Assembly: GCA_036004365.1 (NCBI GenBank) | Contig: DASYRN010000030.1 | Coordinates: 705-64,704, forward strand | Reading direction: 5' to 3' | Source: Candidatus Binatia bacterium | GTDB lineage: Bacteria; Desulfobacterota; Binatia; UBA9968 | DNA: 64,000 nucleotides | In this document: positions 1 through 64,000 of the stretch, piece by piece | Position numbering within the stretch: position 1 is the stretch's first letter | Layout: each line of letters opens with the position of its first letter | Position numbers and translations under genes: made by a program | The notes under the pieces: generated by a model | What the model saw: the letters and a program-made list of their open reading frames with translations, nothing else | Databases searched by the model: none | What the model was told of the DNA's origin: nothing

Positions 1-884
1 TAGCCTACGTCGCGTACGGCGGATTGTGGTGGATGCAGGCGCTTTTCTATGCGATCGGCGCAACGGTCACCGCCATTATCGCCATCGCTGCCTACAAGCT
101 CGCCCGCAGCACCAACAAGCGCGACCAGCTACTTTGGGGTATTTTCGCGCTACTCACGTTAGTAACCGTGTGGGCCCAGGCCGAGCTGGCGGAATTCTTT
201 ATCCTAGCAGGAATGGTGGTTCTCCTCGTTCGGGCATGGCCAGGTTGGAGACGGGGTCTTCTCATGGGATTGGGCGGCGTAGTCCTGGGGTTGGCTATCT
301 GGCTGTTGGAGGCCTGGCTCCGCCAAGCCGGGACGGCAGACGATTCCATGAATGTACTAGTTCAGATTTTGCTGTTTTTTATCAAGGCGGGCGCTTTTGT
401 CTTCGGCAGCGGGCTGGCGATCATTCCGTTTTTGCAACAGGGCGTGGTCCAGCAATTTGGCTGGCTCAACGAGCATCAGTTTTTGGATGCAGTGGCGGTG
501 GCGATGATCACCCCTGGTCCCGTGGTTATCACAGTCGCTTTTATCGGCTTTCTCGTCGCCGGCTTGGCCGGTGCCATCATGGCTTCGATCGGCATCTTCC
601 TGCCGGTCTATTTGTTTACCATTGTCCCGGCACCCTGGTTCAAACGCCACCGAGATAACCCACAGCTTAAGGCATTCGTTGATGGTGCCACCGCGTCAGC
701 CACCGGTGCGATCACGGGCGCGGTGGTGTTGCTGGGTGTACGGGCGATCATTGACCTGCCCACGGCGATAATCGGGCTGGTCAGCTTAGGCGTCTTATGG
801 CGCTTCAAGGTCTCGGAGCCGGTGCTGGTCACCATTTCAGGACTTGTCGGATTGATACTCTGGCCGCTGCTGCGCATGGGGTGA
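1..884 (+). CDS. chrA: Chromate ion transporter (CHR family, ChrA). 5'-partial: the frame is open to the window edge.
   Basis: Very hydrophobic multi-TM protein with CHR-family motifs (FGSGLAIIPF, MITPGPVV, DGATASATGAITGAVV). The reading frame runs open to position 1, so the N-terminus lies outside the window. Confidence 0.7.
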   Translation, partial: AYVAYGGLWWMQALFYAIGATVTAIIAIAAYKLARSTNKRDQLLWGIFALLTLVTVWAQAELAEFFILAGMVVLLVRAWPGWRRGLLMGLGGVVLGLAIWLLEAWLRQAGTADDSMNVLVQILLFFIKAGAFVFGSGLAIIPFLQQGVVQQFGWLNEHQFLDAVAVAMITPGPVVITVAFIGFLVAGLAGAIMASIGIFLPVYLFTIVPAPWFKRHRDNPQLKAFVDGATASATGAITGAVVLLGVRAIIDLPTAIIGLVSLGVLWRFKVSEPVLVTISGLVGLILWPLLRMG

Positions 885-931
885 CCTGATGAGCTATTCT
901 ATAATTCTTGAAGATGAAAGGAGCAAAAACT

Positions 932-1387
932 ATGAAGTGGGTAACCCGCGCTCGACCGAAAGTGGATCGCGTGGCCTGTCCGTGGCTGATCAAACGATTC
1001 GTTGACCCACAAGGCGAGTTTCTATACGTGCTGGCGGACCAAGTAATGGAGACAGCGCAGCGCGAAGGAGCAATCCCGTTCGATGTGCCGAACGTCGAGC
1101 TCGGTCATCATGGCCCCGAATGTAGCTTCGACGCCATCATAAAAAAATACAAACTCAAAGACCCAGCTCTCGAAAGGTTGGCTCTGATTGTCCGAGGTGC
1201 TGACACAAAGGCTAAAGATCTGACCCCGGAATCCCTAGGTCTGGAGGCGATCGCCGAGGGATTCCGGCTAGTGTTTCAGAACGACCATGAACTGCTAGAG
1301 CGAGAGATGCCAGTCTATGATGCGTTGTTTGCTTATTGCCAAGAGATGGTGCCGCAAGAGAGGGTCAAAAGCAAAGCCAAGGAATAG
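932..1387 (+). CDS. ChrB C-terminal-domain-like chromate resistance protein (Chrome_Resist family), tentative
   Basis: N-terminus MKWVTRARPKVDRVACPWLIKRF resembles short ChrB-C / chromate-resistance proteins that accompany chrA. It sits immediately downstream of chrA. AGGAG lies upstream of the ATG at 932; the ORF tool instead used an upstream TTG. Confidence 0.45.
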   Translation: MKWVTRARPKVDRVACPWLIKRFVDPQGEFLYVLADQVMETAQREGAIPFDVPNVELGHHGPECSFDAIIKKYKLKDPALERLALIVRGADTKAKDLTPESLGLEAIAEGFRLVFQNDHELLEREMPVYDALFAYCQEMVPQERVKSKAKE

Positions 1388-1395
1388 GCGGAAAG

Positions 1396-2088
1396 ATGAA
1401 ATTTGAAAAAGCGACAAAGGTCAAAGCGCTGATAGCAATGATCGTGTCGATTCTTACAGGAGGCGTTGCCGCACAGACTGTAAAGGACGCCCGGCCAGTC
1501 TGGAAGTGGAGCTTTGATGCCGATCGTGGCGGCGAACCACCGTCAGGTTTCTCATTCGGCCGGACTGGCAGTGGACGGGTTGGCCGATGGGTTGTCCGGG
1601 CTGAAAAAGACGCACCCAGTGGAACAAACGTACTGGCTCAGGTCGATGAGGACAACCCAAGCTATAGATTTCCTATTGCAGTAGCTAATGAACCTTCACT
1701 GCAAAACTTTCGGCTCTCGGTCCGCTGTAAGCCGATATCCGGAAAGGTGGATCAAGCTTGCGGCCTGGTCTTTCGCTACCGTGATGAGAACAACTATTAT
1801 GTTATCCGTGCCAATGCCTTGGAGGATAACGTCCGATTTTATTACGTCAAGGATGGAAAACGAAATCAGCTTGCGAGCTGGTCTGGTCGAGTCTCAAGTG
1901 GTTCTTGGCACGAACTCCGGGTTGACGCCCGTGGAGAGCATTTAGAGGTCTACTGGAACGGCAAGAGGGTCATCGATGCCAAAGACACGACCTTTAGCGC
2001 TCCAGGCAAGGTAGGAGTCTGGACCAAGGCTGATTCGGTCACCTACTTCGACGACCTAAGCGCGACACCGCTGCCAAGCGGGGAATGA
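1396..2088 (+). CDS. Secreted DUF1080 / LamG-like beta-jellyroll domain protein (3-keto-disaccharide hydrolase-like fold)
   Basis: The ATG at 1396 is followed by a signal peptide (KVKALIAMIVSILTGGVAAQT). The body has the motif pattern typical of DUF1080 / concanavalin-like proteins (GLVFRYRDENNYYVIRAN ... WHELRVDARGEHLEVYWNG ... GKVGVW). Confidence 0.5.
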   Translation: MKFEKATKVKALIAMIVSILTGGVAAQTVKDARPVWKWSFDADRGGEPPSGFSFGRTGSGRVGRWVVRAEKDAPSGTNVLAQVDEDNPSYRFPIAVANEPSLQNFRLSVRCKPISGKVDQACGLVFRYRDENNYYVIRANALEDNVRFYYVKDGKRNQLASWSGRVSSGSWHELRVDARGEHLEVYWNGKRVIDAKDTTFSAPGKVGVWTKADSVTYFDDLSATPLPSGE

Positions 2089-2117
2089 ATTTTAGACGGA
2101 GGCACCGTGAAATATGA

Positions 2118-2348
2118 AATAAAACTGTTGTCCTGCGATCCTTCCGAACTCAAGGGATTGTCAGAAAAACTCATCCTCAGTCACTATCAAAACAATTATG
2201 GCGGTGCGGTGAAGCGCTGGACATGTACGAGCATTCCTATCATATGGATTACGGTGCTAATGCAGCTGCCTACGTGGATGCCTTTACGCAGAACATTAAC
2301 TGGGAAAACGTCTTCCGCCTTTATCGCACAGCAACTAGAAAGTCCTGA
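2118..2348 (+). pseudogene. Remnant of an Fe/Mn superoxide dismutase (chrC-like): C-terminal fragment only, with no start codon
   Basis: This frame reads [38 protein letters not shown]. That matches the conserved SOD C-terminus (DVWEHAYYLDYQNRR...VNW..V). No in-frame start or N-terminal domain is present, and it sits next to the chr genes. Confidence 0.5.
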
Positions 2349-2442
2349 TCTTGCTTCTGAGACCTGGGTCTTCATGAAAATAGTTAAGGACCAGGCGCGA
2401 CTAATGGCGCGAGCATCTAATAACGATGAAAGGAGTTTAAAT

Positions 2443-3366
2443 ATGGAAAAGAGCATGAAGAAAGTGCATTTCCCCGTCATGGGGGGATTCGTCGCGTTTG
2501 TATACTTAGCGCTGGCGGGCGCTGCATCACCTGGTCTCGCAGCAGAGCGGAAACTCGACGCCGCCAAAATCGAGCAGCTCACGGGCGCAAAAGGAGAACT
2601 CAACGAAAAAGAAGGCGTGTTTACGGTCAGAGTTCCTCGCACGGACCTTCAGGTTACTACAGCCGGAGTGAAGATGAATCCGGCTATGGGCTTGACCTCA
2701 TATGCAGCCTTTATGAAAGCCGGTGCCAAAACAATGGTTATGGGTGACACTACACTGCTCGAAGATCAGGTCAATCCGGTAATGAGTGTCGCGCTGGAGA
2801 ATGGCCTGGAAGTTACAGCCCTTCACAACCATTTTTTCTGGGACTCCCCCAAAGTTATGTTCATGCACATCGGTGGTATGGGGGATGACGCAAAATTGGC
2901 CTCGGCAGTCGGCAAAGTATTCGCGAAGATCAAGGAGACCAGCGGCGGTAAAGGGCAAATACCAAAAGCCGATCTCGATCCTGCCAAAACTTCACTGGAT
3001 CCCAAAAACATTGAAGGCATTATGGGCGTGAAGGGACAAATGGGTAGTGGGGTTTACAAGATCACGATAGGTCGTACCACAAAGATGCACGGCCACGAGG
3101 TTGGCAACGCAATGGGCATCAACACGTGGGCGGCGTTTGTCGGAAGTGACCAACAGGCGGTGGTCGATGGTGATTTTGTGATGTTAGAGAAAGAGCTTCA
3201 ATCGGTACTCAAAGCGTTGCGTGGTGCGGGGATCAATGTGGTTGCTATTCACAACCACATCGAGACGGAATCGCCGCGCATTGTCTTTCTGCACTACTGG
3301 GGTGTGGGCTCGACGACTGACCTTGCCAAGGGGTTGAAAGCTGCCCTCGATACACAAAAGAAATGA
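2443..3366 (+). CDS. DUF1259 (LppY/LpqO-like) secreted protein
   Basis: Good RBS (AAAGGAG) before the ATG at 2443. Signal peptide present. Two internal repeats each carry an HNH-containing motif (ALHNHFFWDSP and AIHNHIETESP), typical of DUF1259. Confidence 0.55.
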   Translation: MEKSMKKVHFPVMGGFVAFVYLALAGAASPGLAAERKLDAAKIEQLTGAKGELNEKEGVFTVRVPRTDLQVTTAGVKMNPAMGLTSYAAFMKAGAKTMVMGDTTLLEDQVNPVMSVALENGLEVTALHNHFFWDSPKVMFMHIGGMGDDAKLASAVGKVFAKIKETSGGKGQIPKADLDPAKTSLDPKNIEGIMGVKGQMGSGVYKITIGRTTKMHGHEVGNAMGINTWAAFVGSDQQAVVDGDFVMLEKELQSVLKALRGAGINVVAIHNHIETESPRIVFLHYWGVGSTTDLAKGLKAALDTQKK

Positions 3367-3402
3367 GCTTGGAAATCCTAAGGGCTGGCGAGGCAGAAAA
3401 AA

Positions 3403-4392
3403 ATGAAAAGGTTCTACAATATTTTTCTGATCGGACTTACTGTACTTGTGGTTAGGGCCCGAGCCGAAGAGCCTCCGCTGCTACGGTTGGTGCAAACGAT
3501 CACTTTGCCCCATGTCGAAGGACGCATTGATCACATGGCCGTGGATCTTAAAGGCGAACGGCTATTCATCGCCGCACTCGGGAACAATACGGTAGAAATC
3601 GTGGACCTCCGTGGGAGGAAACGTATTGGGAGCATCTACGGGCTGCATGAGCCGCAGGGTGTCAGTTTTATTCCGGAGTTTAACAAGATTTTTATCGCCA
3701 ACGGTAAAGGTGGCACTTGCGATGTGTTCGATGGGTCGTCGTTTAAGCTCATTAAGAGCATCAAGTTTTTCGATGACGCCGACAATATTCGCTACGCGTC
3801 CGCGCGCCGTATCTATGTCGGCTACGGTAGCGGTGGCCTCGGCATCATCGATGCAGCAAATGGCGATCAACTCGGCGATATTAAGCTCGAGGGTCATCCT
3901 GAATCGTTCCAGCTAGAAAAGTCAGGCCCGCGCATTTTCGTAAATATCCCCACGTCCCAAAAGGTAGTGGTTGTGGACCAGGAAAAACGCGCTGTGACTA
4001 CAGCGTGGCCAACCTTGGGCGCCACGGGCAACTTTCCCATGGCGCTGGACGAAACGCATCATCGGCTGTTTGTCGGGTTTCGAAAGCCAGCGAAACTCTT
4101 TGTTTTCGACACAGAATCGGGCAGAGCCGTTGCCAACCTGGACAGCCCCGGGGACGCCGACGACATTTTTTACGATGCTGCACATAGGCGAATTTACATT
4201 TCCGGGGGAGAGGGTTTTATCGGTGTTGTTCAACAACAGGATGCTGACCATTACAAGACGGTCACAAAAATTCTCACTGCATCAGGCGCTCGCACGTCAT
4301 TGTTTGTGCCTGAAGTAGGGCGCCTTTACCTCGCGGTTCCGCACCGAGGAAACCAAGAGGCAGAGATTCGCGTTTACGAAGCGCGGCCGTGA
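3403..4392 (+). CDS. YVTN-family / YncE-like beta-propeller repeat protein, secreted
   Basis: Signal peptide. Repeated 'G.....I.vvD......i' beta-propeller blades (TVEIVDLRG, VVVVDQEKRAV, LFVFDTESGRAV). Confidence 0.55.
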   Translation: MKRFYNIFLIGLTVLVVRARAEEPPLLRLVQTITLPHVEGRIDHMAVDLKGERLFIAALGNNTVEIVDLRGRKRIGSIYGLHEPQGVSFIPEFNKIFIANGKGGTCDVFDGSSFKLIKSIKFFDDADNIRYASARRIYVGYGSGGLGIIDAANGDQLGDIKLEGHPESFQLEKSGPRIFVNIPTSQKVVVVDQEKRAVTTAWPTLGATGNFPMALDETHHRLFVGFRKPAKLFVFDTESGRAVANLDSPGDADDIFYDAAHRRIYISGGEGFIGVVQQQDADHYKTVTKILTASGARTSLFVPEVGRLYLAVPHRGNQEAEIRVYEARP

Positions 4393-4411
4393 ATAGAACA
4401 AGACATTTGAC

Positions 4412-5176
4412 ATGAGGACTTTGCCCTACTCTGTTACGCTCTCGAGTCTGCTTCTTGCCTGTGTTCTGCTGATCCCTTTCTCCTCTGCCTGGGGATATAG
4501 ACCGTTTGTCTCCACCGACGCCGCCGTCGCCAATTTTAGGGAGACGGAGATCGAGCTTGGGTACTTTAACTTGGAACGAGAAAGGGGGAAAAACACCTTC
4601 ATCATTCCAAAGGTCGTGCTTAACTACGGACTTATTCGAAACCTTGAGCTCGTTGCGGAATTTGGCATTGAAGAACCTCCGCACGGTTCAGTCCGGCTCG
4701 CGGACCCTGCGCTATCGCTGAAAGCGGTCCTTAAAGAGGGAATTTTCCAGGAAAAGGACGGAGTGAGCTTCGCTGTCGAGGCCGGGCCGCTCTTACCTTC
4801 CACAACCAAAGAGGAAAACAGTTTTGGTTTCGAAGGGGTCGGGATACTGAGTGGAAGATATGGCGCATTAACATATCATCTAAACTTCGGTGGAGGAGTC
4901 GATAGGGCGGAGACTAACCCTTTTGCCATCTGGGGAGTTATCGCGGAGTTTCCCATTGCCCCTAAGCTTCGATTGGTCGGAGAAGTCAACGGGGAGAGCG
5001 TTAAAGGCAAGTCGGGTGATAATTCCGCCCTCCTCGGCTTCATCTGGGAGTCGCCATGGCGAAATGTTTTCATCGATGCAGGGGTTCGGAGAGGCATCAG
5101 CAGGGCGGCCGCCGACTGGATGTTTACAACCGGATTGACTTTCAGCTTCTCCCTGGCAACGGCCGCTCATAACTAA
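4412..5176 (+). CDS. Outer-membrane beta-barrel protein (Phenol_MetA_deg-like putative porin)
   Basis: Signal peptide. Alternating amphipathic beta-strand pattern. C-terminal aromatic residues (LTFSFSL). N-terminal YRPFVSTDAAV motif. Confidence 0.45.
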   Translation: MRTLPYSVTLSSLLLACVLLIPFSSAWGYRPFVSTDAAVANFRETEIELGYFNLERERGKNTFIIPKVVLNYGLIRNLELVAEFGIEEPPHGSVRLADPALSLKAVLKEGIFQEKDGVSFAVEAGPLLPSTTKEENSFGFEGVGILSGRYGALTYHLNFGGGVDRAETNPFAIWGVIAEFPIAPKLRLVGEVNGESVKGKSGDNSALLGFIWESPWRNVFIDAGVRRGISRAAADWMFTTGLTFSFSLATAAHN

Positions 5177-5421
5177 TCCGCCAAGATAGTCGCGCCTCTC
5201 GTTTTGCGCGGTTCTGGACAAGCCATTCCTTGAAGGACACAATGCAAAAGTGCGGACGGCAATTCCATGCAAGATGTTACAGAATGGCCTAGCGGAAACA
5301 TTCATTCATCTTCCCACGTGCCATACCATTCGAGTTTCTCTCTTCGCTTTTGGAAGCCAGCTGCAGGCATGAGATCATCAGTGTTATCAATTACAAAGGT
5401 AAATATTTGACCCTGACTCTT

Positions 5422-6255
5422 TTACTCGGTAGAACCCGGGCGATGCTTGTGAGGCGATGAACTCCTGACTAGGGAGAGAAGTTCTTCCGGTGGCATGTTG
5501 GAAGTTAACATGCAGATTATATTATCCTCACGGTGGAGCACTGCGTGGATTCCATCGCGGGAGAAGCTATAGAATCTAATCTTCGTCTCGGGATCAAAAA
5601 AGACTGTAGCCTCTTTGGGTGCATCTTCCTCTGTACCGAGAAAAGTGAAACAGGTGATAGAAAGCCCGTTCCCTCTAAAGAAAGCCACTAGGATTTGGCG
5701 TCCCTTAACTTCCTGGACCGTCCCGCCTATAGGCTTTACCCCCAACGGGGAGAAATCATACCCCAGCGGACCGAATTTGCCGTGCACAGCATGATGCAGC
5801 CAAGCATGTAATTCATCCGTATTTGTCGCCTCCCGAAGAGAGACCTCGCCCCTATCGATCTTTGCCCGGATCTGTAGAGCCGCCAGAGAAATGGATTGAC
5901 TGGGTGGCTGCATGAGAAAGAACATAGAGATAACAAGGATGACAAGAAGGGCGGAAGCAAAAGCTGGACGGAGGAATGGCTGCAAGCGAAGGATCAGCTT
6001 GCTCCTCCCATTGGAAGATTCGGCTTCCTTTGGCATGGTGCGCTGATCAGATAGAATCCTTTGCCTGAGGTCGACCGGCGCAACCACGCTGGCGCTAACC
6101 GTGCGAATCTCCCTGTTTAAAGACCGCTCCCACTCATAAGCCCGCTGGCACCTCGGGCAATCTCTGAGATGACCTTCTATAGAGGATCGCTCCGGGTCAG
6201 ATAGTTCATTATCGATCAGGGCGCTTATCAGTTCTTCTGCCTGTTCGCACTTCAT
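5422..6255 (-). CDS. Anti-sigma factor (zf-HC2 type, single TM) cognate to the adjacent ECF sigma
   Basis: N-terminal HLRDCPRCQRAYEWERSL zinc-finger anti-sigma motif. One TM segment (ASALLVILVISMFFLM). Overlaps the stop of the upstream sigma gene. Confidence 0.6.
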   Translation of the reverse strand: MKCEQAEELISALIDNELSDPERSSIEGHLRDCPRCQRAYEWERSLNREIRTVSASVVAPVDLRQRILSDQRTMPKEAESSNGRSKLILRLQPFLRPAFASALLVILVISMFFLMQPPSQSISLAALQIRAKIDRGEVSLREATNTDELHAWLHHAVHGKFGPLGYDFSPLGVKPIGGTVQEVKGRQILVAFFRGNGLSITCFTFLGTEEDAPKEATVFFDPETKIRFYSFSRDGIHAVLHREDNIICMLTSNMPPEELLSLVRSSSPHKHRPGSTE

Positions 6256-6835
6256 TTTTTCTCTCTTCCTTCTCTTCGATGCCCATGTATCCCTTAAGGT
6301 GCTTGTAAATCAGTCTTCTGCCGCGGGAGAGCCGGGAGCGGATTGTACCCAACGGGCACGAGAGTATCTCCGCTGCTTCTTCATAAGAAAAATCTCCCAT
6401 AACTACCAAAATAATGGGCAGACGGAACTCCTCAGGGATTTTGTTTAAAACATCAGTAATTTTTCCCTTCAGTTCTTTTAGTAAGATGTGGGTTTCCGGC
6501 CCGGGGTTTTCGGTCGGTACCTGCTCCCAATAGTCCGAAGGCCCTCCGTCCTCACCGAAATTGTCTTCTGCCGAGAGCCATTTCTTTTTCTGGTTGCAAT
6601 GATGGAAAAAGAAATTATAAAGGATCGTTGTGAGCCAGGCCTTCATGTTGGTCCCCGGAGTAAACTGCATGTAGGAACCGAGAGCGCGCGAATAGGTCTC
6701 CTGAACCAAGTCTTTAGCCTCGTTAGATTCCTTTGCGAGGTAGAGGGCAATCCGATAGAGATGATCGAGGTGAGTCATGGCTTCATGGGAAAACTTTTCC
6801 CTCTCTTTGTCCCTCGTCTCTTCCCCCCGGGCCAT
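6209..6835 (-). CDS. ECF-family RNA polymerase sigma-70 factor
   Basis: Region 2 (DLVQETYSRAL) and region 4 (FRLPIILVVMGDFSYEEAAEILSCPLGTIRSRLSRGRRLI) motifs are present. The start was chosen at the internal ATG (MARGEE); the ORF tool's start at 6871 would leave no leader. Confidence 0.75.
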   Translation of the reverse strand: MARGEETRDKEREKFSHEAMTHLDHLYRIALYLAKESNEAKDLVQETYSRALGSYMQFTPGTNMKAWLTTILYNFFFHHCNQKKKWLSAEDNFGEDGGPSDYWEQVPTENPGPETHILLKELKGKITDVLNKIPEEFRLPIILVVMGDFSYEEAAEILSCPLGTIRSRLSRGRRLIYKHLKGYMGIEEKEERKNEVRTGRRTDKRPDR

Positions 6836-6887
6836 GCAATGATTGATACATAAGGCAAGGCTAATGTTCAATCAGTACGCCTAGTAA

Positions 6888-6920
6888 TGCAACGATTTTG
6901 GTACGTTTGAAGTTCCGGAA
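6888..6920 (-). promoter_or_regulatory. Candidate ECF-type promoter (GGAAC-N17-CGTT) upstream of the ECF sigma gene; possible autoregulation
   Basis: The minus strand reads GGAACTTCAAACGTACCAAAATCGTT about 45-80 nt upstream of the proposed start. Confidence 0.3.
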
Positions 6921-7374
6921 GATGGTAGAGTCTACGTGAGAGTGAACTCCGAGGGATCAGCTCGTCACACAGCAGAGATTTTCTGGCCTTCATTAACTGT
7001 CGCAATTTCTGTGTCTTTTCCGCTCCCTTCGTTTACTTTTATGCTCCCCTGAAGCCTGTCCTCTCCGGTCAAGATTTTCTGTTAAAAAATTCCTGGGAAC
7101 TTTTTCAGGTCCGTTCTACTTGACAGAGTAATAGGCCGATGATCGGCCGGAGAGGCGAAGAAATGAAGAATATCATTGTTTCCGGTCCCGAGGAGCACTG
7201 TTATGCTAAATCCAATCATCCTCAGGGAAGGCTTAGAGCAGGCAGCTCTCGATTACTGATGGGTGAAGGATCATCTCCGTTGAGGCGCGGGTTCATATGA
7301 CGGTATTTCCGTATCGTCCTTTCAACGCAGACTGGTACCGATCACGAAGGCTTCATTTCCAGGAGGAGGAAAAT

Positions 7375-7863
7375 ATGAGAAGAATACAGATTGGTCTGAT
7401 AGCGATAGCATTCACATTTAGCTTACACATTGTCCCTGCGAGCTGGGCGGCCGATACTCATATCATGTCTAGGGATCACCTGATGGTAGAACCCAACGAT
7501 CTAAAATGGGCCGATGTGCCCACGTTGCCGCCGGGCGCTAAAGGGGCCATCATTGAAGGGCCGCCGAATGAAGCCGTCCCATTCATGATGCGCTTAAAAT
7601 TCCCCGCCAACTACAGAGTTCCCGCCCACTGGCATCCGGCTATTGAGCATCTCACCGTGCTCTCCGGAACCTTCAACATGGGCATCGGCGATAAGCTGGA
7701 TATGACAAAGACCAAGGCATTGTCGCCAGGCGGTGTCATGATCATCCAGCCAAAGATTCCTCATTTTGCTTGGACAAAAGAAGAAGTGATGGTGCAGGTA
7801 CACGGGGTGGGACCTTGGGGAGTCACTTACGTTGACCCGGCAGACGATCCCAGAAAAAAATAG
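7375..7863 (+). CDS. Cupin-domain protein with signal peptide
   Basis: Strong RBS (GGAGGAGG) before the ATG at 7375. Signal peptide (IAIAFTFSLHIVPASWAA). Cupin His motif (HWHPAIEHLTVLSG). Confidence 0.5.
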   Translation: MRRIQIGLIAIAFTFSLHIVPASWAADTHIMSRDHLMVEPNDLKWADVPTLPPGAKGAIIEGPPNEAVPFMMRLKFPANYRVPAHWHPAIEHLTVLSGTFNMGIGDKLDMTKTKALSPGGVMIIQPKIPHFAWTKEEVMVQVHGVGPWGVTYVDPADDPRKK

Positions 7864-8375
7864 TCCTGTCAGTGTTTCAGAGCACCACGGCTGTGTTCCG
7901 CCGGTCGTTGAGGCCAGAGAATCTTAGATAGGCAATGGCGTCCCCCACCGGTGAAGCGGTGTGGCATCCTGGGCAGTGGCTGAGTATTAATGCTGGTAAT
8001 TTAGTCTAGTTCCACTCCACGACAAGTGTGGACCTTCTATCGCGCATTCATTGGCGGATGAGCCGTGACTAGCAACTGCCTCGTTTATCCGTCGTTCATC
8101 GATTCGAATACGCGCTTCAAGTTTGTCTCTCCTAAAAGGTATAAGCTACTCGCCGCTGAAATACGCTTCGACATGTTCGAAGCGGAATTCACCCACGAGG
8201 GTGACCGTTGCACGCTGGAAAGTTTTGATCAACTGGACAGGATGCTGACGGGGCCTTTTAGCCGCTCTTCCGCTATCAGAGCCGCAAATACCTTCCTACT
8301 TTATCACCGCTTACAATCCTGGACAAAGCATGCGTGGTGGGAATATATTCTTTATAAGAGGGGAAAAAATATCAA

Positions 8376-9365
8376 ATGCTCAAAGTGATACCCGTGGAAG
8401 AAGCTGTCGGATTGCCGTTGGCTCACGATATCACGGAGATCGTCCCAGGGAAGCATAAAGGGCCGGCTTTCCGGCGTGGTCATGTGATTCGGCCCGAGGA
8501 TGTTTCGAAGCTGTTGGACATCGGCAAGGCCCACATCTACGTTATGGAGCTGGATAAGGATGAGCTCCATGAGGAGGATGCGGCGCGAAGGCTCGCCAAA
8601 GCAGCCGCGGGGCCGAACATCCATTTGACCGATCCCGTGGAAGGTCGGGTCAATTTGGTTGCTGAAATGGCCGGACTGTTAAAGATCAATGAGACGCTAC
8701 TCAGGCAGTTCAACGCTCTCGGGGATCTGATCCTCGCCACGATCCCGTCGAACCGATACGTCAAAAAGGGAGAGGTTATCGCCGGCACCCGGACGATCCC
8801 GGTGGTTGTTAAAGACGATCTCGTCAAAAGAGCTGAGGCGCTATGCAAACAAGGCGTGATTGTGACGATTGTTCCTATACCTCAACGGCGAGTTCATTTG
8901 ATTGTTACAGGGAGTGAGGTCTATACAGGTAGAATCCAGGATGGATTTGAACCTGTGGTGCGTCGCAAACTCGCTGAAATGGGGACAGAGCTGTCAAGCG
9001 CGAAGCTGGCACCGGACGATCCGGATCAGATCGCCAACTGTATTAAGGATTCTTACCGGACCGGAGTTGATCTTATTCTGGTCAGCGGTGGTATGTCGGT
9101 CGATCCTGATGATCTCACGCCGGAAGGTATTCGACGGAGCGGCGCGCGGGTTGAAAGCCATGGGTTTCCGATTCTACCCGGCTCGATGTTTCTCATGGCC
9201 TATCTCAATCAGACCCCCATCTTGGGGCTGTCTGGCTGTGTCCTGCATGATCCGGTGACTGCTTTCGATCTTCTTCTGCCTCGCTTGCTGGCGGGAGAGA
9301 GAATTTCTCGCTCAGACATTATCTCGATGGGCCACGGTGGGTTGCAGAAAAAACACGATCACTAA
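8376..9365 (+). CDS. Molybdopterin-binding (MoCF_biosynth, MoaB/MoeA-like) domain protein
   Basis: C-terminal LILVSGGMSVDPDDLTPEGI matches the GG-motif of the molybdopterin-binding fold. RBS AGAGGGG upstream. Lies near moaA. Confidence 0.5.
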   Translation: MLKVIPVEEAVGLPLAHDITEIVPGKHKGPAFRRGHVIRPEDVSKLLDIGKAHIYVMELDKDELHEEDAARRLAKAAAGPNIHLTDPVEGRVNLVAEMAGLLKINETLLRQFNALGDLILATIPSNRYVKKGEVIAGTRTIPVVVKDDLVKRAEALCKQGVIVTIVPIPQRRVHLIVTGSEVYTGRIQDGFEPVVRRKLAEMGTELSSAKLAPDDPDQIANCIKDSYRTGVDLILVSGGMSVDPDDLTPEGIRRSGARVESHGFPILPGSMFLMAYLNQTPILGLSGCVLHDPVTAFDLLLPRLLAGERISRSDIISMGHGGLQKKHDH

Positions 9366-9432
9366 AATGATAGAGGATAGAGGATAGAAGATTGAGGATA
9401 GTTGCAAGTTTTGGAGAAAGGAGAGAGCAAAG

Positions 9433-10083
9433 ATGCTGATTCTAAAAAGCCCTCAAGACAGGTGGGATCCTCGCTGGACTGCGCTTTTGGTTGTAGACGT
9501 ACAAAATGATTTTGTGAGTCCCAAGGGGAGTGCGGCGCAGCGGGGCGAAGATGTCACCGCATCGATAGCGATGGTCCCGAGACTCATTCGCCTCATTGAG
9601 GAGGCGCGGCAGGTTTCGTTGCCCGTTGTTTATATCAGGACCACTCACGGCGAGTGGACGGATACTCCTAGTTGGATCTACAGAAAGTCACAAGAAAAGG
9701 TATTAGATACCTGCCGTGAGGGAACGTGGGGCGCTGAGTTTTACGAAGGGATCTCTCCCCTGCCAGATGAACGGGTCGTCATCAAGCACCGCTACAGCGC
9801 GTTTATCAACACGGACCTCAATACCGTTCTTAAGGCGAAGGGAGTCGAAAGCGTCCTCGTCACCGGCGTGGCGACGAACGTCTGCGTCGAGACTACGGCG
9901 AGAGATGCCTACATGTACGATTACTACGTTACGATGGTGGACGACTGCGCGGCCGCTTATGACCCGAAGCTGCACGAGACGACGCTAGAAAATATCCGCC
10001 GCCATTTTGGCCTAGTAGCCTCCTCCGACGAGATTATCCAAAACTGGCAGGGGTTAAAACAAAAGAAGGCGGCAGCGGTTTAG
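9433..10083 (+). CDS. Isochorismatase-family cysteine hydrolase
   Basis: ALLVVDVQNDF ... VLVTGVATNVCVETTARDA (catalytic Cys) matches the isochorismatase fold. Confidence 0.8.
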   Translation: MLILKSPQDRWDPRWTALLVVDVQNDFVSPKGSAAQRGEDVTASIAMVPRLIRLIEEARQVSLPVVYIRTTHGEWTDTPSWIYRKSQEKVLDTCREGTWGAEFYEGISPLPDERVVIKHRYSAFINTDLNTVLKAKGVESVLVTGVATNVCVETTARDAYMYDYYVTMVDDCAAAYDPKLHETTLENIRRHFGLVASSDEIIQNWQGLKQKKAAAV

Positions 10084-10161
10084 TTATGAATTTTAAATTA
10101 TGAATTTTGAATTCTGAGTTTTAAGTCTAATAACTCAACACGCATAACTCAAAAGTTAAAA
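10084..10161. repeat. AT-rich intergenic element: tandem TATGAATTTT(A/G)AATT x2 plus imperfect hairpin GAGTTTTAAG...TTAAAACTA
   Basis: GC about 27 % in a roughly 58 % GC genome. Fills the entire convergent gap between isochorismatase and korB. Related to 33288..33345 and 21818..21844. Confidence 0.6.
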
Positions 10162-11190
10162 CTATTTCATGAGCTCGGCGTTGATCCGGTCGAGCATCTC
10201 GGCGGGCGGTTGTAGGACGTCTTGATCCAGCTCCGCGAGCGGCGTCTCGCAGAGATTCATTTCTTCGGCAAACTCTGCCCGGTTAGGATCGTAATAGATA
10301 AGTCCCGTCAGGAACTTTCCCTCGGCCACGGCCGCGTGGATGGCCTGCATCGCATGCATCCTGCTGGTGGGATCGTAGCTCTTCCCCAGCTTGTGCAGGA
10401 CGATGCGAGATCCGTCGTGCAGCTCGACCGGCTGATCGGTCCCTTCCTTGTAATCGACTTCGATATTCTCGTAATGGGGAATAAAGTCGATGTCGTGAAT
10501 CGGGTCGAGGTGCTCCTTGACATACTTCATGCTCTTGGTCGAGCCTTCGTGGTTGTTGAAAGTCACGCACGGGCTGATCACATCCAGGATCGCGCTTCCC
10601 TTGTGGGCCAGCGCCCCCTGAATCAGAGGCGAAAGTTGCTTGCGATCTCCGGAGAAGCTGCGGGCGACATAGGTGGCGCCGAGGATGATGCCGAGCTCGC
10701 AGATGTCGAGCGCCGGGTTGTCGTTGATCTTTCCCCCTTTCATCACGCTTCCCTTATCCGCAGTAGCTGAGAACTGGCCCTTAGTCAGCCCGTAGACTCC
10801 GTTGTTCTCGACGATATAGGTGATGTTCACGTTGCGCCGCATCATGTGGCAGAAGTTCCCCAGACCGATGGCCGCGGTGTCCCCGTCTCCCGATACCCCG
10901 ATGGGCATCAGCGAATGGTTTGCTATATTGGTGCCGGTTGCCACCGCCGACATCCGTCCGTGAACCGCGTTAAAACCGAAGGATTGGCTGAGAAAATAGG
11001 CTGGAGTTTTAGATGAGCAGCCGATGCCGCTGAGCTTAATAACCTTGCGCGGGTCGATACTGCTTTCAAAAAAGGCCCGCATGACCGAGGCCGAGATGGC
11101 ATCGTGACCGCAGCCACGGCACATGGTCGACGGAGCACCCTCGTAATCCTTCTCTTTGAGGTTTATGCGATTAACTTTTTCTCCTGCCAT
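10162..11190 (-). CDS. korB: 2-oxoacid:ferredoxin oxidoreductase beta subunit (TPP-binding; KorB/OorB-like)
   Basis: CRGCGHD motif and TPP-binding GDGD region. Start taken at the internal MAGEKV ATG with an AAAGGGG RBS. Overlaps the alpha-subunit stop by about 28 nt. Confidence 0.75.
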   Translation of the reverse strand: MAGEKVNRINLKEKDYEGAPSTMCRGCGHDAISASVMRAFFESSIDPRKVIKLSGIGCSSKTPAYFLSQSFGFNAVHGRMSAVATGTNIANHSLMPIGVSGDGDTAAIGLGNFCHMMRRNVNITYIVENNGVYGLTKGQFSATADKGSVMKGGKINDNPALDICELGIILGATYVARSFSGDRKQLSPLIQGALAHKGSAILDVISPCVTFNNHEGSTKSMKYVKEHLDPIHDIDFIPHYENIEVDYKEGTDQPVELHDGSRIVLHKLGKSYDPTSRMHAMQAIHAAVAEGKFLTGLIYYDPNRAEFAEEMNLCETPLAELDQDVLQPPAEMLDRINAELMK

Positions 11191-13013
11191 TCCTGTACCC
11201 CTTTTCTTCCGCCTGCTCGGTGCTGGTTGATCTGTCGGACAACTTCTCCCGTGGTTAACGGAAGGCCGTCGTAGACCAGGATGCTGGTGATTTTCGAGGC
11301 CAACTCCGGCCATTCGTCTTTTACAATGGAGGCCATTTGCGCGTCGCGGTTCTGCTCCACGAGATAGATGACCTCATGAGCTTCAAGGAACTCCTTGGTT
11401 TCCTCCGTCAAAGGCAAGGCCCTCAACAAAAGATGATTGGTCTTGAGCCCAGACGCCCGCAGCCGGTCGCGCGCCTCGCGCACCGGCTCGTAGCTTGAGC
11501 CGAAGGAGATGATACCCGTCTTCACCCCCTCCTGCTTCTCCACGGCCGGCTTGGGGACGTACTTGCGGGCGGTCTCGAACTTTTTCCGCAGACGGTCAAG
11601 AGTCTCCTTGTAATCCTTTTCATCTTCGGAATAGCGCGCGTCGGCGTCATGGCCCGATCCGCGGGTAAAGTAAGCTGCTTTTCGGTTGGGATTTCCCGGG
11701 AGCGTCCGATACGGAATACCGTCCCCGTCGAAGTCAAAGTAGCGGCGGAATTTTTTTCCCTGCTTCTCCCACTGTTCAATCTGTTCGGCCGTCAGGATTT
11801 TGCCCCGATCAAAAGGTTCTTTTTCCAATTTGAGCGGCTCCGAAGACCAGAGATTCATGCCCAGGTCGAGATCCATCATGACAAAAACCGGTGTCTGAAA
11901 TCGTTCAGCGAAGTCAAAGCTTCGGCGGGCCATGTCAAAACAAGATTTCATATCGTGCGGAATCAAGATGAGGTGGCGGGTATCGCCGTGCGAAGCATAA
12001 TACATGAGTTGGATGTCGGCCTGCTGGGTTCGTGTCGGCAATCCCGTCGAGGGCCCCCCGCGTTGAATGATGAAAAAGACGCATGGAACCTCAGCGAAAT
12101 AAGCGAGGCCGATCGACTCGTTCATGAGGGAGAGTCCGGGTCCCGAGGTCGAAGTCATAGCCCTAACGCCAGCCCATCCCGCTCCCACAATCATGCTCGC
12201 GGCGGCGATTTCGTCCTCCGCCTGAACGATCGCATAGGTCGCTTTGCCATCTTTCTTGCGAAGCCGCGGCATATAGTGCTCTACAGCCTCGGCCAGTGAA
12301 CTGGAGGGAGTGATCGGGTACCACGAGACCACAGAGGCGCCGCCAAAAATGGCGCCCAGAGCGCAGGCGGTATTGCCTTCGGTGATAATCTTTCCTTTGT
12401 TGCCGTTCGGGATAGTTTGCAGCCGGGCGATGTTCTGCGTGTAGCCTTTTTCTTTCATGTGATTGAAGCCGGCCTGGATACAGACCAGGTTGGATTCAAT
12501 CACCGCCGGTTTCTTGCCGAACGTGTCTTGGAGGACCTCTTTGATGGTCTCTATGTCGATGCCGAACAGATAAGCCAGAGCGCCGACGTAAACCATGTTT
12601 CGCTGCTTGATCCGAAGGGGCGAGGCAGGGACGATTTTTTGGATGAGCTTATTGGCCGGTACGCCGAAGTATTGGACTCCGTCTCTTTTGAGATTCGATG
12701 CGAGCGGGTTCGAGTCATCATGAATAATAATGCCCCCGTCCCTGACGCGATAGATATCCTTGGCAGCGGTCGCGTCATTAAACATCACCATCACATCGAT
12801 GACATCCTTGCGAGCCATATAGCCTTCGGCGGAGGCCCGGATTTGATACCAAGTGGGCAATCCCTGAATGTTCGACGGGAACATGTTCTTTGAAGAGCAG
12901 GGAACACCCATTTTGAAGATTGCCTTGAACAGGACGTTGTTCGCCGAGGCGCTGCCGGTGCCGTTTTCGGTGGCTATAGAGATGCTTAGGTCGTTGATCG
13001 GTGGGGTTTCCAT
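11163..13013 (-). CDS. korA: 2-oxoacid:ferredoxin oxidoreductase alpha subunit (KorA-like)
   Basis: 616 aa. Pyruvate/2-oxoglutarate:ferredoxin oxidoreductase domain I/III signatures (GYPITPSS, GASVVSWYPITP). Adjacent to the beta subunit. Confidence 0.8.
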   Translation of the reverse strand: METPPINDLSISIATENGTGSASANNVLFKAIFKMGVPCSSKNMFPSNIQGLPTWYQIRASAEGYMARKDVIDVMVMFNDATAAKDIYRVRDGGIIIHDDSNPLASNLKRDGVQYFGVPANKLIQKIVPASPLRIKQRNMVYVGALAYLFGIDIETIKEVLQDTFGKKPAVIESNLVCIQAGFNHMKEKGYTQNIARLQTIPNGNKGKIITEGNTACALGAIFGGASVVSWYPITPSSSLAEAVEHYMPRLRKKDGKATYAIVQAEDEIAAASMIVGAGWAGVRAMTSTSGPGLSLMNESIGLAYFAEVPCVFFIIQRGGPSTGLPTRTQQADIQLMYYASHGDTRHLILIPHDMKSCFDMARRSFDFAERFQTPVFVMMDLDLGMNLWSSEPLKLEKEPFDRGKILTAEQIEQWEKQGKKFRRYFDFDGDGIPYRTLPGNPNRKAAYFTRGSGHDADARYSEDEKDYKETLDRLRKKFETARKYVPKPAVEKQEGVKTGIISFGSSYEPVREARDRLRASGLKTNHLLLRALPLTEETKEFLEAHEVIYLVEQNRDAQMASIVKDEWPELASKITSILVYDGLPLTTGEVVRQINQHRAGGRKGVQEWQEKKLIA

Positions 13014-13171
13014 AATTGAATCGCTGCCTTACCCTCCTCCCTTAATTTTATTAACTTAACAGGGATTGGCCGGAAAGACAAGAAATCGCGATCGGCCCAC
13101 GTTGGGAAAAGAAGAGATCGATTTTACCATTCTTGACCCTAAACCGAAGCCAGGAACAGCGCCGGGGGTCT

Positions 13172-14185
13172 CTAGCCTCCTAAAGTAATCATCTCGATCT
13201 TCTTATGGTCTTTGGGGTCGTAAGCGGACGAAAGAAGGGCCTCGAGGCGCTCGTCCGAGTATCGATCTTTTCTGTTTGACCAGATAGAGGAGATCGCTTT
13301 CGATATCTCCTCGTCGGTTGCACCGCTTCTCATGAGAGCCTTCAGATCATGTCCTGTTTGAGAAAAGAGGCACGTGACTAATTTCCCGTCGGCTGTGAGC
13401 CGGGCCCGCGTGCAAGTGGAGCAAAAGGGCTCGGTCACTGAGGCTACAATACCCACTTCTCCTTTGCCGTCAACAAATTCATAATCCACTGAGGGGGCGC
13501 TCCCCTGATCCCGGCCCACCTCTGTCAACGGATAGCGGGCCTGAATCTTCTCAAGGATCTCCTTTTTCGGAACCAACTTCTCAGAGGTCCAGTTGTTTGA
13601 GTTCCCGACATCCATGTATTCGATAAAGCGGATGGGAAAGTCATTCTCCCGAGAAAACTCCACGAGGGGGAGAACGTCGCCGTCGTTCACCCCGCGCTCA
13701 ATAACCGCATTGATCTTAATCGGACTCAAGCCGCCACGCTTTGCACCAAAGAGACCTTCGAGGACTTTATGAAGATCGCCCCGCTTGGTGATGCGCCTAA
13801 ACTTCTCCGGGTCGAGCGTATCGATGCTGACGTTGAGGCGCTTAAGGCCGGCCTGTTTGAGAACGGAAACCTGTTCAGTCAGAAGCGAGCCGTTGGTCGT
13901 GAGGCAAAGATCCTGCAATCCCTCAAGCACCGAGAGCTTCGCAATCAATAGATGGAGATCTCTCCGAACCAGAGGCTCTCCGCCTGTGAGTCTTATTTTA
14001 TTGACCCCCAGCGGGATAAACAGCTTGACCAGCCGCGCAATCTCTTCAAACGTAAGGATCTCTTTCTTATCGATCCATTCGTACTCATCGAGAGGCATGC
14101 AATAAATGCAGCGAAAGTTACATCGGTCGGTAACGGAGATTCTCAGGTCCCGGATCGGACGCCGGTAGGTGTCAATCAGCATCAT
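13172..14185 (-). CDS. moaA: GTP 3',8-cyclase (molybdenum cofactor biosynthesis, radical SAM)
   Basis: CNFRCIYC radical-SAM cluster motif. C-terminal Cys cluster CSTCTRARLTADGKL. Typical MoaA length. Confidence 0.9.
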   Translation of the reverse strand: MMLIDTYRRPIRDLRISVTDRCNFRCIYCMPLDEYEWIDKKEILTFEEIARLVKLFIPLGVNKIRLTGGEPLVRRDLHLLIAKLSVLEGLQDLCLTTNGSLLTEQVSVLKQAGLKRLNVSIDTLDPEKFRRITKRGDLHKVLEGLFGAKRGGLSPIKINAVIERGVNDGDVLPLVEFSRENDFPIRFIEYMDVGNSNNWTSEKLVPKKEILEKIQARYPLTEVGRDQGSAPSVDYEFVDGKGEVGIVASVTEPFCSTCTRARLTADGKLVTCLFSQTGHDLKALMRSGATDEEISKAISSIWSNRKDRYSDERLEALLSSAYDPKDHKKIEMITLGG

Positions 14186-14314
14186 TTTTAACTATGCAAT
14201 AAAGCGCCGATGCGCGCAAGCTTTTTGCTCCTGTGTAGAAAGTAAAGGAGACGCCGTGGCGCTCCCTTTAAACAGTACTTTTGCCGAAGGATTCGATCTG
14301 CTATCCTCCCCGGC

Positions 14315-15820
14315 ATGAGCCTGCGCCAGCAACAGATTGGGGTTTTTCTGGGTACTGTTGTGGTTATTTTCGGTATCTTTGCCGCGGGGCTCTGGCTGAT
14401 CGCCCAACGCCTTACGGCCGCGGCGACGTTGCAAACCGCGCTCGTCATGGCGCGCCAGGTTGAGATCGCATTGGCGGATAGTCTCCAGCAACGGTCGGTC
14501 AAATCCTCCCGAGCAGGCACTTCCTTCTGGGGCTTTTTGGGCAACCTTTTTCCCGGCAAGGCAGCGGGCAGGCCGGCGGCTTCTCTTCCTCAGTCCGAAG
14601 TTAAAGGCTTAATGCAGGCTTATGTGGCCCGCAGCGGCAGCATCGAAGCCATGTGGGTTCTCAATCCCGAGGGAAAGGTTCTATACAGCTCTTTCGGACA
14701 GGAGGGAATCCGACTCGGCGAAGATCCGTCTTGGCAGGAGCGTTTACGGGGGGATGGTCCCATAGTAACCACGCGCCATGAAGGGAAGGCCACCTACTAC
14801 GATGTGCTCGTTCCCCTACAAATGCCGAAAGGAGTTCAAGGGCCTGGCGGGCTTCGGCTGTGGATTAATCCGGCGGATTGGACCGAACTGTTGTCCGGCC
14901 TTTGGCACGAGCTCACGTTTTTGTTTGTCCTTGGCGGGGCGGTGGCTCTATTGAGCGCTTTCTTGACCACCGCTCTCTATACCCGGCGCTTTCGTCTCAT
15001 CAGCGAGGCGTTGCAGGAAGCTGAGGCCGGGACTTACCAAGCGCGTCCTCGATACTTTGGTCAAGACGAAGTCGGGAAGAGCTTAGATCTCATCGATCGC
15101 CTGGTCATGAAACAGCGTGGTGCGTCAGAATCCCCGAAACCGTTGCAACGGTTGGCCATGGCGGCGCGGGCATTAGCTCACGAAGTTAGGACTCCTCTCA
15201 ATGCCCTGGCCATCCATCTTGAGCTTCTGCGTAAAACCTCTGACCCATCCCGTTCCCCCGGGTCGGCTGACAGCGAGCAACGTTCCCTTGGTGCTCTGGA
15301 AGCCGGTATTCGCCAAGTGGACCAATTGGTACGTGACTTTGCCGATTACACTGCGCCCGTTACGATAGAACCTCAGTCTCTCGATCTATCTCAAGTACTC
15401 GATGCGAGTCTCGAGGTGGTGAAAGCCCAGTGTTCGGCTCAAAAAATTACCCTCACTAAGAATCTCCCGAGCCCGTTGTGGATCAAGGGTGACGATACTC
15501 GGCTAAGGCAGGCCTTCGACAACCTGTTGTGCAACGCAATAGAGGCGCAACCCAACGGAGGCGCGATTTGGGTTAACGGTCATAAGAACGGCAGCAGGCT
15601 GATTTTGGAATTTGGTGATTCGGGCCCGGGTCTTCCTCTTGAGCGGCGTACCCATCTGTTCGAGTTTGGTAAAACTACCAAGCCTGGGGGTAGCGGAATC
15701 GGTCTCCCTTTGATCCAAATCATAGTCGAGGCGCATGGGGGGACTCTGGAGTACGAAACGAACGATGAATCCGTTGGCGGCTCTACTTTTCGGATGACGC
15801 TGCCTCTGGATAGAAATTAG
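14315..15820 (+). CDS. Sensor histidine kinase (membrane, HisKA + HATPase_c)
   Basis: N-terminal TM segment, H-box HEVRTPLNALAIHLELL, and N/G boxes (CNAIEAQPNGG; GSGIGLPLIQ). Confidence 0.8.
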   Translation: MSLRQQQIGVFLGTVVVIFGIFAAGLWLIAQRLTAAATLQTALVMARQVEIALADSLQQRSVKSSRAGTSFWGFLGNLFPGKAAGRPAASLPQSEVKGLMQAYVARSGSIEAMWVLNPEGKVLYSSFGQEGIRLGEDPSWQERLRGDGPIVTTRHEGKATYYDVLVPLQMPKGVQGPGGLRLWINPADWTELLSGLWHELTFLFVLGGAVALLSAFLTTALYTRRFRLISEALQEAEAGTYQARPRYFGQDEVGKSLDLIDRLVMKQRGASESPKPLQRLAMAARALAHEVRTPLNALAIHLELLRKTSDPSRSPGSADSEQRSLGALEAGIRQVDQLVRDFADYTAPVTIEPQSLDLSQVLDASLEVVKAQCSAQKITLTKNLPSPLWIKGDDTRLRQAFDNLLCNAIEAQPNGGAIWVNGHKNGSRLILEFGDSGPGLPLERRTHLFEFGKTTKPGGSGIGLPLIQIIVEAHGGTLEYETNDESVGGSTFRMTLPLDRN

Positions 15821-15821
15821 T

Positions 15822-17174
15822 ATGGCGCGTCCGAGAGTCAATGTGCTTGTCGTGGACGACGATCCGGCTACCAGAGACGGCCTGACTGAACTTTTGAATG
15901 GTTGGGGATATGCAGCTTCGGCGGCAGCTGACGCCTCAAGCGCGCTTAAGATCTGTCACAAGGAATTACCGCAGGCCATGGTGACTGATTTGATGATGCC
16001 GGGGATGGACGGCTTACAATTCGTGCAAGCGCTGAAGGAACGGGTGCGAGAGGTTGCAGTGATCATTCTGACCGGCCAAGCGACCATAGAGACCGCCGTA
16101 CAAGCGATCAAGCTTGGCGCCTATGACTATCTCACGAAGCCGTTGGAGCCGCAAAAACTGAAGGACGTATTAGAAAAAGGACTCCGTCAAGCGCGGCTAG
16201 CGCGAGAAGCCACAGTGCTGCGTCAAAAATTGGAATCGCCTCTGGGGTCCTATGGAGAATTGGTCGGAAAGTCGCCTGGCATGCGCCAGCTCTACCAGCG
16301 TATTAGCCAGGTTGCGGCGACTGATGCACCAGTGCTTGTCAGTGGTGAGAGCGGGACGGGCAAGGAGCTGGTAGCCCGGACGCTTCATGATCTGTCGCCG
16401 ATCAGGGATGGGCCTTTTTTGCCTCTCAATTGCGCCGCAATCCCGCCTACTTTGATGGAGAGCGAGCTCTTCGGGCATGAGAAAGGGGCGTTTACGAACG
16501 CGACCGAACGGAGGAAGGGCTGCTTCGAACAGACAGATGGAGGAACTCTGTTTCTGGATGAGATCACCGAGATGGCCGCCGAGGTACAGGCTAAATTCCT
16601 CCGCGTCATAGAAGAGGGGCAGGTGCGCCGCATCGGGTCCGACTCTAGCGTGTCCGTGTCGGTCAGAGTCGTAACGGCAACCAATCGTGAGCCTGCGGCG
16701 GCTGTTAAGGAAGGAAAATTAAGGCAGGATCTCTATTATCGCCTAAACGTGTTTCATTTAGAATTGCCGCCGCTGCGGGAACGTCAGGATGACATTCCGC
16801 TGTTGGCGCGTTATTTCCTGGAAACATTCGCCGCTAAGTATCAGCGGGAGCCTTTACCATGGGCCACGGATTTTGTTGCTTCTCTTCAAGCCCATTCCTG
16901 GCCCGGCAATGTGCGCGAGTTGCGCAACGCCATGGAACGTTTGGCTGTCCTAGCTTCCGGTCCCAATCTGACTGCGGATGATGTCCAGCAATTTTGCCTC
17001 AGCGCTGTTTTTAGCGATAAGGCTGAGAGCCCGATGTCCCTAGCGGAGGCCGAGCGAGAGGCGATCCAAAGAGCGCTGGCGGCGACTGGCGGCAACAAAA
17101 CTCAGGCTGCCCGGATTTTGGGCATCACCCCTAAAACCTTGAACGCTAAAATGGCCCTTTATCGCAGCAAGTAA
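15822..17174 (+). CDS. Sigma-54-dependent response regulator (NtrC/Fis family: REC + AAA sigma-54 interaction + HTH)
   Basis: REC domain (VLVVDDDP ... D54-like), GESGTGKE Walker A, ESELFGHEKGAFTNA (GAFTGA motif), and a C-terminal Fis-type HTH (GNKTQAARILGI). Confidence 0.9.
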   Translation: MARPRVNVLVVDDDPATRDGLTELLNGWGYAASAAADASSALKICHKELPQAMVTDLMMPGMDGLQFVQALKERVREVAVIILTGQATIETAVQAIKLGAYDYLTKPLEPQKLKDVLEKGLRQARLAREATVLRQKLESPLGSYGELVGKSPGMRQLYQRISQVAATDAPVLVSGESGTGKELVARTLHDLSPIRDGPFLPLNCAAIPPTLMESELFGHEKGAFTNATERRKGCFEQTDGGTLFLDEITEMAAEVQAKFLRVIEEGQVRRIGSDSSVSVSVRVVTATNREPAAAVKEGKLRQDLYYRLNVFHLELPPLRERQDDIPLLARYFLETFAAKYQREPLPWATDFVASLQAHSWPGNVRELRNAMERLAVLASGPNLTADDVQQFCLSAVFSDKAESPMSLAEAEREAIQRALAATGGNKTQAARILGITPKTLNAKMALYRSK

Positions 17175-17256
17175 TTTCTTCCCGATCCGGTACTTTTTTA
17201 CTCGCCTTTATTTTCCTACTTTTCTATAACCCTCTAATTTTCCTGAAGGTTTGAGC

Positions 17257-17272
17257 TGGCATCGTCGTTGCT
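17257..17272 (+). promoter_or_regulatory. Sigma-54 (-24/-12) promoter: TGGCATCGTCGTTGCT
   Basis: GG and GC elements are spaced exactly as in the TGGCAC-N5-TTGC consensus. Sits immediately downstream of the NtrC-family activator gene and upstream of the small-protein cluster. Confidence 0.5.
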
Positions 17273-17349
17273 CCTTTGCCGGATCGGCCACAGAGCCTAG
17301 TCGACCGAAGGTTATGGAGTCCGCGTATAAAATCCAGGAGGAGGATGTC

Positions 17350-17667
17350 GTGAAATCGAATCACTGTGCCCGGATTCTGGCCATATTGAATGCCATGTTG
17401 ATTTGCTTCTCCAGCGCCTCTGTCGAAGCAGGACAAAGCAAGGAAGAAACAAAGCAGGCTGAAGAACAAGCGACTTCTAACGCGAGCAGCAATGAGGTCG
17501 AGAACAGGAACACTCAGTGGTCGGCAGATCCCGAGCGAGGCTGGGTGCGCGCTGATGAGCGCCCCGATCTCCATGATCAAGGTGAGTCCGTCGGGAAGGC
17601 AAATCCTAGCAAGGGAAAACAGAAGGGTAACCCAAAGAGCAAACCGAGTGATGCATCAACCAAATAA
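17350..17667 (+). CDS. Small secreted low-complexity (K/S/E-rich) protein; start uncertain (GTG 17350 or ATG 17314)
   Basis: GGAGGAGGA RBS 4 nt before the GTG. The N-terminus VKSNHCARILAILNAMLICFSSASVEA is a signal peptide. The tool's 17251 start overlaps the sigma-54 promoter. Confidence 0.35.
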   Translation: MKSNHCARILAILNAMLICFSSASVEAGQSKEETKQAEEQATSNASSNEVENRNTQWSADPERGWVRADERPDLHDQGESVGKANPSKGKQKGNPKSKPSDASTK

Positions 17668-17715
17668 CCCGAGGAACATCAAGGGAGCTAATGAGAGAAA
17701 AGGAGGTATGAAAAA

Positions 17716-18069
17716 ATGGACGGGAATCGAAAATTCATGAGTAGGACTGCTGGGGTTTTGCTTGGAGCAGCGCTTTTTCTTACAGGTTGCGCTGGTGGAC
17801 CCCTCACCACGCGCGAAAAAGGGGCCGGGATTGGTACTCTGGGAGGAGCCGCTGCTGGCGGAATCATCGGTAGCGCGGTCGGACGTCCGGCGGCGGGCGC
17901 TCTGATCGGTGGAGCGCTGGGTCTAGGTGCTGGGGCGCTTGTCGGGGACCAATTGCAAGGCCAGGAGATCCAGAACGAGCGCCAGGATCACGAGATTCGA
18001 AGGAACCAGGCCGAGCTTAACCGCCAGCGGCAGGAAATGGACCGCTTAAGACGGCAAGGGGAGTATTAA
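17716..18069 (+). CDS. Glycine-zipper lipoprotein with C-terminal coiled-coil tail
   Basis: AGGAGG RBS. Lipobox LTGC. G-x3-G glycine-zipper run (GIGTLGGAAAGGIIGSAVG...). C-terminal RRNQAELNRQRQEMDRLRRQ. Confidence 0.55.
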   Translation: MDGNRKFMSRTAGVLLGAALFLTGCAGGPLTTREKGAGIGTLGGAAAGGIIGSAVGRPAAGALIGGALGLGAGALVGDQLQGQEIQNERQDHEIRRNQAELNRQRQEMDRLRRQGEY

Positions 18070-18098
18070 CCGAAATCTCATCGAAAGGAGACCTTGAC

Positions 18099-18329
18099 AT
18101 GAAAAGATCTGCTCTGACCTTGATCCTTGCGACTGTTGGCCTGTGGGGATGCAGTCCACAGTTCTGGGGAGGTGCCGCGACCGGAGCTCTGGCGACGGGC
18201 GCCGGTTATGAAATTCAGGCGAACCGTCAGATGAACAAGCTGGAAGACGATTACAGGAGTGGGAGGATTGATCGTCGGGAATACGAGGTCCGCAAAAGTC
18301 AAATTGAGAAGGGTTCGATCATTTATTAG
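18099..18329 (+). CDS. Small lipoprotein (lipobox LWGC)
   Basis: RBS AAAGGAG. Signal peptide plus Cys. Small glycine-rich segment. Confidence 0.4.
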   Translation: MKRSALTLILATVGLWGCSPQFWGGAATGALATGAGYEIQANRQMNKLEDDYRSGRIDRREYEVRKSQIEKGSIIY

Positions 18330-18359
18330 AGAAACATAAACCGGAAGGAGGTAAAAGCG

Positions 18360-18659
18360 ATGAGAGAGAAAGTCTTATGGTTTGTAAGCGGAACAGTTGT
18401 CTCCTTTTTGGTGTTTCTGTTTTTAGGCGGGCTCTATACGATCACGCCGCCGAATGGGCCTGTGGATACCGCGTACAAGATGAACCGGATAACAGGAAGG
18501 GTATGGATGGTTAAAACCTACACGAAGCAGGTGGGACCGATTCGGGTCGTTACGGCCCGGCAGGCGGACGTCGAGAAGACCAAGGAACTCAAGGAGTCCG
18601 ATATCCCGGCGGTAGCGATGCAGGATGAACAGTTAGCGTCGCGCAGCCGGCGTAGGTAA
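18360..18659 (+). CDS. Small single-TM membrane protein, hypothetical
   Basis: RBS GGAAGGAGG. N-terminal TM segment (LWFVSGTVVSFLVFLFLGG). Confidence 0.4.
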   Translation: MREKVLWFVSGTVVSFLVFLFLGGLYTITPPNGPVDTAYKMNRITGRVWMVKTYTKQVGPIRVVTARQADVEKTKELKESDIPAVAMQDEQLASRSRRR

Positions 18660-18735
18660 GGTGGCGCGAAGCAACAACGGCGCACGCACAAAGGCGCTAA
18701 CCGTCACTGATTTTAGAATGAAAGGAGGTTGGTTT

Positions 18736-19062
18736 ATGAGGAAAACTTGGTTCATACCTGTTTTGGCTGTTTTAATGTTAACCGTGGTCGGCTGTTCGCG
18801 CCCACTCACCCAGAGAGAGGAGGGTGGCCTGATCGGAGGTTTCATTGGTGCGGGTAGCGGCGCGATCATCGGCAGCACCGTCGGGCATGCGGCCGCTGGC
18901 GCAGCTATCGGCGGACCGATTGGACTCATCGCGGGTGCCCTCATTGGCGACCAGATGATGAGCCAGGCGAGTTACACGCAACGCAGCGACTCTAATCAAG
19001 CCGAATTAGAACGGCTGAGAAGAGAAAACAGACGCTTGCGAGAGCAGCGGGCAGAGTGGTAG
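18736..19062 (+). CDS. Glycine-zipper lipoprotein, paralog of the 17716..18069 gene
   Basis: RBS AAAGGAGG before the ATG at 18736. Lipobox VVGCS. Glycine zipper (GGLIGGFIGAGSGAIIGSTVG...). C-terminal ELERLRRENRRLREQ parallels the paralog. Confidence 0.55.
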   Translation: MRKTWFIPVLAVLMLTVVGCSRPLTQREEGGLIGGFIGAGSGAIIGSTVGHAAAGAAIGGPIGLIAGALIGDQMMSQASYTQRSDSNQAELERLRRENRRLREQRAEW

Positions 19063-19312
19063 CGGGGTTACGGCTCCGTTGCGAAACGTGTATAGTAGAG
19101 AGAAGCAGGGGAGCCTGCTCCTCGGCGCGAGCCAAGGGGCCTCTGCTTGTCTCTTTCAGAGGCCGCCAATCTCTTAGTTTCACTTCCCTCGAGGCACTTC
19201 TTCCGAGGAACCAAACTTCTTTACGTAGAATCTACTTGGAATTGACTTAGCCAACCTTTTACGCATATTCTCTCTTCCGCCGGATTTCAAATATTCACTC
19301 GAGGAGGGGAAT

Positions 19313-20320
19313 ATGAAGGTCATCGACGCCGACGGACACATTGTCGAGAGAGATCGCGATATCCGAGCCCATCTGCCCGAGCCGTACTGCAACCGCCGCG
19401 GTCCCCTTATTCCGTCGGACGGATTGGACACCAGCATGGGAGGGCGCCTCGGCGGGCTTGAAGATAACGACCTACCGACCCGCCTCAGAGATATGGATCA
19501 AGAGGGAATCGATGTCTCGGTTCTTTTTCCTACCAGTAGCTTCTCCCTGATCAGCTTCGTCGAAAGTAACTATGCCATTGCCTACGCGCGCGCCTACAAC
19601 AATTTCATTTCCGATATCTGCAGGCAGAGCCCTCGTCTCAAAGGGATCGCGCTGGTCCCTTTTCAGGATGTGAGAGCCGCCGTGGATGAGGTCGACCGGG
19701 CCATCACCAAGCTTGGACTAGCCGCGGTCGCTGTGGCTTCCCAGGGAATGAAGGAGCATTTGGGCTCAGAGAAATTTTGGCCGATCTATGATGAGATCCA
19801 GCGCCTCAATGTCCCCTTTTGTGTCCATAACCGGCGCCAGGGGCCTGCCGGAGAGCAGCGCTTCGACAGTTTTCTCTACATGCATACGATTGGCCGGCCC
19901 GTGGAGACGTTTATTCAGTTCGCGGGGCTCATCTACGGCGGCGTAGCGGAGAGATTTGCTAAGCTGAGAATCGGCTTCCTCGAGTGTGGGGTCGGTTGGG
20001 TTCCCTACTGGATGGAGCGCATGGATGAGGAATGGGAAAAGCGGGGAAAGCTGGAAGCCCCTTTGTGCAAGAGGAAGCCCAGCGAATATGTCATCCACGG
20101 CAATTGGTTTTTCGCTGCAGAGCCGGAAGAGGGAATGCTTCCCTACGTCATCGAGCGCATCGGAGAGGATAAAATTCTCTTCGCCTCTGACTATCCCCAC
20201 TGGGATGGGATCTTTCCCCACGTGGTTTCCACTATTCGAGGGAGGAAAGACATTTCGGAGAGCGCTAAAGAAAAGCTCTTAGGCCGCAACGCCGAAAGGT
20301 TTTACGGCTGGGCACAGTGA
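19313..20320 (+). CDS. Amidohydrolase-2 family metal-dependent hydrolase (ACMSD-like TIM barrel)
   Basis: MKVIDADGHI N-terminus. C-terminal ASDYPHWDG motif. Confidence 0.8.
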   Translation: MKVIDADGHIVERDRDIRAHLPEPYCNRRGPLIPSDGLDTSMGGRLGGLEDNDLPTRLRDMDQEGIDVSVLFPTSSFSLISFVESNYAIAYARAYNNFISDICRQSPRLKGIALVPFQDVRAAVDEVDRAITKLGLAAVAVASQGMKEHLGSEKFWPIYDEIQRLNVPFCVHNRRQGPAGEQRFDSFLYMHTIGRPVETFIQFAGLIYGGVAERFAKLRIGFLECGVGWVPYWMERMDEEWEKRGKLEAPLCKRKPSEYVIHGNWFFAAEPEEGMLPYVIERIGEDKILFASDYPHWDGIFPHVVSTIRGRKDISESAKEKLLGRNAERFYGWAQ

Positions 20321-20347
20321 GAAAGAACGGGCGCTGTAGAGGCGAAC

Positions 20348-20923
20348 TTACGGTACCTTCCATAGATAGATAAAATGCGTGTGATACCAGCCGCCGTCCA
20401 TTTTTTCCACTTTAATGGGAATCCAGCCGTCGATGCCAAAATCATGGGAGACCACACGGGAGCCGGATCTTAACTGCCGATCAAAGATCGGCCGAAGTTT
20501 GGCGTTGAATTCGGGAAGCATGTACAAGGTCACCACGCTTGCGGGCGAGACGTCGACGGTGAGGGCATCCTGCTCGCGGAACTCTACTAAGTGATCGACT
20601 CCCTCATCCTTTGCCTTTGCCCGAGAGCGCTGGACTAAATCAGGATCGATCTCAACCCCTACCGCCTTAACTCCGTATTTCTTTGCCGCCCTGATGACGA
20701 CCCGCCCGTCGCCACTTCCCAAGTCGTAAAGAACATCTCCCCTTTTGACCTCCGCTAGCTCAAGCATGCGGTCAACCACTTCGGGAGGAGTCGGGACAAA
20801 TGGGACTTCACCCGCAGTCCAAATCGTGGAACAGCCGGCGAATAATAGAAGGGCTAAGACCGTGGTCAGCTTGTAGTTTTCAGTTTCGAGTTTCAGGTTT
20901 CTAGTTTCTGGCACCGAAGTCAT
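20348..20923 (-). CDS. Class I SAM-dependent methyltransferase; putative lipoprotein, N-terminus uncertain
   Basis: Motif I VLYDLGSGDGRVVIRAAKKYG. The predicted 5' end is encoded by a heptamer tandem repeat. Confidence 0.7.
   Translation of the reverse strand: MTSVPETRNLKLETENYKLTTVLALLLFAGCSTIWTAGEVPFVPTPPEVVDRMLELAEVKRGDVLYDLGSGDGRVVIRAAKKYGVKAVGVEIDPDLVQRSRAKAKDEGVDHLVEFREQDALTVDVSPASVVTLYMLPEFNAKLRPIFDRQLRSGSRVVSHDFGIDGWIPIKVEKMDGGWYHTHFIYLWKVP
20875..20911. repeat. Heptamer tandem repeat (AGTTTCN) x5 overlapping the predicted 5' end of the methyltransferase gene
   Basis: AGTTTTC AGTTTCG AGTTTCA GGTTTCT AGTTTCT. Related AGTTTC motifs occur at 40711..40778. Confidence 0.6.
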
Positions 20924-21100
20924 TTATACTTTGTTCCTGTGACGCGGTCTTTCGCAACATCAATGTGGGAAACGACTTCCCCAACTGAAGTCTTCGCCGG
21001 ATTAGCATACCATCCGGCGCCTCACAAGGTCTTGACACGGGCACGCCACCTGTTTATTTAGGTGGCAACTCGTAACGCGGGTCTAAGAAAGGAGCGAGCT

Positions 21101-21817
21101 ATGGCGATCTGGGATGATGTTCTTACACAACGCGACAAAGAGGTTTTCTCGAAGTCCGGTTACGGCAAGCGCGCGGGATTTGGTCAGCGGCCGGCTGTCT
21201 TGGTCATCGACATGAATTACAACTTCGTCGGCGACAAGCCTGAACCGATTCTCAAGTCGATCGAGCGATTCCGTAATAGCTGCGGCGAAGAGGGATGGGA
21301 AGGGGTCTACCGCATTCGTGAGCTTCTCGAGGAGGCGCGGAAGAAGAAACTGCCGAGCTTTTACACAACGGGCCATGAGGGTGGGAGCTCCATGTCTTTC
21401 GGTCGCTGGCACGGGAAAAACAGCCGGGGCTCGGAGGACATGAGTGGTGCCTGGGCGAAGGGAAACGAAATCATAGCGGAGATAGCGCCGCAAGACGGTG
21501 ATGTGGTCATCCGGAAGCAAAAGCCAAGCCCGTTTTTTGGAACTCCGCTGATCAGCATGCTCAATGAAGTGCATGCCGATACCGTGCTGGTCACGGGCTG
21601 CACCACCAGCGGCTGCGTTCGAGCAGGCGTGATCGATGCCTTCTCTTATAATTTTCGCGTCTGCGTTGTCGAGGAGTGTGTTTTCGACCGTGGTCAAGCC
21701 TCGCATAAGATCAACCTCTTCGACATGAACGCAAAATACGCCGACGTCATTTCTTTGAAAGAGGCCGTAGAATACATCCAAAGCCTGCCGGATAATCTCT
21801 ACGCCCCAGCGCTGTAA
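21101..21817 (+). CDS. Isochorismatase-family hydrolase (N-carbamoylsarcosine amidase-like)
   Basis: AVLVIDMNYNF ... VLVTGCTTSGCVRAGVIDA. RBS AAAGGAG before the ATG at 21101. Confidence 0.65.
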   Translation: MAIWDDVLTQRDKEVFSKSGYGKRAGFGQRPAVLVIDMNYNFVGDKPEPILKSIERFRNSCGEEGWEGVYRIRELLEEARKKKLPSFYTTGHEGGSSMSFGRWHGKNSRGSEDMSGAWAKGNEIIAEIAPQDGDVVIRKQKPSPFFGTPLISMLNEVHADTVLVTGCTTSGCVRAGVIDAFSYNFRVCVVEECVFDRGQASHKINLFDMNAKYADVISLKEAVEYIQSLPDNLYAPAL

Positions 21818-21844
21818 TAAATTTTGAGTTGTGAGTGCTGAATC

Positions 21845-22948
21845 TTGATCACGGCTCATGCCGACGTCGTCGGAAGCCTGCTTAGGCCGCCGGAGCTTCT
21901 TGAGGCCCAAGACCAACTCGCGGCCGGGACCATCAGTCCCCAGCAGTTCAAGAGGATCGAAGATCGCGCCGTGGACAGCGCCATCGCCTTGCAGGAAGAA
22001 GTCAACCTCCAAGTCGTGACCGATGGCGAGATGCGCCGGCAGTCTTTTCAAAGCCAGATGACCGCTGCGGTCAGCGGCTTTGGCGAATTCACCCTGGACG
22101 CCTTTCTCTGGGGCCATTGGTACGACGAAGAAGGAATTCACAGAACACCCCGGCCGCGTCGATTAGGCGTCGTCGCCAAGCTCGTCCGCCAGCACTACCT
22201 TTCAGTGGATGAATTCGTCTACCTGAAAACTAAAACCAACCACACAGCTAAAATCACGCTGCCGAGCCCTGGGCTGTGGGTTAACTTCTGGTCTGCCAAA
22301 CATTCGAAGGCCGCTTACGCGACGCTTGATAGTTTTCTTGCCGACATCGTCCAAATCTTACGGGATGAGATCAAAGAATTGATTCGACTCGGTGCCACTT
22401 ACATTCAATTAGACGCGCCTCACTATGGTCTCCTGCTTGACCCCAAGACGCGACGCTTTTATGAAAGGCAGGGCTGGCGCTTGGACCAGTGGCTTTCACT
22501 GGGAGTCGAATTAGACAACGCCGTGATGGAGGGCTTTCCTGGGGTCACGTTCGGCTTTCATGTTTGACGCGGGAATCAAGGCAGCCGGTGGCTGTCCGAA
22601 GGCGGTTACGAACCTGTCAGTCGGCAGCTGTTTCGTAGGGTGAATGCGCAGCGGCTCCTGCTTGAATACGATGATGGCCGCTCTGGCTCGTTTGAGGCGC
22701 TTAAGGATGTACCGGAAGATAAGTTCGTGGTGTTGGGGTTGGTGACGACCAAGAGGGCGCGCTTGGAAAATATGGAGGAACTCAAGCAGAAGGTATCCGA
22801 GGCCGGCCGCTATGTTCCGTTGGAGAGGTTGGGGATCAGCCCCCAGTGCGGCTTTGCCTCCTCTATCATCGGGAACAACATCTCTTTCGACGACCAGCGC
22901 TACAAGCTGAGACTTGTCGTAGACATCGCGCAGCAGATCTGGGGTTGA
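21845..22948 (+). CDS. Cobalamin-independent methionine synthase-like (MetE C-terminal-domain homolog, Meth_synt_2) methyltransferase. It has one in-frame TGA at 22565-22567, at the conserved H-x-C zinc-ligand position. It is therefore either a candidate selenoprotein or a pseudogene.
   Basis: N-terminus VVGSLLRP ... QEEVNLQVVTDGEMRR and C-terminus SPQCGFAS (like NPDCGLKT) match MetE-like proteins. The two ORFs 21845..22567 and 22640..22948 are in the same frame. They are separated only by a single TGA, read as GFHV-TGA-RGN. Confidence 0.5.
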
Positions 22949-22972
22949 GAGAGTCTCGGTAAGGGGTTCATC

Positions 22973-23653
22973 ATGACGAAGAAAATTTTCTCGTGGCTAG
23001 GGAAAGAATTTGTGACGCTTTGCTCTGAGGCTCAATCGGGTGCGACAGCGACGGAGCAAACACGGGATCTCCTCCTGGGCTTTGATGGCGAGCTCAAGGG
23101 GATGGGTCTTTCAGTAGAGAATACAGTCCGCACCCGGCTCTGGGGCAGAGATCGAGAAAGCAGGGATCTGGGAGGGACGGAAAGGTTCAAGATCCTATCG
23201 GGCAGGGCTCGGTCAGCGAGTTCCAGCTACATCTCGCCCCTCCATTTCGATTCCGGCGCTCGCGTCGCTTTGGACCTTCTCGCTATGAGACCCTCGCAAT
23301 CGGATGCTGAGAAAATTCTTAAGGAATATGACCCACCCATTGTTCCCCTGCGGTATCTGATCTACGATTCTGTCCTCTTTCTCTCCGGGGTGACGACCGT
23401 TCTTCCCGGGCTGGAAGATCAGGTGGCCAACATTCTGCCACGGATCTCAGCTTCTCTTACCGATGCGGGCAGCTCCTGGGATCGAGTGGTCAACGTTTCC
23501 TTCTATCTCCATAGAAGCCAGAAGGCCGAAACACTCCGAGAGTTATTCCGAAAAACGGTCCAAGCTAAGATTCCGAAATTGGAATACTCTTGGGTGGACG
23601 GATACTCCGCGGAGGGGAAGCTGATTGAGATCGAGACTACCGCTAAGTGCTAA
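22973..23653 (+). CDS. RidA/YjgF-like (endoribonuclease L-PSP fold) family protein, tentative
   Basis: Two YjgF-like segments (NTVRTRLW ...; VVNVSFYL...). Confidence 0.4.
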   Translation: MTKKIFSWLGKEFVTLCSEAQSGATATEQTRDLLLGFDGELKGMGLSVENTVRTRLWGRDRESRDLGGTERFKILSGRARSASSSYISPLHFDSGARVALDLLAMRPSQSDAEKILKEYDPPIVPLRYLIYDSVLFLSGVTTVLPGLEDQVANILPRISASLTDAGSSWDRVVNVSFYLHRSQKAETLRELFRKTVQAKIPKLEYSWVDGYSAEGKLIEIETTAKC

Positions 23654-24405
23654 GTCAGTCCCTGTCGCAGAGAGCGCACGAGCAGAACTACTCCGATCAC
23701 AAACAGTACAAGAAGCAGACCGCGATTGAAAGTTTGCTGGTTGACACGGTCCTGGACCTTCAGTCCGACGTAAAAACCCAGCAGGACAAACAAAGTGACC
23801 TCCAACGATAGGGTCAAGGTTGACCGATTGAAAAGGTTCCACGTTGACACGGCAACGAGCTGGCTTACTTTGGTGACGATGAAGATCGTCGAAATGGATT
23901 TGATAAAATCCATCTTCTCTAGTTTGAGACCGTACAGATAAACCGCGAGCGCCGGGCCGGCCGCATTTGTCATCCCATTCAAAAACCCCCCGATCACGCC
24001 CACCGCAGGGGAAAGAATGCCTTCGGCACGGGGCGAAATTTCGAAGTCAAAATGAAAAAGGGTCGACGAAACGAAGATGAGCACCATCATGCCCAGGCAG
24101 AAATTGAGGATCCAGAGAGGTAGGGTAGCGAGAAACTTCGTCCCCAAGAAGACGCCGATGACGGTTAACAAGAGTAACCAGGCAAATCGCCGGAGCACCG
24201 CAACGGGAAAATGGCCGCGAAAGACCTGAGCGATGTCCATGACGATGTTGGGAATAATTAAGATAGTGATGGCAGTGCGGATGTCCAACAGAAGCGCAAC
24301 CATCGGGGTGGCGATCAGCGGAAACCCCAGGCCGGTCGTCCCTTTGACGAAAGCAGCGAGCAGCAGGGCTGCGGCGACGAGGATCGTTGTCTGATCGTAG
24401 GGCAC
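23650..24405 (-). CDS. TauE/SafE-family sulfite/anion exporter membrane protein
   Basis: About 250 aa with 7-8 TM segments. Duplicated GxGGG-like motifs (GTTGLGFPLIATP; GVIGGFLNGMTNAAG). Confidence 0.75.
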   Translation of the reverse strand: MPYDQTTILVAAALLLAAFVKGTTGLGFPLIATPMVALLLDIRTAITILIIPNIVMDIAQVFRGHFPVAVLRRFAWLLLLTVIGVFLGTKFLATLPLWILNFCLGMMVLIFVSSTLFHFDFEISPRAEGILSPAVGVIGGFLNGMTNAAGPALAVYLYGLKLEKMDFIKSISTIFIVTKVSQLVAVSTWNLFNRSTLTLSLEVTLFVLLGFYVGLKVQDRVNQQTFNRGLLLVLFVIGVVLLVRSLRQGLT

Positions 24406-24443
24406 TGTTGGAAACTCCTTAAAGATAGAGTAACGTCCTGGAC

Positions 24444-24896
24444 GTGAGATTTCTCCGTCGAACTCCGGTTCGAACCTTTCTTCTCTCTCCTCTTGTCACG
24501 CTCGCGTGGGAGTCTTTCTTAAACCGAGGCGGCTTGCGCATCAATCTCGTTTTTCTGCCGCTCATGCTCTGGGGTTATCTGCAGTACCGCCTGTGCGGAC
24601 TCTACAGAACAAAGCACGGTGGCGGCGGCCCCGGCCTGGAAAAGCCGCCCGTGCGGCTCGTCTCCGACGGACCCTACGCCTACAGCCGCAATCCGATGTA
24701 TCTTGGGCATGTTTTGTTCCTGATCGGCTTGGCTCTCACCCTCCAATCTCTCTTGGCAGCTTTGATCACGGTCGCAACAGCTCTTTGGTTTCATCGCCGT
24801 GTGCTGGAGGATGAAAGAAACTTGGCTCAATCTTTCGGTGAGCCGTACCTCCAGTACCGAGCCAAAGTGGCGCGCTGGGTTCCGGGTCTTTTTTGA
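24444..24896 (+). CDS. Isoprenylcysteine carboxyl methyltransferase (ICMT/PEMT) family membrane methyltransferase
   Basis: RNPMYLG motif and C-terminal EE...L..FG..Y..Y signature. Confidence 0.6.
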   Translation: MRFLRRTPVRTFLLSPLVTLAWESFLNRGGLRINLVFLPLMLWGYLQYRLCGLYRTKHGGGGPGLEKPPVRLVSDGPYAYSRNPMYLGHVLFLIGLALTLQSLLAALITVATALWFHRRVLEDERNLAQSFGEPYLQYRAKVARWVPGLF

Positions 24897-24928
24897 CGAG
24901 AGTGTGCTCGTTGACAACAACAAGGAGG

Positions 24929-25432
24929 CTAGTGGGCCCAGGAAATATGGATTAACTTTCGCAGCAGGGAAGCCAGCTCCTTCTGTTGCGCCTTGTTCAG
25001 GGGGGAGAAAAACTGCGAGATGCATTTTTCGAAAAGAGGGATGGTATTCTTATAGAGCTTGGTCCCTTTTTCCGTCAGTTTGACGCGGATGACCCGGCGA
25101 TCATCAGAGTCTCTTTCGCGGGTGACCAGACCCTTCTGTTCCAGTCGGTCAACGATACCGGTCAAGTTGCTCACCGTGACCATCATTTTCTCTCCGATGT
25201 CGCCGAAGGGAAGGCCTCCCGCGTAGCCGAGTGTCGCCAGAACATAGAATTGAGGCGGGGTAAGACCTAACTCTTCCAGACTGTCTTGCAGCTTTTTATT
25301 TGCGACGAGATTAAATCGAAGGAAGCGGATCCATAAGCTTGTGCTGTAGCGTGAGAAGAAGGGTCGTTTTCCAGTCGACACGCGAAAAAGTTTAGACTCA
25401 TGGGTCATAAAAAGCAACCCGCTTGTTTCCAT
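24929..25432 (-). CDS. MarR-family transcriptional regulator
   Basis: Winged HTH (LGLTPPQFYVLATL ... DRRVIRVKLTEKG). Start taken at an internal ATG; the ORF-tool start would overlap the divergent gene's promoter. Confidence 0.7.
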   Translation of the reverse strand: METSGLLFMTHESKLFRVSTGKRPFFSRYSTSLWIRFLRFNLVANKKLQDSLEELGLTPPQFYVLATLGYAGGLPFGDIGEKMMVTVSNLTGIVDRLEQKGLVTRERDSDDRRVIRVKLTEKGTKLYKNTIPLFEKCISQFFSPLNKAQQKELASLLRKLIHISWAH

Positions 25433-25525
25433 TCCTAGGGAGCGTGATCTTTCCGCTGCCCGAGGGAAATCTGTCAAAAAGGATAAAAAAAGCGATAAAT
25501 TCATACGGTCGAAATCGAGGTTATT

Positions 25526-26260
25526 ATGAAGCTTCACATTCTCGGTTGCGGAGACGCCTTTGGCAGCGGAGGCAGAAACAATAGCGGCTACCTTGTAGAA
25601 GCGAAGGATCGCCTCTTTCTTTTGGATTGCGGACCGACAACCCTTCTGGCGCTCAAGCGGGCGGGTTTTGATCCGAAACAGCTGGATGCCATCTTCTTGA
25701 GCCACCTGCACGGCGATCATTACGGCGGAGTGCCTTTCTTTTTGTTGGAGTACTTATACGAAAATCCGCGCGCTACGGCTCTTCATGTCGCGGGTCCACC
25801 GGGAACTGAAGAGCGGGTGAAGAACCTCTACCGCTTGATGTTTGGCGACGCCGCGGAGGTAACGGAACTTCCTCCGATCGTGTTTGATGTGCTGGAATCA
25901 GAGCGGCAAGAGGCGATTGGGGGAATTCAAGTTCTTCCCTTTCGCGTCCCCCACCAAGTTCGTGACATCTCCTTAGGTTTCAAATTGACTTATGAAGGAA
26001 AGCGAATTCTCTATTCGGGAGATTCCGCGTGGACCGATGTCTTTATCACGCATGCTCGAGGAGTGGACCTCTTCCTCTGTGAGTGCTGCTTCTACGATCG
26101 GGAATCTCCTAATCACATGAACTACAGAAAGCTTCAAGAAAACCTTTCGCGGCTGGAATGCAGACGCCTCGTTTTAACGCACATGAGCAGCGAGATGCTG
26201 ACAAGGAAGGGCGAATTGCCAGTGGAAGTGGCCGAAGACGGGATGGTGATCGAAATCTAG
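25526..26260 (+). CDS. MBL-fold metallo-hydrolase
   Basis: HLHGDH zinc-binding motif. About 244 aa. Confidence 0.75.
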   Translation: MKLHILGCGDAFGSGGRNNSGYLVEAKDRLFLLDCGPTTLLALKRAGFDPKQLDAIFLSHLHGDHYGGVPFFLLEYLYENPRATALHVAGPPGTEERVKNLYRLMFGDAAEVTELPPIVFDVLESERQEAIGGIQVLPFRVPHQVRDISLGFKLTYEGKRILYSGDSAWTDVFITHARGVDLFLCECCFYDRESPNHMNYRKLQENLSRLECRRLVLTHMSSEMLTRKGELPVEVAEDGMVIEI

Positions 26261-26289
26261 GATGGGGTCTTCTTCAATAGGCCGGACGA

Positions 26290-27627
26290 TCAGCTCGGTC
26301 TTTCGGCAGACTCGTTTACGGGAGATGCAGGCAGGATGATAGCCCGGTAGCCGCTTTTTTGCTCAATTTCGCGTGCGGCCTCTTGAGCTTGGATCAGCTG
26401 CAGGTAGGGACCGATCCGGACCCGGTAGGTCGTTTCTCCATTATTGAGCGCGGCTCTCTCTAGGAAGGCCTGATAGCCTCCTTCCAGGATCCACTTTTGC
26501 AGGTTCTCTGCTCGCTCCCGTTCTCTGAAGGAAGCGATCTGGAGAACGTATCCGTCAGTTGATTGAATCCGGGTCTCTTCCTCTGAGGTAAGGATAGAAG
26601 GGGACGCTTTGGGTTGACGGACGAGAAGTTTCCCGTTCGCAAAGACGGGCGCGACAGGCGCGGTGATTTTTAAGGTTTCGTGGTTGTCCAGCCCGTGCTC
26701 AAGGAGTCTTCTTACGTCTCCCCACAGGTCCCTGGAACCCATGACCGATACGATCAGGGTAGTTCCGTTGCGGGAGACTCCACCCACGAAGCACTTCTGC
26801 GCCGCAAAGGTATAGCCGGTCTTGCCTCCGATAGCCCCATCAAAATTCCAGAGCAGACGATTATGGCTGCGGACGGATATGCGCCGCATCTTTCTGGTCT
26901 TCCCGGACGATATGAAACTCACGGAACCCGTCTTGGTCTGGATGATTTCACGGAATTCAGGATTCTTCATGGCATAGCTAAAAATCAACGCCATGTCCTT
27001 GGCTGTGGAATAATGCTCCGGAGCGGTCAACCCGTGCGGGTTCACGAAGCGGCTGTTGATGGCCCCGATCTCACGCGCCTTTAGATTCATGAGTTCTCCA
27101 AAACGTGCCACCGACCCTGCAAGTCCTTCAGCCAAAACGATACCCGCGTCGTTGGCGGAAGTAAGGAGCAGGCCATAGAGAAGATCATGAATGCTCATGC
27201 TTTGGCCCACCCTAAGATTGAGTTTCGACGACGGAACGCGCGTGGCGCTCTTGGTCACGCGCAGGAGCTCCGTCGGCCGCCTTCCACTTTCCAGGGCTAC
27301 GATGGCAGTAAGAATTTTTGTCGTGCTCGCCGGCGAGAGAGATAGGTCAGCTTCCCGCTGATAGAGAACTTGGCCGCTATTGGCATCCACGAGGAAGGCT
27401 GCTCGAGCCGTGACTCTTTCCTCGGCAAAATAGGACCACGCCGCGGGGAAAGGGAAGGCAATCAGAAAAAGGAAGAGCAGGAAGAGGAAAAGATACTGTT
27501 TCTGGCCTTTCAGAACGCTTGATCCTCCTTGAGGCTGTACTCCGTTGAGAATACGACCCACCCTTATACCATAAATGGGCGCATTCGGGTAGAGCTCATG
27601 GACAAATGAGCCGAGAATGGATTGCAT
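26290..27627 (-). CDS. D-alanyl-D-alanine carboxypeptidase (serine-type, PBP5/6 class) with C-terminal SPOR domain
   Basis: SxxK (PASTTKILTA), SxN and KTG boxes. C-terminal SPOR-like segment (YVLQIASFRERERAENL). N-terminal start is uncertain. Confidence 0.7.
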   Translation of the reverse strand: MQSILGSFVHELYPNAPIYGIRVGRILNGVQPQGGSSVLKGQKQYLFLFLLFLFLIAFPFPAAWSYFAEERVTARAAFLVDANSGQVLYQREADLSLSPASTTKILTAIVALESGRRPTELLRVTKSATRVPSSKLNLRVGQSMSIHDLLYGLLLTSANDAGIVLAEGLAGSVARFGELMNLKAREIGAINSRFVNPHGLTAPEHYSTAKDMALIFSYAMKNPEFREIIQTKTGSVSFISSGKTRKMRRISVRSHNRLLWNFDGAIGGKTGYTFAAQKCFVGGVSRNGTTLIVSVMGSRDLWGDVRRLLEHGLDNHETLKITAPVAPVFANGKLLVRQPKASPSILTSEEETRIQSTDGYVLQIASFRERERAENLQKWILEGGYQAFLERAALNNGETTYRVRIGPYLQLIQAQEAAREIEQKSGYRAIILPASPVNESAERPS

Positions 27628-27645
27628 GAAAAGTGAAAATCTCTT

Positions 27646-28131
27646 TTATTGAAGCTGCTGTTGGATGGCTTCCACGGCCTGTCGGGCTAGGGGATAGTTG
27701 GGTTCAATCGCAAGTGCCTTTTCGAATTCCTCAAGAGCCTTCTTCAGCATCCCTTTGGCTAAATAGACGCGGCCCAGATTGCAGTGCGGATAGTGATACG
27801 CCTCGTATCGCCCGGCTTGGATCGCTTTTTCAAGCCACGGGATGGCCTCATCAAGATTTCCAAGGTTGATCAGGTAAGCTCCGATATCGTTGTACGGATT
27901 GCCGAACTCCGGGTCGATGGCTATCGCCTTCTTACATTCCTCAATTGCGTCGTCGTAGCGCCCCAAAAAACTATAGGTCCAGCCAAGAAAGGTATACGCC
28001 TCTGCCGTCGGCCAACAATGAATGGATTGTCGGTACAGGTCCATAGCCCGTTCCAGGTCGCCTGCCATTTGATGGTGGTAGGCCTCCTGGAAGAGCTTCA
28101 AGGCCTTTTCCAAATTTTCTCTACTATCCAT
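27646..28131 (-). CDS. Tetratricopeptide (TPR) repeat protein
   Basis: Four TPR-like units (AYTFLGWTYSFLGRYDDAIEECKKAIAIDP, etc.). Confidence 0.7.
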   Translation of the reverse strand: MDSRENLEKALKLFQEAYHHQMAGDLERAMDLYRQSIHCWPTAEAYTFLGWTYSFLGRYDDAIEECKKAIAIDPEFGNPYNDIGAYLINLGNLDEAIPWLEKAIQAGRYEAYHYPHCNLGRVYLAKGMLKKALEEFEKALAIEPNYPLARQAVEAIQQQLQ

Positions 28132-28157
28132 TTTCGCCGATCATTGCTGAGGCGAGG

Positions 28158-28355
28158 CTATTTCTTGGTTTCCGGCCTTCCGAGGTCCGTTCGCACGCCA
28201 TGCTTTTTGAGCTCTTTTTCCGCCTGGTTGCGTGCGTCCGCATTCCTCCCTAATGCCTCCCCGCGAATCTTTTCTTGGCATGGATCACAGATTCCGCCTT
28301 TGATCATCAGAACCAGCTTGCCGCAGATCATGCATCTTTTCTTCTCTTCTCTCAT
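28158..28355 (-). CDS. Small zinc-ribbon protein (CxxC-x17-CxxC), hypothetical
   Basis: 65 aa with CMICGK ... CDPCQEK. Confidence 0.3.
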   Translation of the reverse strand: MREEKKRCMICGKLVLMIKGGICDPCQEKIRGEALGRNADARNQAEKELKKHGVRTDLGRPETKK

Positions 28356-28414
28356 AGGGCTTTATTGTACCTGAAAGGCGAATTTTTCAAAACATATCTT
28401 TTAGGCTCCAAAGT

Positions 28415-28894
28415 TCAGTCCAGCAGCTTGATTTGTGTCGGCTCTTCGAGGATCATTTCCAATCCATACTGGGGATGATCTCTAATCTCGCCCGTCAGTT
28501 CAACCTCTTTTCCCTCATAGTGCTTCGGATTAAGTTTGTTTTTTTGAAATCGCTCCACAGCTGAGGCAAAGATCACGCCCGTGAACGAAGAGCTCGAAGG
28601 GCCAAAGTTCAGGAAGTAGGTATCACTCTTCGCCGAGTAGCCAACCCGAAAAATCCTCCCTCGGATCTTGGCGCGACTTCCGGCCAAGGCTTTAATCTTT
28701 TCTACCTCCCTCGCTTCGATGAGAGGAATTTCGAAAGCTCGGGCCGGGGGCGGGGGTGAAGGAGAGAAAGTGACAGGATATCCTTGATGTTCTGGCGGAG
28801 GAACGTTCCAGCGTTGGTAAAAGAGGTGGGAGAGAAAGCCCGCCAAGAAAGCGGCTAGGATCAAAAGGAATCTGCCGAAAGAGATAAGCCTCAT
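28415..28894 (-). CDS. Hypothetical membrane-anchored protein
   Basis: N-terminal TM segment followed by a Pro-rich linker. No recognisable domain. Confidence 0.35.
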   Translation of the reverse strand: MRLISFGRFLLILAAFLAGFLSHLFYQRWNVPPPEHQGYPVTFSPSPPPPARAFEIPLIEAREVEKIKALAGSRAKIRGRIFRVGYSAKSDTYFLNFGPSSSSFTGVIFASAVERFQKNKLNPKHYEGKEVELTGEIRDHPQYGLEMILEEPTQIKLLD

Positions 28895-29445
28895 CCCTTC
28901 TTTTCCCAGAGCCGAAAAAACTCTTTGCGATACGCTTCGGCTAGCGGCGCCGCATCGCGAAAGAAAAGGAGATTTTCGTCATTATAGTTTTCCGCTGCCA
29001 CAGTCCAGTTATAGGACCCTGTGAAAACCACCTTGCGATCGATCACAGCGAATTTCTGGTGCATCAATCCGACCCCCTTTTCCGCTTTCACTGGATGGGC
29101 TCCAGAAATCCGGCGGACCGGAATCCCCTGCTGTTGCAAAAAAAATCCTTTGGAGGGTTCATTGGCGGCGTCGAACTCTTGGTCTAAAATCACCTGCACT
29201 TGGACGCCCCGTTGCTGCGCCTTCACCAAAGCCCGCGCCAGCTCCTCATGGGTGAAAGCGTAGACCGCGACCAGAATCTCCTTTTGGGCTTGAGCAATCT
29301 CTCGAATGATATAGTTCGAGCACTTTCCCAGGGGACTGAAGCAGGCATGAACCACCATGCCTGCCCAACTCTCCGGAAAGACCAGTGCAAAGTGCAAGAT
29401 GCAAAGTGCAAAAGTAAGAGGAATTTTGCATTTTTCAATTTTCAT
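28891..29445 (-). CDS. Phospholipase D / Nuc-like endonuclease family protein (HKD motif), secreted
   Basis: HQKFAVIDRKVVFTGSYNWT is a PLD HxKx4D motif. N-terminal signal peptide. Confidence 0.7.
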   Translation of the reverse strand: MKIEKCKIPLTFALCILHFALVFPESWAGMVVHACFSPLGKCSNYIIREIAQAQKEILVAVYAFTHEELARALVKAQQRGVQVQVILDQEFDAANEPSKGFFLQQQGIPVRRISGAHPVKAEKGVGLMHQKFAVIDRKVVFTGSYNWTVAAENYNDENLLFFRDAAPLAEAYRKEFFRLWEKKG

Positions 29446-29458
29446 TTTGCATTTTGCG
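29385..29458. repeat. Imperfect palindrome built from TGCAAAG/TGCAAAA heptamers, spanning the holA stop and the PLD-like gene start
   Basis: Left arm GTGCAAAGTGCAAGATGCAAAGTGCAAAAG. Right arm TTTTGCATTTTTCAATTTTCATTTTGCATTTTGCG. It encodes the PLD signal peptide and the holA C-terminus. Confidence 0.55.
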
Positions 29459-30793
29459 TTGCGCAGAGCCTCGACACATTTCCAAGATCAGTCGCTCCAT
29501 CAATATGCGGGGAGAGTGACCGGTCGATTTTAGCCGGATATCCGTTTGGTAGATCGAATCCAAGAAGCGCAGCAACTCCTGAGAGGTAAAGTTGTCCGCT
29601 TTTGTAAAGGTCATGTAGTCCCCATACATACTTCGGGTGAGAACCGGCATGCCCTGTTCTGGTATGCTTGCCTGAAACTGCTGATAGCTCATCTGCTTGC
29701 GCCATTTGTGGCGCAGCTCCCCCTCGATCAGCTGGCGCGCCGCCAGCAGTCGCCGCACCTCGCTTGCAATAGTTGCTAGCAGTTTGAGTGGATGCTCTCC
29801 TTGAGACAAAAGCCGCTCCAAATAGCCCAGAGCCCGTACGGAATCGCGCTCGGCGATAGCGCCGGTCAAATCAAAGATCCAGCCTTCTCCATGATCCAAA
29901 AAGGCCTCTTCGACATCCTTCGATTTGATCCATGGATCCTCTCCGACGTAGAGAAGCAACTTCTCCAGCTCTTGGTGAATCGCCCACAGTTCCTCGCCGG
30001 CCCGAGCGAGAAGGATCTCCTTGGCCTGCGATTCGATTTTCTTTCCCGCCTCTTTCAGACGTCGATCAACGAACTCAGCCACCCTTTCACGGCTAATTCT
30101 GCCGGTTCGGTCGCGCTCTAAGGTCAGGTCCAGGACGCCCCCCTTTTCTTCGAAAATCTTATAGAGGCGAGTCCGGCGGTCTAAGTGGGAGGCCGTTATG
30201 AGAAGTACGGCCCAGGGAGGCAACCCTCGTTCCAAGAACTCCGTTAATCTCTTTTCTTCTCCCTTCGAAAAAGCGCCTAAAGTGATTCTGTAGGTGCGGC
30301 AAAATGCCAAGATCTCATCGAGATCTTCTCTGGCTTCCCGACCAGGGTCGTCGAAAAGATCGGCCAACTGGGTCGCGGAAAAAGACCCCTGGAATCCTTC
30401 CCACTGTTCTTGGGTCCATCCTTCGAGACCGAGAAGCTGCGCCAGGAGCCTCGCTGCCTCTTCCTTTCTTCCCTCGCTCCAGAGTTGAAAGATCTTTTCC
30501 GCTAGACCTCCTTTGTGCTCGCTCGAATGAAAATAAGGCGCATTTTCGATAAGGATCGCTTTTGTCCCCGCGAAAAACGGGGGAGTCATGAGCGCCGCTT
30601 CGATCTGGTCCCACGGCGTAGATTGGCCGTTGAATGACTCGAGATTGAATGCTCGGTTTTCAGAGGGCACGAGTTGGTCAACAATGGCCTTGGTTGCGCT
30701 TTGTACTCTGAAGTCATCGCCATGCAGCAGGAGTACGGCAGGCGCCTTTCCACTTCGGATTTCAGAGAGAGCAGTCGCCAGATCTCGCTTCAT
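29435..30793 (-). CDS. holA: DNA polymerase III delta subunit with an about 100-aa insertion
   Basis: N-terminus PAVLLLHGDDFRV and C-terminal delta-subunit helical domain. Start taken at the internal ATG (MKRDLATAL). Confidence 0.65.
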   Translation of the reverse strand: MKRDLATALSEIRSGKAPAVLLLHGDDFRVQSATKAIVDQLVPSENRAFNLESFNGQSTPWDQIEAALMTPPFFAGTKAILIENAPYFHSSEHKGGLAEKIFQLWSEGRKEEAARLLAQLLGLEGWTQEQWEGFQGSFSATQLADLFDDPGREAREDLDEILAFCRTYRITLGAFSKGEEKRLTEFLERGLPPWAVLLITASHLDRRTRLYKIFEEKGGVLDLTLERDRTGRISRERVAEFVDRRLKEAGKKIESQAKEILLARAGEELWAIHQELEKLLLYVGEDPWIKSKDVEEAFLDHGEGWIFDLTGAIAERDSVRALGYLERLLSQGEHPLKLLATIASEVRRLLAARQLIEGELRHKWRKQMSYQQFQASIPEQGMPVLTRSMYGDYMTFTKADNFTSQELLRFLDSIYQTDIRLKSTGHSPRILMERLILEMCRGSAQRKMQNEN

Positions 30794-30862
30794 GGAATTG
30801 TCGCGCTGGGCGCCAGCGATCAGCAATCAGTGAATGTCTGGGTGAGAGCCGTAACCTCATAG

Positions 30863-31090
30863 TTAGTTTTTGGGAACCCACATCTGGCTCTTCTCGTTCC
30901 AGACATAGTCGGATTTCCAGACCTTCAGACCAATGGTAAAATCGCCGCCCGATTTGGTGACAAAAACTTTTTCCATGGAATGAGGGATTTCCACGCGCGC
31001 CACCCGATAGACTTTTTGGGAGATTCCCTTGTTGACCAGAATGCGGTCGCCGACCCGCATTGCGGTTCGACTTTCCCTGTTCCCTTTCAT
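30863..31090 (-). CDS. Small hypothetical protein (about 65-75 aa)
   Basis: ORF with no recognisable motif. Possible SH3/Tudor-like fold; weak. Confidence 0.25.
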   Translation of the reverse strand: MKGNRESRTAMRVGDRILVNKGISQKVYRVARVEIPHSMEKVFVTKSGGDFTIGLKVWKSDYVWNEKSQMWVPKN

Positions 31091-31192
31091 GGTCGAAAAT
31101 TAACACCGCCTGAAAATCCGCGCAAATAGCTCGACACGCTTCGACCCAACGCGAAAGTGGCGTGGATCTGAGATGGATAGGTCTAAGGAGCA

Positions 31193-32158
31193 TCACCGGA
31201 ACCTCAATTCTTTTTGCACCTCGGTGAGCAAGGACACATCTCGCACCTGCGATAAGGGAATTGTCCGGTCCGATTTGAGCGCTGCTTTGCGGGCTTCAAT
31301 GGCAAAGGCGTAGGTTGCATCGCTGGTGCCGCCGTCGGGGCTGAACGAGGGGACGATCAGATCATAAGATTCACTGGCCACTTCTCGGCTTTGGTTAAGC
31401 CATTGCATCATGATGGGGATGACTTCATCTCTACGTTCTCGGATAAAGCCAAGCGCGCGCACCATGGCGCGAAGGACCCTTTTTGTCTGATCCCGGTGAT
31501 CTCTAAGGCGCAAATCTGTGGTGGCGACAGCGGAAATGGGGCTGCCGATCTTCAAGTCTTTCGGACCTCCGAGAATATTAAACCCCTCCTTTTGCAGGCG
31601 AAGGGGGCCGGGAGGTGAAACGCAGATCGTGTCCACTAAGCCCTTCTTCAGAATCTCGACTCGCACCGGTTCATCGGCGCCCAAAGTGACAAACTGGACC
31701 TCCTTGGGATCTATTCCCTTCGCCTGAAGGATCGCCTCTGCTGCCAAGTTGTCTGAGCCGCCGATTCTTTGCGTCCCAATCTTTTTTCCCCGCAACTCGG
31801 CAAGGGTCCTAATTGCCGGGCGCGAGACGATGTGATGCAGCGGCTTATCTGTAAGAACAGCCAGAAGCTTGAAAGGCATGCCCTGAATCGCAGCCGTCAA
31901 GATGTTGCCGAAGGTCAGGGTGTATTCGATATCGCCGTTTATCAGAGCCGGCACAGCGGTCTGACTTCTCATTTGAACCAGAACAGGTTCCAGCGATTCG
32001 TCTCTAAAGAAACCTTTGACCGCCGCTACCTGAGCAGGCAAGAAAGCATAGGTTCGGCTCGAGTAAGAAATGGTGGCCTTTTCTACCGCATAAGAAGGGT
32101 TCCACATGAGCAGGCCAAGGAACATCCAACCGACAGTCAGGGTTTTATGTTTCACCAC
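31193..32158 (-). CDS. ABC transporter substrate-binding protein (NMT1/SsuA/TauA-like, nitrate/sulfonate/bicarbonate family)
   Basis: Signal peptide. Periplasmic-binding-protein type 2 pattern typical of the NitT/TauT family. Confidence 0.65.
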   Translation of the reverse strand: MVKHKTLTVGWMFLGLLMWNPSYAVEKATISYSSRTYAFLPAQVAAVKGFFRDESLEPVLVQMRSQTAVPALINGDIEYTLTFGNILTAAIQGMPFKLLAVLTDKPLHHIVSRPAIRTLAELRGKKIGTQRIGGSDNLAAEAILQAKGIDPKEVQFVTLGADEPVRVEILKKGLVDTICVSPPGPLRLQKEGFNILGGPKDLKIGSPISAVATTDLRLRDHRDQTKRVLRAMVRALGFIRERRDEVIPIMMQWLNQSREVASESYDLIVPSFSPDGGTSDATYAFAIEARKAALKSDRTIPLSQVRDVSLLTEVQKELRFR

Positions 32159-32342
32159 AATTTTTTTCCTTTTCGTTGCCTTGCGAATGGGCTCAAAGAG
32201 TCATTTACTCCTATCACGAAGCCGAGCCTCCGCCAAATTTTTTTGATATTTTGAAGCGGCTTGACAACAAAGATTTCCTTTCCTATAGCTGAAAGATCTT
32301 TTAAGGCGAACCGAGGCCCGAGGGGATACGGAGGTAGACACG

Positions 32343-33305
32343 ATGCGCTTTCTGACCTTTTTACGAAAGAATCAGAGCCGCCTGGGGTTGGTGGGGCCGG
32401 GGGACGAGATCATCGACTTGGCGGAGCTGAACCGGCGCTATCTCAGAGGGGGCTCGGCGCCCTATCTCAGCAGCATGCAGGCTTTTATCGAGGCGGGTGG
32501 CAAGGCACTTAGCCTGGCAAAAAAAGCCTCCCGGTATGTAGCCGGGAAAGACGAACAGGTTTTGAGAAAGCTTCGGCAGGCCGGAGTCTTGTTGAAACTC
32601 AATCAAGTCAAAGTCCTTTCCCCTATTCCTTGGCCGAGAAAGAATGTCGTCCTTCTTGGAGTGAACTACAAGGAACACATTGAAGAGGGCGCAAGAGCAC
32701 GAGCCCTGGAATTGAAATATCCTGAAGCGCCGGTATTTTTCACCAAACCGGCCACCTCCGTGATTGGTCAAATGGGAAAAGTCATCCATCATAAGGCGAC
32801 CGAGCGCCTCGACTACGAAATCGAGTTGGCGGTGATCGTGGGCAAAAAAGGCAGGGACATACCCAAGGAGAAGATCTACGATTACATCTTTGGCTATACG
32901 ATCTGTCTGGATATGACCGCTCGCGATCTGCAGCGTAAGCACGGCCAGTGGTTCAAGGGGAAATCGCTCGACACTTATTGTCCGATGGGACCTTGGATCG
33001 TTCACAAGAGCGCCATCCCAGATCCTCACAAGTTGCGTCTCATATGTCGGGTGAACGGACAGGTCATGCAGGATGACAACACGGGGAACATGATCTTCGA
33101 CATTCCAACGACGATCGAGGCGCTCTCCAGCGGCATGACCCTCGAGCCCGGGGAAATCATCAGCACCGGCACTCCCTCGGGCGTCGGATTTGCTCGCGTG
33201 CCGCCGTTTTTTCTTAAGCCCGGTGATAAAGTCGAGGGAGACATCGAGGGGATCGGAGTCTTGCAGGTTGAGATAGCCGCCCCTAAAAATAGTTTTGAGT
33301 CATGA
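32343..33305 (+). CDS. Fumarylacetoacetate hydrolase (FAH) family protein
   Basis: FAH-fold motifs (IFGYTICLDMTARDLQ ... EPGEIISTGTPSGVG). Confidence 0.85.
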   Translation: MRFLTFLRKNQSRLGLVGPGDEIIDLAELNRRYLRGGSAPYLSSMQAFIEAGGKALSLAKKASRYVAGKDEQVLRKLRQAGVLLKLNQVKVLSPIPWPRKNVVLLGVNYKEHIEEGARARALELKYPEAPVFFTKPATSVIGQMGKVIHHKATERLDYEIELAVIVGKKGRDIPKEKIYDYIFGYTICLDMTARDLQRKHGQWFKGKSLDTYCPMGPWIVHKSAIPDPHKLRLICRVNGQVMQDDNTGNMIFDIPTTIEALSSGMTLEPGEIISTGTPSGVGFARVPPFFLKPGDKVEGDIEGIGVLQVEIAAPKNSFES

Positions 33306-33345
33306 GTTCTTAGTCTTTTATAAGTCTAACACTCAAAACTAGAAG
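33288..33345. repeat. AT-rich hairpin element (11-bp perfect inverted repeat TAGTTTTGAGT ... ACTCAAAACTA)
   Basis: Overlaps the last codons of the FAH gene and fills the gap to the next gene. Shares TAAGTCTAA(C/T)ACTCAA with the 10084..10161 element. Confidence 0.6.
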
Positions 33346-33352
33346 TCGTTGT

Positions 33353-34195
33353 ATGCGAGTCAGGCCCGCTGCTGTGGCAGGTTCATTCTATCCCGCGGAG
33401 CCTAATGAACTCCGAGAATCGTTGCACGAGTGTTTCACCTCGCATCGTTTAGGCCCACAAGGTAAAAGATTCCCTTCTTCGTCGCTTCTCGGAGGAATAG
33501 TTCCCCACGCCGGATATGTTTACTCCGGTCCCTGCGCCGCGCACTTCTATTCATGCCTGAACCTCGACGCACGGTGCGTCGTGTTGCTGGGAGTGAATCA
33601 CGGCGGCGGAGGGGCGCGGGCGGCGCTGAGTCCGCTGGATCATTGGGAGACCCCTCTAGGCAAGGTACAAGTAGATCAAGACTTGGCAAGAGAACTTAAG
33701 CATCGGAGCGACCTTTTAGAAGAAGACGAGGAGCCTCATCTTCGAGAGCATAGCATTGAGGTTCAGCTGCCGTTCCTCCAAAGCCTCTTCAGTGACTTTA
33801 CTTTTTTACCGCTATCGCTGTCCTATCTGTCGGATAGGGAATGCGAAGATCTCGGACTGTCGGTCGCTCGGGTGTATGAAGCGGCGACGGCGGCGGGAAA
33901 AAAGACCGTTATCGTCGCCAGCAGCGATCTCAGCCATTATCTGTCCCCTAAGGAAACCGAAAGGCTGGACCAAATGGCTTTGGAACCTGTATTGGCTCTC
34001 GATCCGTCAGGGCTTTTGAAGACCGTGGAGGAGGAGAATATCAGTATGTGCGGGGTAATCCCGGCGGCCGTTTTCCTGTTTGCGGCTAAGGCTCTCGGCG
34101 CCAAACAGGCGCAACTGCTCAAGCACTGCCATTCCGGCGACGCGGTCCCCATGAGAGAAGTCGTGGGCTACGCCAGCGTGGCGGTCGAACTATAA
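33353..34195 (+). CDS. AmmeMemoRadiSam system protein B (MEMO1 family)
   Basis: AGSFYP ... HAGYVYSG ... SSDLSHY MEMO1 motifs. Confidence 0.8.
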   Translation: MRVRPAAVAGSFYPAEPNELRESLHECFTSHRLGPQGKRFPSSSLLGGIVPHAGYVYSGPCAAHFYSCLNLDARCVVLLGVNHGGGGARAALSPLDHWETPLGKVQVDQDLARELKHRSDLLEEDEEPHLREHSIEVQLPFLQSLFSDFTFLPLSLSYLSDRECEDLGLSVARVYEAATAAGKKTVIVASSDLSHYLSPKETERLDQMALEPVLALDPSGLLKTVEEENISMCGVIPAAVFLFAAKALGAKQAQLLKHCHSGDAVPMREVVGYASVAVEL

Positions 34196-34329
34196 GCTCT
34201 CTGCGGCTAGGTCGAAGACGGCTCAAAGCCTTGGACCTTAAGAATTTGAAATTCCAGGGGACTTGAGGCAGGCAACCTCGCTTCAACGAAGTTTGACTTG
34301 CCGTCGCCCATTTGTTAGTTCTCTCTTTA

Positions 34330-34426
34330 AGCTAGGGGTGTTCGCCTGGCGGACTGAGAACCTGAGGCGGAAGTTATCGGGTAACCCTCTGAACCTGACC
34401 CGGATAGTGCCGGCGTAGGGAAGCGT
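34330..34426 (+). ncRNA. TPP (thiamine pyrophosphate, THI-box) riboswitch
   Basis: Conserved GGGGTG ... CTGAGA ... ACCC ... GAACCTGACCCGGATAGTGCCGGCGTAGGGAA. Followed by the hairpin ACCGTATTCC...GGATACGGT plus TTTTTT (about 34470-34517) as a terminator expression platform, directly upstream of thiS. Confidence 0.85.
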
Positions 34427-34523
34427 GAGAGTCGCGGTTCCTTGTCGTTTCGCGACGGGACGAGCTTAAGACCGTATTCCCTGGCCACTGGATGTGGTCA
34501 AGTCGGATACGGTTTTTTAATGC

Positions 34524-34724
34524 ATGATAGTCCAGATCAACGGTGAAAAGAGAGAGATCCAAGCAGCTCTGAGCGTTGCGCAACTCCTCGAACAGCTGGG
34601 GATTCGACCCGGCAGAGTCGTTGTCGAGCTTAACCGAGATATCGTTTCCCGGGATGCTTTTCAGGATAAATTTTTGAAGGAAGGGGACACCGTGGAGATC
34701 GTTCATTTTGTCGGGGGAGGATAA
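34524..34724 (+). CDS. thiS: Sulfur carrier protein ThiS
   Basis: 66 aa ending in GG ([10 protein letters not shown]). Immediately precedes thiG. Confidence 0.8.
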
Positions 34725-34725
34725 A

Positions 34726-35499
34726 ATGGAAGATGTTTTTAAGCTGGCGGAAAGGAGCTACAAATCGCGCCTGATCGTCGGGACCGGAAAATACAAAGAT
34801 TTCGGTGAGACGCAAAAAGCCATCGAGGCCTCGGGAGCCGAGATTGTTACGGTAGCAGTGCGCAGGGTCAACATTACGGATCCCAACAAAGAAAATCTTC
34901 TCGATTACATCGACCCCAAAAGATATAGGATCCTGCCCAACACGGCGGGCTGCTACACCGCGGACGAGGCGGTTCGCACCTGCCGCCTCGCTCGCGAGGC
35001 CGGGGTAGGAAACATGGTAAAGCTTGAGGTCATTGGTGACGAAAGAACCCTCTTTCCCGACATAGCAGCCACTCTTGACGCAGCGCGAATCCTTATAAAG
35101 GAAGGTTTCGTTGTCCTTCCCTATATCACTGATGATCCGGTGGCGGCAAAAAAACTTGAGCAGATGGGATGCGCCGCCGTGATGCCGCTGGCGGCTCCCA
35201 TCGGCTCCGGTTTGGGGATTCGAAATCCGTACAATATTCGCATAATTCTAGAACACGCCAGAGTGCCAGTCATTGTCGATGCGGGCGTGGGAACTGCTTC
35301 CGACGCGTCCATTGCAATGGAGATGGGCTGCGACGGTGTCCTGATGAATACAGCCATCGCCGGCGCCAAGGATCCGATCCTGATGGCCGAGGCCATGCGG
35401 CTTGCGGTGGACGCAGGAAGAAAGGCTTTTCTGGCCGGGCGCGTTCCTAAAAAGCTCTACGCTATGGCCTCCAGTCCGCTTGAGGGCTTTTTAGGCTAG
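34726..35499 (+). CDS. thiG: Thiazole synthase
   Basis: LIVGTGKY ... typical ThiG. RBS GGGGGAGGA. Confidence 0.9.
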
Positions 35500-35505
35500 C
35501 TTCGT

Positions 35506-36150
35506 TTGCGATTGCGCTCTCCCCATTTTGACCTCTACCTTGTAACCGATCGCGCTCAAACAGGCGGAAGGGATCTCCTTTGGATCCTTGAGCAGGCCTT
35601 GGAAGCCGGCGTGACAGCCGTTCAGCTGAGGGAGAAGGATCTAAGCGGCCGGGAACTTCTTATCCTGGCTGAAAAGGCAAAAAAACTCTGCCAGCGCTAT
35701 CGTACCAGCCTGTTCATCAATGACCGCATTGATGTCGCATTGGAAGTCGATGCGGAAGGAGTGCAGCTCGGAACCTCTTCCATGCCGATTGAGGCTGCGC
35801 GACGACTCCTTGGAGAAGAAAAGCTGATCGGCGTTTCTACCCATTCGGTCAGAGAGGCCGAGGCCGCCGAACAGGCAGGCGCGGACTTTATCCTTTTTGG
35901 ACCGATCTATTTTACTCCCTCCAAGGCTGTGTACGGGGAACCCCAAGGGCTTGGTCCTCTAAAAAACGTGGTAGAAAAAGTCTCTCTTCCTGTTTATGCT
36001 ATCGGCGGAATAAGAGAGGAGAATGCAGCCGAGGTCAAGGAAACCGGTATCAGAGGGGTTGCTCTGATTTCTGCCGTGCTGGGTGCAGCGGAGCCTGGGG
36101 AAGCAACCCGTAGGATTCTCGCCGCCGTACGGAATGAAGCCGATGAGTGA
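35506..36150 (+). CDS. thiE: Thiamine-phosphate synthase
   Basis: TMP-TENI fold motifs (VQLREKD ... IGVSTHS ... ADFILFGP). Confidence 0.85.
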   Translation: MRLRSPHFDLYLVTDRAQTGGRDLLWILEQALEAGVTAVQLREKDLSGRELLILAEKAKKLCQRYRTSLFINDRIDVALEVDAEGVQLGTSSMPIEAARRLLGEEKLIGVSTHSVREAEAAEQAGADFILFGPIYFTPSKAVYGEPQGLGPLKNVVEKVSLPVYAIGGIREENAAEVKETGIRGVALISAVLGAAEPGEATRRILAAVRNEADE

Positions 36151-36448
36151 AAATAGCTTGGCAGTTTTAAATTACTTCAGAGAGCATCTTCTGGCCAGTT
36201 TGATCATCGTCGTGATAGCGGGTTTTGCGGCCAGTAAGTCCGTCGCGATGGGTGCGAACCGAGGCTTTTTTTTCTACCTCTTCGTCGGGGTTGTGGGTTC
36301 ATTCGTGGGATATTTCGCTCTTTTTTATTTTGGTTTAAGAGAACTATTGGACAGTTTGACCGGTTTCCGCTACCTTTTCGATTTCTTTGCCGCCTATATA
36401 GGCTCTTTTGTTGTCGCGGCTTTATTACATTTCGTTAAACCTCAATGA
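36143..36448 (+). CDS. GlsB/YeaQ/YmgE-family transglycosylase-associated small membrane protein
   Basis: Three TM helices with a glycine-rich pattern. Its start overlaps the thiE stop. Confidence 0.5.
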   Translation: MSENSLAVLNYFREHLLASLIIVVIAGFAASKSVAMGANRGFFFYLFVGVVGSFVGYFALFYFGLRELLDSLTGFRYLFDFFAAYIGSFVVAALLHFVKPQ

Positions 36449-36524
<76 letters not shown>

Positions 36525-36555
36525 ATCTTATCGTTGCCGATGACTAAAGGCGCAG

Positions 36556-37341
36556 CTAGTGGGCTGTGGAGGTTGGTTTCTCTTTGATTTTCCAATAGTG
36601 TTGGCCGCGTTCAAATCCAAAGCGAAAAGACTTCTCTTTGTATTCGCTCGGATAGCGCCGCTGCAAATACTCTATGGCCCTATCGTAGGATTGCCCGCGG
36701 ATCTCGGGATGCAAGGCGGCTTCAAATCCGCGCCGAAAAGTAGGCTCTATCGATCTGAAGCTTTCTCCTGTCGCGGCGTAATGCTCTTCTTCGGCACTGC
36801 GTAAGCCGATCCACCAGCGTTCGCGCGCCGAATCAATACCTTCCGCTCCATGTCTTGATAGTATAGCACGAACGGAGTCCGCCTGAGGGTCATCTTCGGT
36901 GAGAATGACGAGAATCGTGCGTCCTTGCCTCAGTGCGTCTTCGTAGAGGAACCATTCATCTTTAGGCAGCCCGACCGAAAGCGCATTCTCCAAAGCGTCC
37001 CCCGCAGCCGCCCCGCTCAATGCACCCGCGATACCCATCAGTCCCGAGGCGACCAGTCCAATCGCTATCACCGGCCCCACGCCCGAGACGACGGCTGTGG
37101 CCGCGGCCATACCAAGATATGCCCCTCCGGCAGTACCGAGGCCCGTACCCACAACAGCTCCCAGAGCCTGCCCCATGCCCGGCTGCTCCCCTTCATCTTT
37201 CGGTACAGCCTGAAGCTCATGTGCTGACGCTCCAGGCGTTAGAAGATTTATATTCCAGTTGGCGATGCCAATCGCTTGCAGATCTTTGATCGCTTGCTTG
37301 GCGGCGCGCACATTAATGAAGATTCCAACGACAGATTCCAT
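36556..37341 (-). CDS. YflT/general-stress-protein-17M-like N-domain protein with a glycine-zipper membrane segment
   Basis: N-terminus VVGIFINVRAAKQAIKDLQAIGI. Central run GxxxGxxxG (GAVVGTGLGTAGGAYLGMAAA). Confidence 0.4.
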   Translation of the reverse strand: MESVVGIFINVRAAKQAIKDLQAIGIANWNINLLTPGASAHELQAVPKDEGEQPGMGQALGAVVGTGLGTAGGAYLGMAAATAVVSGVGPVIAIGLVASGLMGIAGALSGAAAGDALENALSVGLPKDEWFLYEDALRQGRTILVILTEDDPQADSVRAILSRHGAEGIDSARERWWIGLRSAEEEHYAATGESFRSIEPTFRRGFEAALHPEIRGQSYDRAIEYLQRRYPSEYKEKSFRFGFERGQHYWKIKEKPTSTAH

Positions 37342-38084
37342 CGTGCTCGTTTTTGTTGCGCCGCAAACGATATGCCAAACACTTTTGTCTTTGCATTTTG
37401 AGGCATTTTTGTTACGGATATCCTTGCATGAGGTAGTTCTTGCAGGGATTTTCCTACGAGCCGAGTAGGGCTGACTATCACCATGGCAAGACTTGAAATC
37501 ATTTCAACGCGAGCGCGGCTTGATTTACGGTTTGACTACTTGTTCCTTCCCGTTCCCTGCGTGGTGGAGGAATTTGTTAACGAGCACGTTGCCGGTTCGG
37601 ATAGTCAACAGCTCAGCCAGCGATAGTTTTCGACATGAGAGTAGGGACAAATGTCATGGTGGACATCTCGATGTTGATTCAGGACATTTTTGGCGGTTTG
37701 CTGTCATGTTCTGATCATCTTGTCTCGTTCAAAAGCCTTAAGACACCGCGATTCTTTTCTTTCCGGAATACTCCCAGACACTGGCACAGTTTGTGCGTAG
37801 ATATTCGCTCCATGCAACAACCATTTCATTCCAAAAGAATACTCAAACCGGATGTTCCCCCACCAACGGATAACGGGTTCTTTGAAAAGTTAGGTCATGG
37901 CTTCGTTGTGGGCGCCATCGGGTTTTGCTGCGCAGTGAGCGCAGTCGCGCTAGTGCTTCTGATGTCCTGATCGATCTCACCGCCCAGCCCGCCGTGCGGC
38001 TTTGGATTGGCGGTCAATCATCTGCGACAAGCCCGTTCTCGCGCTTCGGGCTGTAGATTATCCATAAATACAAAAAACTGGGCC

Positions 38085-39392
38085 TCAAAGGTAAGCCAAA
38101 AACCGCCCCGGATTGAGAATGCCATGAGGATCGAATTGGCGCTTGATCTCGCGCATTAGTGATATGCTGGGAGGAGGTTGGCCCCAAACATCGATGCCCT
38201 CTTTTAACCCAGGAGGTGCCGCCGCTATCGCCGCATGCCCTCTATGGTTTTCTGCCAGGGCAGCAAGTCTGGGAAACCACTCGATGCTTGATGGATCGGC
38301 ATCCAGTAGCAGCCAGATTGTCCCGGTGGCTGCGTGAGCAATGTAGCGAATAGGCTTTTCGGACATCCCCCACTGGTTAACCACAGACAATACGTCCGCC
38401 ACTGATCCAGAGGGAGTGGTAATGCGATAGAGAATCCCCTCACCATTCATCCCAAAATTCTCGATCTCTTCCCAGAGCCGCTGGTGGGACTCATCCCGGA
38501 ATTCTTCAGAGGTAAGTCCAACTTGCTGGGCAATTTCTTTCAGATCACGAACATGTCTCGTGACAGCTTCCTCAAACCCCTCAACCCAAGTCAGGACAGA
38601 AGTTGTTTGCCGACTGTAACCGGGAGCTTTGGCTGCGTCGGGGCTAAGGATGGTTACGGCCGCCGGAAGCAGCGGCGAAGAATGTAGCTTGTCAACAAAG
38701 CACGTACACTGTTCCAACGAACCTGAAACGAAGAAGGAGGCCGCGCGTTCTGGGAGTGGCGCCACCCTAAACGTCAGTTCGGTTATGATTCCGAGTGTTC
38801 CCAGCGAGCCAACAAAGAGCTTGCACACATCATAACCGGCCACGTTTTTCACCACCTTGCCGCCGGCCTTGATCTGTTCGCCCGTCGCAAGGACCATTTT
38901 CATCCCGATGACGAGATCGCGCAGACCGCCGTGCGCCATCCGTCGGGGTCCGTTGCTGTTTGCGGCTACCACGCCACCGATTGTCGCCCGTGAAGGGTGA
39001 GGCGGATCGACTGGTAAGAACTGCCGCCGCTGGCGCAGATTCTCCTGAAAAGAGCCGACCCTCATCCCAGCTTCGGCCGTAGCTGTGAGGTTGGCGGCGT
39101 CATGCTCGATAAGACTGTTCAATTTCTCCAGCCTGATTACGACATCGACCCGGCGCGGGAGATTGCCTAATGCCATGGAGGTTCCTCCGCCCCACGGAAT
39201 GACTGAGGCTTGAGCCTCAGCGCAGATGCGTAGGATCGAGCTCGCCTGCTCCGGCGCAGAGGGAAGACAAAGAAGGGTTGGAACTTTGCCGTCTACGGCG
39301 TAAGAGGCCAGGGAGGATGGGTTGCATTCTACTGATCCAGCGCCGAGATCGCTTGCTAATCTGGCGCTTAACGCTTCAATAGAAAGTTTCAT
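38085..39392 (-). CDS. glcE: Glycolate oxidase FAD-binding subunit
   Basis: FAD_binding_4 (PCMH) pattern. Adjacent to glcF and glcD. Confidence 0.7.
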   Translation of the reverse strand: MKLSIEALSARLASDLGAGSVECNPSSLASYAVDGKVPTLLCLPSAPEQASSILRICAEAQASVIPWGGGTSMALGNLPRRVDVVIRLEKLNSLIEHDAANLTATAEAGMRVGSFQENLRQRRQFLPVDPPHPSRATIGGVVAANSNGPRRMAHGGLRDLVIGMKMVLATGEQIKAGGKVVKNVAGYDVCKLFVGSLGTLGIITELTFRVAPLPERAASFFVSGSLEQCTCFVDKLHSSPLLPAAVTILSPDAAKAPGYSRQTTSVLTWVEGFEEAVTRHVRDLKEIAQQVGLTSEEFRDESHQRLWEEIENFGMNGEGILYRITTPSGSVADVLSVVNQWGMSEKPIRYIAHAATGTIWLLLDADPSSIEWFPRLAALAENHRGHAAIAAAPPGLKEGIDVWGQPPPSISLMREIKRQFDPHGILNPGRFLAYL

Positions 39393-40705
39393 TTCGATGA
39401 AGGGTTTTGGGCGGGGTCGTAAGCGCGTTCGAGGAGATCCATCAAGTGGAACACTTGGACCGGCGGACCGTAGCGCTTTGCCCCGTAGCGAAGTTGGAGC
39501 ATGCAGCCGGGGTTCGGCGCGATTACCGCTTGGGCAGAAGTTTGCGCAATCGCTTCCATCTTTTCCCTCAAAAGCTCCTGGGACATCTCAGGATGGGTGA
39601 GATTATAAATCCCGGCGCTGCCGCAGCAGCGATCCGAGGCATTCATTTCGGTGAATTGAATCCCAGGAATAGCTTTTAAAAGCTGGCGCGGCTGCGCCTT
39701 GATCTTCTGACCATGTGCTAGGTGACAGGGATCCTGGTAGGTGACAGCCATTTCGATCTGGCCTAGGGGGCCGACCAGCCCGAGTTCGGCCAGGAACTCG
39801 CTGGCATCTTTGACCAACCGGCCGAAGCTCTGCGCCCTTTCCGCATAGGTCGGATCGTCCCGCAGCAGATGGCCATACTCCTTCATCGCTGCGCCACAGC
39901 CGGCGGCATTCACAATGACAGCATCCAAGTTGGAGCCGAGGAAGGCGTCGATATTCTGCCGGGCCATCTTTTTTGCCATCGTGGTTTCACCGTTGTGGAT
40001 ATTGAGCGCGCCGCAGCAAATCTGTCTCTTCGGGATCACAACGTCGCAGCCGTTCAGTCGAAGCACGCGTAGTGTTGCCTCGTTGATATCGGGGAAAAGA
40101 ATGCTCATAACGCAACCGCTCAGCATACCTACGCGGGCCCGCGTTTTTCCGATCGCTGGCATGACTTCCGCTGCAGGCCTGAAGAAATGGTTCGGTACTG
40201 AGGGCAGCATCTCATTCATCTCTCGCAACCGCTTAGGTAAGTATTTGTGGACCAAGCGCTCGGTTCCGCTTCGCTGGTAGAGTCTAAGAAACCTTGCGAC
40301 CATCCGTAGCCGTGGCGCGTACGGTAGGAGATAAATGAATGCGAACTTTGTTAGCGCGCGGGCCAACGGCGATCCCGGCGGCCCTAGAAGTTCTCGCGCC
40401 GATTCCGCAATGCGGCCGTATTGAACGCCGGAAGGGCAGGCGGTCTCGCAGGCCCGGCACATCAAGCAGAGATAGATATGATCTCCAAATCGCTCATTCG
40501 GCTCGATGCGCCCTTCCGCTGCCGCCCGCACCAGGTGGATCCGGCCGCGGGGCGATTCTGATTCGATATGAAGCACTCGGTAGGTCGGACATTGGTTGAG
40601 ACAGAGGCCGCAGTGAACGCACTGATAAAGTTCGGGAACATTCAGCGCTTCGATCTTCGACCGATGACTATGGTCTTGTTTCTGCTCAACCTGATCCAAA
40701 TGCAA
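39389..40705 (-). CDS. glcF: Glycolate oxidase iron-sulfur subunit (2x 4Fe-4S plus CCG domains); TTG start
   Basis: CVHCGLCLNQCP and CLMCRACETACP ferredoxin motifs. Two CCG motifs (CCGALNIH; CCGSAGIYN). Confidence 0.8.
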   Translation of the reverse strand: MHLDQVEQKQDHSHRSKIEALNVPELYQCVHCGLCLNQCPTYRVLHIESESPRGRIHLVRAAAEGRIEPNERFGDHIYLCLMCRACETACPSGVQYGRIAESARELLGPPGSPLARALTKFAFIYLLPYAPRLRMVARFLRLYQRSGTERLVHKYLPKRLREMNEMLPSVPNHFFRPAAEVMPAIGKTRARVGMLSGCVMSILFPDINEATLRVLRLNGCDVVIPKRQICCGALNIHNGETTMAKKMARQNIDAFLGSNLDAVIVNAAGCGAAMKEYGHLLRDDPTYAERAQSFGRLVKDASEFLAELGLVGPLGQIEMAVTYQDPCHLAHGQKIKAQPRQLLKAIPGIQFTEMNASDRCCGSAGIYNLTHPEMSQELLREKMEAIAQTSAQAVIAPNPGCMLQLRYGAKRYGPPVQVFHLMDLLERAYDPAQNPSSK

Positions 40706-40710
40706 CGGCC

Positions 40711-40778
40711 CCCCAGTTTCTGGTCTCTAGTTTCCAGTCCTAACTAGCAACGAGAAATTTGGAACTAGAAACAAGATA
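40711..40778. repeat. AT-rich AGTTTC-containing element with imperfect inverted repeat (CTAGTTTCC ... GGAACTAGAAAC) between glcD and glcF
   Basis: Occupies the whole glcD-glcF intergenic spacer. Confidence 0.5.
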
Positions 40779-40780
40779 TT

Positions 40781-42217
40781 TTAGATCCACAGACCGGCAG
40801 GAATCTTCGCTGGCTCCCTGCGGATCTCGCCACAGGTCGCCGGAGTCGGAAAGAGCTTCGCCGGGTTGAAGCGGCTTTCGGGATCGAAAGCGCGCCGCAC
40901 ACGCATCATGGCCTCCAGATCTTCACTGTTAAATAGCAATCCGATGTAGGCCTTTTTCTCGATGCCGATGCCGTGTTCGCCGGTGATGCTGCCACCAAGC
41001 TCGATACATGCCTTTACGATGAGTCCGCCGGCTTCGATGACGCGATCCAGCTCACCCGGCGTGCGCATGTCGAAAAGGATGTTGGGGTGCAGATTGCCGT
41101 CGCCTGCGTGAAAGACATTGGCCACCTGCAGGCTGTAGCGTTGGCTGATTTCCGCGATTCGCCTCATAATCTCAGGCAACCGGCTGCGCGGCACAACTCC
41201 ATCCTGGACATAATAATTGGGCGCGAGCAGACCCAGAGCGCCAAACGCTCCTTTGCGACCTTTCCATAAGAGCTGGCGCTCGGCTTCGTCCTTGGCAAGT
41301 CTAACCTCGCGTGCGCGGTTTTTGGTGCAGATGGACTCAACGAGCGCCATCGCTTGTTCGGTGTGCTCGCGCACGCCCTCTATCTCGACAAGCAAGACTG
41401 CGGCTGCGTCCCTCGGGTAGCCGCACGGAGCACCTCTCTCCACCGCCTCGATCGTCAGTCGATCCATCATTTCGAGGGCGGCGGGAATGATCCCCGCGGC
41501 AGTGATATCGACGACGGTTTGCGTCGCCCGATCCGTTTGGTCAAAGATCGCCAGCAGCGTGCGCACCGATTCGCGCGTTCTCATCAGGCGCACCGCCGCT
41601 TTGGTGACGATCCCCATCGTCCCCTCGGAGCCGACAAAGACACCACAGAGGTCGTAGCCTGGCGAGTCAGGAACCATGCCGCCGAGCCAGACGACTTGGC
41701 CATCATCAAGGACCACCTCGATGCCGAGGACATGATTCGTGGTCACACCGTAGGCGAGCGTGTGAGGGCCGCCGGAATTGTTCGCTATATTACCACCAAT
41801 AGAACAAGCGGCTTGGCTGCTTGGGTCGGGCGCATAGAAGAAGCCGTCCTTTAGTAGGCTCTTGGTCACATCGAGGTTGATCACACCTGGCTCGACGATG
41901 GCGAGGCTGTTTTTTAGATCGATTTCGAGGATGCGGTTGAGACGCGCCAACGATAGGACGATGCCGCCTTCGGCCGGAACCGCGCCGCCAGCAAGTCCAG
42001 TCCCTGAGCCGCGAGGAACGATGGGGACGTTGGCTCGCCGCGCCGCTTTGATCACGGCGGACACCTGCTCGACATCGCCGGGCAGCACGACGATCTCCGG
42101 CATGACCTGGAAGATCGAGCCGTCTTGCTCGTAGACGATGACATCTTCCTTCTCAATGAGCATGTAATGATCGCCCACGATTCCACGCAGCTCCTGGATG
42201 AGGGCATCGCGGCTCAT
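40781..42217 (-). CDS. glcD: Glycolate oxidase subunit GlcD (FAD-linked oxidase)
   Basis: FAD-binding PCMH domain plus FAD-oxidase C-terminal domain (HAGDGNLHPN). Confidence 0.85.
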   Translation of the reverse strand: MSRDALIQELRGIVGDHYMLIEKEDVIVYEQDGSIFQVMPEIVVLPGDVEQVSAVIKAARRANVPIVPRGSGTGLAGGAVPAEGGIVLSLARLNRILEIDLKNSLAIVEPGVINLDVTKSLLKDGFFYAPDPSSQAACSIGGNIANNSGGPHTLAYGVTTNHVLGIEVVLDDGQVVWLGGMVPDSPGYDLCGVFVGSEGTMGIVTKAAVRLMRTRESVRTLLAIFDQTDRATQTVVDITAAGIIPAALEMMDRLTIEAVERGAPCGYPRDAAAVLLVEIEGVREHTEQAMALVESICTKNRAREVRLAKDEAERQLLWKGRKGAFGALGLLAPNYYVQDGVVPRSRLPEIMRRIAEISQRYSLQVANVFHAGDGNLHPNILFDMRTPGELDRVIEAGGLIVKACIELGGSITGEHGIGIEKKAYIGLLFNSEDLEAMMRVRRAFDPESRFNPAKLFPTPATCGEIRREPAKIPAGLWI

Positions 42218-42389
42218 TCTTTAGAATCCTCCTGGTCGAATGCCAGGATTGAGCTTGAAGGAAGGTTACTGACGAACATGAAAGAAGCCTATCCGAGGGC
42301 AAGATGGGGCGCAAGCAGATGTACTCGATCGCAACGTTTGAGACAGGGAAGGATAGTTGGTCGCCAACAACGGGAGCTCATCGACGACA

Positions 42390-44552
42390 TCAGGGAGTCG
42401 CCTGGACCTCAAGGGCGCCGAGCCGCTCCTTGCCCTCGGACAACATGGGCAGATCCGAGTCGGCATCTTTCCAAAAATGCAGAAAGCGTCGGTAAGCTTC
42501 GCTTGCGGCACGGAAGTCTTGATTCTCCTCGCACAGCAAGCCGAGACGATAGTGAAACTGGATCATGTGTGGGGAGGAGTGTCGTTCGGACTCCAGGGCC
42601 TTCCGGTAACAAGCAATCGCATTGTCCCGGTCTCCCTTGAAGGTATAAGTCTCCGCAAGAGCCCCCATGTAAACGCGGTGGTATCTTCTGCGTGCAACAA
42701 GCATGGCCTTTTCCAGCCACGTGATAGCCTTCTCATGATCTCCACGGGTGCGGTCGAGCATTGCAACTAAGAACAGGTAGTCGGCATTCTCCTCCCGAGA
42801 CTTGCTACTCAACGTGAGTAGCTCGTTGGCGATCTGCTCGCCCTCCTCAAACCGTTTCATACCGGCGTAGGTCAGGCCGAGCCCCACCTTGGCATCGACA
42901 CTGGAGGAATCGATCGCGAGGGCGCGCTGGTAGGCTTGCAGGCCCTGCTCATAGTTTCCCCTCGAATGATGGAGATCGCCGAGGTAAATCCAAGTCCAAT
43001 CGAAGTCGGGAAGGAGCTCGGAAGTTCGTTGGAGCTGAGCGATCGCCGCGCGATACCGGCCCGCTTTTTCGTAAGTGGCCGCTAGTTGAATGAGAGCCTT
43101 GGGGTGGAAGGGATCGAGCCTTAAGGCCGTTTGATACTCGGCGATCGCCTCCTCGAGCTGGTCACGATGATAGTAAACATCCCCTAGGCTATCATGGGCA
43201 TGGGCGTGGTTAGGATCCAAGAGGAGGACTCGCCTCATGGCTCCCTCCTCCCGGTCCCAGTCCTCTCGCATTTCATAAACGAAGCCGAGGGCGAAATGGG
43301 CTGCTGGCAGGCGTTGGTCGATGCCCAATGCTTTGAGCGCTGCTTCCTCAGCCTTGCCGAGCCACATCGCCTTCTCGTCCCAACCTCTATTGATGAATTG
43401 CGCATAGCAAAGGGAAAGGCCGGCGTAAGCCAGGGCATAATTCGGGTCCAGCTCCAGAGCTTTGAGGTACATCTCGATGGCGGCCCGGTTTCCTCCTCTT
43501 GTGTACTGATAGAAAAGATGCCTGCCGCGGGAGTAGTAGTCGTAGGCCTCAATGCTCTGAGTGGGAATGGCCGAGAGCTGGACTCTCTCGGCCTCACTGA
43601 GGTTCACTCTGAGAGCCTCTGCAATCTTCTCGGAGACCTCGTCTTGGATCTCGAACAGATCATCTAAGTTGCGATCGTACACTTCAGACCAGAGGTGAAA
43701 GCCGTCCACGGCGTTGATGAGCTGGCCCGTGATCCGAAGCCGCTTGCCAAGCTTGCGCACGCTCCCTTCAAGAACGGACCCCACTCCTAATTCCCGCCCT
43801 ACCTCCCGCGGGTCAATGCCGGTTCCCTTGTAGCGGAGGACAGTGCTGCGGGAGGCGACTTTGAGCTCCCGGATCTTCGAGAGGCGGGTGATGATCTCCT
43901 CGGTCATTCCGTCGCTAAAGTACTCGTTCTCCGGATCGGAGCTCATGTTGTGGAACGGGAGAACGGCGATCGACCTCACGCCGGTGCGGGTTTCCGGGGA
44001 CTTGGGCTCACCCGCTGCTTCACTGGGCACCAGATCGTAGATCCTGATTGGCTCTTTGATGTTGCGGAGCTGTCTCTCTCCGAGATCTCGGAAGGAGAGG
44101 CCTTTCTGGTTGCGGACCTGTTGGTAGACCTCGCCGGAGATGTAAACGCCTCCCGGCGGGACCAGGGGCTCGATGCGGCTGGCGACATTGACCCCGCTGC
44201 CAAAGAGGTGCTGGCCCTCCTGTAACAGGTCTCCAAGGTGGATGCCAATGCGAGCCAGGAGCGGCTGGCCGCCTTCGTCGCGCCGATTGCGGGCAGCTAG
44301 CTCTTTCTGGAAGGCGGACGCGGAGCGGACGGCTTGCACGGCGCTGCTGAAGGCCGCAAAAAAACCGTCCCCAACGGTGTCGATGATTTCTCCCGAGTGG
44401 TCTTGAATGGTTTTGCCGGCGATCTGCCGGTATTCCCCGAGGAGCTGGAGAGCCTGGGTTTCGCTCTCCTCCATGAGGTGGCTATAGCCCACCATGTCGC
44501 AGAACACGATTGCTGCGAGGCGCCGCTGAGTGTCGGGGGTTTTGTCAATCAA
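42390..44552 (-). CDS. Class III adenylate/guanylate cyclase with C-terminal TPR-repeat domain
   Basis: N-terminal CHD (IVFCDMVGYSHLM ... DTVGDGFFAAF). Long TPR array in the C-terminal half. Confidence 0.75.
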   Translation of the reverse strand: MIDKTPDTQRRLAAIVFCDMVGYSHLMEESETQALQLLGEYRQIAGKTIQDHSGEIIDTVGDGFFAAFSSAVQAVRSASAFQKELAARNRRDEGGQPLLARIGIHLGDLLQEGQHLFGSGVNVASRIEPLVPPGGVYISGEVYQQVRNQKGLSFRDLGERQLRNIKEPIRIYDLVPSEAAGEPKSPETRTGVRSIAVLPFHNMSSDPENEYFSDGMTEEIITRLSKIRELKVASRSTVLRYKGTGIDPREVGRELGVGSVLEGSVRKLGKRLRITGQLINAVDGFHLWSEVYDRNLDDLFEIQDEVSEKIAEALRVNLSEAERVQLSAIPTQSIEAYDYYSRGRHLFYQYTRGGNRAAIEMYLKALELDPNYALAYAGLSLCYAQFINRGWDEKAMWLGKAEEAALKALGIDQRLPAAHFALGFVYEMREDWDREEGAMRRVLLLDPNHAHAHDSLGDVYYHRDQLEEAIAEYQTALRLDPFHPKALIQLAATYEKAGRYRAAIAQLQRTSELLPDFDWTWIYLGDLHHSRGNYEQGLQAYQRALAIDSSSVDAKVGLGLTYAGMKRFEEGEQIANELLTLSSKSREENADYLFLVAMLDRTRGDHEKAITWLEKAMLVARRRYHRVYMGALAETYTFKGDRDNAIACYRKALESERHSSPHMIQFHYRLGLLCEENQDFRAASEAYRRFLHFWKDADSDLPMLSEGKERLGALEVQATP

Positions 44553-44897
44553 TTTTCTACGACTCCAATCTTGCTTCCTCTGCTCTAGAGGCTGCCCTGT
44601 TCTCCGATCTGGAGCGGCCGCGCCGGGTCGGTTACTGTGCGCCGGTGGGAGCGTCGAAAGGATAGCGGATGCTACAGCGCGGATGAAGCGCCAGTCAAGT
44701 CTAAAGTAGGGGGTCCCTCCTCTGCTGCTAGAACGCCTCCCTTGTCCCCTGAATTTTTCTCACCTGTATCTGGTTCAGAGGATGTAAGGGGGTGTCAATA
44801 GGGATTGACGCGAATCTGCAAAATATATATAAGCATGTGGCGCAATGTTGCATGCCAGTTACGGATATTACATACCAGTTACGAAAGGAGAAGGACC

Positions 44898-46109
44898 ATG
44901 ACTGATCGAAAGAAAGTCCAGGAACAAGGCGCTGAGAAGATCTCACGCCGGAATGTCCTTAAGGCTGCGGTTGCTGCAGGAGGTGCGGCGGCGCTTGGCT
45001 TCCCGGCGATCGTGAAGGCGCAGGGACCGACCACGATGCGCTGGCAGAGTACCTGGCCGCAGAAAGATATCTTTCATGAGTATGCTCTCGACTTCGCCAA
45101 GAAGGTCAACGACATGACCGGCGGCGACCTCAAGATCGAGGTGCTGCCTGCCGGCGCGGTCGTGCCGGCCTTCGGCCTGCTCGACGCCGTGTCAAAGGGC
45201 ACGCTCGACGGCGGTCACGGCGTCCTCGTGTATCATTACGGCAAGAGCACGGCGCTTGCGCTCTGGGGGTCGAGTCCTGCTTACGGCATGGACGCCAACA
45301 TGCTGCTCGCCTGGCACAAGTACGGCGGCGGCAAGGAGCTGCTCGAGAAGCTCTACAAATCGCTTAATGCCAACGTCGTTTCCTTCCCGTACGGTCCAAT
45401 GCCGACCCAGCCGCTCGGCTGGTACAAGAAGGTGATCACCAAACCGGACGACTTCAAGGGTATGAAGTTCCGCACCGTTGGCATCTCGATTGACCTTTTC
45501 ACCGGCCTCGGCGCGGCTGTGAACGCGCTGCCCGGCGGCGAGATCGTGCCGGCGTTGGACCGTGGTCTGATCGAGGCGGCGGAGTTCAACAACGCGTCCT
45601 CCGACCGTGTCCTCGGCTTCCCCGACGTCTCCAAGATTTGTATGTTGCAAAGCTACCACCAGAACGCCGAACAGTTCGAGATCCTGTTTAACAAGACCAA
45701 GTTCGACGCGCTGCCGGAGAAGATGAGGGCGATCATCGCATACGCCGTGGAGGCTGCTTCCCAGGATATGTCGTGGAAAGCGATCGACCGCTACTCGAAA
45801 GACTACATCGAAATGCAAACCAAAGATAAAGTGAGGTTCTATAAGACGCCGGATTCGGTGCTGCAGAAGCAGCTCGTCGTCTTCGACGAGGTCGAGGCGA
45901 AGTATTCCGGGCAGAACCCGATGTTCAAGGAGATCGCCGAATCGCAGCGCAAGTTCGCAGAGCGAGCGGTGAAGTGGGACCTCGACACCAATGTCAGCCG
46001 CCGCATGGCCTACAACCACTACTTCGCCAAGAAAGCCGCCAAGCCGGCAGCCAAGGGCGCGGCCCCGGCGGACAAGCCAGCTGCCAAACCGGAGCCCAAG
46101 AAGAGCTAG
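44898..46109 (+). CDS. dctP: TRAP transporter substrate-binding protein (DctP family) with Tat signal
   Basis: SRRNVLKAAVAAGGAAAL twin-arginine signal. Followed by DctQ- and DctM-like permeases. RBS AAAGGAGAAGG. Confidence 0.6.
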   Translation: MTDRKKVQEQGAEKISRRNVLKAAVAAGGAAALGFPAIVKAQGPTTMRWQSTWPQKDIFHEYALDFAKKVNDMTGGDLKIEVLPAGAVVPAFGLLDAVSKGTLDGGHGVLVYHYGKSTALALWGSSPAYGMDANMLLAWHKYGGGKELLEKLYKSLNANVVSFPYGPMPTQPLGWYKKVITKPDDFKGMKFRTVGISIDLFTGLGAAVNALPGGEIVPALDRGLIEAAEFNNASSDRVLGFPDVSKICMLQSYHQNAEQFEILFNKTKFDALPEKMRAIIAYAVEAASQDMSWKAIDRYSKDYIEMQTKDKVRFYKTPDSVLQKQLVVFDEVEAKYSGQNPMFKEIAESQRKFAERAVKWDLDTNVSRRMAYNHYFAKKAAKPAAKGAAPADKPAAKPEPKKS

Positions 46110-46160
46110 CCGCTCGGTGGCGCATCCCAGCTATCCCGCCAGCCATCCGCCACATGGCGG

Positions 46161-46892
46161 ATGGCTGGCCTCTTTTATACGGCGATGAACGCCTGGGGTC
46201 TGTTCCAAACAATCGACAAGGTCAGCTACTGGTCGGGCAAGGCCTTCGCATGGCTGATTGTGGCGCTGACCTTTGTGGTCTCCGTCGAGGTCTTCAAGCG
46301 CTACATCCTGAACGCGCCGACCGCCTGGATCTTCGACCTCAACAACATGCTATATGGCACCCTCTTCATGATGTGCGGCGCCTACACCTTGGCGCTGAGC
46401 GCGCACGTGCGCGCCGACTTCGTCTACATCTATCTGCGTCCGCGCGGCCAGGCGGCTCTCGACCTGGCGCTGTACTTACTCTTCTTTATCCCGGGCATCC
46501 TGGGGCTCATCTATGCGGGTTACGGTTACGCCGCCGACTCCTGGCGCATCGGGGAGCACTCGACCGTGACTGCGGAGGGGCCGCCCATCTACCACTTCAA
46601 ATCGGTGATCCCGATCGCGGGCGCGCTGGTGATGATCCAAGGATTAGCCGAGATCGTACGTTGCATCGAGTGCCTGCGCACCGGCGCCTGGCCCGCGCGG
46701 CTGGAAGACGTCGAAGAGATCGACGTTATCGACACGCAGCTCTCGCACAGCGAGTACGTGGACGAAGAATCGCGCCAGGCCGCTATGCAGACGGCGCACG
46801 CGATCGACGAGGCCGCGCGCCATCGCAGCGTAATGGAAGAAGGTGTGGTGCACGAGAGAGCCGTCAAAGAGAGCGAGCAGAAGAAGCCGTGA
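46161..46892 (+). CDS. dctQ: TRAP transporter small permease (DctQ-like) with extended acidic C-terminal tail
   Basis: Four TM helices. Located between dctP and dctM. Confidence 0.6.
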   Translation: MAGLFYTAMNAWGLFQTIDKVSYWSGKAFAWLIVALTFVVSVEVFKRYILNAPTAWIFDLNNMLYGTLFMMCGAYTLALSAHVRADFVYIYLRPRGQAALDLALYLLFFIPGILGLIYAGYGYAADSWRIGEHSTVTAEGPPIYHFKSVIPIAGALVMIQGLAEIVRCIECLRTGAWPARLEDVEEIDVIDTQLSHSEYVDEESRQAAMQTAHAIDEAARHRSVMEEGVVHERAVKESEQKKP

Positions 46893-48937
46893 GCGATCCG
46901 TCACTCGGTCTGATGATGCTGGGGCTCATCGTGATCGCGATCATGATGGGCTTCCCGACCGCGTTCACCTTGATGGGCCTCGGGATGATCTTCGGCTACC
47001 TTGCCTTCTGGTACCCGGGCCAGCACTGGTACGACAACCGGATCTTCGACCTGATCGTGCAAAGGACCTACGGGGTGATGACCAACGACACCCTGCTGTC
47101 GGTTCCGCTGTTCGTCTTCATGGGTTACATCATGGAGCGGGCGGCGCTCGTTGACAGGATGTTCCACAGCGTGCAGCTAGCGTTCCGCCGGGTGCCCGCG
47201 TCGCTTGCCGTGACGACGCTCCTGGTGTGCGCGTTCTGGGGCATTGCCTCCGGCATCGTCGGCGCCGTCGTGGTCCTCATGGGCGTGATCGCGTTGCGTC
47301 CGATGCTGAACGCCGGCTACGACGTGCGGCTCGCCTCAGGGGCAATCACTGCGGGCGGCACGCTCGGCATCCTCATCCCGCCCTCGGTGATGCTGATCGT
47401 CTACGCGGCCGTGGCCGGACAGTCGATCGTGAAGCTCTACGCGGCGGCGATGATCCCGGGGTTCTTTCTGACATTCCTCTATCTCGTCTACATCCTCGGC
47501 TGGGCAATCATAAATCCAAAAATCGCGCCGAAGTTGCCGGCGGACAAGTACCGCCTCGTGGTGCCGGAATGGATTCAGCAACTCGAGCGCGGCCGGGCCA
47601 AGCGGGTGGTCGGCGGCCTCATCGCCACCCTGTTCCGACCCGGGCTGCTGCGCGGCGCGACGGCGCCAGACGGCCGCCCGGCAGGCTACGGCCTCATCCT
47701 CAAGAATGTGTTGGCGCTCATGGTGCCGCTGGCGCTGACGGTCGGCACGTTCGGCACAGCCTGGTGGTACGTCGTCATCTACAACGCGCCGACAGCGACG
47801 ACTGCGCTGGCCGGGCCCCCAGCGGAGACTGTCACGGCGCCACCAGCCACAGCACCTACCCCTACCCAGTCCGAGGCGCTTCAAGAGGAGAAACCCCAGG
47901 AACTTGGGGAGGCGGAGTCCGAGGTGCAGAGTACCGAGGCCCCGCGGGCGGCGGACGTGCCGCCCGAGGAGATGGGTTCCGTAACTGAGTCGGGCGTGTC
48001 GGGAGCGAGCAAGGTCCCCGCGCACTTCTACCAGTGGTTCTGGGGATTGGCTACGTTCTCTACGCTTCTGCTCGCGATCTACTATTGGCGCATGGACGGC
48101 GAACAGTTCGAGATCTTGAAGGAGCTGTCGGCGTCGGTGGTGCCGCTTGGGGTGCTCACCGTTGTGGTGCTCGCGGTGATCCTGTTCGGGATCACGACTG
48201 CGACAGAGTCGGCGGCAGTGGGGGCCCTTGGCGCGCTCTATCTGGCGGTCATGGCCAAGTACCCGCGTCAGGTCGGGTGGTGGAGTCTCGCCGGCGTGGT
48301 CGTCGGCGTCGTGCTCGGTTGGGCGCACGCGGATTTTGTGGAGCTGCTTGTGTCGGGATCGCTCGGGGGCACGTTCTTGGGCACGGTCGTGCCGGGGCTC
48401 TGGAACCTCAGGACCTCGCCGGAGCTGCGCGAGAACATGAAGCAATCGGTCTTCCTCACCGCGAAAACGACGGCCATGGTGTGCTGGCTCTTCGTGGGCT
48501 CGGCGCTCTTCTCCGCCGTGTTTGCGCTGCACGGCGGCCAGGGACTGGTCGAGCGGTGGGTGCTCGGCATGAACCTGTCGCCGCTCGGGTTCCAATTCGT
48601 GGCGCAGATGATTATTTTCCTGCTGGGCTGGCCGCTCGAGTGGACCGAGATCATCGTGATCTTTTGCCCCATCTTCATTCCGTTGTTGAGCCACTTTCAA
48701 ATAGACCCGATACTGTTCGGCACTATGGTGGCGGTGAATCTCCAGGCGGCCTTCCTGTCGCCGCCAGTGGCGATGTCGGCGTTCTACTTGAAGGGCGTGG
48801 CCCCGAAGCACGTCACGCTCAACCAGATCTTTGCCGGCATGATGCCGTACATGATCATCGTCTGTATCTGCCTCGCGTTCATGTACATATGGCCCGGCAT
48901 GACGCTCTGGTTGCCGGAGTTCCTCTACGGTGGTTAG
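46889..48937 (+). CDS. dctM: TRAP transporter large permease (DctM) with an about 130-aa low-complexity insertion (Ala/Pro/Thr/Glu-rich)
   Basis: GTG start overlapping the dctQ stop (GTGA). The typical DctM N- and C-halves are separated by a low-complexity insert (APTATTALAGPPAETVTAPPATAPTPTQ...). Confidence 0.7.
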   Translation: MSDPSLGLMMLGLIVIAIMMGFPTAFTLMGLGMIFGYLAFWYPGQHWYDNRIFDLIVQRTYGVMTNDTLLSVPLFVFMGYIMERAALVDRMFHSVQLAFRRVPASLAVTTLLVCAFWGIASGIVGAVVVLMGVIALRPMLNAGYDVRLASGAITAGGTLGILIPPSVMLIVYAAVAGQSIVKLYAAAMIPGFFLTFLYLVYILGWAIINPKIAPKLPADKYRLVVPEWIQQLERGRAKRVVGGLIATLFRPGLLRGATAPDGRPAGYGLILKNVLALMVPLALTVGTFGTAWWYVVIYNAPTATTALAGPPAETVTAPPATAPTPTQSEALQEEKPQELGEAESEVQSTEAPRAADVPPEEMGSVTESGVSGASKVPAHFYQWFWGLATFSTLLLAIYYWRMDGEQFEILKELSASVVPLGVLTVVVLAVILFGITTATESAAVGALGALYLAVMAKYPRQVGWWSLAGVVVGVVLGWAHADFVELLVSGSLGGTFLGTVVPGLWNLRTSPELRENMKQSVFLTAKTTAMVCWLFVGSALFSAVFALHGGQGLVERWVLGMNLSPLGFQFVAQMIIFLLGWPLEWTEIIVIFCPIFIPLLSHFQIDPILFGTMVAVNLQAAFLSPPVAMSAFYLKGVAPKHVTLNQIFAGMMPYMIIVCICLAFMYIWPGMTLWLPEFLYGG

Positions 48938-48939
48938 TG

Positions 48940-49059
48940 CCGTGGCGAGAAGTGTCGCATCGCTGCGTTCTCGGTCGTCGGGCATCCTCAACGTACTAAC
49001 CACGTACGCTTCCGGTGCCCTCCTCTCTCGGGCCTTGCGCTGCTCGCTTCTCGCCACGG
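48940..49059 (+). repeat. Copy 1 of an about 120-bp repeated element with 13-bp terminal inverted repeats (CCGTGGCGAGAAG ... CTTCTCGCCACGG)
   Basis: Near-identical (about 85-90 %) to 50609..50729. Lies directly after the dctM stop. Confidence 0.7.
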
Positions 49060-49261
49060 CAAATGGCTGGACTTGGCGGAAGTCACACTTCGAATTGTAG
49101 AGACATATGTGGCCTTTTGTTTTGCACGTCATTCCCATGAAAGCGGGAATCCGGAGTCTCTCTCATACCTGGACTCCCGGCTTCAGCCTTAGGCTGATCC
49201 GTCCGAAGCCCTGTGGCGGATCCGCGGGAGTGACTATCTCTCTCTCCACCTACAGGAAACA

Positions 49262-50605
49262 GTGATGGACTTGACAAATCTTCACATGCTCTCTGCGTCG
49301 GACGCGGCGCGTCTGATCCGTGACGGCGCCATCAGCTCTGAGCAGTTGGTTGAAGCGTGCTTGGCGCGGGTGCGCGAGATGGACGAGCAAGTGCAGGCCT
49401 GGGCGTTTCTTGATCCGGATCACGCCTTAACACAAGCGCGCGCGGCCGATGAGTTACGCCTCTCCGGACGACCTATCGGTCTGCTGCATGGCGTACCCGT
49501 CGGTATCAAGGACATCTTCGACACCGCCGACATGCCGACCGAGAACGGTTCCGTGCTCCACCTGGGGCGCACGCCCTCCCGTGACGCAACCGTGGTCGCA
49601 ATGTTACGCGGCGCCGGCGCAGTGATTATGGGTAAGACTGTAACGACGGAATTTGCTTACTTCGGGCCCGGCAAGACGCGCAACCCGCACAACCCCGAGC
49701 ACACGCCGGGCGGTTCTTCAAGCGGCTCGGCCGCGGCCGTGGCCGCCGGCATGGTTTCGCTCGCACTCGGCAGCCAGACGAACGGCTCGGTCATTCGCCC
49801 GGCGGCGTTTTGCGGCGTTCTCGGTTTCAAACCAACCTACGGACTGATTCCGCGTTATGGAATACTCACCCTATCCCGGACGCTCGATCACGTTGGACTG
49901 TTCGCGCGCACGGTCGAGGACATCGCGTTGCTGGCGGAGCAACTCGTCGGGTACGACGAGCACGATCCCGACACGCGGCCGCGCGCGCGCATCCCATTCG
50001 TCGAGGTGGCGGCCGAAGAGCCGCCGCTGCCGCCGATGTTCGCGTTCATGAAGACGCCGTACTGGGAGAGCGCAGACGAGGAGACGAAAGAAGGGTTCGC
50101 GGAGCTCATCGAGCAGTTGGGCGATCGTGTCGAGGAGATTGAGCTCTTCCCATCGGCGGCTGAGGCGTGGGAGTGGCATCGCATAATTATGGAAGCCGAG
50201 ATGGCGGCGAATCTCGAGCCGGAGTGGGAACGGGGCCGCGACCGGTTGTCAGAATCGCTGCGGGCGCAGATCGAACGCGGCCGAAAAGTGAGCGCGCTCG
50301 ATTACCAGCGCGCGGTCGCCCAGATTCGACCGATTCACGAGAGTTTTTTAGAGCTGTTCGAGCAGCGCTATGACGCGATCCTGACCCCGGCCGCTCCGGG
50401 CACCGCGCCCAAGGGTCTTGCCTCGACTGGGGACCCCTCATTCTGCACCTTGTGGACGCTTTGTGGAATGCCGGCCATAAGCCTGCCGCTTCTGCAAAGC
50501 GTGAGCGGTCTGCCGCTCGGCGTTCAGCTCATCGGCCCGCGCGATGGCGATGCGCGCCTTCTGCGCACCGCGCGATGGTTGGCCGCCCAGGTCGCGACCG
50601 GCTGA
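49262..50605 (+). CDS. Amidase (amidase-signature family, GatA-like)
   Basis: GGSSSGSAAAVAAG signature with a Ser-cisSer-Lys triad context. Confidence 0.85.
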   Translation: MMDLTNLHMLSASDAARLIRDGAISSEQLVEACLARVREMDEQVQAWAFLDPDHALTQARAADELRLSGRPIGLLHGVPVGIKDIFDTADMPTENGSVLHLGRTPSRDATVVAMLRGAGAVIMGKTVTTEFAYFGPGKTRNPHNPEHTPGGSSSGSAAAVAAGMVSLALGSQTNGSVIRPAAFCGVLGFKPTYGLIPRYGILTLSRTLDHVGLFARTVEDIALLAEQLVGYDEHDPDTRPRARIPFVEVAAEEPPLPPMFAFMKTPYWESADEETKEGFAELIEQLGDRVEEIELFPSAAEAWEWHRIIMEAEMAANLEPEWERGRDRLSESLRAQIERGRKVSALDYQRAVAQIRPIHESFLELFEQRYDAILTPAAPGTAPKGLASTGDPSFCTLWTLCGMPAISLPLLQSVSGLPLGVQLIGPRDGDARLLRTARWLAAQVATG

Positions 50606-50608
50606 CCG

Positions 50609-50729
50609 CCGGCGCGATAAGCGGCGCATCCCTGCGTTCTCGGTCGTCGGGCATCCTCAGCGTAGCAACCACGTACGCTTCCGGCGCCCTCCTCACTCGG
50701 GCCTTGGGCTGCTTGCTTCTCGCGCCGGC
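50609..50729 (+). repeat. Copy 2 of the about 120-bp element (terminal inverted repeats CCGGCGCGATAAG ... CTTCTCGCGCCGG)
   Basis: Same orientation as copy 1. Lies directly after the amidase stop. Confidence 0.7.
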
Positions 50730-50917
50730 GAATCCCCGCTTTGACCGGCGATATACGTTGCCTAACTTCGTTTATCGCCCTTCGCTCTCCCTGCGGCGTA
50801 ACATCTCAAGTACGCCTCATTCGGCTCGGGGCTCGCGCCTCGTTGTGCTCGTTTCTTGGCCCGGCACTTTCCTGGGCGGGGGAGTGGCGCCAGATTGACC
50901 GTCCGGAATAATTTTAG

Positions 50918-51559
50918 CTAATATCTTACTTCCTTCACTGTAGGGGATTTGAGGAGTTTTTCTAGTAGGGGGTTGTGCCGAGCTTTTCTCCCCGAAAGTG
51001 TTATCTCGTAGAAATAACGGTTATCGGACTTCACTTGCTTACTGCTTAGTACTTTTAATTCGCATGAATCGAGTGCGAGGCCCAATTCTCTGACCGCTTC
51101 ATCTTCGGTCGACAATATCACATGGTAGGTCCTGGTAGTGTGGAATCGGTCTACTAGATTCTCGAATTTCCGGAATAAAAAGAGAATAGTCAAGGCCAGG
51201 GCAGTTCCTATAGCACTTATTCCATAATAGCCAGCCCCGATCCCCATCCCTATGGAAGCGACAAACCAAATTGTGGCGGCTGTCGTAAGTCCCAGAACAG
51301 CCTCTCCACGTCGTATGATAGCTCCTGCACCTAAAAAGCCTATGCCCGATACAATTTGCGCGGCAATGCGCGATGAGTCAGTTCCAGGAATAGTTCCAAT
51401 CTTTAAGGAGAAGATGGTGAAAAGCGTTGAGCCAACACAGATCAGCGTATTTGTCCTGAAACCTGCTGGCTTATCATAGAGCTCCCTCTCCCACCCTATG
51501 ATCCCTCCCAAAAGAAGAGCGAATAAAAGCTTAACTAGATCGTCTGCGTCTACCAGCAT
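50918..51559 (-). CDS. mgtC: MgtC/SapB-family protein
   Basis: GWERE motif (GGIIGWERELYDKPAGFRT) plus a C-terminal ACT-like domain. Confidence 0.8.
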   Translation of the reverse strand: MLVDADDLVKLLFALLLGGIIGWERELYDKPAGFRTNTLICVGSTLFTIFSLKIGTIPGTDSSRIAAQIVSGIGFLGAGAIIRRGEAVLGLTTAATIWFVASIGMGIGAGYYGISAIGTALALTILFLFRKFENLVDRFHTTRTYHVILSTEDEAVRELGLALDSCELKVLSSKQVKSDNRYFYEITLSGRKARHNPLLEKLLKSPTVKEVRY

Positions 51560-51735
51560 GGTTTTTAATAATACAAGATTCTCGAATCCGGGTAAAAACC
51601 GTATGTCGAACCGGCTTTATGATCAAAACTGCTTCCGTCAAAATTGGATCCGGCCACAGGGTGGAGATCCGCGTGCTCTATCTTCTTGTCTTCCGCTTAG
51701 CCTCCCCTTTTGATTATCCTGTCTTCGTTTATAGG

Positions 51736-52650
51736 CTATTGCCGTTTCATTTGTCCAGAAGGAAACTCTTGTTGAAGGCGCCTGGCTTGAACCCGCTCGA
51801 TGAAGTTCTTCAAGACGGCAAAATAGGGGTCGCCTCCGACGATATAGGTATCGTTATGATGTGCGCCGCGAATCGTATAAAACTCTTTGGGCTCGGGAGC
51901 TGCCTCAAAGACCTTCCCGCCCTGAGAAAAGGGGACGACTTCATCCTGGTCGCCGTGGAGAACAAGGAGCGGGACATTGATTTTCTTGACCTTCTCAATT
52001 GTGTCATAGCGGGTGCGGAGAAAAGATCCGATTGGGAGAAGCGGGAAAGCTGCCCGGGCCATCTCCCTAACAGACACGAAGGGAGACTCCAGAATAAGAG
52101 CCAGGCACTCTTCGCGTGTAGCTAACTCGGCTGCCACGGCTGCGCCCAAGGAGCGGCCGAAGAGAACGATCTTTTTGGAATCGATATCGCTTCTAGAGCG
52201 CAGGTACCGAAGTGCCGCTTCCGCGTCTCTGTAAGTTCCTTCCTCGGAGATTCTCCCCTCACTCCGACCATAGCCTCGGTAGTCGAAAATGAAGATGTTC
52301 AGGCCCACTTTTTCGTGCAGGAGCTTGATGTTCTCTACTCGGTGGCTAATATTGCCCGCGTTGCCGTGAGACCAGAGCATCGTGATGGTCGAGGCCTGTG
52401 ACGGGACAAACCAACCGTTCAGCCGGACTCCATCGCTGGTAAAAAAAAAGATATCTTCGAATGGAAGCCCGACCTGCCTTGGAGTTATCTCAATCCTAGA
52501 AGCGGGATAAAAGATAAATCTTTCCTCTATTAAACATCCCCAGAAGAATAACGGGCCGAGCGCCGCCAGAATAGATCCGGCTTTAGTCATCGTTAGGGTC
52601 GCAAGAGGGGGAAATTTAAGGACGGAAATTGTTCGCTTCGATTCTGACAC
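51736..52650 (-). CDS. Alpha/beta-fold hydrolase
   Basis: GRSLG nucleophile elbow. HGDQDEVV and a C-terminal His. Confidence 0.7.
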   Translation of the reverse strand: MSESKRTISVLKFPPLATLTMTKAGSILAALGPLFFWGCLIEERFIFYPASRIEITPRQVGLPFEDIFFFTSDGVRLNGWFVPSQASTITMLWSHGNAGNISHRVENIKLLHEKVGLNIFIFDYRGYGRSEGRISEEGTYRDAEAALRYLRSRSDIDSKKIVLFGRSLGAAVAAELATREECLALILESPFVSVREMARAAFPLLPIGSFLRTRYDTIEKVKKINVPLLVLHGDQDEVVPFSQGGKVFEAAPEPKEFYTIRGAHHNDTYIVGGDPYFAVLKNFIERVQARRLQQEFPSGQMKRQ

Positions 52651-53175
52651 TCAGTGTTTGTGTTCTTCTCGCAGCTTCCACTCCAGGCCGTCGATGATGC
52701 ATTCGACGCTGGCCTGAAGAATGTCTTCGGCGACACCGACGGTTCCCCATCTTTCCCGGCCGTCGGAAAATATTCCCAGCACGCGAACCGGCCCGCCCGC
52801 CCCTTTTTCTTCTTCGTCCATAACCGGCTCCCCGTGGTGCAACAAGCGAACATCGAATTCTTCCAAACGCACTTCGGAGAGCTGAGGATAGTGTTTTTCC
52901 AAGACCTTGCGCATCGCATTGTCGACAGCATGGACGGGCCCTCGACCGCTTGCTGCCACCAGCTCCTCTTCTCCGAAGATCTCGATCAAGACGGATGCCT
53001 CGGTCGTGTTTGCTACTTCCATGGCTTGGAAGTCCACTTGATCGTCGATCCTGCACTTGAGGACCTTGAAGGGCTTCAGATAGTCTTCCCTCTTCCGGAT
53101 TGCAGCGAGCTCGAAAGAGGCCCATGCGCCATCCAAGCGGAAGAAATCCTCTCTGAGGTCTCTTGCCATAGACAC
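52651..53175 (-). CDS. Stand-alone LeuA allosteric/dimerisation-domain-like protein
   Basis: GRGPVHAVDNAMRKVL ... WGTVGVAEDILQASVECIIDGL resembles the C-terminal regulatory domain of 2-isopropylmalate/citramalate synthases. Confidence 0.4.
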   Translation of the reverse strand: MSMARDLREDFFRLDGAWASFELAAIRKREDYLKPFKVLKCRIDDQVDFQAMEVANTTEASVLIEIFGEEELVAASGRGPVHAVDNAMRKVLEKHYPQLSEVRLEEFDVRLLHHGEPVMDEEEKGAGGPVRVLGIFSDGRERWGTVGVAEDILQASVECIIDGLEWKLREEHKH

Positions 53176-53335
53176 CCCCTTTTATTTTAAAGGGCGCGCA
53201 CCTGCTAAGAGTATAAAGCGTGCCCATTATATCTCCGTCCCATAAAATGGCTAGAGGAAAAGCCCTGCTTCAGGGAGCCTGAACCTGCGAGGATTCTTTT
53301 CAAGAACCCCTAAGTTTGGTAATATTGACGTTGTT

Positions 53336-53905
53336 ATGGAAAAAAGGACTTTGAGCGACCAATTACAGGCTTTCTTCTACAACTTAACCTGCCAAAGCTT
53401 CTGGCAACTTGGCATCAATGATGCCACGGTAGCGCGCTATGTCGCGGATGTTTTGGCTGATTTCGCCCGCACGGACAGGCTCTATCGGATTCGGTCTCGT
53501 GCCGGGAAAAAGCTCGACAATGTCGTGGAAATCTTGGCGGAGACGCGACCTGAAACCATGAGGGAAAACCGCTTGCTTCAGGAAAGAGCGCTGCGGAAAT
53601 ACCTTGGGGATTATGCCCTATTTATGAGCGGTATCTTTCGCTCCTATGTCGAGGGCAAGGGCTTTCTCGATTACTATCTCCGGGAAGGGAGTCGCTCTTA
53701 CTGGACTGTCTCTGAGCTTGATCTGTCTCTGTACCGCACGGGGTTTATTCTCTTTCAAGACCTCTCAAAGAAGTTTGAATACTATTCGGGAGCTCTCGAC
53801 TATATGCGCAAGGCCTACTTTGTCCCAGATCCCGGAGAGGATCCCTTTGCGGGCTTCTTAAAGAAGATCGAAGGCTGGGTCAAAGTCAATCTGGTCGAAA
53901 ACTAA
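53336..53905 (+). CDS. Hypothetical protein
   Basis: 189-aa ORF with coding-like composition and no recognisable motif. Confidence 0.35.
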   Translation: MEKRTLSDQLQAFFYNLTCQSFWQLGINDATVARYVADVLADFARTDRLYRIRSRAGKKLDNVVEILAETRPETMRENRLLQERALRKYLGDYALFMSGIFRSYVEGKGFLDYYLREGSRSYWTVSELDLSLYRTGFILFQDLSKKFEYYSGALDYMRKAYFVPDPGEDPFAGFLKKIEGWVKVNLVEN

Positions 53906-53945
53906 TCTGACTCGTCGCTTATTCCCCCCTCGGAATCTCGGGAGC

Positions 53946-54965
53946 ATGGAAGCCGTGAAATATTTTGTTCTCACGCTTCTCTTTCTCTTGCTTTCGTCGT
54001 TGCTTCTTTTCGGCTTTGTCCTGGTTTTCATCTTTTCTCCTCAGCAACAAAAACCGCAAAGCGTCGAGGTAAAAGTAGAACGAGGCGAGCCCTTCTCTTC
54101 CGTCGTGCGGAACCTGAAGGATCGCGGGGTGATCCAAAACGAAAGACTTTTCTCACTTTGGGCCCGTCTTTGGGCCACTGACAGGCAGATTCACTGGGGT
54201 CTTTATCGCTTCGAACTCCCCCTGTCTCTTCAGGAGATCCTGGACCAGATGCGGTTGGGTAGAGGGGTCTTTTATCGCGTGACGATTCGCGAGGGGTTGA
54301 CCCTAAAAGAGATCGCCGATCTCCTCGAAAAGGAAGGGGTTGCCAAGAGGGACCAATTCCTCAAGGACGCCTCGGATCCCGGGCTTCTCAGTCACGCCGG
54401 ACTTGCGGCTGACGGATTCGAGGGGTACCTGTTTCCGGATACCTACTATTTCACGCCCTTTGTCACGGAGAGAGAGATTCTGGTGACGATGACGACGCAG
54501 TTCCGCCGCGCGTTTACGTCGGAAATGAGACTTAGAGCGCGCGAGATAGGGCTCAATCTCCACGAGGTCGTAACCTTGGCCTCCTTGATTGAAAAGGAGG
54601 CCGGCGTCGACGAGGAGCGTCCTTTGGTCTCTGCAGTTTTTCATAATCGGTTGAAGAAGAAGATGCTCCTGCAGAGCGATCCCACCGTGATCTATGGCTT
54701 GAAGAACTTCTCCGGTGACTTGACCCGCAAGGATCTTCAAAACCGCAACCCCTACAACACCTACCGCATCCTAGGACTTCCGCCTGCGCCGATTTGCAGC
54801 CCGAGTTTCGCTTCGCTTATGGCGGCGCTCTATCCCGCGCCTGTGCCCTATCTCTATTTTGTGTCGAAAAACGACGGCACCCATCTTTTCTCAGTGAATT
54901 TCAACGAGCACGACCGGGCGGTCAAAGCCTACCAGAGTAAAAGGCGACCTCTGGCCAAGCCATAG
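53946..54965 (+). CDS. mltG: Endolytic murein transglycosylase MltG (YceG-like)
   Basis: N-terminal TM segment. YceG motifs (GYLFPDTYYF ... SIIEKEAG). Confidence 0.8.
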   Translation: MEAVKYFVLTLLFLLLSSLLLFGFVLVFIFSPQQQKPQSVEVKVERGEPFSSVVRNLKDRGVIQNERLFSLWARLWATDRQIHWGLYRFELPLSLQEILDQMRLGRGVFYRVTIREGLTLKEIADLLEKEGVAKRDQFLKDASDPGLLSHAGLAADGFEGYLFPDTYYFTPFVTEREILVTMTTQFRRAFTSEMRLRAREIGLNLHEVVTLASLIEKEAGVDEERPLVSAVFHNRLKKKMLLQSDPTVIYGLKNFSGDLTRKDLQNRNPYNTYRILGLPPAPICSPSFASLMAALYPAPVPYLYFVSKNDGTHLFSVNFNEHDRAVKAYQSKRRPLAKP

Positions 54966-55015
54966 AAGTTCGGGGTGCTGTTAGGGTTTGATTCCGGACG
55001 TGTTATAAAGGAAAG

Positions 55016-56377
55016 ATGGAAGTGCAGGCATCGGCAAGAGAGATGGGGCCTCCTGAGCTATTTGTGGATCGTTTATCTCTCCGGCTCAGGCGGCAGGCTT
55101 TTTGGGATCGTTTTCTTGTCCTTTTTCCTCCTCTTTCAGTCCTTTCCTATCTGTCATTCTATCTTGGTCGAGCTGCTTGGTTCGGCCAAGAGGCTCTCTT
55201 CTTTTCAGGAATCGCTCTGGCCGGTATTGCTTTAATTCTCATGGGTTTGCGATTTTTCTTTGGGAAACCCAAAGCCTCCCTTGCGGCGCGGTTCATTGAC
55301 GAGAAAGTAGCCGCCGAGGAACGCTTTCTTACATTGACGACTCTGAGTCCCGCCCATTCTCCTGGTCCCCTGGTGGCCCGGCTGCGGCAAGAAGCGGCAG
55401 CGTTCTTGGATCGCATCGATCTAAGACGAGACTTTCCCTATCGAGTGAAACGCTCCTTCGTTGCTTCGCTGATCGCTTCTTTGGCCGTGATCCTGTTGTT
55501 TCATCTGATTTTACTGGTCGGGGCTTGGTTTGCCCCTCCGATCGCGCCGACGAAAGAGCTGCTCCTATTAAGCGAAAAGTTGGCCCAGGTGCCGCACCTC
55601 TCTTCCTTAGCTCGGGACATTCAGAGCTTAATAAACAAATTTGAAAATGAAAAACTGTCCGGTGGGGAGAAGCAATCGCTGATCCAAGAGCTGCAGGAAA
55701 AAATAGAGAATCAACTCAAAGTTGAGCCTCAGGAGGACCAAAGTCAGAAGGATCTTCTGAATCAAGCGGGGAATGCGCTCAAAAACTTGGAGCAGGGCGA
55801 AAAGCAAAAGCAGGAGCAGCAGGAAGGAGGGGGGGGAATCACGACCAATCTTCCGGACGAGGGTGAGGGCCAGAAAGAAAAGCAGAGCAAAGGAGGGGGC
55901 GAGGAGGAGCCCCGCGATCCCAGTCTCGCACAGAGCTCAGATGCTAAGGGCGGGCAGAGCGCCCAGGGAGAGACAAAGGAACCGGGCGACGCGCAGAGAG
56001 AAGGGGGAAAGGGTCAAAAGACAGACGATAAGCTTAGAGACGAGAAACAGAAAGGTAAAGATTCAGACATGGCAAAGTCTGAACATGAGGGGAAAGGGAA
56101 TGTGAACGAAGAAATTCCCCAAGGGCCTCCTCCCGCGGATCGCTTCCTGAAACCAGGGGAGCAGGGAGAGGGGGGTGTTAAGGGTGCTCGTTTTGTGACC
56201 GTCGAGCTGCCGGAAGCGGAGGCCGAGAGAGCGTCAGGCGCAGGCGGTTCCGCAAAAAGAAAACCGGTTCAGCCCAAGCTTCCGGTCAGCAACGTTCCTC
56301 TGCGCCAGCCGGATTCGCCAGAGGCCTCGGCTGAGAAGCAGCCTTTGCCTTTGGAATACCGTGGGTTGATTCGTTAG
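55016..56377 (+). CDS. Membrane protein with long K/E/G/Q-rich low-complexity region (DUF4175-like, as found in Bat/MoxR operons)
   Basis: Three TM helices near the N-terminus, then a charged low-complexity domain. Immediately precedes moxR. Confidence 0.4.
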   Translation: MEVQASAREMGPPELFVDRLSLRLRRQAFWDRFLVLFPPLSVLSYLSFYLGRAAWFGQEALFFSGIALAGIALILMGLRFFFGKPKASLAARFIDEKVAAEERFLTLTTLSPAHSPGPLVARLRQEAAAFLDRIDLRRDFPYRVKRSFVASLIASLAVILLFHLILLVGAWFAPPIAPTKELLLLSEKLAQVPHLSSLARDIQSLINKFENEKLSGGEKQSLIQELQEKIENQLKVEPQEDQSQKDLLNQAGNALKNLEQGEKQKQEQQEGGGGITTNLPDEGEGQKEKQSKGGGEEEPRDPSLAQSSDAKGGQSAQGETKEPGDAQREGGKGQKTDDKLRDEKQKGKDSDMAKSEHEGKGNVNEEIPQGPPPADRFLKPGEQGEGGVKGARFVTVELPEAEAERASGAGGSAKRKPVQPKLPVSNVPLRQPDSPEASAEKQPLPLEYRGLIR

Positions 56378-56387
56378 GCGGAAGGTC

Positions 56388-57374
56388 ATGAAACCAGAAG
56401 AGTTCAAAAAGATATTTTTTTCCCTGGAGGCTGAGGTAAAAAAAATCATTGTCGGCCATGAGGATGTGATCCGCAAGGTTGTTCTCGCGTTCTTTGCCGG
56501 CGGACATGTGTTGCTCGAAGGGGTGCCGGGCCTAGGTAAGACCTTGCTCGTCAAGTCTCTAAGCCGCGCCGTGGGGCTTTCTTTCAAACGCGTTCAATTC
56601 ACGCCGGATCTGATGCCGTCGGATATTGTCGGGACCCAGGTGCTCACGGAAAGCGACGGGCGGAGAGAATTTCAGTTTAAGAAAGGACCGATCTTTGCCC
56701 ACGTCGTTTTGGCAGATGAGATCAACCGGGCGACGCCCAAAACCCAGTCGGCGGTTCTCGAAGCGATGGAGGAGCGGCAGGTGACGGTCTTCGGCGAGAC
56801 CTTTTCTCTCGAAGCACCCTTTATGGTCCTCGCGACGCAGAATCCAATCGAATTGGAGGGCACCTATCCGCTGCCGGAAGCTCAGCTCGACCGGTTCTTC
56901 TTCAAGCTCCTGGTGAGTCCGCCTGCGCCGAGTGAGTTGGAAGAGATTCTGCGCCGCACGACAGGCGCCGAGGAACATGAGGCTAAACAAGTTCTGCGCA
57001 AGGATGGCGCGCATGTCATCGAAGAGATGCAGCTCTTGCTGCGACAAGTCCTCATAGCGCCTCCTCTGGAGAATTATGTGGTTCGGTTGGTTCATGCCAC
57101 GCAGCCGATGGGATCAAAGGGAAGCCCTATCGTCTCCGAGGTCAAAGATTTCCTTCGCTTCGGCTCCAGTCCGCGCGGAGCGCAATCCATGATTTTGGGC
57201 GCGAAAGGGAATGCCTTGGTCGAGGGCAGAGTCAACGTGAGTTATGAGGACATCGAGGCGATGCTCTATCCTTCTTTGCGTCACCGTTTGATTCTCAATT
57301 TCCAAGCGGAAGCAGAAAACGTGAGCGCGGACCAGATTCTGGCGGCGGTCGTCAAAAAGATCCCGCGCGATTAG
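56388..57374 (+). CDS. MoxR-family AAA+ ATPase
   Basis: GVPGLGKT Walker A, VLADEINRA Walker B, and the MoxR C-terminal domain. Confidence 0.9.
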   Translation: MKPEEFKKIFFSLEAEVKKIIVGHEDVIRKVVLAFFAGGHVLLEGVPGLGKTLLVKSLSRAVGLSFKRVQFTPDLMPSDIVGTQVLTESDGRREFQFKKGPIFAHVVLADEINRATPKTQSAVLEAMEERQVTVFGETFSLEAPFMVLATQNPIELEGTYPLPEAQLDRFFFKLLVSPPAPSELEEILRRTTGAEEHEAKQVLRKDGAHVIEEMQLLLRQVLIAPPLENYVVRLVHATQPMGSKGSPIVSEVKDFLRFGSSPRGAQSMILGAKGNALVEGRVNVSYEDIEAMLYPSLRHRLILNFQAEAENVSADQILAAVVKKIPRD

Positions 57375-57418
57375 GCTCGGCCGTCTCGAGGTTATTTTTT
57401 TCGCGTGTCATAAGAGTC

Positions 57419-58312
57419 ATGCTGCCCGCGCCTTTTACTTCGGATTTCCTGAATCGTCTGGAAGCTCTCCGGCTCCGCACGCGGAAGGAGGTTCTCGGGG
57501 GTCGTCAGGGAAGTTATGCCTCTCCGCGTCGAGGAATGAGTCTGGAGTTCGCCGATTACCGGCGCTACTCGCCGGGAGATGATATCCGCTATCTCGATTG
57601 GGGAATTTTTGCCCGCACCGACCGGTTTTATATCAGGCTCTTTCGCGAGGAGGTCGATCTTTTCGTCTACCTTTTCATCGATGCGAGCGGTTCGATGGCT
57701 TTCCCCTCGACGCAGGAGAAATTTTCTTCGGCGGGCCATATTGCACTCGCTCTGGCCTATGTGGTCTTGGCGAATCATGACCACGTGAAGCTTCATTTCT
57801 TGCAAGAGGGCTCCGCTGTCACGACCTCTCCGTTTTACCGCGGGAGGAACAGAATCGTCGACTGCATCGGTTTTTTTTCTCGTATCTCGCCCGATGGTCC
57901 GCTGGAGTTCGCTCATTCTTTGGGAGAGCATTTAAGGGGGATCCGACGCCCTGGAAAAGCCGTGATCCTCTCTGATTTCCTCATGCCGGCTCCTTCGTAC
58001 CAACAGGGGCTCAATATGCTGCGCGCATTTAATCTGGATATTTCGGTGATCCAGGTGCTGGGGCGGCAGGAGATCGACCCGCCCTTTTCTGACCAGAGCC
58101 TGGCGCTGGTGGATAGCGAAAGCCGAGCGGAAATCAGACTTCAGTGGAATCGGAATCTCCGTAAGAGGTACCAGGAAAAATTGAAACGCCACAACCTCGA
58201 GCTGCGGAGCGTTTGCCACCAGGCTGGAATTCATTATTCCCTTTTCGTAACCGATCAAGTGTTAACCGACTTCGTACTTGAGACACTTCCTGCCGTTGGC
58301 CTCTTTAAGTAA
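57419..58312 (+). CDS. DUF58 domain protein (VWA-like, MoxR partner)
   Basis: GxEFxxxRxYxxGDDxRxIDW motif (GMSLEFADYRRYSPGDDIRYLDW). Confidence 0.8.
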   Translation: MLPAPFTSDFLNRLEALRLRTRKEVLGGRQGSYASPRRGMSLEFADYRRYSPGDDIRYLDWGIFARTDRFYIRLFREEVDLFVYLFIDASGSMAFPSTQEKFSSAGHIALALAYVVLANHDHVKLHFLQEGSAVTTSPFYRGRNRIVDCIGFFSRISPDGPLEFAHSLGEHLRGIRRPGKAVILSDFLMPAPSYQQGLNMLRAFNLDISVIQVLGRQEIDPPFSDQSLALVDSESRAEIRLQWNRNLRKRYQEKLKRHNLELRSVCHQAGIHYSLFVTDQVLTDFVLETLPAVGLFK

Positions 58313-58317
58313 CGTCT

Positions 58318-60093
58318 ATGGAATTCTTGAATCCGGCCGCGCTTTACGGCCTTTTTTTTCTTCCGCTTCTCTTGCTTGCTTATCTTATAAAAGGAAAGCC
58401 GAGGCGCTTCGTATTTTCAAGCCTGCTTCTGCTGCGAGAGTTCCATTCCCGACCCACTGGAAGGAGATGGGGGACACTCCACCTTCCGCCCATTTTCTTT
58501 CTTCAGCTTCTTCTGCTTTTGCTTTTGATCCTGGCTCTAGGAGAGCCCGTCTTCTCCACTCGCCCGTTGAAGATCGCCGTTGTCTTTGACAACTCGGCGA
58601 GCATGCAGGCTATCGAAGGACAGAAGAAACGATTCGAGATAGCCCAGGAGGAGGCACAGGACTTGCTTCAAACCCTTTCGAGTGGGACGCAGATCGATCT
58701 CTACGTCTCGGTCCCAAGGCTGGAGAGAATCGGAGCGGAGGCTATGGCACCGGCCAAGGCAATCTCTCTCATCCGTACGCTGAGTCCCTACGACATGGGT
58801 GATCCGCCGGGACCGTTAGGACAGGAACTCTCCCGTCTCATGAAGGAAAAGAGCTACGAGCGCCTTTTCTTCTTAACCGATCATCCGCTTCGAGGCCAGG
58901 GCGGAGCCGTCAAAGTCATCTCAGTGGGCCGGACGAAGAACAATCTCGCTCTGACGTCGTTTCAGCTCTCCCGTACTTCGTTGATCTCTTCCCAGTTGGA
59001 TGCGAAGTTAGAAGTAACGAGTTTTTCGTTGCGCGCCGAAAAAGTCAGGGTGACTCTAAAAGGTGGCGAAAAAGTCATCTCGACTAGGGAGCTCACGCTA
59101 GCTCCAGGCAAGGCTGAGACGGTCTCCTTCGGAGGCCTCTCGTCGCACCCCTATTTCGAAGCAGAGATCGATGCAAAAGATGCCCTCTCTCTGGACAACC
59201 ATCGCTATGCCGTTGCGCCTTCAGCAGAGGGCTTAAAGATCCTCGGCGTTTCACCCCGCCCGCAAGCCCTCCAAAGTTTACGCTCCATTCCGGGTTTGAA
59301 TTTGAAGTTGGTGTCGCCCAATGACTATGCGAAAAGCGGAGAGGAAGGGCACGCGCTCGAGATTTTCCACTTTTCGGCCCCGGCCCTCCTGCCCCGACGC
59401 CATGCGTTGTTTGTCCTGCCTCCGAAGAACAATCCTCTGGTCGCCGAAGAGCGGTCTCTCTCTCGACCTGTCATTTCGTTCTGGCGCGATCCCCATCCGC
59501 TTACCCGCTACGTCAACTTTGCGCTTTTCCGGCCAAACTATGCGCGGAGTCTAAAGCCGCTCTTTTCTGGCGAGTCCATCGTCAAGAGTCCCGAGGGGCC
59601 CTTGATGATGGCTTTTGAATATCAGGGGTATCGCTATCTGGTCTTGGGCTTTGATCCATTTCCCTATCTGGGTCAGCAGAACCTTCCCGTTTCGATCCTA
59701 ACCTTAAACATGCTGGGCTGGTTTTACGAGTCACAGGGAAGTTCCGGTGTAGCGACCGGGACGCCGCTTGAATTGCAGGGTTCCGGAGCGACCGTTATCA
59801 CTCCGAAACAGGATAAGATCCAGGTCAAAGAAAGTCCTGCTCTATTTTCCCGCACCTTTTATCAAGGTCTCTATCAAATCATTCGATCCGGCAAAAAAGA
59901 GTTCGCAGCGGTCAATCTCGGCAGTCTGCAAGAATCCGATCTCAACAACCCGACGCCCATCGAGATGAGAGAAGCGACCTCGATCTCCGGAAGCCGCTCC
60001 TTTCTGTTTCCCGTGTGGCCCTATCTTCTTCTGCTCTCGATCCTGCTGTTCTTCTTGGAATGGTACTTGAATCCTCCGGTCAGGCAGTCATGA
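58318..60093 (+). CDS. BatA-like aerotolerance-operon protein (N-terminal double-TM domain plus VWA-like MIDAS DxSxS)
   Basis: N-terminal NPAALYGLFFLPLLLLAYL. VVFDNSASM MIDAS-like motif. C-terminal TM segment. Confidence 0.6.
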   Translation: MEFLNPAALYGLFFLPLLLLAYLIKGKPRRFVFSSLLLLREFHSRPTGRRWGTLHLPPIFFLQLLLLLLLILALGEPVFSTRPLKIAVVFDNSASMQAIEGQKKRFEIAQEEAQDLLQTLSSGTQIDLYVSVPRLERIGAEAMAPAKAISLIRTLSPYDMGDPPGPLGQELSRLMKEKSYERLFFLTDHPLRGQGGAVKVISVGRTKNNLALTSFQLSRTSLISSQLDAKLEVTSFSLRAEKVRVTLKGGEKVISTRELTLAPGKAETVSFGGLSSHPYFEAEIDAKDALSLDNHRYAVAPSAEGLKILGVSPRPQALQSLRSIPGLNLKLVSPNDYAKSGEEGHALEIFHFSAPALLPRRHALFVLPPKNNPLVAEERSLSRPVISFWRDPHPLTRYVNFALFRPNYARSLKPLFSGESIVKSPEGPLMMAFEYQGYRYLVLGFDPFPYLGQQNLPVSILTLNMLGWFYESQGSSGVATGTPLELQGSGATVITPKQDKIQVKESPALFSRTFYQGLYQIIRSGKKEFAAVNLGSLQESDLNNPTPIEMREATSISGSRSFLFPVWPYLLLLSILLFFLEWYLNPPVRQS

Positions 60094-60205
60094 AAGATTT
60101 TCTTTTGAATCCGTTTACGCGGCTCTTCTTTGTTTTCTTTCTGGTTCGCCGCTCTTTTTTGCTAAGAGTGAACGTTGGTCTTTATAAAATAGCGCGGCAG
60201 AAATC

Positions 60206-61330
60206 TCATTCCTGCTCTAAGTTATGTAGTTCTCGCTCATTGAGAGATTCATACGTAGAATGAAGGGCGGGAGATAGCTCTGCAAGACAAACTCGCAACA
60301 CGTCCTTAACTGATACTCCGCCGGGTTCATACGCAATTGTGCCGAGATTTGGCGGAGGGCCCCACCGGTTGGAATCGGGTTTCTGGAATATAGCGACCGT
60401 CCGTACGCCCAATGCGCAAGCAAGATGCATCGGACCGCTATCGCAAGCCACAAATAATTGGCATCTTGATATCATCGCTGCGAAAATCCTCAGAGAAGGT
60501 TCGTAAACCAGAGCGACATCTGGCTTCAAACACCGTCTGAAGAACTCAATCAAATTTTTTTCCTCGGGGCCAAGAAAAACCACGACTCTTAGACCATGTG
60601 CATTAAGATCGTGGATGAGTTCTAAGAAATATTCCTTAGGCCATCGTTTCCCCCGGCCTATCCTCGCACCCACAAAAACGCCAACAATAGGGCCTTTGCC
60701 TTTTACAATCAGTCCGGCAATTCTTTTCCATCCCGCATCCTTCTCCTGTGCGGACAAAATCACTGAAGGAAGAATATCTCCTTTCACACCTATGGAGCCA
60801 AGAAAGATTCGTAAGGCTTGATACTTATTGGTTTCCTCGGGTTTGGGGATCTTTACGTTAAAGCAAAAGTCTCGCTTCCCTTTCCTGCCGAGCTTGAACC
60901 GAGATCCAGAGAGACCAACAATAAATGCACCCATAGCTGACTGGGAAACACTTAACTCAACCGCCAAGTCATAACCCACCGAGCGGATCCGCCTTAATAG
61001 GGCAAGGTAGGCCCACGAGGCATCGGGAAACCGCCGTGTAATCTGATAGTGATGATCGATGGGTAGATTTTCAAAGAGTACCTTGGATACCGGTCCTCCG
61101 ACAAAGTCAATCCTGGCTCGGGGAAAATTTTTGCGAAATATAAATATGCCGGGAGTTGCAAGAACGGAATCGCCTATGCGAAAATTCGGACGCACCAAAA
61201 GGATCTTATCAATATCTTCCTTGGGAAGTTCGAGCCGCACGTCTTCCTTTGATCCATACATGAAAGGTCTCATCCCATACGTGACCACGTTGCGGATTTT
61301 ATCATTTAGGCGATAAGCGAAAGGCGTCAT
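60206..61330 (-). CDS. Glycosyltransferase family 9 (LPS heptosyltransferase-like)
   Basis: C-terminal DSGPMHLACALGVRTVAIF motif typical of GT9. Confidence 0.75.
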   Translation of the reverse strand: MTPFAYRLNDKIRNVVTYGMRPFMYGSKEDVRLELPKEDIDKILLVRPNFRIGDSVLATPGIFIFRKNFPRARIDFVGGPVSKVLFENLPIDHHYQITRRFPDASWAYLALLRRIRSVGYDLAVELSVSQSAMGAFIVGLSGSRFKLGRKGKRDFCFNVKIPKPEETNKYQALRIFLGSIGVKGDILPSVILSAQEKDAGWKRIAGLIVKGKGPIVGVFVGARIGRGKRWPKEYFLELIHDLNAHGLRVVVFLGPEEKNLIEFFRRCLKPDVALVYEPSLRIFAAMISRCQLFVACDSGPMHLACALGVRTVAIFQKPDSNRWGPPPNLGTIAYEPGGVSVKDVLRVCLAELSPALHSTYESLNERELHNLEQE

Positions 61331-61629
61331 CTGGCAAACCTTTACAACAAAGTCTCTCGGAGGACAATGTCTGCAACGCTAAAGTAGTCCCGTAATCTAC
61401 CTCTCTTTGCTTAGACCTCTACCGTTTCCGGGGGCTCAAAAACAGAAGCAGAAGTCCGGCGCACCGTCTCAAGCAGCTGCCGCATCGGCAGGAATGATTA
61501 TCCCTGCAAGGAAACAGACGGAGTCTAGTGCCTCGTATCAGCAAAATGCTATAGTGATGGACTAACCTGCTGCTTTGACCCAAAGACCGGAAATGTAGGA
61601 AGCCGGGTTTTTAGTAGCTACAATAAATC

Positions 61630-64000
61630 ATGAAAGATTCTCTCTCTCAGATTCACTTCGCCAGTCCGATCTTTTTCTTTCTAGTCCTGCTCTTGCCTCT
61701 TCTTTGGCTGCGGCTAAGGGGGCGCTCTTTTTTGTTCGTCATTTGGCGTTCTTTTGTCTTGCTGCTTCTCATAGTCGCGCTTGCCGATCCCGGGCTCGTG
61801 AGCGTCACGAAGAAAGAGGTCAAGCGCATTTTTGTCTTCGATGTTTCCCGCAGCATTCCCAGCGGGATGAGGCTCTGGATGGCTCAGCATCGCTTGACGC
61901 CCATGAAAGGCGACCGCACGTTCGTCTTTGCAGGCGAAGCCAAAGAAGTCTCGGACTGGAAGAGCTGGCTTCAAGAGAACGCGTCCGGGGGCTCAATCAA
62001 ACCGGGTCAGACCAATTTGGAGAATCTCTTCTCGACGCTGCTAAGCCTGCCCGAGACTCCACGCACCGTTTTTCTATTCACCGACGGTTGGGAGACCCAG
62101 GGAAAATTGGAGCCGATGCTGACCACACTCGCTCAGTCTGGAATGCGCGTTTTCCCGATTCTGCCGCCGGGACAGTCTGAAATAGAAAACGTAACGGTCA
62201 AGCGAGTTCTTGTGCCGCACCAGGCTAAAAAAGGGGAAGCGATCAATGTCCGGATCGCGGTTGAGAATCAAGGTAACCGAGAGGTGGAGGGGAGCCTGAC
62301 TCTGAAGCGCAACGGTCAGCCCGTTAAAGAGGAAAAGGTAAGGATCAGGCCGGGAGCTCAAATCTTTAATTATCAGGCCCTTCCTTCCGAAGGTCCTCTG
62401 ATCTCGTTCAGCGCCAGCTTTGCCGGGCGCTCCTCGTCGGACCTTTTCTCCTTCGACAATCAGGCCACCTCCTGGGTTGCAGTCCAGTCTAAGCAGAAGA
62501 TCCTGCTACTCAACGGCCATAGCGGAGAAGGCAGGTACTTAGAAGAGATTCTTAAGCGGCGCGGCTACGAAGTGAATTCTTTGACCGTAAGCGCGCCCGG
62601 GAATTCGCTTCCCGCGCCAGGCGATTACGGCGTCGTGGTCTTTAACAATGTGGAGCGGGAAAAGTTTCCCTCCAGCTATCTTGCCGCAATCGAGCGGCAC
62701 GTAGCCGAAGGTCACGCTTTTCTCATGTTAGGTGGCGAGGCAAGTTTTGGCCCCGGCGGATATCGCCAGACGCCGATTGAGACGGTTCTACCCGTAGAGC
62801 TTAGAGAGCCGAAGAAAGAAGAGAAAAATCGCGCCGTGATTCTTGTGATCGACAAATCCGGCAGCATGCGCGAAGGAAATAGAATCCTCTACGCCCAAGA
62901 GGCAGCCAAAGCGGTCGTGGGCCAACTTAAGGAAAGTGATCTTGTCGGTGTCATTGGATTTGATGTAGAAGCGTTTGTTGTTGTCCCGCTCGCGTCTGTC
63001 GAGAGGATTCGGGGCAGCTTTGGCGCTCAGATTGACCGCTTGAGAGCTAGCGGGAGAACCTATCTGTATCCCGCCATCGTGGAGGCAAAACGGCAGCTCG
63101 AACGGCAAAGCGTGGCGCGAAAGCATGTGATCATCCTCAGTGACGGCGAGACGGGCGGCAGTGGCAGCGACTATATCGATCTGGTGAATGTGATGAGGAG
63201 CGAACTCAAGATTACGGTCTCGTCAGTCGCGATCGGAGAGGAGGCCAATGTCCCTTTGATGAAGCGAATTGCCCAGTATGGGGGCGGCTTCTTTCACCAT
63301 ACTTTAGATCCCACGACGCTTCCCCAAATCGTTTTGCGGCAATTGCAACAAGAGCCGGAAGAGAGACCCCCGGTGGAAAAGGCATTCACGCCCGTGCGTG
63401 TCGGAAGTTCGGAGCTGCTGGCGGGATTTCCCGAGAAGTCTTTTCCCTCAGTGAGGGGTTACGTAGAGACCGAAATCAAAAGAGGGGCACATGTTGACTT
63501 GATCCTTCCTAGGGAGGAAAGAAAAAATCCCCTTTTGGCTTCTTGGAACTACGGCAAAGGCAAGGCAGTTGCGTTCACCACGGACCTTCAGGGGCGCTGG
63601 AGTAAAGATTGGATTCAGTGGCCCCTTTTGGAGAGGTTCTGGGCGAAGATTTTTGACTGGCTGCTTCCGCCAAAGGAAACTCTCCCTCCGCACGAGGTTC
63701 GGATCAATTCTGAACAGGGGAGGCCGATCATGGATTTTTACCTTTATAAGGACGAAAACGCCGGCAGCGTTTTTCGTTATTCGTATAGTGGCAAAAATTC
63801 CAAGGGTGAGGGCTCCTTGAGGAGGTTGGCGCCTGGCCATTATCAGGCCGAGTTACCCTTTTCCACTCCAGGTGATTATCGAGTGACACTTACGGAAGAG
63901 CGACGCGGTGGGAGGATTTCTTACCCGCCGCTGGGTTATACGGTCGCGTTCGATCCTAAAACCGAGATGCCGCATGAGGAATTTAATGTGGCTCTTCTGG
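61630..64000 (+). CDS. Large VWA-domain protein (Bat-operon-like), 3'-partial: the frame runs off the window end
   Basis: ATG at 61630. N-terminal double-TM segment like BatA. VILVIDKSGSM MIDAS motif. No stop before position 64000; not in the ORF track because it is incomplete. Confidence 0.6.
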   Translation, partial: MKDSLSQIHFASPIFFFLVLLLPLLWLRLRGRSFLFVIWRSFVLLLLIVALADPGLVSVTKKEVKRIFVFDVSRSIPSGMRLWMAQHRLTPMKGDRTFVFAGEAKEVSDWKSWLQENASGGSIKPGQTNLENLFSTLLSLPETPRTVFLFTDGWETQGKLEPMLTTLAQSGMRVFPILPPGQSEIENVTVKRVLVPHQAKKGEAINVRIAVENQGNREVEGSLTLKRNGQPVKEEKVRIRPGAQIFNYQALPSEGPLISFSASFAGRSSSDLFSFDNQATSWVAVQSKQKILLLNGHSGEGRYLEEILKRRGYEVNSLTVSAPGNSLPAPGDYGVVVFNNVEREKFPSSYLAAIERHVAEGHAFLMLGGEASFGPGGYRQTPIETVLPVELREPKKEEKNRAVILVIDKSGSMREGNRILYAQEAAKAVVGQLKESDLVGVIGFDVEAFVVVPLASVERIRGSFGAQIDRLRASGRTYLYPAIVEAKRQLERQSVARKHVIILSDGETGGSGSDYIDLVNVMRSELKITVSSVAIGEEANVPLMKRIAQYGGGFFHHTLDPTTLPQIVLRQLQQEPEERPPVEKAFTPVRVGSSELLAGFPEKSFPSVRGYVETEIKRGAHVDLILPREERKNPLLASWNYGKGKAVAFTTDLQGRWSKDWIQWPLLERFWAKIFDWLLPPKETLPPHEVRINSEQGRPIMDFYLYKDENAGSVFRYSYSGKNSKGEGSLRRLAPGHYQAELPFSTPGDYRVTLTEERRGGRISYPPLGYTVAFDPKTEMPHEEFNVALL

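Follow-up and report, generated by a model that had tools for sequence, protein, structure and literature searches.

Heptanucleotides are the most abundant class of long SSR in many bacteria, and the cause put forward for this is slippage of the polymerase on a 7-nt footprint (Mrazek 2007, as summarized in PMC4679880). In Xanthomonas and Nostoc, arrays of GGGAATC and GGGGAYT heptamers keep their position between the same genes while their length and sequence vary, and some occur as inverted arrays in the gaps between convergent genes (Rehm et al. 2015, PMC4692102). The 7-bp STRR repeats of cyanobacteria form hairpins between cistrons, for example between hupS and hupL, and have been proposed to act in transcript stability, translational coupling and termination, although none of these roles has been demonstrated (PMC2670836). 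The origin and function of heptamer repeats are still debated more than 30 years after the STRR repeats were described. The consensus STRR units are CCCCAGT, TTGGTCA and CAACAGT, and Jackman and Mulligan are said to have found, in 1995, that related strains keep the structure of their intergenic regions although the sequences there are not the same. A REP element is one imperfect palindrome of 20-40 nt; its family sequence is conserved, occurs in hundreds of similar copies and is mobilized by RAYT transposases. The REP elements of E. coli lie within mRNAs and can stabilize upstream cistrons.

Here, we analyze three AT-rich spacer sites in a 64-kb stretch of DNA from a Candidatus Binatia bacterium (this whole stretch is called the window throughout). 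A first-pass annotation of the same DNA had grouped them as a genome-specific, GAGTTTT-type family of mini-elements, possibly REP-like or acting as terminators or insulators. Our best reading is that all three are degenerate heptanucleotide tandem arrays with the unit TGAGTNN/TGAATTT, a rotation of TTTTGAG, two with an inverted arm as well. The sites form part of a larger set of arrays that combine at least three tandem units with an excess of period 7, a bias toward non-coding DNA and several unit families, features by which they are recognizable as heptanucleotide long SSRs and STRR-like repeats. We read these arrays as the Binatia counterpart of heptamer SSR and STRR-like hairpins that are already known: the lineage is new, and nothing about the elements is categorically new. 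A literature search returned nothing relevant on heptamer or tandem repeats in Binatia.

Like the STRR repeats of Calothrix, Nostoc and Anabaena, the Binatia repeats are short tandem arrays of 7-bp units, occur in several unit families per genome and form intergenic hairpins. They depart from STRR repeats in the strict sense in their host, which belongs to the Binatota, and in their AT-rich units (TGAGTTT, NAGTTTC, AATGCAA and GAGGATN), which are not those of the STRR1-3 consensus; they are also short (3-7 units) and degenerate, and their composition makes them conspicuous in a host of 54% GC. With the Xanthomonas and Nostoc heptamers they share over-representation between genes, a preference for about four units, an inverted arrangement in some convergent gaps, a conserved position, the lack of a link to gene function and the proposal of slippage as their source. 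Those heptamers, however, are G-rich and form G-quadruplexes, whereas the Binatia units are AT-rich, are unable to form quadruplexes and frequently come with an inverted partner (23 of 56 arrays). The many units and frequent inverted pairs of the Binatia arrays also distinguish them from the TAACTGA repeats of marine Beggiatoaceae, in which one unit dominates and a single indirect repeat is found in 170 sets (MacGregor 2015, PMC4679880). The Binatia clade provides an independent, non-cyanobacterial case in which the same spacer can be empty, carry a canonical terminator or hold a heptamer hairpin, the unit being any one of several types. These contrasts, which include arrays that reach start codons lacking a Shine-Dalgarno sequence and a signal peptide encoded by an array, open the ideas of slippage, hairpin function and co-option to tests, both through comparative genomics and with metatranscriptomes from the soils and sediments of origin.

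Results

Anatomy and folding of three AT-rich spacer sites

Site 1 (10084-10161) is the whole of a convergent gap, as first annotated, between an isochorismatase-family gene on the plus strand (9433-10083, with its TAG stop codon at 10081-10083) and the beta gene of a 2-oxoacid:ferredoxin oxidoreductase (OFOR) on the minus strand (10162-11190, stop codon at 10162-10164). Its GC content is 22%, compared with 54% for the window. The left arm (10084-10128, plus strand) consists of the units TGAATTT, TAAATTA, TGAATTT, TGAATTC, TGAGTTT and TAAGTCT and is recovered by Tandem Repeats Finder (TRF) at periods 7 and 14, by a period scan and as direct-repeat family D1; just before it, the isochorismatase stop codon TAG lies inside the unit TTAGTTA. 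The right arm (10127-10164, minus strand) runs from the OFOR beta stop codon through TAGTTTT, AACTTTT, GAGTTAT, GCGTGTT and GAGTTAT. The site amounts to 6-7 heptamer units, and its arms pair over 35 nt with 71% complementarity (inverted repeat I1) as well as in registers shifted by 7 nt (I2 and I5). A stem-loop is possible on both strands, with a predicted energy of -17.6 kcal/mol (z -2.76) for the minus-strand RNA and -13 kcal/mol for the plus strand.

Site 2 (33290-33341, plus strand, 32% GC) lies between a fumarylacetoacetate-hydrolase-family (FAH) gene and a Memo-like gene, and forms a hairpin in which a perfect 11-bp outer stem surrounds a decayed array of TGAGTCA, TGAGTTC and TTAGTCT (-14.7 kcal/mol, z -3.07). 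The perfect inverted repeat seen at the FAH stop in the first reading is indeed there, TAGTTTTGAGT at 33290-33300 and ACTCAAAACTA at 33331-33341, and the stop codon itself (33303-33305) sits between the arms, which also enclose the last FAH codons. Site 3 (21818-21844, 33% GC) consists of the 27 nt that separate a second isochorismatase gene from a MetE-like ORF with a TTG start; its array (21822-21844, plus strand) of TGAGTTG, TGAGTGC and TGAATCT reaches that start codon, has no inverted arm and folds with a z score of -2.4. Sites 2 and 3 consist of three degenerate heptamer units each and lie inside apparent operons. A search of the whole window against Rfam 15 at the gathering score returned only a tRNA and a TPP riboswitch, and at E ≤ 1 there was no match in 9300-10300 or 33150-33450.

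An alignment of the three sites with arrays from three loci in relatives (L084, L095 and L006) has 15 invariant columns across about 26 nt and the consensus AATGAATTTTGAATTnTGAGTTTTGAATCTAATTC; among themselves the window copies are about 65-80% identical over this length. The motif TTTTGAGT alone is not enriched in the whole window, with 4 matches where 2.2 are expected and the same number reached in 22 of 100 shuffles. The two-unit pattern TGAGTNNTGAGT, allowing up to one mismatch, has 10 matches in the whole window against 2.35 expected, a count that none of 100 shuffles equals, and 8 of the 10 fall within sites 1-3. When every intergenic spacer is randomized on its own composition, so that its AT-richness is kept, TGAGTNNTGAGT gives 8 matches in three gaps compared with a mean of 0.38 (P<0.001 for matches, P=0.006 for gaps), and TTTTGAGT gives 3 compared with 0.23 expected (P=0.002).

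The kinship that the first-pass annotation saw among three AT-rich spacers is borne out, with a common core of about 26 nt. Neither of the outcomes by which that annotation would have been refuted is seen, for the motif exceeds expectation for AT-rich intergenic DNA and further copies exist elsewhere: the same unit type recurs in the FAH-Memo spacer of L084 and L095 and in the isochorismatase-OFOR beta gap of L006. The idea of a genome-specific repeat family holds insofar as the elements are real, lineage-specific, AT-rich and hairpin-prone, but they are not a self-contained family of mini-elements. In the same way GAGTTTT is a real unit type, but only one of several made by a broader period-7 process; the first reading overlooked the 7-nt periodicity and the arrays of other units in the same window.

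Period-7 specificity and genomic placement

We scanned for periodicity by autocorrelation, requiring at least 16 matches in 21 comparisons, and ran TRF alongside. Five arrays in the window have period 7 and four have period 14, and periods 4, 5, 8 and 10-13 are unrepresented; composition-matched local shuffles of the window yield about 0.05 arrays per period. In 2.05 Mb comprising the window and its relatives, 56 arrays have period 7, compared with 5, 4, 9, 2, 6 and 9 arrays at periods 4, 5, 8, 10, 11 and 13, respectively. Period 7 is the sole non-coding repeat period in excess.

The 56 arrays have a mean GC content of 38% and comprise about 30 distinct canonical unit types. Only 9 of the 56 lie deep within open frames of at least 150 amino acids, where 68% of random segments fall, and despite this non-coding bias several overlap ORF termini or a signal-peptide region. 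An inverted partner lies within 70 nt of 23 of the 56 arrays, compared with none in a reversed-sequence control, and single-arm arrays are common. We also considered, and rejected as a general explanation, the reading of the heptamers as three-frame stop cassettes, in which units with TGA, TAG or TAA would supply a stop in each frame: stop-containing units number 29, where 39 are expected from permuted units.

The window arrays outside sites 1-3, all detected by TRF and all but the last also by the period scan, contain 4-5 units. On the plus strand, 4.7 copies of GAGGATA form a single arm at 9366-9402, between a MoCF-domain gene and the isochorismatase gene. On the minus strand, five copies of NAGTTTC (GAAACTN in gene sense) lie at 20874-20911, in the N-terminal extension of a methyltransferase lipoprotein ORF; RNA folding gives no fold for either of these arrays. 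An inverted pair on the minus strand at 29383-29464, made of (AGTGCAA)4 at 29383-29413 and (ATTTTGC)5 at 29420-29464, spans the holA stop codon and folds with -20.6 kcal/mol (z -2.38). A decayed inverted pair of NAGTTTC and GAAACTN at 40712-40781, also on the minus strand, lies between co-directional genes for an FAD-oxidase and an Fe-S subunit (glycolate-oxidase-like), and its fold is not significant (z -0.59). By unit family, the window has three loci of TGAGTNN/TGAATTT, two of NAGTTTC and one each of AGTGCAA and GAGGATA. The arrays at 9366, 29383 and 40712, together with sites 2 and 3, lie between co-directional genes that are probably co-transcribed.

Restriction to one subclade of Candidatus Binatia

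A search with the OFOR alpha protein identified 79 loci in species-representative genomes, of which the closest, at 88-89% amino-acid identity, are Candidatus Binatia MAGs, some under older Deltaproteobacteria or Syntrophobacteraceae labels. A scan of metagenomes with the FAH protein added 80 further loci, and the strain of the window itself is present on three JGI metagenome contigs (L001-L003). Arrays are confined to relatives with at least 75% OFOR alpha identity, where their density is 2-3 per 100 kb; that of the window is 7.8 per 100 kb. The group at 60-75% OFOR alpha identity, which consists of more distant, higher-GC Binatia, has no array in 475 kb, and the Chloroflexota matches have none either. 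The arrays are restricted to one subclade of Candidatus Binatia.

Persistence and turnover at orthologous spacers

In distant relatives (72-76% FAH identity) the FAH-Memo spacer is 15-35 nt long with an ordinary Shine-Dalgarno sequence, and most relatives whose FAH identity is 79-88% have an inverted heptamer hairpin of 60-125 nt in its place; L092, at 80% FAH identity, is an exception with a plain 33-nt spacer. Several of the arrays extend to the ATG, and the Shine-Dalgarno sequence is gone. The unit differs between genomes: CGTTAYT in L083, L094 and L085, TGAATTT/TGAGTTT in L084, L095 and the window, TTTTGGA in L086 and L088, NAGTTTC in L089, L090 and L093, and AATGCAA in L091 and L107. A GAGT/ACTC core is common to most of these unit types, and their distribution is only partly congruent with the FAH tree, a single-protein neighbor-joining tree without support values, a pattern compatible with divergence in place as well as with replacement.

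For the MoCF-isochorismatase spacer (9366-9432 in the window), we selected by eye 15 relatives in which it carries an inverted heptamer array, and folded these. The best of these spacers are complete hairpins of the form (GAGGATN)4-loop-(NATCCTC)4, some lineages have GAGAATG/GATAATT or CGCAGAT as the unit instead, and the window retains one arm. The best hairpins of relatives reach -25 to -45 kcal/mol, with z scores of -4 to -8.5, and many others, including those of the window, are decayed. The site 1 gap of 22 of 39 relatives contains a canonical terminator, made of a GC-rich stem and A/T runs and bidirectional in 18, while heptamer-type inverted arrays are found there only in the window, L006, L014, L016 and L017, none of which has a canonical terminator.

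Array orientation at one orthologous locus varies among relatives. Orthologous arrays of different species also differ in length: L033 is separated from L040 and L038 by an indel of 7 nt, and L086 from L088 by 14 nt, while the window and its three same-strain metagenome contigs show no copy-number polymorphism. Complementarity between arms peaks at every 7 nt of register, and shifted registers are nearly as good as the best one. RNAalifold, applied to the hairpin of spacer A, found no pairs beyond the six innermost because the repeat units align ambiguously, and we used per-sequence folding and register profiles in place of alignment-based covariation. Snap-back copying of the arms finds no support in a mirror test of the registers, in which unit-specific variants are not clearly mirrored.

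Discussion

We think it probable that the sites are STRR-like heptamer hairpins born by slippage and found across one subclade of Candidatus Binatia. In this model, arrays with a 7-nt period would fill weakly constrained DNA, such as the spacers between genes, the ends of genes and the stretches that encode signal peptides, and slipped-strand mispairing in a 7-nt register would lengthen and shorten them; we infer slippage because orthologous arrays differ by 7 and 14 nt. An inverted copy of an array would allow hairpin pairing in several registers 7 nt apart, and the potential for pairing would therefore outlast the gain or loss of single units. Each array would be long-lived at its spacer while its unit sequence drifts and is homogenized, and would decay once slippage ends, a stage that the window copies appear to have reached. 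Slippage-driven birth, persistence and decay would be expected to give just such a range from near-perfect to decayed arrays, with hairpins that pair in several registers and differ in steps of 7 nt. The process is not fast here, because four assemblies of the same strain show no copy-number polymorphism.

Slippage alone leaves two features unaccounted for: the shared unit type of both arms after a change of type, and the recurrence of unit types across loci and genomes. A distinctly unlikely alternative is that a sequence-independent active process, operating in this one Binatia subclade, builds self-complementary arrays in a 7-nt register, as a property of a polymerase or through a dedicated enzyme, possibly with template switching by which one arm is copied into the other, and that its products are repeatedly co-opted. 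If this were true, co-option would take the form of replacing intrinsic terminators, of replacing Shine-Dalgarno spacers so that stop and start codons are joined across a hairpin, and of supplying a signal peptide.

It is unlikely, we believe, that the elements are selected terminators or insulators in which AT-rich repeat hairpins replace canonical GC-rich stems. The first-pass suggestion of such a role has some basis at site 1, which occupies the exact position of the relatives' bidirectional Rho-independent terminator, in a gap where heptamer arrays and canonical terminators (22 of 39 relatives, 18 of them bidirectional) are mutually exclusive; a stringent scan, moreover, detected no canonical terminator motif in any intergenic gap of the window. 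Site 1 nevertheless falls outside the definition of an intrinsic terminator, since it has 22% GC, no GC-rich stem and no U-tract, with no T-run following either arm, and its stability is modest on both strands (-13 kcal/mol on the plus and -17.6 kcal/mol on the minus strand). The same kind of element, furthermore, is found inside apparent operons and at coding termini: the genes on either side of site 2, of site 3 and of the arrays at 9366, 29383 and 40712 are co-directional, probably co-transcribed and, in relatives, 15-35 nt apart, some arrays are single-armed and unfolded, and some overlap start codons or a signal-peptide region. Rather unlikely, too, is the view that the sites arose as copies of a mini-element of the MITE or REP/REPIN type, mobilized by a transposase whose gene lies in another part of the genome. 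It draws on the different unit types that one spacer holds among relatives and on the same unit types at different spacers, which are partly scattered over the FAH tree, on the near-perfect, young-looking long hairpins of some relatives, and on the perfect 11-nt terminal inverted repeats TAGTTTTGAGT/ACTCAAAACTA of site 2, which the ends of site 1 resemble. Those repeats, however, come without a target-site duplication, the flanks of site 2 being CTAAAAA and GAAGTCG, and lengths that change in steps of 7 nt likewise do not fit a MITE. The arrays are, like REP, BIME and REPIN elements, short hairpin-forming repeats in the spacers of co-directional or convergent genes, but they have an internal periodicity of 7 nt, many unit types (about 30 in 56 arrays), variable length and, commonly, a single arm. 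Within the 64 kb there are three copies only about 65-80% alike over some 26 nt, with a tandem internal structure in place of the REP palindrome and no near-identical dispersed copies, so that the REP-like label is not supported. No transposase or Y1/RAYT domain was detected among the ORFs scanned in the 64-kb window, and the GAGT/ACTC core of most FAH-Memo units fits divergence in place.

The heptad arrays might also be read as multimeric sites to which a regulator binds, in DNA or in RNA. Such a role has been proposed for the TAACTGA repeats (PMC4679880), and TTTTGAG is one base off the heptad TTTTGAT reported for ctx. Site 3, the array at 9366-9402 and several FAH-Memo spacers that lack a Shine-Dalgarno sequence have direct repeats directly upstream of a start codon, as such a role would have it. 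The match to a single-heptad site of the ctx or Beggiatoaceae kind breaks down, however, over some 30 unit sequences, too many for one recognizer, over an orientation that varies at a single locus and a unit type that switches between close relatives, and over flanking genes that are functionally unrelated; we regard this reading as highly improbable. To chance resemblance arising from the AT-rich composition of spacers we give next to no credence. The lack of significant window-wide enrichment of TTTTGAGT (4 versus 2.2) would fit it, but the per-spacer shuffles (P<0.001 for the two-unit motif, P=0.002 for TTTTGAGT), the enrichment of period 7 alone and the homologous arrays in the same spacers of relatives do not, and the period scans together with the composition-preserving shuffles exclude it.

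Transcribed inverted arrays would place stem-loops after a stop codon and before the next start, or between convergent 3′ ends, where they may have a stabilizing, pausing or coupling effect of the kind proposed for cyanobacterial STRR repeats; in the isochorismatase-OFOR beta gap the array stands where relatives have their canonical bidirectional terminator. That site 1 replaces a terminator, and that hairpins sit exactly between one stop codon and the start codon that follows, suggests a stem-loop role in 3′-end protection, pausing or coupling. Several features count against a role at the RNA level: the stems are weak and AT-rich with no U-tract, some arrays are single-armed and unfolded, coding termini are invaded, and the window copies are degraded. 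For the window copies, a mostly neutral by-product that is occasionally co-opted is more likely than a selected function.

The arrays also have a practical consequence for annotation. Gene callers over-extend or shorten ORFs where arrays meet coding sequence, as at the FAH C-terminus, the methyltransferase N-terminus and the overlap between holA and the gene for a PLD-like protein. In the last of these, the arrays at 29383-29464 (AATGCAA/TTTGCAC) supply the PLD-like protein with its start codon and its signal peptide, MKIEKCKIPLTFALCILHFALVFPESWAG, with the Lys-rich n-region coming from the A-rich arm and the hydrophobic core from the T-rich arm. Array-free relatives have ordinary, unrelated signal peptides at this position, and L087 and L091 have kept the one that the arrays encode.

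Heptamer arrays that encode protein termini

Tandem heptamer arrays in the window extend into coding sequence at several gene ends, and one case involves two minus-strand genes, holA (29435-30826) and the gene for a PLD-like protein (28891-29445). The stop codon of holA lies within an inverted heptamer array at 29383-29464, which also supplies both the start codon and the entire signal peptide of the PLD-like protein (MKIEKCKIPLTFALCILHFALVFPESWAG), with the Lys-rich n-region derived from the A-rich arm and the hydrophobic core from the T-rich arm. This array-encoded signal peptide is also kept in two orthologous loci from related genomes or metagenome contigs, L087 and L091, whereas the PLD-like signal peptides of array-less relatives are ordinary and unrelated to it.

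Two further genes show arrays at their ends. In the interval 20874-20923, a NAGTTTC array falls within the sole N-terminal extension available to an ORF for a methyltransferase lipoprotein (MTSVPETRNLKLETENYKLTTVLALLLFAGC); in L021, L022 and L072 the N-terminus of the protein is short and conventional (MKTFLRSLLGLYLLAVLNAC) and lacks the array. At 33282-33305, the final codons and stop codon of the fumarylacetoacetate-hydrolase-family (FAH) gene derive from the left arm of the hairpin element at 33290-33341, which lies between this gene and a Memo-like gene. Alignments of relatives stop at residue 314-318 of the 320-residue window protein, so the FAH C-terminus has been reshaped by the array.

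Insertions, hairpins and terminators in the spacers

At L019 and L027 the convergent gap between the isochorismatase and OFOR-beta genes (10084-10161 in the window) measures 253-254 nt, enlarged by an insert of ~170 nt that contains the hairpin-like sequence gtcattc(t/c)g...g(a/c)gaag and is a small inserted element of a kind distinct from the heptamer arrays. In two close relatives, L009 and L012, the gap has gained 1.7-2.0 kb of DNA that apparently represents inserted genes, and insertions seem to recur at this spacer.

GTTCAA-type inverted arrays occupy both this gap and the MoCF-isochorismatase spacer (window 9366-9432) at L014 and L017, and the latter spacer at L018. Because the best pairing registers in L014 are spaced 9 nt apart rather than 7, the repeat hairpins of this clade are not all strictly heptameric. 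Relatives within L008-L079 have classic bidirectional terminators in the convergent gap, with the form AAAAAAGCCCGGTAGG...CCTACCGGGCTTTTTT. A stringent scan for canonical terminators (GC-rich stem plus T-run) that covered every intergenic gap in the 64 kb of the window found none.

Other features of the window

The MetE-like (Meth_synt_2) gene is present as two ORFs separated by a 72-nt gap, with 21845-22567 covering profile positions 5-177 and 22640-22948 covering positions 243-323; the gene could be a pseudogene, or the split could come from a frameshift or a mistake in the assembly. A plus-strand TPP riboswitch (34324-34438, 71.7 bits) sits upstream of thiG (34708-35499) and thiE (35506-36150), and is overlapped by a minus-strand ORF of 110 aa (34374-34706) that is probably spurious. 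The window also holds one tRNA gene, on the plus strand at 36449-36521.

Follow-up and report, generated by a model that had tools for sequence, protein, structure and literature searches.

The window, by which we mean the whole 64-kb stretch of DNA that was analysed, contains on its forward strand at 21845-22948 a single frame of 367 codons whose sole internal stop is a TGA at 22565-22567, as seen in the list of open reading frames and the translation. An earlier note had described this locus as two open reading frames in the same frame, one at 21845-22567 and one at 22640-22948, separated by one TGA only; the coordinates are confirmed, and no other internal stop occurs across 21845-22948. 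The TGA lies in the context FGFHV-TGA-RGNQGSRWL, and the second Cys ligand, which had been said to be intact downstream, is indeed present in the motif SPQCGF (Cys335, TGC at 22847-22849). The features of the locus are listed below in order of position.

19313-20320, + strand: Amidohydrolase_2 gene (Pfam), part of a conserved Binatia-type neighbourhood
20348-20923, - strand: SAM-methyltransferase gene (Pfam), part of the same conserved neighbourhood
21062..21817, + strand: isochorismatase-family gene (PF00857), conserved neighbour just upstream
21845..22564, + strand: MetE-like gene, codons 1-240, TTG start (open reading frame list, translation, PF01717)
22559-22561, + strand: His239 (CAT), first metal ligand of the H-x-U motif
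22565..22567, + strand: in-frame UGA, codon 241, probably read as selenocysteine (Sec), aligned with the invariant Cys zinc ligand (E. coli MetE C643, N. crassa C654)
22568..22948, + strand: codons 242-367 with RGNQGSRWL, Glu274 and Cys335, and the TGA stop at 22946-22948
22580..22596, + strand: putative SECIS hairpin, within codons G246-S-R-W-L-S251
22580-22586, 22587-22589 and 22590-22596, + strand: 5' arm (GGCAGCC), loop (GGU) and 3' arm (GGCUGUC) of the hairpin
22664-22666, + strand: Glu274 (GAA), remaining metal ligand
22973..23653, + strand: 226-aa gene with a C-terminal RidA/YjgF (Ribonuc_L-PSP) domain (PF01042), 24 nt past the stop
23650..24405, - strand: TauE/SafE-family anion permease (PF01925), convergent
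24444..24896, + strand: small PEMT/ICMT-like membrane methyltransferase, conserved neighbour (tblastn, 66% identity to the neighbour family)

The 5' fragment is annotated at NCBI as a 240-aa "hypothetical protein" (HEV8341260.1, locus tag VGR30_02695) of a Candidatus Binatia metagenome-assembled genome (MAG). Alignment begins at the N-terminus MITxHADVVGSLLRP in the window protein as it does in full-length homologues. Several of the surrounding genes recur beside homologues that carry the same TGA, which we refer to as Sec forms. A TauE/SafE permease is their commonest neighbour, found directly downstream in 60 of the 239 Sec loci listed; the PEMT/ICMT-like family, whose representative matches PF04191 and PF04140, occurs in 37 Sec loci, and the isochorismatase family lies upstream in 22 Sec loci and in a syntenic locus with a Cys codon (L251). 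The Binatia-type gene order is repeated at L251 and at four further loci (L136, L156, L175 and L262), and an exact copy of the RidA/YjgF-domain gene with identical neighbours is present in independent contigs. Other pairs of open reading frames in the window that are interrupted by TGA proved to be adjacent ordinary genes, for example a LeuA_dimer gene beside a hydrolase.

Family, fold and metal site of the readthrough product

The readthrough product matches the Pfam family Meth_synt_2 (PF01717) over nearly the whole profile (positions 5-323 of 324, E 6.6e-19, 68.8 bits against a cut-off of 21) and the Listeria structure 1YPX (E 1e-50), in agreement with the earlier description of a protein of ~367 aa resembling the C-terminal domain of MetE. 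An AlphaFold2 model (pLDDT 83.2, pTM 0.87) predicts the (beta-alpha)8 barrel of this domain, and the best Foldseek matches to the model are 1YPX, the MetE proteins of T. maritima, C. albicans and N. crassa, and 3RPD (E 1e-18 to 1e-13, TM ~0.7-0.83). In the alignment, residues H239, U241, E274 and C335 correspond to H652, C654, E676 and C737 of Neurospora MetE (4ZTX). The window gene thus has H239, E274 and C335 of the zinc site, all three invariant across 302 sequences, with a UGA codon in place of the Cys of H-x-C. The column of the TGA is occupied by Cys in 120 of 120 full-length homologues, which bears out the placing of the TGA at the Cys of the H-x-C ligand motif.

The catalytic C-terminal fold and the His, Cys, Glu and Cys zinc ligands of canonical MetE (EC 2.1.1.14; E. 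coli, T. maritima and fungal enzymes) align with the window protein, and by analogy similar chemistry would be expected, in which a metal-activated thiolate attacks the methyl donor. Canonical MetE, however, has two barrels and ~750 aa, whereas the window protein is a single domain of 367 aa without the N-terminal barrel, and scores far below the cut-offs of the MetE models (TIGR01371, 43.6 against 929.95; NF003556, 43.3 against 541). The N-terminal barrel of MetE helps to bind methyl-tetrahydropteroyl-triglutamate. Since this barrel is absent and the TIGR01371 score is only 43.6 where 930 is required, the methyl donor and acceptor may differ from those of MetE.

The closest named families are NF005085 (PRK06520; 258.4 against a cut-off of 313) and NF004875 (PRK06233; 233.3 against 576), and the window protein is a member of neither by NCBI criteria. 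These models belong to the Cys-form "cobalamin-independent methionine synthase II family" (PF01717; 1YPX; B. subtilis YxjG/YxjH type), whose proteins are likewise ~367 aa in length and share the single (beta-alpha)8 fold, the H-x-C...E...C site, the RGNQGSRWL motif and sometimes the neighbours of the window gene, at no more than 74% identity. We know of no member of this Cys-form family with a defined substrate. The window gene differs from it in having UGA at the first ligand Cys and a SECIS signature in the loop and wobble positions. Its nearest relatives are Sec forms (75-78% identity), the best Cys form being 74% identical.

Conservation of the in-frame TGA and of the downstream hairpin

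The same TGA, in the motif F-H-x-TGA-R-G-N-Q-x-S-R-W, was found in at least 119 species genomes from about 14 phyla and in at least 120 metagenome contigs, giving at least 239 TGA loci in all. The DNA search pattern with TGA in the motif carries ~46 bits, for which we estimate a random expectation far below one hit. Of 217 other TGA loci, 169 have a frame of 126 codons after the TGA and 193 keep SPQCGF; the TGA falls at the Cys column in all 182 unique Sec-form genes. Conservation in orthologues had been proposed beforehand as a check on the selenoprotein reading, and it is seen here together with an intact downstream frame. The window gene itself keeps the family consensus at 51 of the 51 columns after the TGA that are at least 90% conserved. 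Among the carriers are sponge-symbiont Poribacteria, Binatia, NC10, Dehalococcoidia and Acidobacteriota, and their phyla are almost all uncultured; some carriers are complete chromosomes, for example OZ244621.1 (Binatia), OZ252150.1 and OZ244736.1. A crude tree of the family contains at least 18 changes between Sec and Cys. A representative search covering 1.84 billion proteins yields mostly fragments and hence no estimate of the share of Sec forms; its top two representatives both terminate exactly at residue 240. The DNA pattern for Cys forms gave no match among viral contigs.

Downstream of the UGA, ViennaRNA folds the window sequence into a hairpin of -10.5 kcal/mol with a 7-bp stem and a loop that starts 19 nt past the UGA. 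The hairpin and GGU loop of the earlier note are therefore present; in place of its bulged U, ViennaRNA favours a G.U pair, and either is possible. Published bSECIS criteria ask for a loop of 3-9 nt with G within the first two positions, a stem of 4-16 bp, a distance of 16-37 nt from the UGA and a minimum free energy of -7.5 kcal/mol or lower (PMC13188914); the window hairpin lies within all four, with GGU, 7 bp, 19 nt and -10.5 kcal/mol. As in the fdhF-type SECIS and the bSECISearch model, it is located directly past the UGA inside the coding region and has a small loop starting with G[G/U], but it differs from the fdhF type in its very short 3-nt loop, its stem of 5-7 bp and the extent to which it is dictated by a protein motif. 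Across the family the hairpin has an invariant 5-bp core, extending to 7 bp, and a G-[G/U]-U loop. The core is paired in 96-100% of 100 sequences, in which the closing pair covaries (CG 84, GC 5, AU 3, GU 2, UG 2), and the covariation score was reached by none of 500 shuffles.

Most of the stem (AGCC/GGCU) follows from the invariant S-R-W-L codons, and many Cys-form genes, the nearest relatives included, share it. Because the stem is largely a by-product of this motif and is found in Cys forms, the discriminating features are the G[G/U]U loop and the wobble pairing rather than the hairpin alone. Support beyond coding constraint comes from the covariation of the closing pair and from synonymous restriction at S247, R248, G246 and L250. 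The S247 codon is AGC in 179 and AGT in 3 of the 182 unique Sec genes, against a ratio of 69:31 at other AGY-type serines. At R248 these genes use only CGG, CGT or AGG; CGC occurs in 0 of 182, compared with 40% at other invariant Arg positions and 102 of 182 at R242. The wobble bases of Gly246 and Leu250 pair and covary in Sec genes. Cys-form genes have CGC or CGA at R248 in 7 of 10 cases, and CGC alone in 6 of 10 as against 0 of 194 Sec forms (Fisher p = 2e-9). The idea that AGC at Ser247 is specific to Sec forms was rejected, as AGC is also present in 9 of 10 Cys forms; at the codon level the two forms are told apart only by the AGC/AGT ratio and the Arg248 codon.

Folding of the single sequence was dropped as a stand-alone argument in favour of the comparative evidence, because longer contexts gave unremarkable values: z is -2.3 for the hairpin alone, -0.4 with 40 nt of context and -0.1 with 66 nt, where a rival hairpin appears in the fold. 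Rfam searches of the whole window at the gathering threshold, and of 22400-22800 at an E-value threshold, returned no SECIS and no significant family, the only matches being chance ones (Prion_pknot and mir-298).

Probable selenocysteine use and alternative readings of the TGA

Pfam searches of ~36 open reading frames in the 64-kb window gave no selA, selB or selD and no other selenoprotein gene, and ARAGORN found no tRNA-Sec in the window or in the 239 TGA loci. Sec use is shown for some carriers at the level of gene sequence: in 17 Poribacteria genomes the Sec-MetE-like gene is followed, at a distance of 0.4-2.2 kb, by a selD gene that itself contains an in-frame TGA (..TCG-U-AAKV..) and whose product is predicted to contain Sec.

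The lack of Sec machinery in the window would also be compatible with a recent pseudogene, in which a Cys codon (TGC or TGT) mutated to TGA in this Binatia lineage and left a decaying gene or a dead 240-aa fragment. Such a mutation needs one base change, and the nearest syntenic relative, L251, has Cys. Moreover, comparison of the part after the TGA with a relative of 96.7% identity revealed 2 synonymous and 6 non-synonymous changes, as relaxed selection would give, although with n = 8 this is weak contrary evidence for the Sec reading, and all six non-synonymous changes sit in variable columns. The part before the TGA shows 17 synonymous and 8 non-synonymous changes, and purifying selection there would serve no purpose if the C-terminal ligands E274 and C335 were missing. 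A strain-level dN/dS comparison has no power after the TGA because the three contigs concerned are 99.6-100% identical. The 96.7% identical relative has the same TGA and an identical hairpin, the loop and wobble codons of the window gene bear the signature of Sec forms and not that of Cys forms, and all ligands are kept along with the 51 conserved downstream columns. Given in addition the occurrence of at least 239 TGA loci with the full downstream frame in about 14 phyla, we consider it very unlikely that the window gene is a pseudogene.

It is still less probable that the TGA is a true stop within a split gene, the 240-aa product and a 102-aa polypeptide starting at GTG 22640 forming the barrel together. 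Gene callers annotate just these two open reading frames and both match PF01717, yet the 24 codons that separate the TGA from the GTG, with the invariant R-G-N-Q-G-S-R-W-L and the conserved residues after it, would then stay untranslated; alignment of homologues reveals that these codons (242-265) hold invariant residues, and they are therefore presumably translated. Neither a start nor a ribosome-binding requirement is conserved, the first start codon downstream occurs at varying positions, the "stop" would fall exactly on a metal ligand, and the hairpin signature fits a SECIS.

Decoding of UGA as an amino acid other than Sec, whether by reassignment or by reading as Trp, Gly or Cys, appears just as improbable. 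UGA is reassigned in some lineages, and SelB can deliver Cys for Sec under selenium shortage. Nevertheless, TGA terminates many of the window's genes as an ordinary stop, and the carrier phyla use the standard code. The UGA aligns only with Cys, the hairpin with its G[G/U]U loop is under selection, and in Poribacteria a Sec-containing selD adjoins the gene. Finally, a sequencing or assembly error with TGC or TGT as the true codon, conceivable for a metagenome-assembled source in which a single base would be enough, can be set aside, as independent assemblies (JGI 3300036861, JGI 3300036850, Logan SRR11742962 and the NCBI MAG) share one and the same 60-mer spanning the TGA. In the 90% protein cluster each of the nine members ends at 240 or 244 aa, one of them being shortened by a contig end to a fragment of 198 aa, and hundreds of further TGA loci exist.

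We conclude, with a probability of roughly 90%, that 21845-22948 is one functional gene, with UGA-241 decoded as Sec, and that its product is a selenoprotein of 367 residues belonging to the short single-domain MetE family. The selenoprotein reading first proposed for this locus is strengthened by the conserved TGA at the ligand Cys and by a conserved, covarying hairpin that agrees with the published bSECIS model, and on this comparative evidence the in-frame TGA is almost certainly a genuine Sec codon.

A possible role in selenium metabolism

In 30 of the 119 species genomes listed, the Sec-MetE-like gene lies beside selenoneine genes (egtD, senA, selD/senC, senB), within 4 kb and in many cases on the same strand at a distance of 0-60 nt; where representatives were scored, these neighbours pass the NCBIfam cut-offs for SenA, SenB, SelD or EgtD. 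The window itself contains no sen genes, as judged by tblastn of SenA, SenB, SelD and EgtD representatives against the 64 kb. The selenoneine cluster has been described as senA-senB-senC, with or without egtD, in a preprint that does not mention a MetE-like gene (Kayrouz et al., 10.1101/2022.04.13.486033). The repeated occurrence of the gene in other phyla between egtD and senA, or beside selD/senC-senB, points to a fourth participant around the selenoneine pathway that has so far gone unnoticed.

We infer that Sec would be inserted at UGA-241 through the usual bacterial mechanism, in which the hairpin at 22580-22596 would present G-G-U in its apical loop 19 nt past the UGA and recruit SelB with Sec-tRNA(Sec) to the ribosome. 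The selenolate would then replace the first Cys of the His-x-Cys...Glu...Cys site, which is the catalytic zinc site in MetE, where zinc, by homology, may activate a thiol or selenol substrate for alkyl (methyl) transfer. The softer, electron-richer selenium ligand should raise the nucleophilicity of the metal-bound substrate and may ease recovery of the site after oxidation. The most likely candidate substrates are (seleno)homocysteine, whose methylation would restore methionine and SAM, or a selenol from the selenoneine pathway.

Sec has previously been found or predicted as a metal ligand or in methyltransferases, as in formate dehydrogenase (Mo/W-Se), [NiFeSe] hydrogenase, predicted MbdU, SaoB and SaoC, Sec arsenite methyltransferase and MduS (PMC13188914). 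In these selenoproteins Sec likewise replaces a metal-binding or alkyl-transfer Cys and Cys-form homologues dominate, but none has the MetE/UroD fold or a Zn(His)(Cys)(Glu)(Cys)-type site, and PF01717 is absent from the family table of that review. MtaA-like (Mlp) methyltransferases of type 1 MGCs have also been linked to methyl-selenium metabolism (PMC10418091). They belong to the same UroD/MetE superfamily, carry out zinc-dependent methyl transfer to thiols or selenols and have a genomic tie to selenium use; in contrast, they depend on a corrinoid, are found in anaerobic Firmicutes and methanogens, are of UroD/MtaA rather than Meth_synt_2 type, and are not described in PMC10418091 as selenoproteins at the Zn site. 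A MetE, Meth_synt_2 or PF01717 selenoprotein is absent from the searchable selenoproteome reviews, database papers and NCBIfam models, and to that extent the description of the candidate as novel appears to hold. The Sec-MetE-like proteins are apparently a widespread, undescribed selenoprotein family. Because gene callers and NCBI split the genes into "hypothetical" 240-aa and 102-aa pieces, the family is invisible in protein databases, an annotation miss that concerns hundreds of environmental genomes.

The prokaryotic selenoproteins known so far are mostly thiol-redox enzymes, and Sec in the zinc site of a methyl-transfer enzyme would be an unusual role. A catalytic Zn-Se(Cys) site, if true, would represent a new type of metal centre among selenoproteins. 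The existence of the stem in Cys forms may explain the repeated switching between Sec and Cys; with most of the SECIS stem already supplied by the conserved S-R-W-L codons, the coding sequence appears to be pre-adapted for Cys-to-Sec switching. The two forms offer a natural Sec/Cys pair for probing the effect of selenium on a Lewis-acid zinc-thiolate centre. More tentatively, and with the odds rather against it than for it, we suggest that this undescribed family of at least 14 phyla comprises MetE-type alkyltransferases in which Sec ligates the catalytic zinc and which serve selenoneine and hercynine metabolism. One possibility is that the enzyme is the missing Se-methyltransferase for selenoneine or a selenosugar; another is that it works as a dedicated (seleno)homocysteine methylase and so supplies the three SAM-dependent methylations of EgtD. 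The link to selenoneine makes the role of the enzyme testable with purified proteins.

A MetE-like gene interrupted by a single TGA

The gene considered here comprises the following elements of the window:

21845-22567 (+): 5' ORF with a TTG start
22565-22567 (+): TGA (codon 241), in the context T-F-G-F-H-V-[TGA]-R-G-N-Q-G-S-R-W-L
22580-22586, 22587-22589 and 22590-22596 (+): hairpin arm GGCAGCC, loop GGU and arm GGCUGUC
22640-22948 (+): 3' ORF

ORF listing and translation place both ORFs in the same frame, forming one frame of 368 codons (21845-22948) of which this TGA is the sole internal stop. The 367-aa product, with Cys put for the stop, matches Pfam PF01717 (Meth_synt_2, "cobalamin-independent synthase, catalytic domain") over positions 5-323 of the 324 in the profile (68.8 bits, cut-off 21) and also the Listeria structure 1YPX (E 1.3e-50). 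The frame, its single TGA and the Meth_synt_2 assignment agree with the earlier note. H239, codon 241, E274 and C335 align on H652, C654, E676 and C737 of Neurospora MetE (4ZTX), columns that we take to be the His-x-Cys...Glu...Cys positions H641, C643, E665 and C726 of E. coli MetE. Thousands of full-length homologues exist, and the best 120 (63-74% identity) all carry Cys at the TGA column, which together with the alignment on C654 bears out the assignment of the TGA to the H-x-C metal-ligand position. An AlphaFold2 model of the product (pLDDT 83, pTM 0.87) has as its top structural matches 1YPX, the C-terminal barrels of Thermotoga maritima, Candida albicans and Neurospora crassa MetE and the short Shewanella protein 3RPD, followed by UroD and MtaA-type methyltransferases.

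Databases hold just truncated halves of the gene, the 240-aa 5' fragment being annotated by NCBI as hypothetical protein HEV8341260.1 (VGR30_02695) on an 81,680-bp contig, and no full-length U-containing product occurs among the best 120 database proteins. NCBIfam contains no selenoprotein model that fits the family; those that score best describe ordinary short methionine-synthase families, and the product falls below their cut-offs.

Conservation of the TGA and of the downstream hairpin

Public DNA was scanned for a motif in which the TGA is fixed, TTYCAYNTNTGAMGNGGNAAYCARNNNWSNMGNTGG, which by our estimate carries about 46 bits, so that far fewer than one chance match is expected. The motif was found in at least 119 species-representative genomes, nearly all of them metagenome-assembled (MAGs) among those listed, and in at least 120 metagenome contigs; orthologues in other organisms thus carry the TGA too, which was a check proposed in the earlier note.

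Species-representative genomes carrying the TGA motif, among the matches listed
Poribacteria: 21
Dehalococcoidia: 20
Other Chloroflexota: 4
Acidobacteriota (wide sense): 18
Binatia: 16
"Deltaproteobacteria"/Desulfobacterota: 12
Methylomirabilota/NC10: 7
Verrucomicrobiota: 3
Latescibacterota, Gemmatimonadales, Tectomicrobia and Nitrospinota: 2 each
Planctomycetota, Bacteroidota and Gammaproteobacteria: 1 each
Unclassified: 7

Among the matches listed, the frame after the TGA is exactly 126 codons long in 169 of 217 loci and 125-139 codons in nearly all, and SPQCGF is present in the downstream product of 193 of the 217. Pairwise identity among these Sec forms falls as low as 49% (median 65%), which shows an old and diverse family rather than one clone. 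The closest neighbour of 16 Sec forms is a Cys form, and at least 18 changes are needed on a crude UPGMA tree, which is indicative only. Two TGA-bearing copies (L015 and L082) occur on different contigs of one MAG, Candidatus Udaeobacter sp. SMAG_U10962.

The hairpin has a folding energy of -10.5 kcal/mol, and its loop starts 19 nt downstream of the UGA. According to a 2026 review of prokaryotic selenoproteomes (PMC13188914), the consensus bacterial SECIS has an apical loop of 3-9 nt on a stem of 4-16 bp, G within the first two nucleotides of the loop (mostly G[G/U]), 16-37 nt between UGA and loop and a minimum free energy of -7.5 kcal/mol or lower; the window hairpin agrees on all four counts. 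The folding z-score is -2.3 for the hairpin alone and about 0 in longer contexts, and the thermodynamics of a single GC-rich sequence do not convince on their own; the comparative evidence does. Codon usage was examined in 182 unique Sec genes across the codons spanned by the hairpin (G246-S-R-W-L250), with controls from the same genes.

Codon usage in the hairpin of 182 Sec genes, with controls
S247: AGC 179, AGT 3; control AGC:AGT 69:31 at other AGY-type invariant serines
R248: CGG 148, CGT 32, AGG 2, CGC and CGA never; control, other invariant arginines, CGC 40% and CGA 11%
Gly246 wobble base: C in 87%; control 51%
Leu250 wobble base: G in 87%; control 51%

R242 is encoded by CGC in 102 of these 182 genes. 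The 5-bp core is closed by the wobble bases of Gly246 and Leu250, which covary: among 194 unique sequences this pair is C-G in 166, A-U in 7, G-C in 5, G-U in 3, U-G in 3 and U-A in 2, with 8 non-pairs. Pair counts in 100 sequences show the core paired in 96-100%; in these sequences the covariation score was reached by none of 500 shuffles and pairing collapsed when the partners were slid. Among ten distinct Cys-form genes, six encode R248 by CGC and one by CGA, which removes the loop GU; CGC occurs here in none of 194 Sec forms (Fisher p = 2e-9 for CGC alone).

The SECIS-like hairpin proposed in the earlier note is accordingly upheld by covariation and by its fit to the consensus, with the qualification that the AGCC/GGCU stem does not serve as a mark of Sec: it is largely forced by the invariant S-R-W-L codons, and most Cys forms share it, the nearest relatives L240 and L251 among them. 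Judged by sequence comparison, what sets Sec genes apart is a G[G/U]U loop with tuned wobble positions rather than the stem, and such a "ready-made" stem may explain the interleaving of Sec and Cys forms. The nearest Cys relative, L240 (protein P0001, 74% identical), retains a SECIS-like hairpin whose loop is GGU or GUU, as does L251 (P0002, 69% identical; syntenic with window 19313-22948), which suggests either recent Sec-to-Cys conversion or pre-adapted sequence from which Sec forms arose. Most Sec forms carry Ser (TCC/TCG) or Ala (GCC) at codon 251 (window 22595-22597), where the Cys forms mostly have Val; xCC codons here pair with the GG of Gly246 and lengthen the stem, so that RNA structure seems to shape the protein sequence.

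Alternative explanations and decoding of the TGA

With TGA and frame conserved and the hairpin covarying and SECIS-like, the selenoprotein reading holds, and we put the probability of a genuine selenoprotein gene family at about 0.93. The alternative that survives best is decay to a pseudogene in this Binatia lineage alone. One weak signal points that way: compared with a relative of 96.7% identity, the 5' part shows 17 synonymous and 8 non-synonymous changes and the 3' part 2 and 6 (n = 8; Fisher p = 0.047); all six 3' non-synonymous changes fall in variable columns and are to residues common in the family. After the TGA the window protein matches the family consensus at 51 of 51 columns conserved at 90% or more, and upstream of it deviates from that consensus in 2 of 109 such columns. 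With column 241 masked, its nearest relatives are Sec forms (75-78% identity), the best Cys form being at 74%. We consider such local decay highly improbable and the window copy very probably functional.

Since both the TGA and the downstream frame are conserved, a pseudogene throughout the family is excluded. Reassignment of UGA fails, since many ordinary window genes end in TGA, which makes the genetic code standard, and the phyla involved also contradict it; a split gene encoding two separate polypeptides fails because the 24 codons from the TGA to the next start encode invariant residues. Sequencing or assembly error, raised as an alternative in the earlier note, is excluded by the identical TGA context in independent assemblies (two JGI samples and one SRA run) and by the 96.7% relative, from two further samples, which likewise carries the TGA.

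Pfam searches of roughly 36 ORFs in the 64-kb window revealed no SelA, SelB or SelD, and the window has no tRNA-Sec, its sole tRNA being tRNA-Thr (CGU) at 36449-36524. Among the matches listed, 17 Poribacteria carriers have selD 0.4-2.2 kb downstream on the same strand (349 bits, TIGR00476 cut-off 125), with its own in-frame TGA in ...LAKTCG-U-AAKVSP... (the classic T-C-G-U-A-A-K-V motif), from which it follows that these organisms decode Sec. These selD loci are L005, L014, L024, L037, L043, L045-L047, L052, L072, L075, L079, L080, L085, L098, L104 and L107. In most of the 17, the next gene passes the cut-off for the selenosugar synthase SenB, and by sequence this Sec-containing selD is probably the SenC of a selenoneine (sen) cluster; the sen preprint (10.1101/2022.04.13.486033) makes no mention of a Sec-containing SenC.

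Gene neighbourhoods and possible function

ORFs within 4 kb of the gene were clustered for the 239 Sec loci among the matches listed and the recurrent families named, giving three architectures. Architecture A is egtD > [Sec gene] > senA with gaps of 0-60 nt, often continuing with a betaine-type ABC ATPase and then an OpuAC-permease fusion. It occurs in:

NC10: L007, L016, L049, L051, L067
Tectomicrobia: L084
Thermoanaerobaculia: L081
Poribacteria, one genome: L059
Latescibacterota: L020, with two GT1 genes
Unclassified MAGs and contigs

The complete order, egtD > MetE-like(U) > senA > ABC ATPase > OpuAC-permease fusion, is seen in L007, L084, L112, L134 and other A loci; the transporter pair resembles betaine/ergothioneine-type (EgtUV-like) importers and might take up hercynine, ergothioneine or selenoneine. 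Ten EgtB-like neighbours were scored, of which nine adjoin Sec genes and the tenth lies 4 kb from the L252 Cys-form gene; all score above the NCBIfam cut-off for SenA, selenoneine synthase (502-535 bits against 420), and below that for EgtB (330-357 against 360); the Methyltransf_33 neighbour is EgtD (381 bits, cut-off 291). Architecture B (Poribacteria) is Amidohydrolase_2 > [Sec gene] > selD(U) > GT1 > gpsA-like, its GT1 representative being SenB (TIGR04348, 403 bits, cut-off 300). Architecture C, the window's type, is found in Binatia and "delta" MAGs: amidohydrolase_2, a SAM methyltransferase (opposite strand) and isochorismatase > [Sec gene], then sometimes a RidA-like gene, followed by a TauE/SafE permease (opposite strand), a PEMT/ICMT-like methyltransferase and a threonine-synthase-family PLP enzyme.

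Across the 239 loci listed the commonest neighbour is TauE (60 loci), followed by PEMT/ICMT (37), UbiD (27) and isochorismatase (22). Among the same matches, sen, egtD or selD lies within 4 kb in 33 of 239 loci, in 30 of 119 species genomes and in 18 of the 78 loci having at least 1.5 kb on both sides; for single-copy genes we estimate a chance expectation under about 1%. Poribacteria contribute 18 of the 30 linked genomes listed and hence few independent events; the link recurs with differing gene orders in at least six phyla. Ten Cys-form loci have senA 4 kb away in one (L252) and unrelated neighbours in the rest. The 64-kb window contains no sen genes. Identity to the window protein is 62-65% for the sen-adjacent proteins, and about 71% between those of architectures A and B, which makes a common function plausible.

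Other features of the window are as follows:

14315-17174: histidine kinase and sigma-54 response regulator pair
~17300-19100 (+), downstream of that pair: five small genes (76-117 aa), two with Gly-zipper (YMGG/Omp) domains; also in L256 (4342-6090)
22973-23653: downstream "RidA" gene; the Ribonuc_L-PSP match is limited to the last ~80 residues, and the N-terminal ~140 have no match in Pfam or NCBIfam
34324-34438: TPP riboswitch RF00059 (71.7 bits), then thiG (34708-35499) and thiE (35506-36150), an ordinary thiamine operon
38085-42217 (-): three genes resembling a glycolate oxidase GlcD/GlcE/GlcF arrangement (FAD_binding_4 with FAD-oxidase_C; CCG-domain Fe-S protein; second FAD_binding_4 protein)
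44805-46109: TAT-signal DctP, preceding the next ORF
45974-48937 (+): 987-aa ORF with two DctM matches, apparently a fused TRAP-transporter membrane component
47336-49138 (antisense): 600-aa ORF overlapping the DctM ORF, probably a shadow
56388-60093 (+): MoxR AAA ATPase, DUF58 protein and BatA-like protein in series, a Bat/aerotolerance-type operon

By analogy with MetE enzymology, zinc held by His, Sec, Cys and a displaceable Glu would bind a thiol or selenol substrate as thiolate or selenolate, which would then attack an activated methyl group. A selenolate ligand, softer and a better donor than thiolate, should make the zinc a weaker Lewis acid and the bound substrate a stronger nucleophile. 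The easier reduction of oxidised Sec may also matter at this site, since in MetE and its paralogue YxjG the cysteines of the zinc site are S-thiolation targets under oxidative stress. One candidate role is methylation of (seleno)homocysteine, regenerating methionine and SAM beside SAM-hungry enzymes: EgtD consumes three SAM per hercynine, two SAM-type methyltransferases lie near the window gene, and the ThrC-family enzyme of type C clusters might make homocysteine. Another candidate is Se-methylation or demethylation of selenoneine, a selenosugar or selenide.

The family table of the 2026 review (PMC13188914) lists no MetE, methionine synthase, homocysteine or PF01717 selenoprotein, and a MetE-type selenoprotein is likewise absent from the BSepDB paper, the GOS survey, the deep-Sep paper with its supplements and a 2022 review. 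Open-access full-text literature yielded nothing relevant on a MetE, methionine synthase II or PF01717 selenoprotein, so the description as novel is sustained for that literature and for the NCBIfam selenoprotein models. Decoding is standard for bacterial Sec and the enzyme fold is known, yet this is an apparently undescribed family with Sec at a zinc-ligand position, and its tie to selenoneine gene clusters is unexpected.

Follow-up and report, generated by a model that had tools for sequence, protein, structure and literature searches.

Two hairpin-forming repeats, copy A behind dctM and copy B behind an amidase gene, are probably independent insertions of a MITE (a non-autonomous DNA transposon), with a third, copy C, being an older and decayed insertion of a sister subfamily. 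Duplication of TA together with a preference for CTAG, both IS630-like, marks a MITE mobilised by a transposase that duplicates TA. Of the identities offered in the first-pass annotation, the MITE-like miniature element is the one supported, by many dispersed copies, flanking TA repeats, terminal inverted repeats (TIRs) and the lack of coding capacity.

Copies A, B and C in the window

A repeat search of the window (the whole 64-kb stretch of DNA analysed here) places 48939–49064 and 50608–50733 in a single direct-repeat family, on the same strand and 87% identical over 126 nt, which bears out the earlier description of two same-strand copies of about 120 bp with 85–90% identity. They have in common the 25-mer CGTTCTCGGTCGTCGGGCATCCTCA, with two exact matches in the window and none expected from shuffles, and a covariance model run with filters off identifies A and B as the only intact copies within the 64 kb. 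Both fold as long hairpins, at -63.4 kcal/mol for copy A (z = -7.0) and -63.5 kcal/mol for copy B (z = -3.7). The closing inverted repeats are slightly longer than the 13 bp originally reported, being 15 nt with a 100% match in copy A (48938–48952 and 49047–49061) and 16 nt with a 94% match in copy B (50607–50622 and 50715–50730); they are present as described but are not terminal, since they form the closing stem of an internal hairpin, and only these internal arms are clear as inverted repeats in the window copies. Both copies do adjoin stop codons, although the spacing is tighter than the few bases previously given, with no base intervening at copy A and one at copy B.

All features in this region are on the + strand. 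Copy A follows an open reading frame for a DctM-family TRAP transporter large permease (45974–48937; Pfam DctM, E 4e-56), the true start of which is probably downstream of 45974; the dctM orthologues at loci L012, L016, L018 and L078 have C-termini reading ...LPEFLYG[GNQ] followed by the stop. The 5' junction is the dctM stop codon TAG itself (48935–48937), comprising the putative target TA (48935–48936) and the first base of the element, G (48937), and the stem begins directly 3' of it. The hairpin module (48938–49061; covariance model 147 bits, E 2e-30, with covariation) has a closing stem that surrounds the conserved core with its apical ACGTAC...GTACG hairpin. It is followed by a degenerate 3' module (49062–49097, with an uncertain 3' boundary at 49088 or 49097), recognized by comparison with the 3' modules of the type-2 subfamily described below: GGAAGTCACAC at approximately 49079–49088 is similar to the type-2 terminal GGAGTCACAC, and the equivalent 3' module in orthologues L012 and L078 terminates in C followed by TAG. 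The TAG at 49098–49100 would provide the second TA of the duplication (49098–49099) and the target G, in a non-canonical context, the preceding base being G, not C.

The amidase gene (49265–50605; Pfam Amidase, E 4e-96), with orthologues in L012 and L018, ends in TGA at 50603–50605; its ATG start at 49265 is taken from the orthologues, the open reading frame list having GTG at 49262, and an exact-protein look-up found no record of the protein. The stem of copy B lies one base away from this TGA, and its hairpin module (50607–50730; covariance model 134 bits) carries a non-canonical 5' tag, TGA-C for TA-G. A short 3' tail, AATCCCCGCTTTGAC (50731–50745), is similar to the end of the 3' module at locus L064 (...GGGATTTGAT followed by TAG), and no TA duplication is preserved. 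Copy C (approximately 50746–50865) has a truncated 5' arm and matches weakly (17 bits and E 0.1–0.3 with the covariance model; nhmmer E 0.05); it no longer forms a long hairpin (fold z = -1.6). A copy in L018 (3328–3431, 48 bits) matches it at 88% identity and is better preserved.

Family size and host range

Across 132 public contigs the covariance model detects 167 copies. The hosts are Rokubacteria/Methylomirabilota, where the element is abundant, Binatia, and some Syntrophobacteraceae; among bacteria of soil and groundwater, those of Rokubacteria type commonly carry it. A 20-mer of the core matches 18 contigs of 11 MAGs, with at most four per MAG, and a looser core pattern matches more than 120 metagenome contigs among the matches listed. 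Many copies are at contig ends, a position suggesting that the repeat itself interrupted assembly. The family explains a prominent repeat that fragments assemblies and occupies the spacers between cistrons in these groups. No matches were found in plasmids, viral contigs or all complete E. coli genomes, nor in Rfam 15, either at gathering thresholds or at E values up to 10, and a description of the family was not found in the literature on Rokubacteria or Methylomirabilis repeats and MITEs. The family is a previously undescribed but fairly ordinary MITE, one that extends the list of bacterial MITEs usefully but without surprise, and in annotation these stretches of about 125–190 nt past stop codons should not be called genes, terminators or small RNAs.

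Anatomy of the full-length element

The hairpin of about 125 nt represents just the 5' portion of the element, and most members extend 3' by 5–60 nt to a second (C)TAG. The full element, about 130–190 nt, has a 5' arm and a conserved core of about 75 nt that comes with an internal arm (core and 5' arm together making up the hairpin), followed in most cases by a 5–60-nt 3' module that ends in a terminal inverted repeat; it has no coding capacity, and indels between copies break every reading frame. The build is asymmetric: a single 5' arm is set against two 3' arms, one internal and the other terminal. Within the core the order is UUCUCGGUCGUCGG, a covarying helix, the ACGUAC...GUACG hairpin, a second covarying helix, and CCUCCUCCCUSSGGCCU. 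The two internal-loop sequences (UUCUCGGUCGUCGG and CCUCCUCCCUSSGGCCU) are constant while the adjacent helices and outer arms change.

The element ends read (C)TAG-YGCCG ... CGGCRC, with a family-wide 5' logo of C-T-A-G-Y-G-C-C-G, and the subfamilies differ in their 3' ends. Type-1 copies end in ...GGGCGAACAAGCNNNC followed by TAG; type-2 copies have a conserved 44-nt 3' module ending in ...GGAGTCACAC, followed by TAG in 30 of 35; and type-3 copies end in ...TTTTTCAGCACCCTGC followed by TA, as seen in 27 copies. The type-3 TIRs adjoin TA on both sides (TA-GCAGGCTGCTGAAAAA ... TTTTTCAGCACCCTGC-TA) and match at 15 of 16 positions; the TIR match is strong only in this subfamily, moderate in type 2 (8 of 13 positions) and weak in type 1. 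The core is more than 90% identical inside at least three or four unrelated arm sets, across three phyla, and the arms differ completely between subfamilies, the opposite of the conserved ends and free interior usual in DDE MITEs. Of the family's features, only this sequence-conserved core inside subfamily-variable arms points to something less ordinary.

Target duplication and stop codons

Direct TA repeats within (C)TAG flank the full-length copies, and the 5' tag is CTAG in 69 and GTAG in four of 142 copies. At the junctions the first (G) and last (C) bases on the element side are constant and the outer flank bases vary independently, as at L007 (5' CTAG, 3' CTAA) and L012 (5' TTAG, 3' CTAG), and the duplication is therefore TA rather than CTAG. 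The target-site duplications that the first-pass annotation had proposed to look for are present in the family, as TA within (C)TAG at both ends. The fetched loci yielded no precise empty site carrying one TA, only filled orthologous sites.

A stop codon of an open reading frame of at least 80 amino acids lies within the 5' junction in 80 of 142 evaluable copies. These stops are predominantly TAG (67, with nine TGA and four TAA), against a background of 343 TGA, 184 TAG and 92 TAA. Both flanks are available for 77 copies; in 18 of these a convergent gene has its stop at the 3' junction, in addition to or in place of a gene at the 5' junction, and 11 copies serve a gene at each end. CTAG is depleted in these GC-rich genomes (0.40 per kb; observed/expected 0.42). 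Of the 305 CTAG sites that carry no element, 48% serve as the stop of an open frame at least 100 amino acids long. With CTAG rare and about half of its free sites being stop codons, target preference together with purifying selection places most copies exactly on stop codons. Because the first base of the element is G, TA plus G recreates TAG at the 5' junction, and the upstream protein is unchanged after insertion into a TAG or TAA stop. This offers a simple, testable reason for the presence of a harmless transposon on stop codons: CTAG is the target, TA is duplicated, and the leading G rebuilds TAG.

The genes 5' of the copies are functionally unrelated (DctM, amidase, FtsW, GatB-like, SDR, ADH, ABC permeases, GlnA-like and TonB receptor). 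Some copies separate the cistrons of conserved operons, as behind ftsW and within a run of three co-directional genes in L004. Any orientation bias depends on the criterion, since a strict count has the hairpin adjoining the gene's stop in 52 copies and reversed in 18, whereas a liberal count gives 32 forward only and 33 reverse only. Read-through or recoding of UAG (PYLIS/SECIS-like) was considered and rejected, as type-2 copies have an in-frame TGA or TAA 15 nt on, copy B stops after four codons, and indels break the frames.

Orthologous loci and the TRAP-amidase operon

L012 has the same dctM, element and amidase arrangement, with nothing past the amidase TGA, the site of copy B in the window; divergence between the two sets of flanks is too great for a footprint to be recognised. 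At the dctM site, L018 carries a type-2 arm set, and the window, L012 and L016 carry type 1. The proposal that the amidase had been mobilised as a unit by the pair of elements is not supported, as both L012 and L018 have the amidase and lack copy B, and copy A is not the closest relative of copy B. Copy A would have entered the dctM stop codon of the GC-rich TRAP-amidase operon long ago and been inherited vertically since, and copy B would be a later arrival at the amidase stop, beside the relic copy C. The operon is probably an import from a high-GC donor lineage that brought the element along.

Proposed mechanism and relationship to other MITEs

The simplest mechanism is cut-and-paste by a trans-acting, TA-duplicating DDE transposase, which would insert the element into the TA of CTAG and which is likely to be of the IS630/Tc1-mariner family. 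A 1991 paper by Tenzen and Ohtsubo, cited in PMC2170065, concerns preferential transposition to the TA of 5'-CTAG-3'. CTAG has also been reported as a target for the IS427 group of IS5. MITEs of the IS630 and Tc1-mariner type are, like this family, small, non-coding and multicopy, with TA direct repeats within CTAG and inverted repeats that start right after TA, and members of the IS630 family target TA, which is duplicated on insertion (PMC2170065). The present family is unlike them in that its arms vary around a core of about 75 nt, its build is asymmetric, and no partner transposase is found in the 873 kb sampled around the 167 copies. That sample contains no autonomous element or transposase with matching ends, and a crude regular expression for an IS630-type DDE signature (...YSPxLNPIE...) gave no matches in six-frame translations of all loci and the window, a small sample. 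Where 5' ends form inverted pairs 0.5–3.5 kb apart, the genes between them are ordinary metabolic ones, for E2/E1-beta and acyl-CoA dehydrogenase, and none is a transposase.

Once inserted, the element would be transcribed as an intercistronic or 3'-UTR hairpin with a predicted folding energy of about -63 kcal/mol, and this hairpin may influence mRNA processing or stability. The ERIC/IRU elements of enterobacteria and the Correia/NEMIS elements of Neisseria are imperfect palindromes of about 100–150 bp with TA duplication, located in transcribed intergenic regions near gene ends, and fold into long RNA hairpins able to change mRNA stability. The present family has no sequence similarity to them (all complete E. 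coli genomes were searched) and occurs in different host phyla, and the systematic rebuilding of TAG stops by the first base is its own feature.

Alternative interpretations

The conserved core raises the prospect that the roughly 75 nt are the part actually selected and that the family is a new kind of structured mobile element, not an ordinary DDE MITE. We consider this unlikely; if the core is selected, it could be the recognition structure of a hairpin-specific, single-strand mobilising enzyme, or an RNA device placed right after the stop codon.

A related reading, in which the element is a functional cis-acting RNA directly 3' of stop codons (an mRNA stabiliser, a processing site or a sensor of terminating ribosomes) that was spread or retained for that function, with mobility secondary, appears distinctly unlikely. 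Part of the evidence for it is structural: in a comparison of folding across copies, as the first-pass annotation had suggested, the stems covary strongly, with 95% of cells paired and 20 pairs with double changes, matched by none of 500 shuffles, and with about 40% paired in controls where the pairing partner is shifted by 1–3 alignment columns. The constant internal loops amid varying helices and outer arms, the strict orientation count, and the copies lying between cistrons of conserved operons also favour it. However, covariation of inverted repeats is also expected of transposon ends and foldback DNA, and outside two invariant U-G positions there are fewer G-U pairs (29) than A-C mismatches (64), the opposite of selection on a sense RNA. 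This excess of A-C over G-U is suggestive of bottom-strand or DNA-level pairing, but is no main argument here, since the copies are not independent of one another. The orientation bias disappears in the liberal count, the upstream genes have no common functional theme, no Rfam family matches, and the CTAG target and leading G fully account for the position at stop codons. For want of an Rfam match and of a G-U excess on the sense strand, the free-standing small RNA entertained in the first-pass annotation is not supported either.

The same mismatches have a place in a further reading, that of a REP-type stem-loop with a tag, acted on by a REP-associated tyrosine transposase (RAYT) or some other single-strand enzyme of the IS200/IS605 kind; (C)TAG would then be a tetranucleotide, 5' of the hairpin, that is cleaved or targeted, and not a target-site duplication. 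Here the excess of A-C over G-T mismatches in the stems is a hint that it is the bottom DNA strand that folds and not the sense RNA. The conserved part, a hairpin whose stems covary, would also be a fitting substrate for an enzyme that recognises structure in single strands. GTAG-tagged REPs are located no more than 20 bp from the 3' end of the ORF before them, and the TAG stop is often provided by a REP terminus (Di Nocera et al. 2013, PMC3733652). The likeness extends to a TAG-containing tag 5' of a stem-loop and to locations near gene 3' ends, between unidirectional or convergent ORFs (PMC3733652). Those REPs are 20–40 nt long, tagged at one end and RAYT-linked, whereas the present element is 125–190 nt long and has a mostly CTAG tag (69 against four GTAG) that recurs as TA(G) at its far end, which ends in a TIR; the RAYT-like HUH...Y motif (HUH...YxxNP) occurs in no place in the 873 kb around the 167 copies. 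We regard a REP/RAYT system as very improbable. What stands of the REP/BIME suggestion in the first-pass annotation is the tag supplying TAG stops and the location 3' of genes; the size and the single-ended tag do not, and no RAYT association is seen in the 873 kb sampled.

The element also has a superficial likeness to integron attC sites, such as the Vibrio VCRs of about 123 bp, being an imperfect palindrome of similar length (about 125 nt) that begins where the preceding gene stops and has the same orientation as that gene, with one gene, the amidase, between two copies as a cassette might be, and with a possible bottom-strand folding bias. This reading is effectively refuted, and its probability is negligible: the element ends have no RYYYAAC or GTTRRRY boxes (the R and L core boxes), the centre is conserved and the ends variable, the reverse of attC, and there are no arrays and no integrase context. 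The copies are instead dispersed over many contigs behind housekeeping and metabolic genes of unrelated function, with TA repeats and TIRs at their ends, and L012 and L018 have the amidase with no downstream copy.

Finally, local tandem duplication of the dctM 3' region, with only two copies and no wider family or conserved structure, would fit two intact copies lying 1.67 kb apart in direct orientation in the 64-kb window, but is refuted, with a probability of practically nil, by the covarying stems, by 167 copies on 132 unrelated contigs, by the lack of mutual similarity between the flanks of A and B, and by copy B being nearer to the metagenome copy L064 (92.7% over 124 nt) than to copy A (87%).

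Copies in the window

The window carries a direct repeat of 126 nt with 87% identity (48939–49064 and 50608–50733, from a repeat search), the pair described in the first-pass annotation, and a 25-mer common to the two copies, A and B, occurs exactly twice in the window versus zero expected. Both copies fold as hairpins of about −63 kcal/mol (z = −7.0 for copy A and −3.7 for copy B), each closed by an inverted repeat of 15–16 nt. Inverted repeats of 13 bp had been annotated as terminal; they are slightly longer and are not terminal, as the hairpin they close is only the 5′ part of a longer element. The placement of the copies a few bases after stop codons holds for both, copy A lying closer, at the TAG (48935–48937) of the DctM-family TRAP permease ORF itself, and copy B starting one base past the amidase TGA (50603–50605).

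The target dinucleotide of copy A would be TA at 48935–48936, with the element beginning with G at 48937 and the hairpin at 48938–49061; its degenerate 3′ module contains GGAAGTCACAC, similar to the type 2 terminus described below, and a second TAG follows at 49098–49100, the exact 3′ end being uncertain. Copy B has its hairpin at 50607–50730, then a tail of 15 nt with an end similar to that of its metagenome relative L064; its 5′ tag is TGA-C, and no 3′ TA is preserved. Blastn at word size 7, nhmmer, and an unfiltered covariance-model search detected no further intact copies in the 64-kb window, and the same sensitive searches picked up a decayed relative, copy C (about 50746–50865, + strand), which has a different core and is assigned to a sister subfamily. 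Copy C begins immediately after copy B and has a truncated 5′ arm, as would be seen if copy B had inserted later at that stop codon and displaced the older copy downstream. A better-preserved relative of copy C is present in L018 (3323–3454, − strand), on the opposite strand, where it directly follows the TGA that ends a convergent open frame of 464 aa.

Family size and distribution

A core 20-mer matches 18 contigs from MAGs of Rokubacteria/Methylomirabilota, Binatia, and Syntrophobacter(aceae)/delta-proteobacteria, with several copies per genome, and a looser two-part pattern matches at least 120 metagenome contigs. A covariance model trained on 19 copies identifies 167 copies in 132 sources, and the pair in the window is not a local tandem duplication. 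Many copies are at contig ends, as expected of a repeat that breaks assemblies. The searched E. coli genomes, plasmids, and viral contigs contain no similar sequences, no Rfam family matches the element, and literature searches on Rokubacteria and Methylomirabilis returned no description of such a family. The window itself has only two Rfam matches at gathering thresholds, a TPP riboswitch (34324–34438, + strand; 71.7 bits) and a tRNA (36449–36521, + strand; 73.4 bits).

Among the fetched loci, elements in L004 (5739–6788, − strand) separate three co-directional genes in the same layout as dctM-A-amidase-B, and the two elements of L008 (6058–6469) are arranged tail to tail, with convergent genes on either side; at one of the two no long ORF ends at the tag.

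Hairpin structure and element ends

The hairpin has strong covariation in an outer stem of about 20–25 bp, an inner helix, and an apical ACGTAC...GTACG hairpin (RNAalifold and explicit pair counts), bearing out a conserved structure across copies; 95% of cells are paired, with both-sided changes at 20 pairs, which is equalled by none of 500 shuffles, and only about 40% are paired when the partner is shifted by 1–3 alignment columns. The arms are of at least three unrelated sequence types, and the internal-loop sequences TTCTCGGTCGTCGG and CCTCCTCCCTSSGGCCT are nearly invariant across them. Some copies are 20–55 nt longer than the 130-nt model (L026 8962–9129, L128 644–826, and L099 4088–4234); in the alignment with L026 the extra columns map to the apical loop, which therefore accommodates inserts or nested insertions.

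The 5′ tag has the logo C-T-A-G-Y-G-C-C-G, with no conservation upstream of it, and 3′ of the hairpin every subfamily has its own module. In type 2 this is a conserved 44-nt module ending ...AATTCGTTGGAGTCACAC, then TAG in 30 of 35; in the type 1 copies of Rokubacteria it is about 57–60 nt and ends ...GGGCGAACAAGCNNNC, then TAG; type 3 runs from CTAG and CAGGCTGCTGAAAAAG to TTTTTCAGCACCCTGC and TAG, with 16-nt terminal inverted repeats (TIRs) starting directly after the TA; and short forms have the hairpin plus 2–8 nt, then TAG. The G that follows the 5′ TA is constant, as is the C that precedes the 3′ TA, and the outermost flanking bases vary independently (some copies have 5′ CTAG with 3′ CTAA, others 5′ TTAG with 3′ CTAG), so the duplicated unit is TA and the element spans G...C. 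A target-site duplication is seen for the family, at both ends, but in the window only putatively, as the second TAG of copy A. TA duplication is a hallmark of IS630/Tc1-mariner transposition (PMC2170065, whose references include a report of preferential transposition to the TA in 5′-CTAG-3′; Tenzen & Ohtsubo 1991).

Position at stop codons

Of 142 evaluable copies, 80 have the stop of an ORF (80 aa or longer) within the 5′ junction (TAG 67, TGA 9, TAA 4), against a background usage of TGA 343, TAG 184, and TAA 92. Where both flanks are available (n = 77), a convergent gene's stop is in the 3′ junction in 18, and genes on both sides are served in 11; a strict test of orientation with respect to the served gene gives 52:18, a liberal one about 1:1. 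The upstream genes are functionally unrelated, coding for DctM, amidase, FtsW, GatB-like, and GlnA-like proteins, dehydrogenases, ABC permeases, and a TonB receptor.

Outside the elements in the fetched loci (L001–L138), CTAG is strongly depleted, at 0.40 per kb (observed/expected 0.42), and of the 305 sites left unoccupied, 48% double as the stop of an open frame, on either strand, of 100 aa or more. The element would target the TA of CTAG and its leading G would rebuild TAG at the 5′ junction, leaving the upstream protein unchanged, while insertions at the remaining CTAG sites, mostly within genes, would be lost to selection. The stop-codon position is explained mechanically by the rarity of CTAG, its frequent use as a stop, and the rebuilt TAG; TGA and TAA junctions presumably reflect later change from TAG to TAA to TGA, with a stop kept at each step. 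The family supplies a tidy account of this position, and its general interest is modest.

Identity of the element

We consider it probable that these elements are a new family of MITEs, and the TA repeats at both ends, the TIRs, and the 167 dispersed copies favor the MITE-like identity among those first proposed. The element is like IS630-type MITEs in its working principle, and like ERIC and Correia elements in its size, TA duplication, and long transcribed hairpin. The 873 kb sampled yielded no transposase partner; scans for motifs of IS630-type and RAYT-type enzymes gave no hits there, and inverted copies enclose ordinary metabolic genes. No clean empty site was recovered among the fetched loci.

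Variable ends around a conserved core run opposite to the pattern of a typical DDE MITE, which keeps alive two minority readings: that a hairpin-specific enzyme mobilizes the element, and that it acts at the RNA level. Covariation between inverted arms is also expected of transposon ends or foldback DNA. In the stems (alignments A3 and A4, two invariant T-G positions excluded, the copies not being phylogenetically independent) A-C mismatches outnumber G-T pairs by 64 to 29, giving no sign of sense RNA as the selected folded species; the excess would fit bottom-strand folding or DNA-level pairing. This, with the lack of an Rfam match, weighs against an RNA-level role and the suggested small RNA. 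A REP/BIME identity is unlikely: GTAG-tagged REPs share the TAG-donating tag (PMC3733652), but the element does not fit them in size or in having a tag at one end only, and the RAYT genes to which REPs are linked have no counterpart among the motif matches in the 873 kb. An attC site was rejected.

The dctM-amidase operon

The dctM-element-amidase order is orthologous in three of the genome hits (L012, L016, and L018) and in L078, whose nucleotide identity with the window is about 80% in each case, suggesting that copy A is an old resident of the operon. Copy B is missing from L012, and its closest relative is the L064 copy (92.7%) rather than copy A; the dctM site in L018 has a different arm type. 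Because L012 and L018 keep the gene order without copy B, the proposal that the bracketing pair mobilized the amidase as a unit is not sustained.

The region 44500–51000 includes dctP (44805–46109), the permease, and the amidase, has a GC content of 60–65% (versus 54% for the whole window), and shares synteny, at about 80% nucleotide identity, with MAG contigs from Syntrophobacter(aceae)/delta-proteobacteria (L012, L016, L018), the similarity ending at the operon ends; the block resembles an island gained by horizontal transfer, with the MITE carried in on it. Between copy A and the start of the amidase, some 160 nt (49101–49261) are absent from L012 and L018, have no second copy in the window or fetched loci, and fold weakly (z = −2.0), with an inverted repeat of 9 bp (GTCATTCCC ... 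GGGAGTGAC) closing the stretch, which may itself be a further small insertion. Just upstream of the TRAP operon, a leftwards-transcribed gene (42390–44552, − strand) codes for a 720-aa protein with an N-terminal adenylate/guanylate cyclase domain and a long TPR array.
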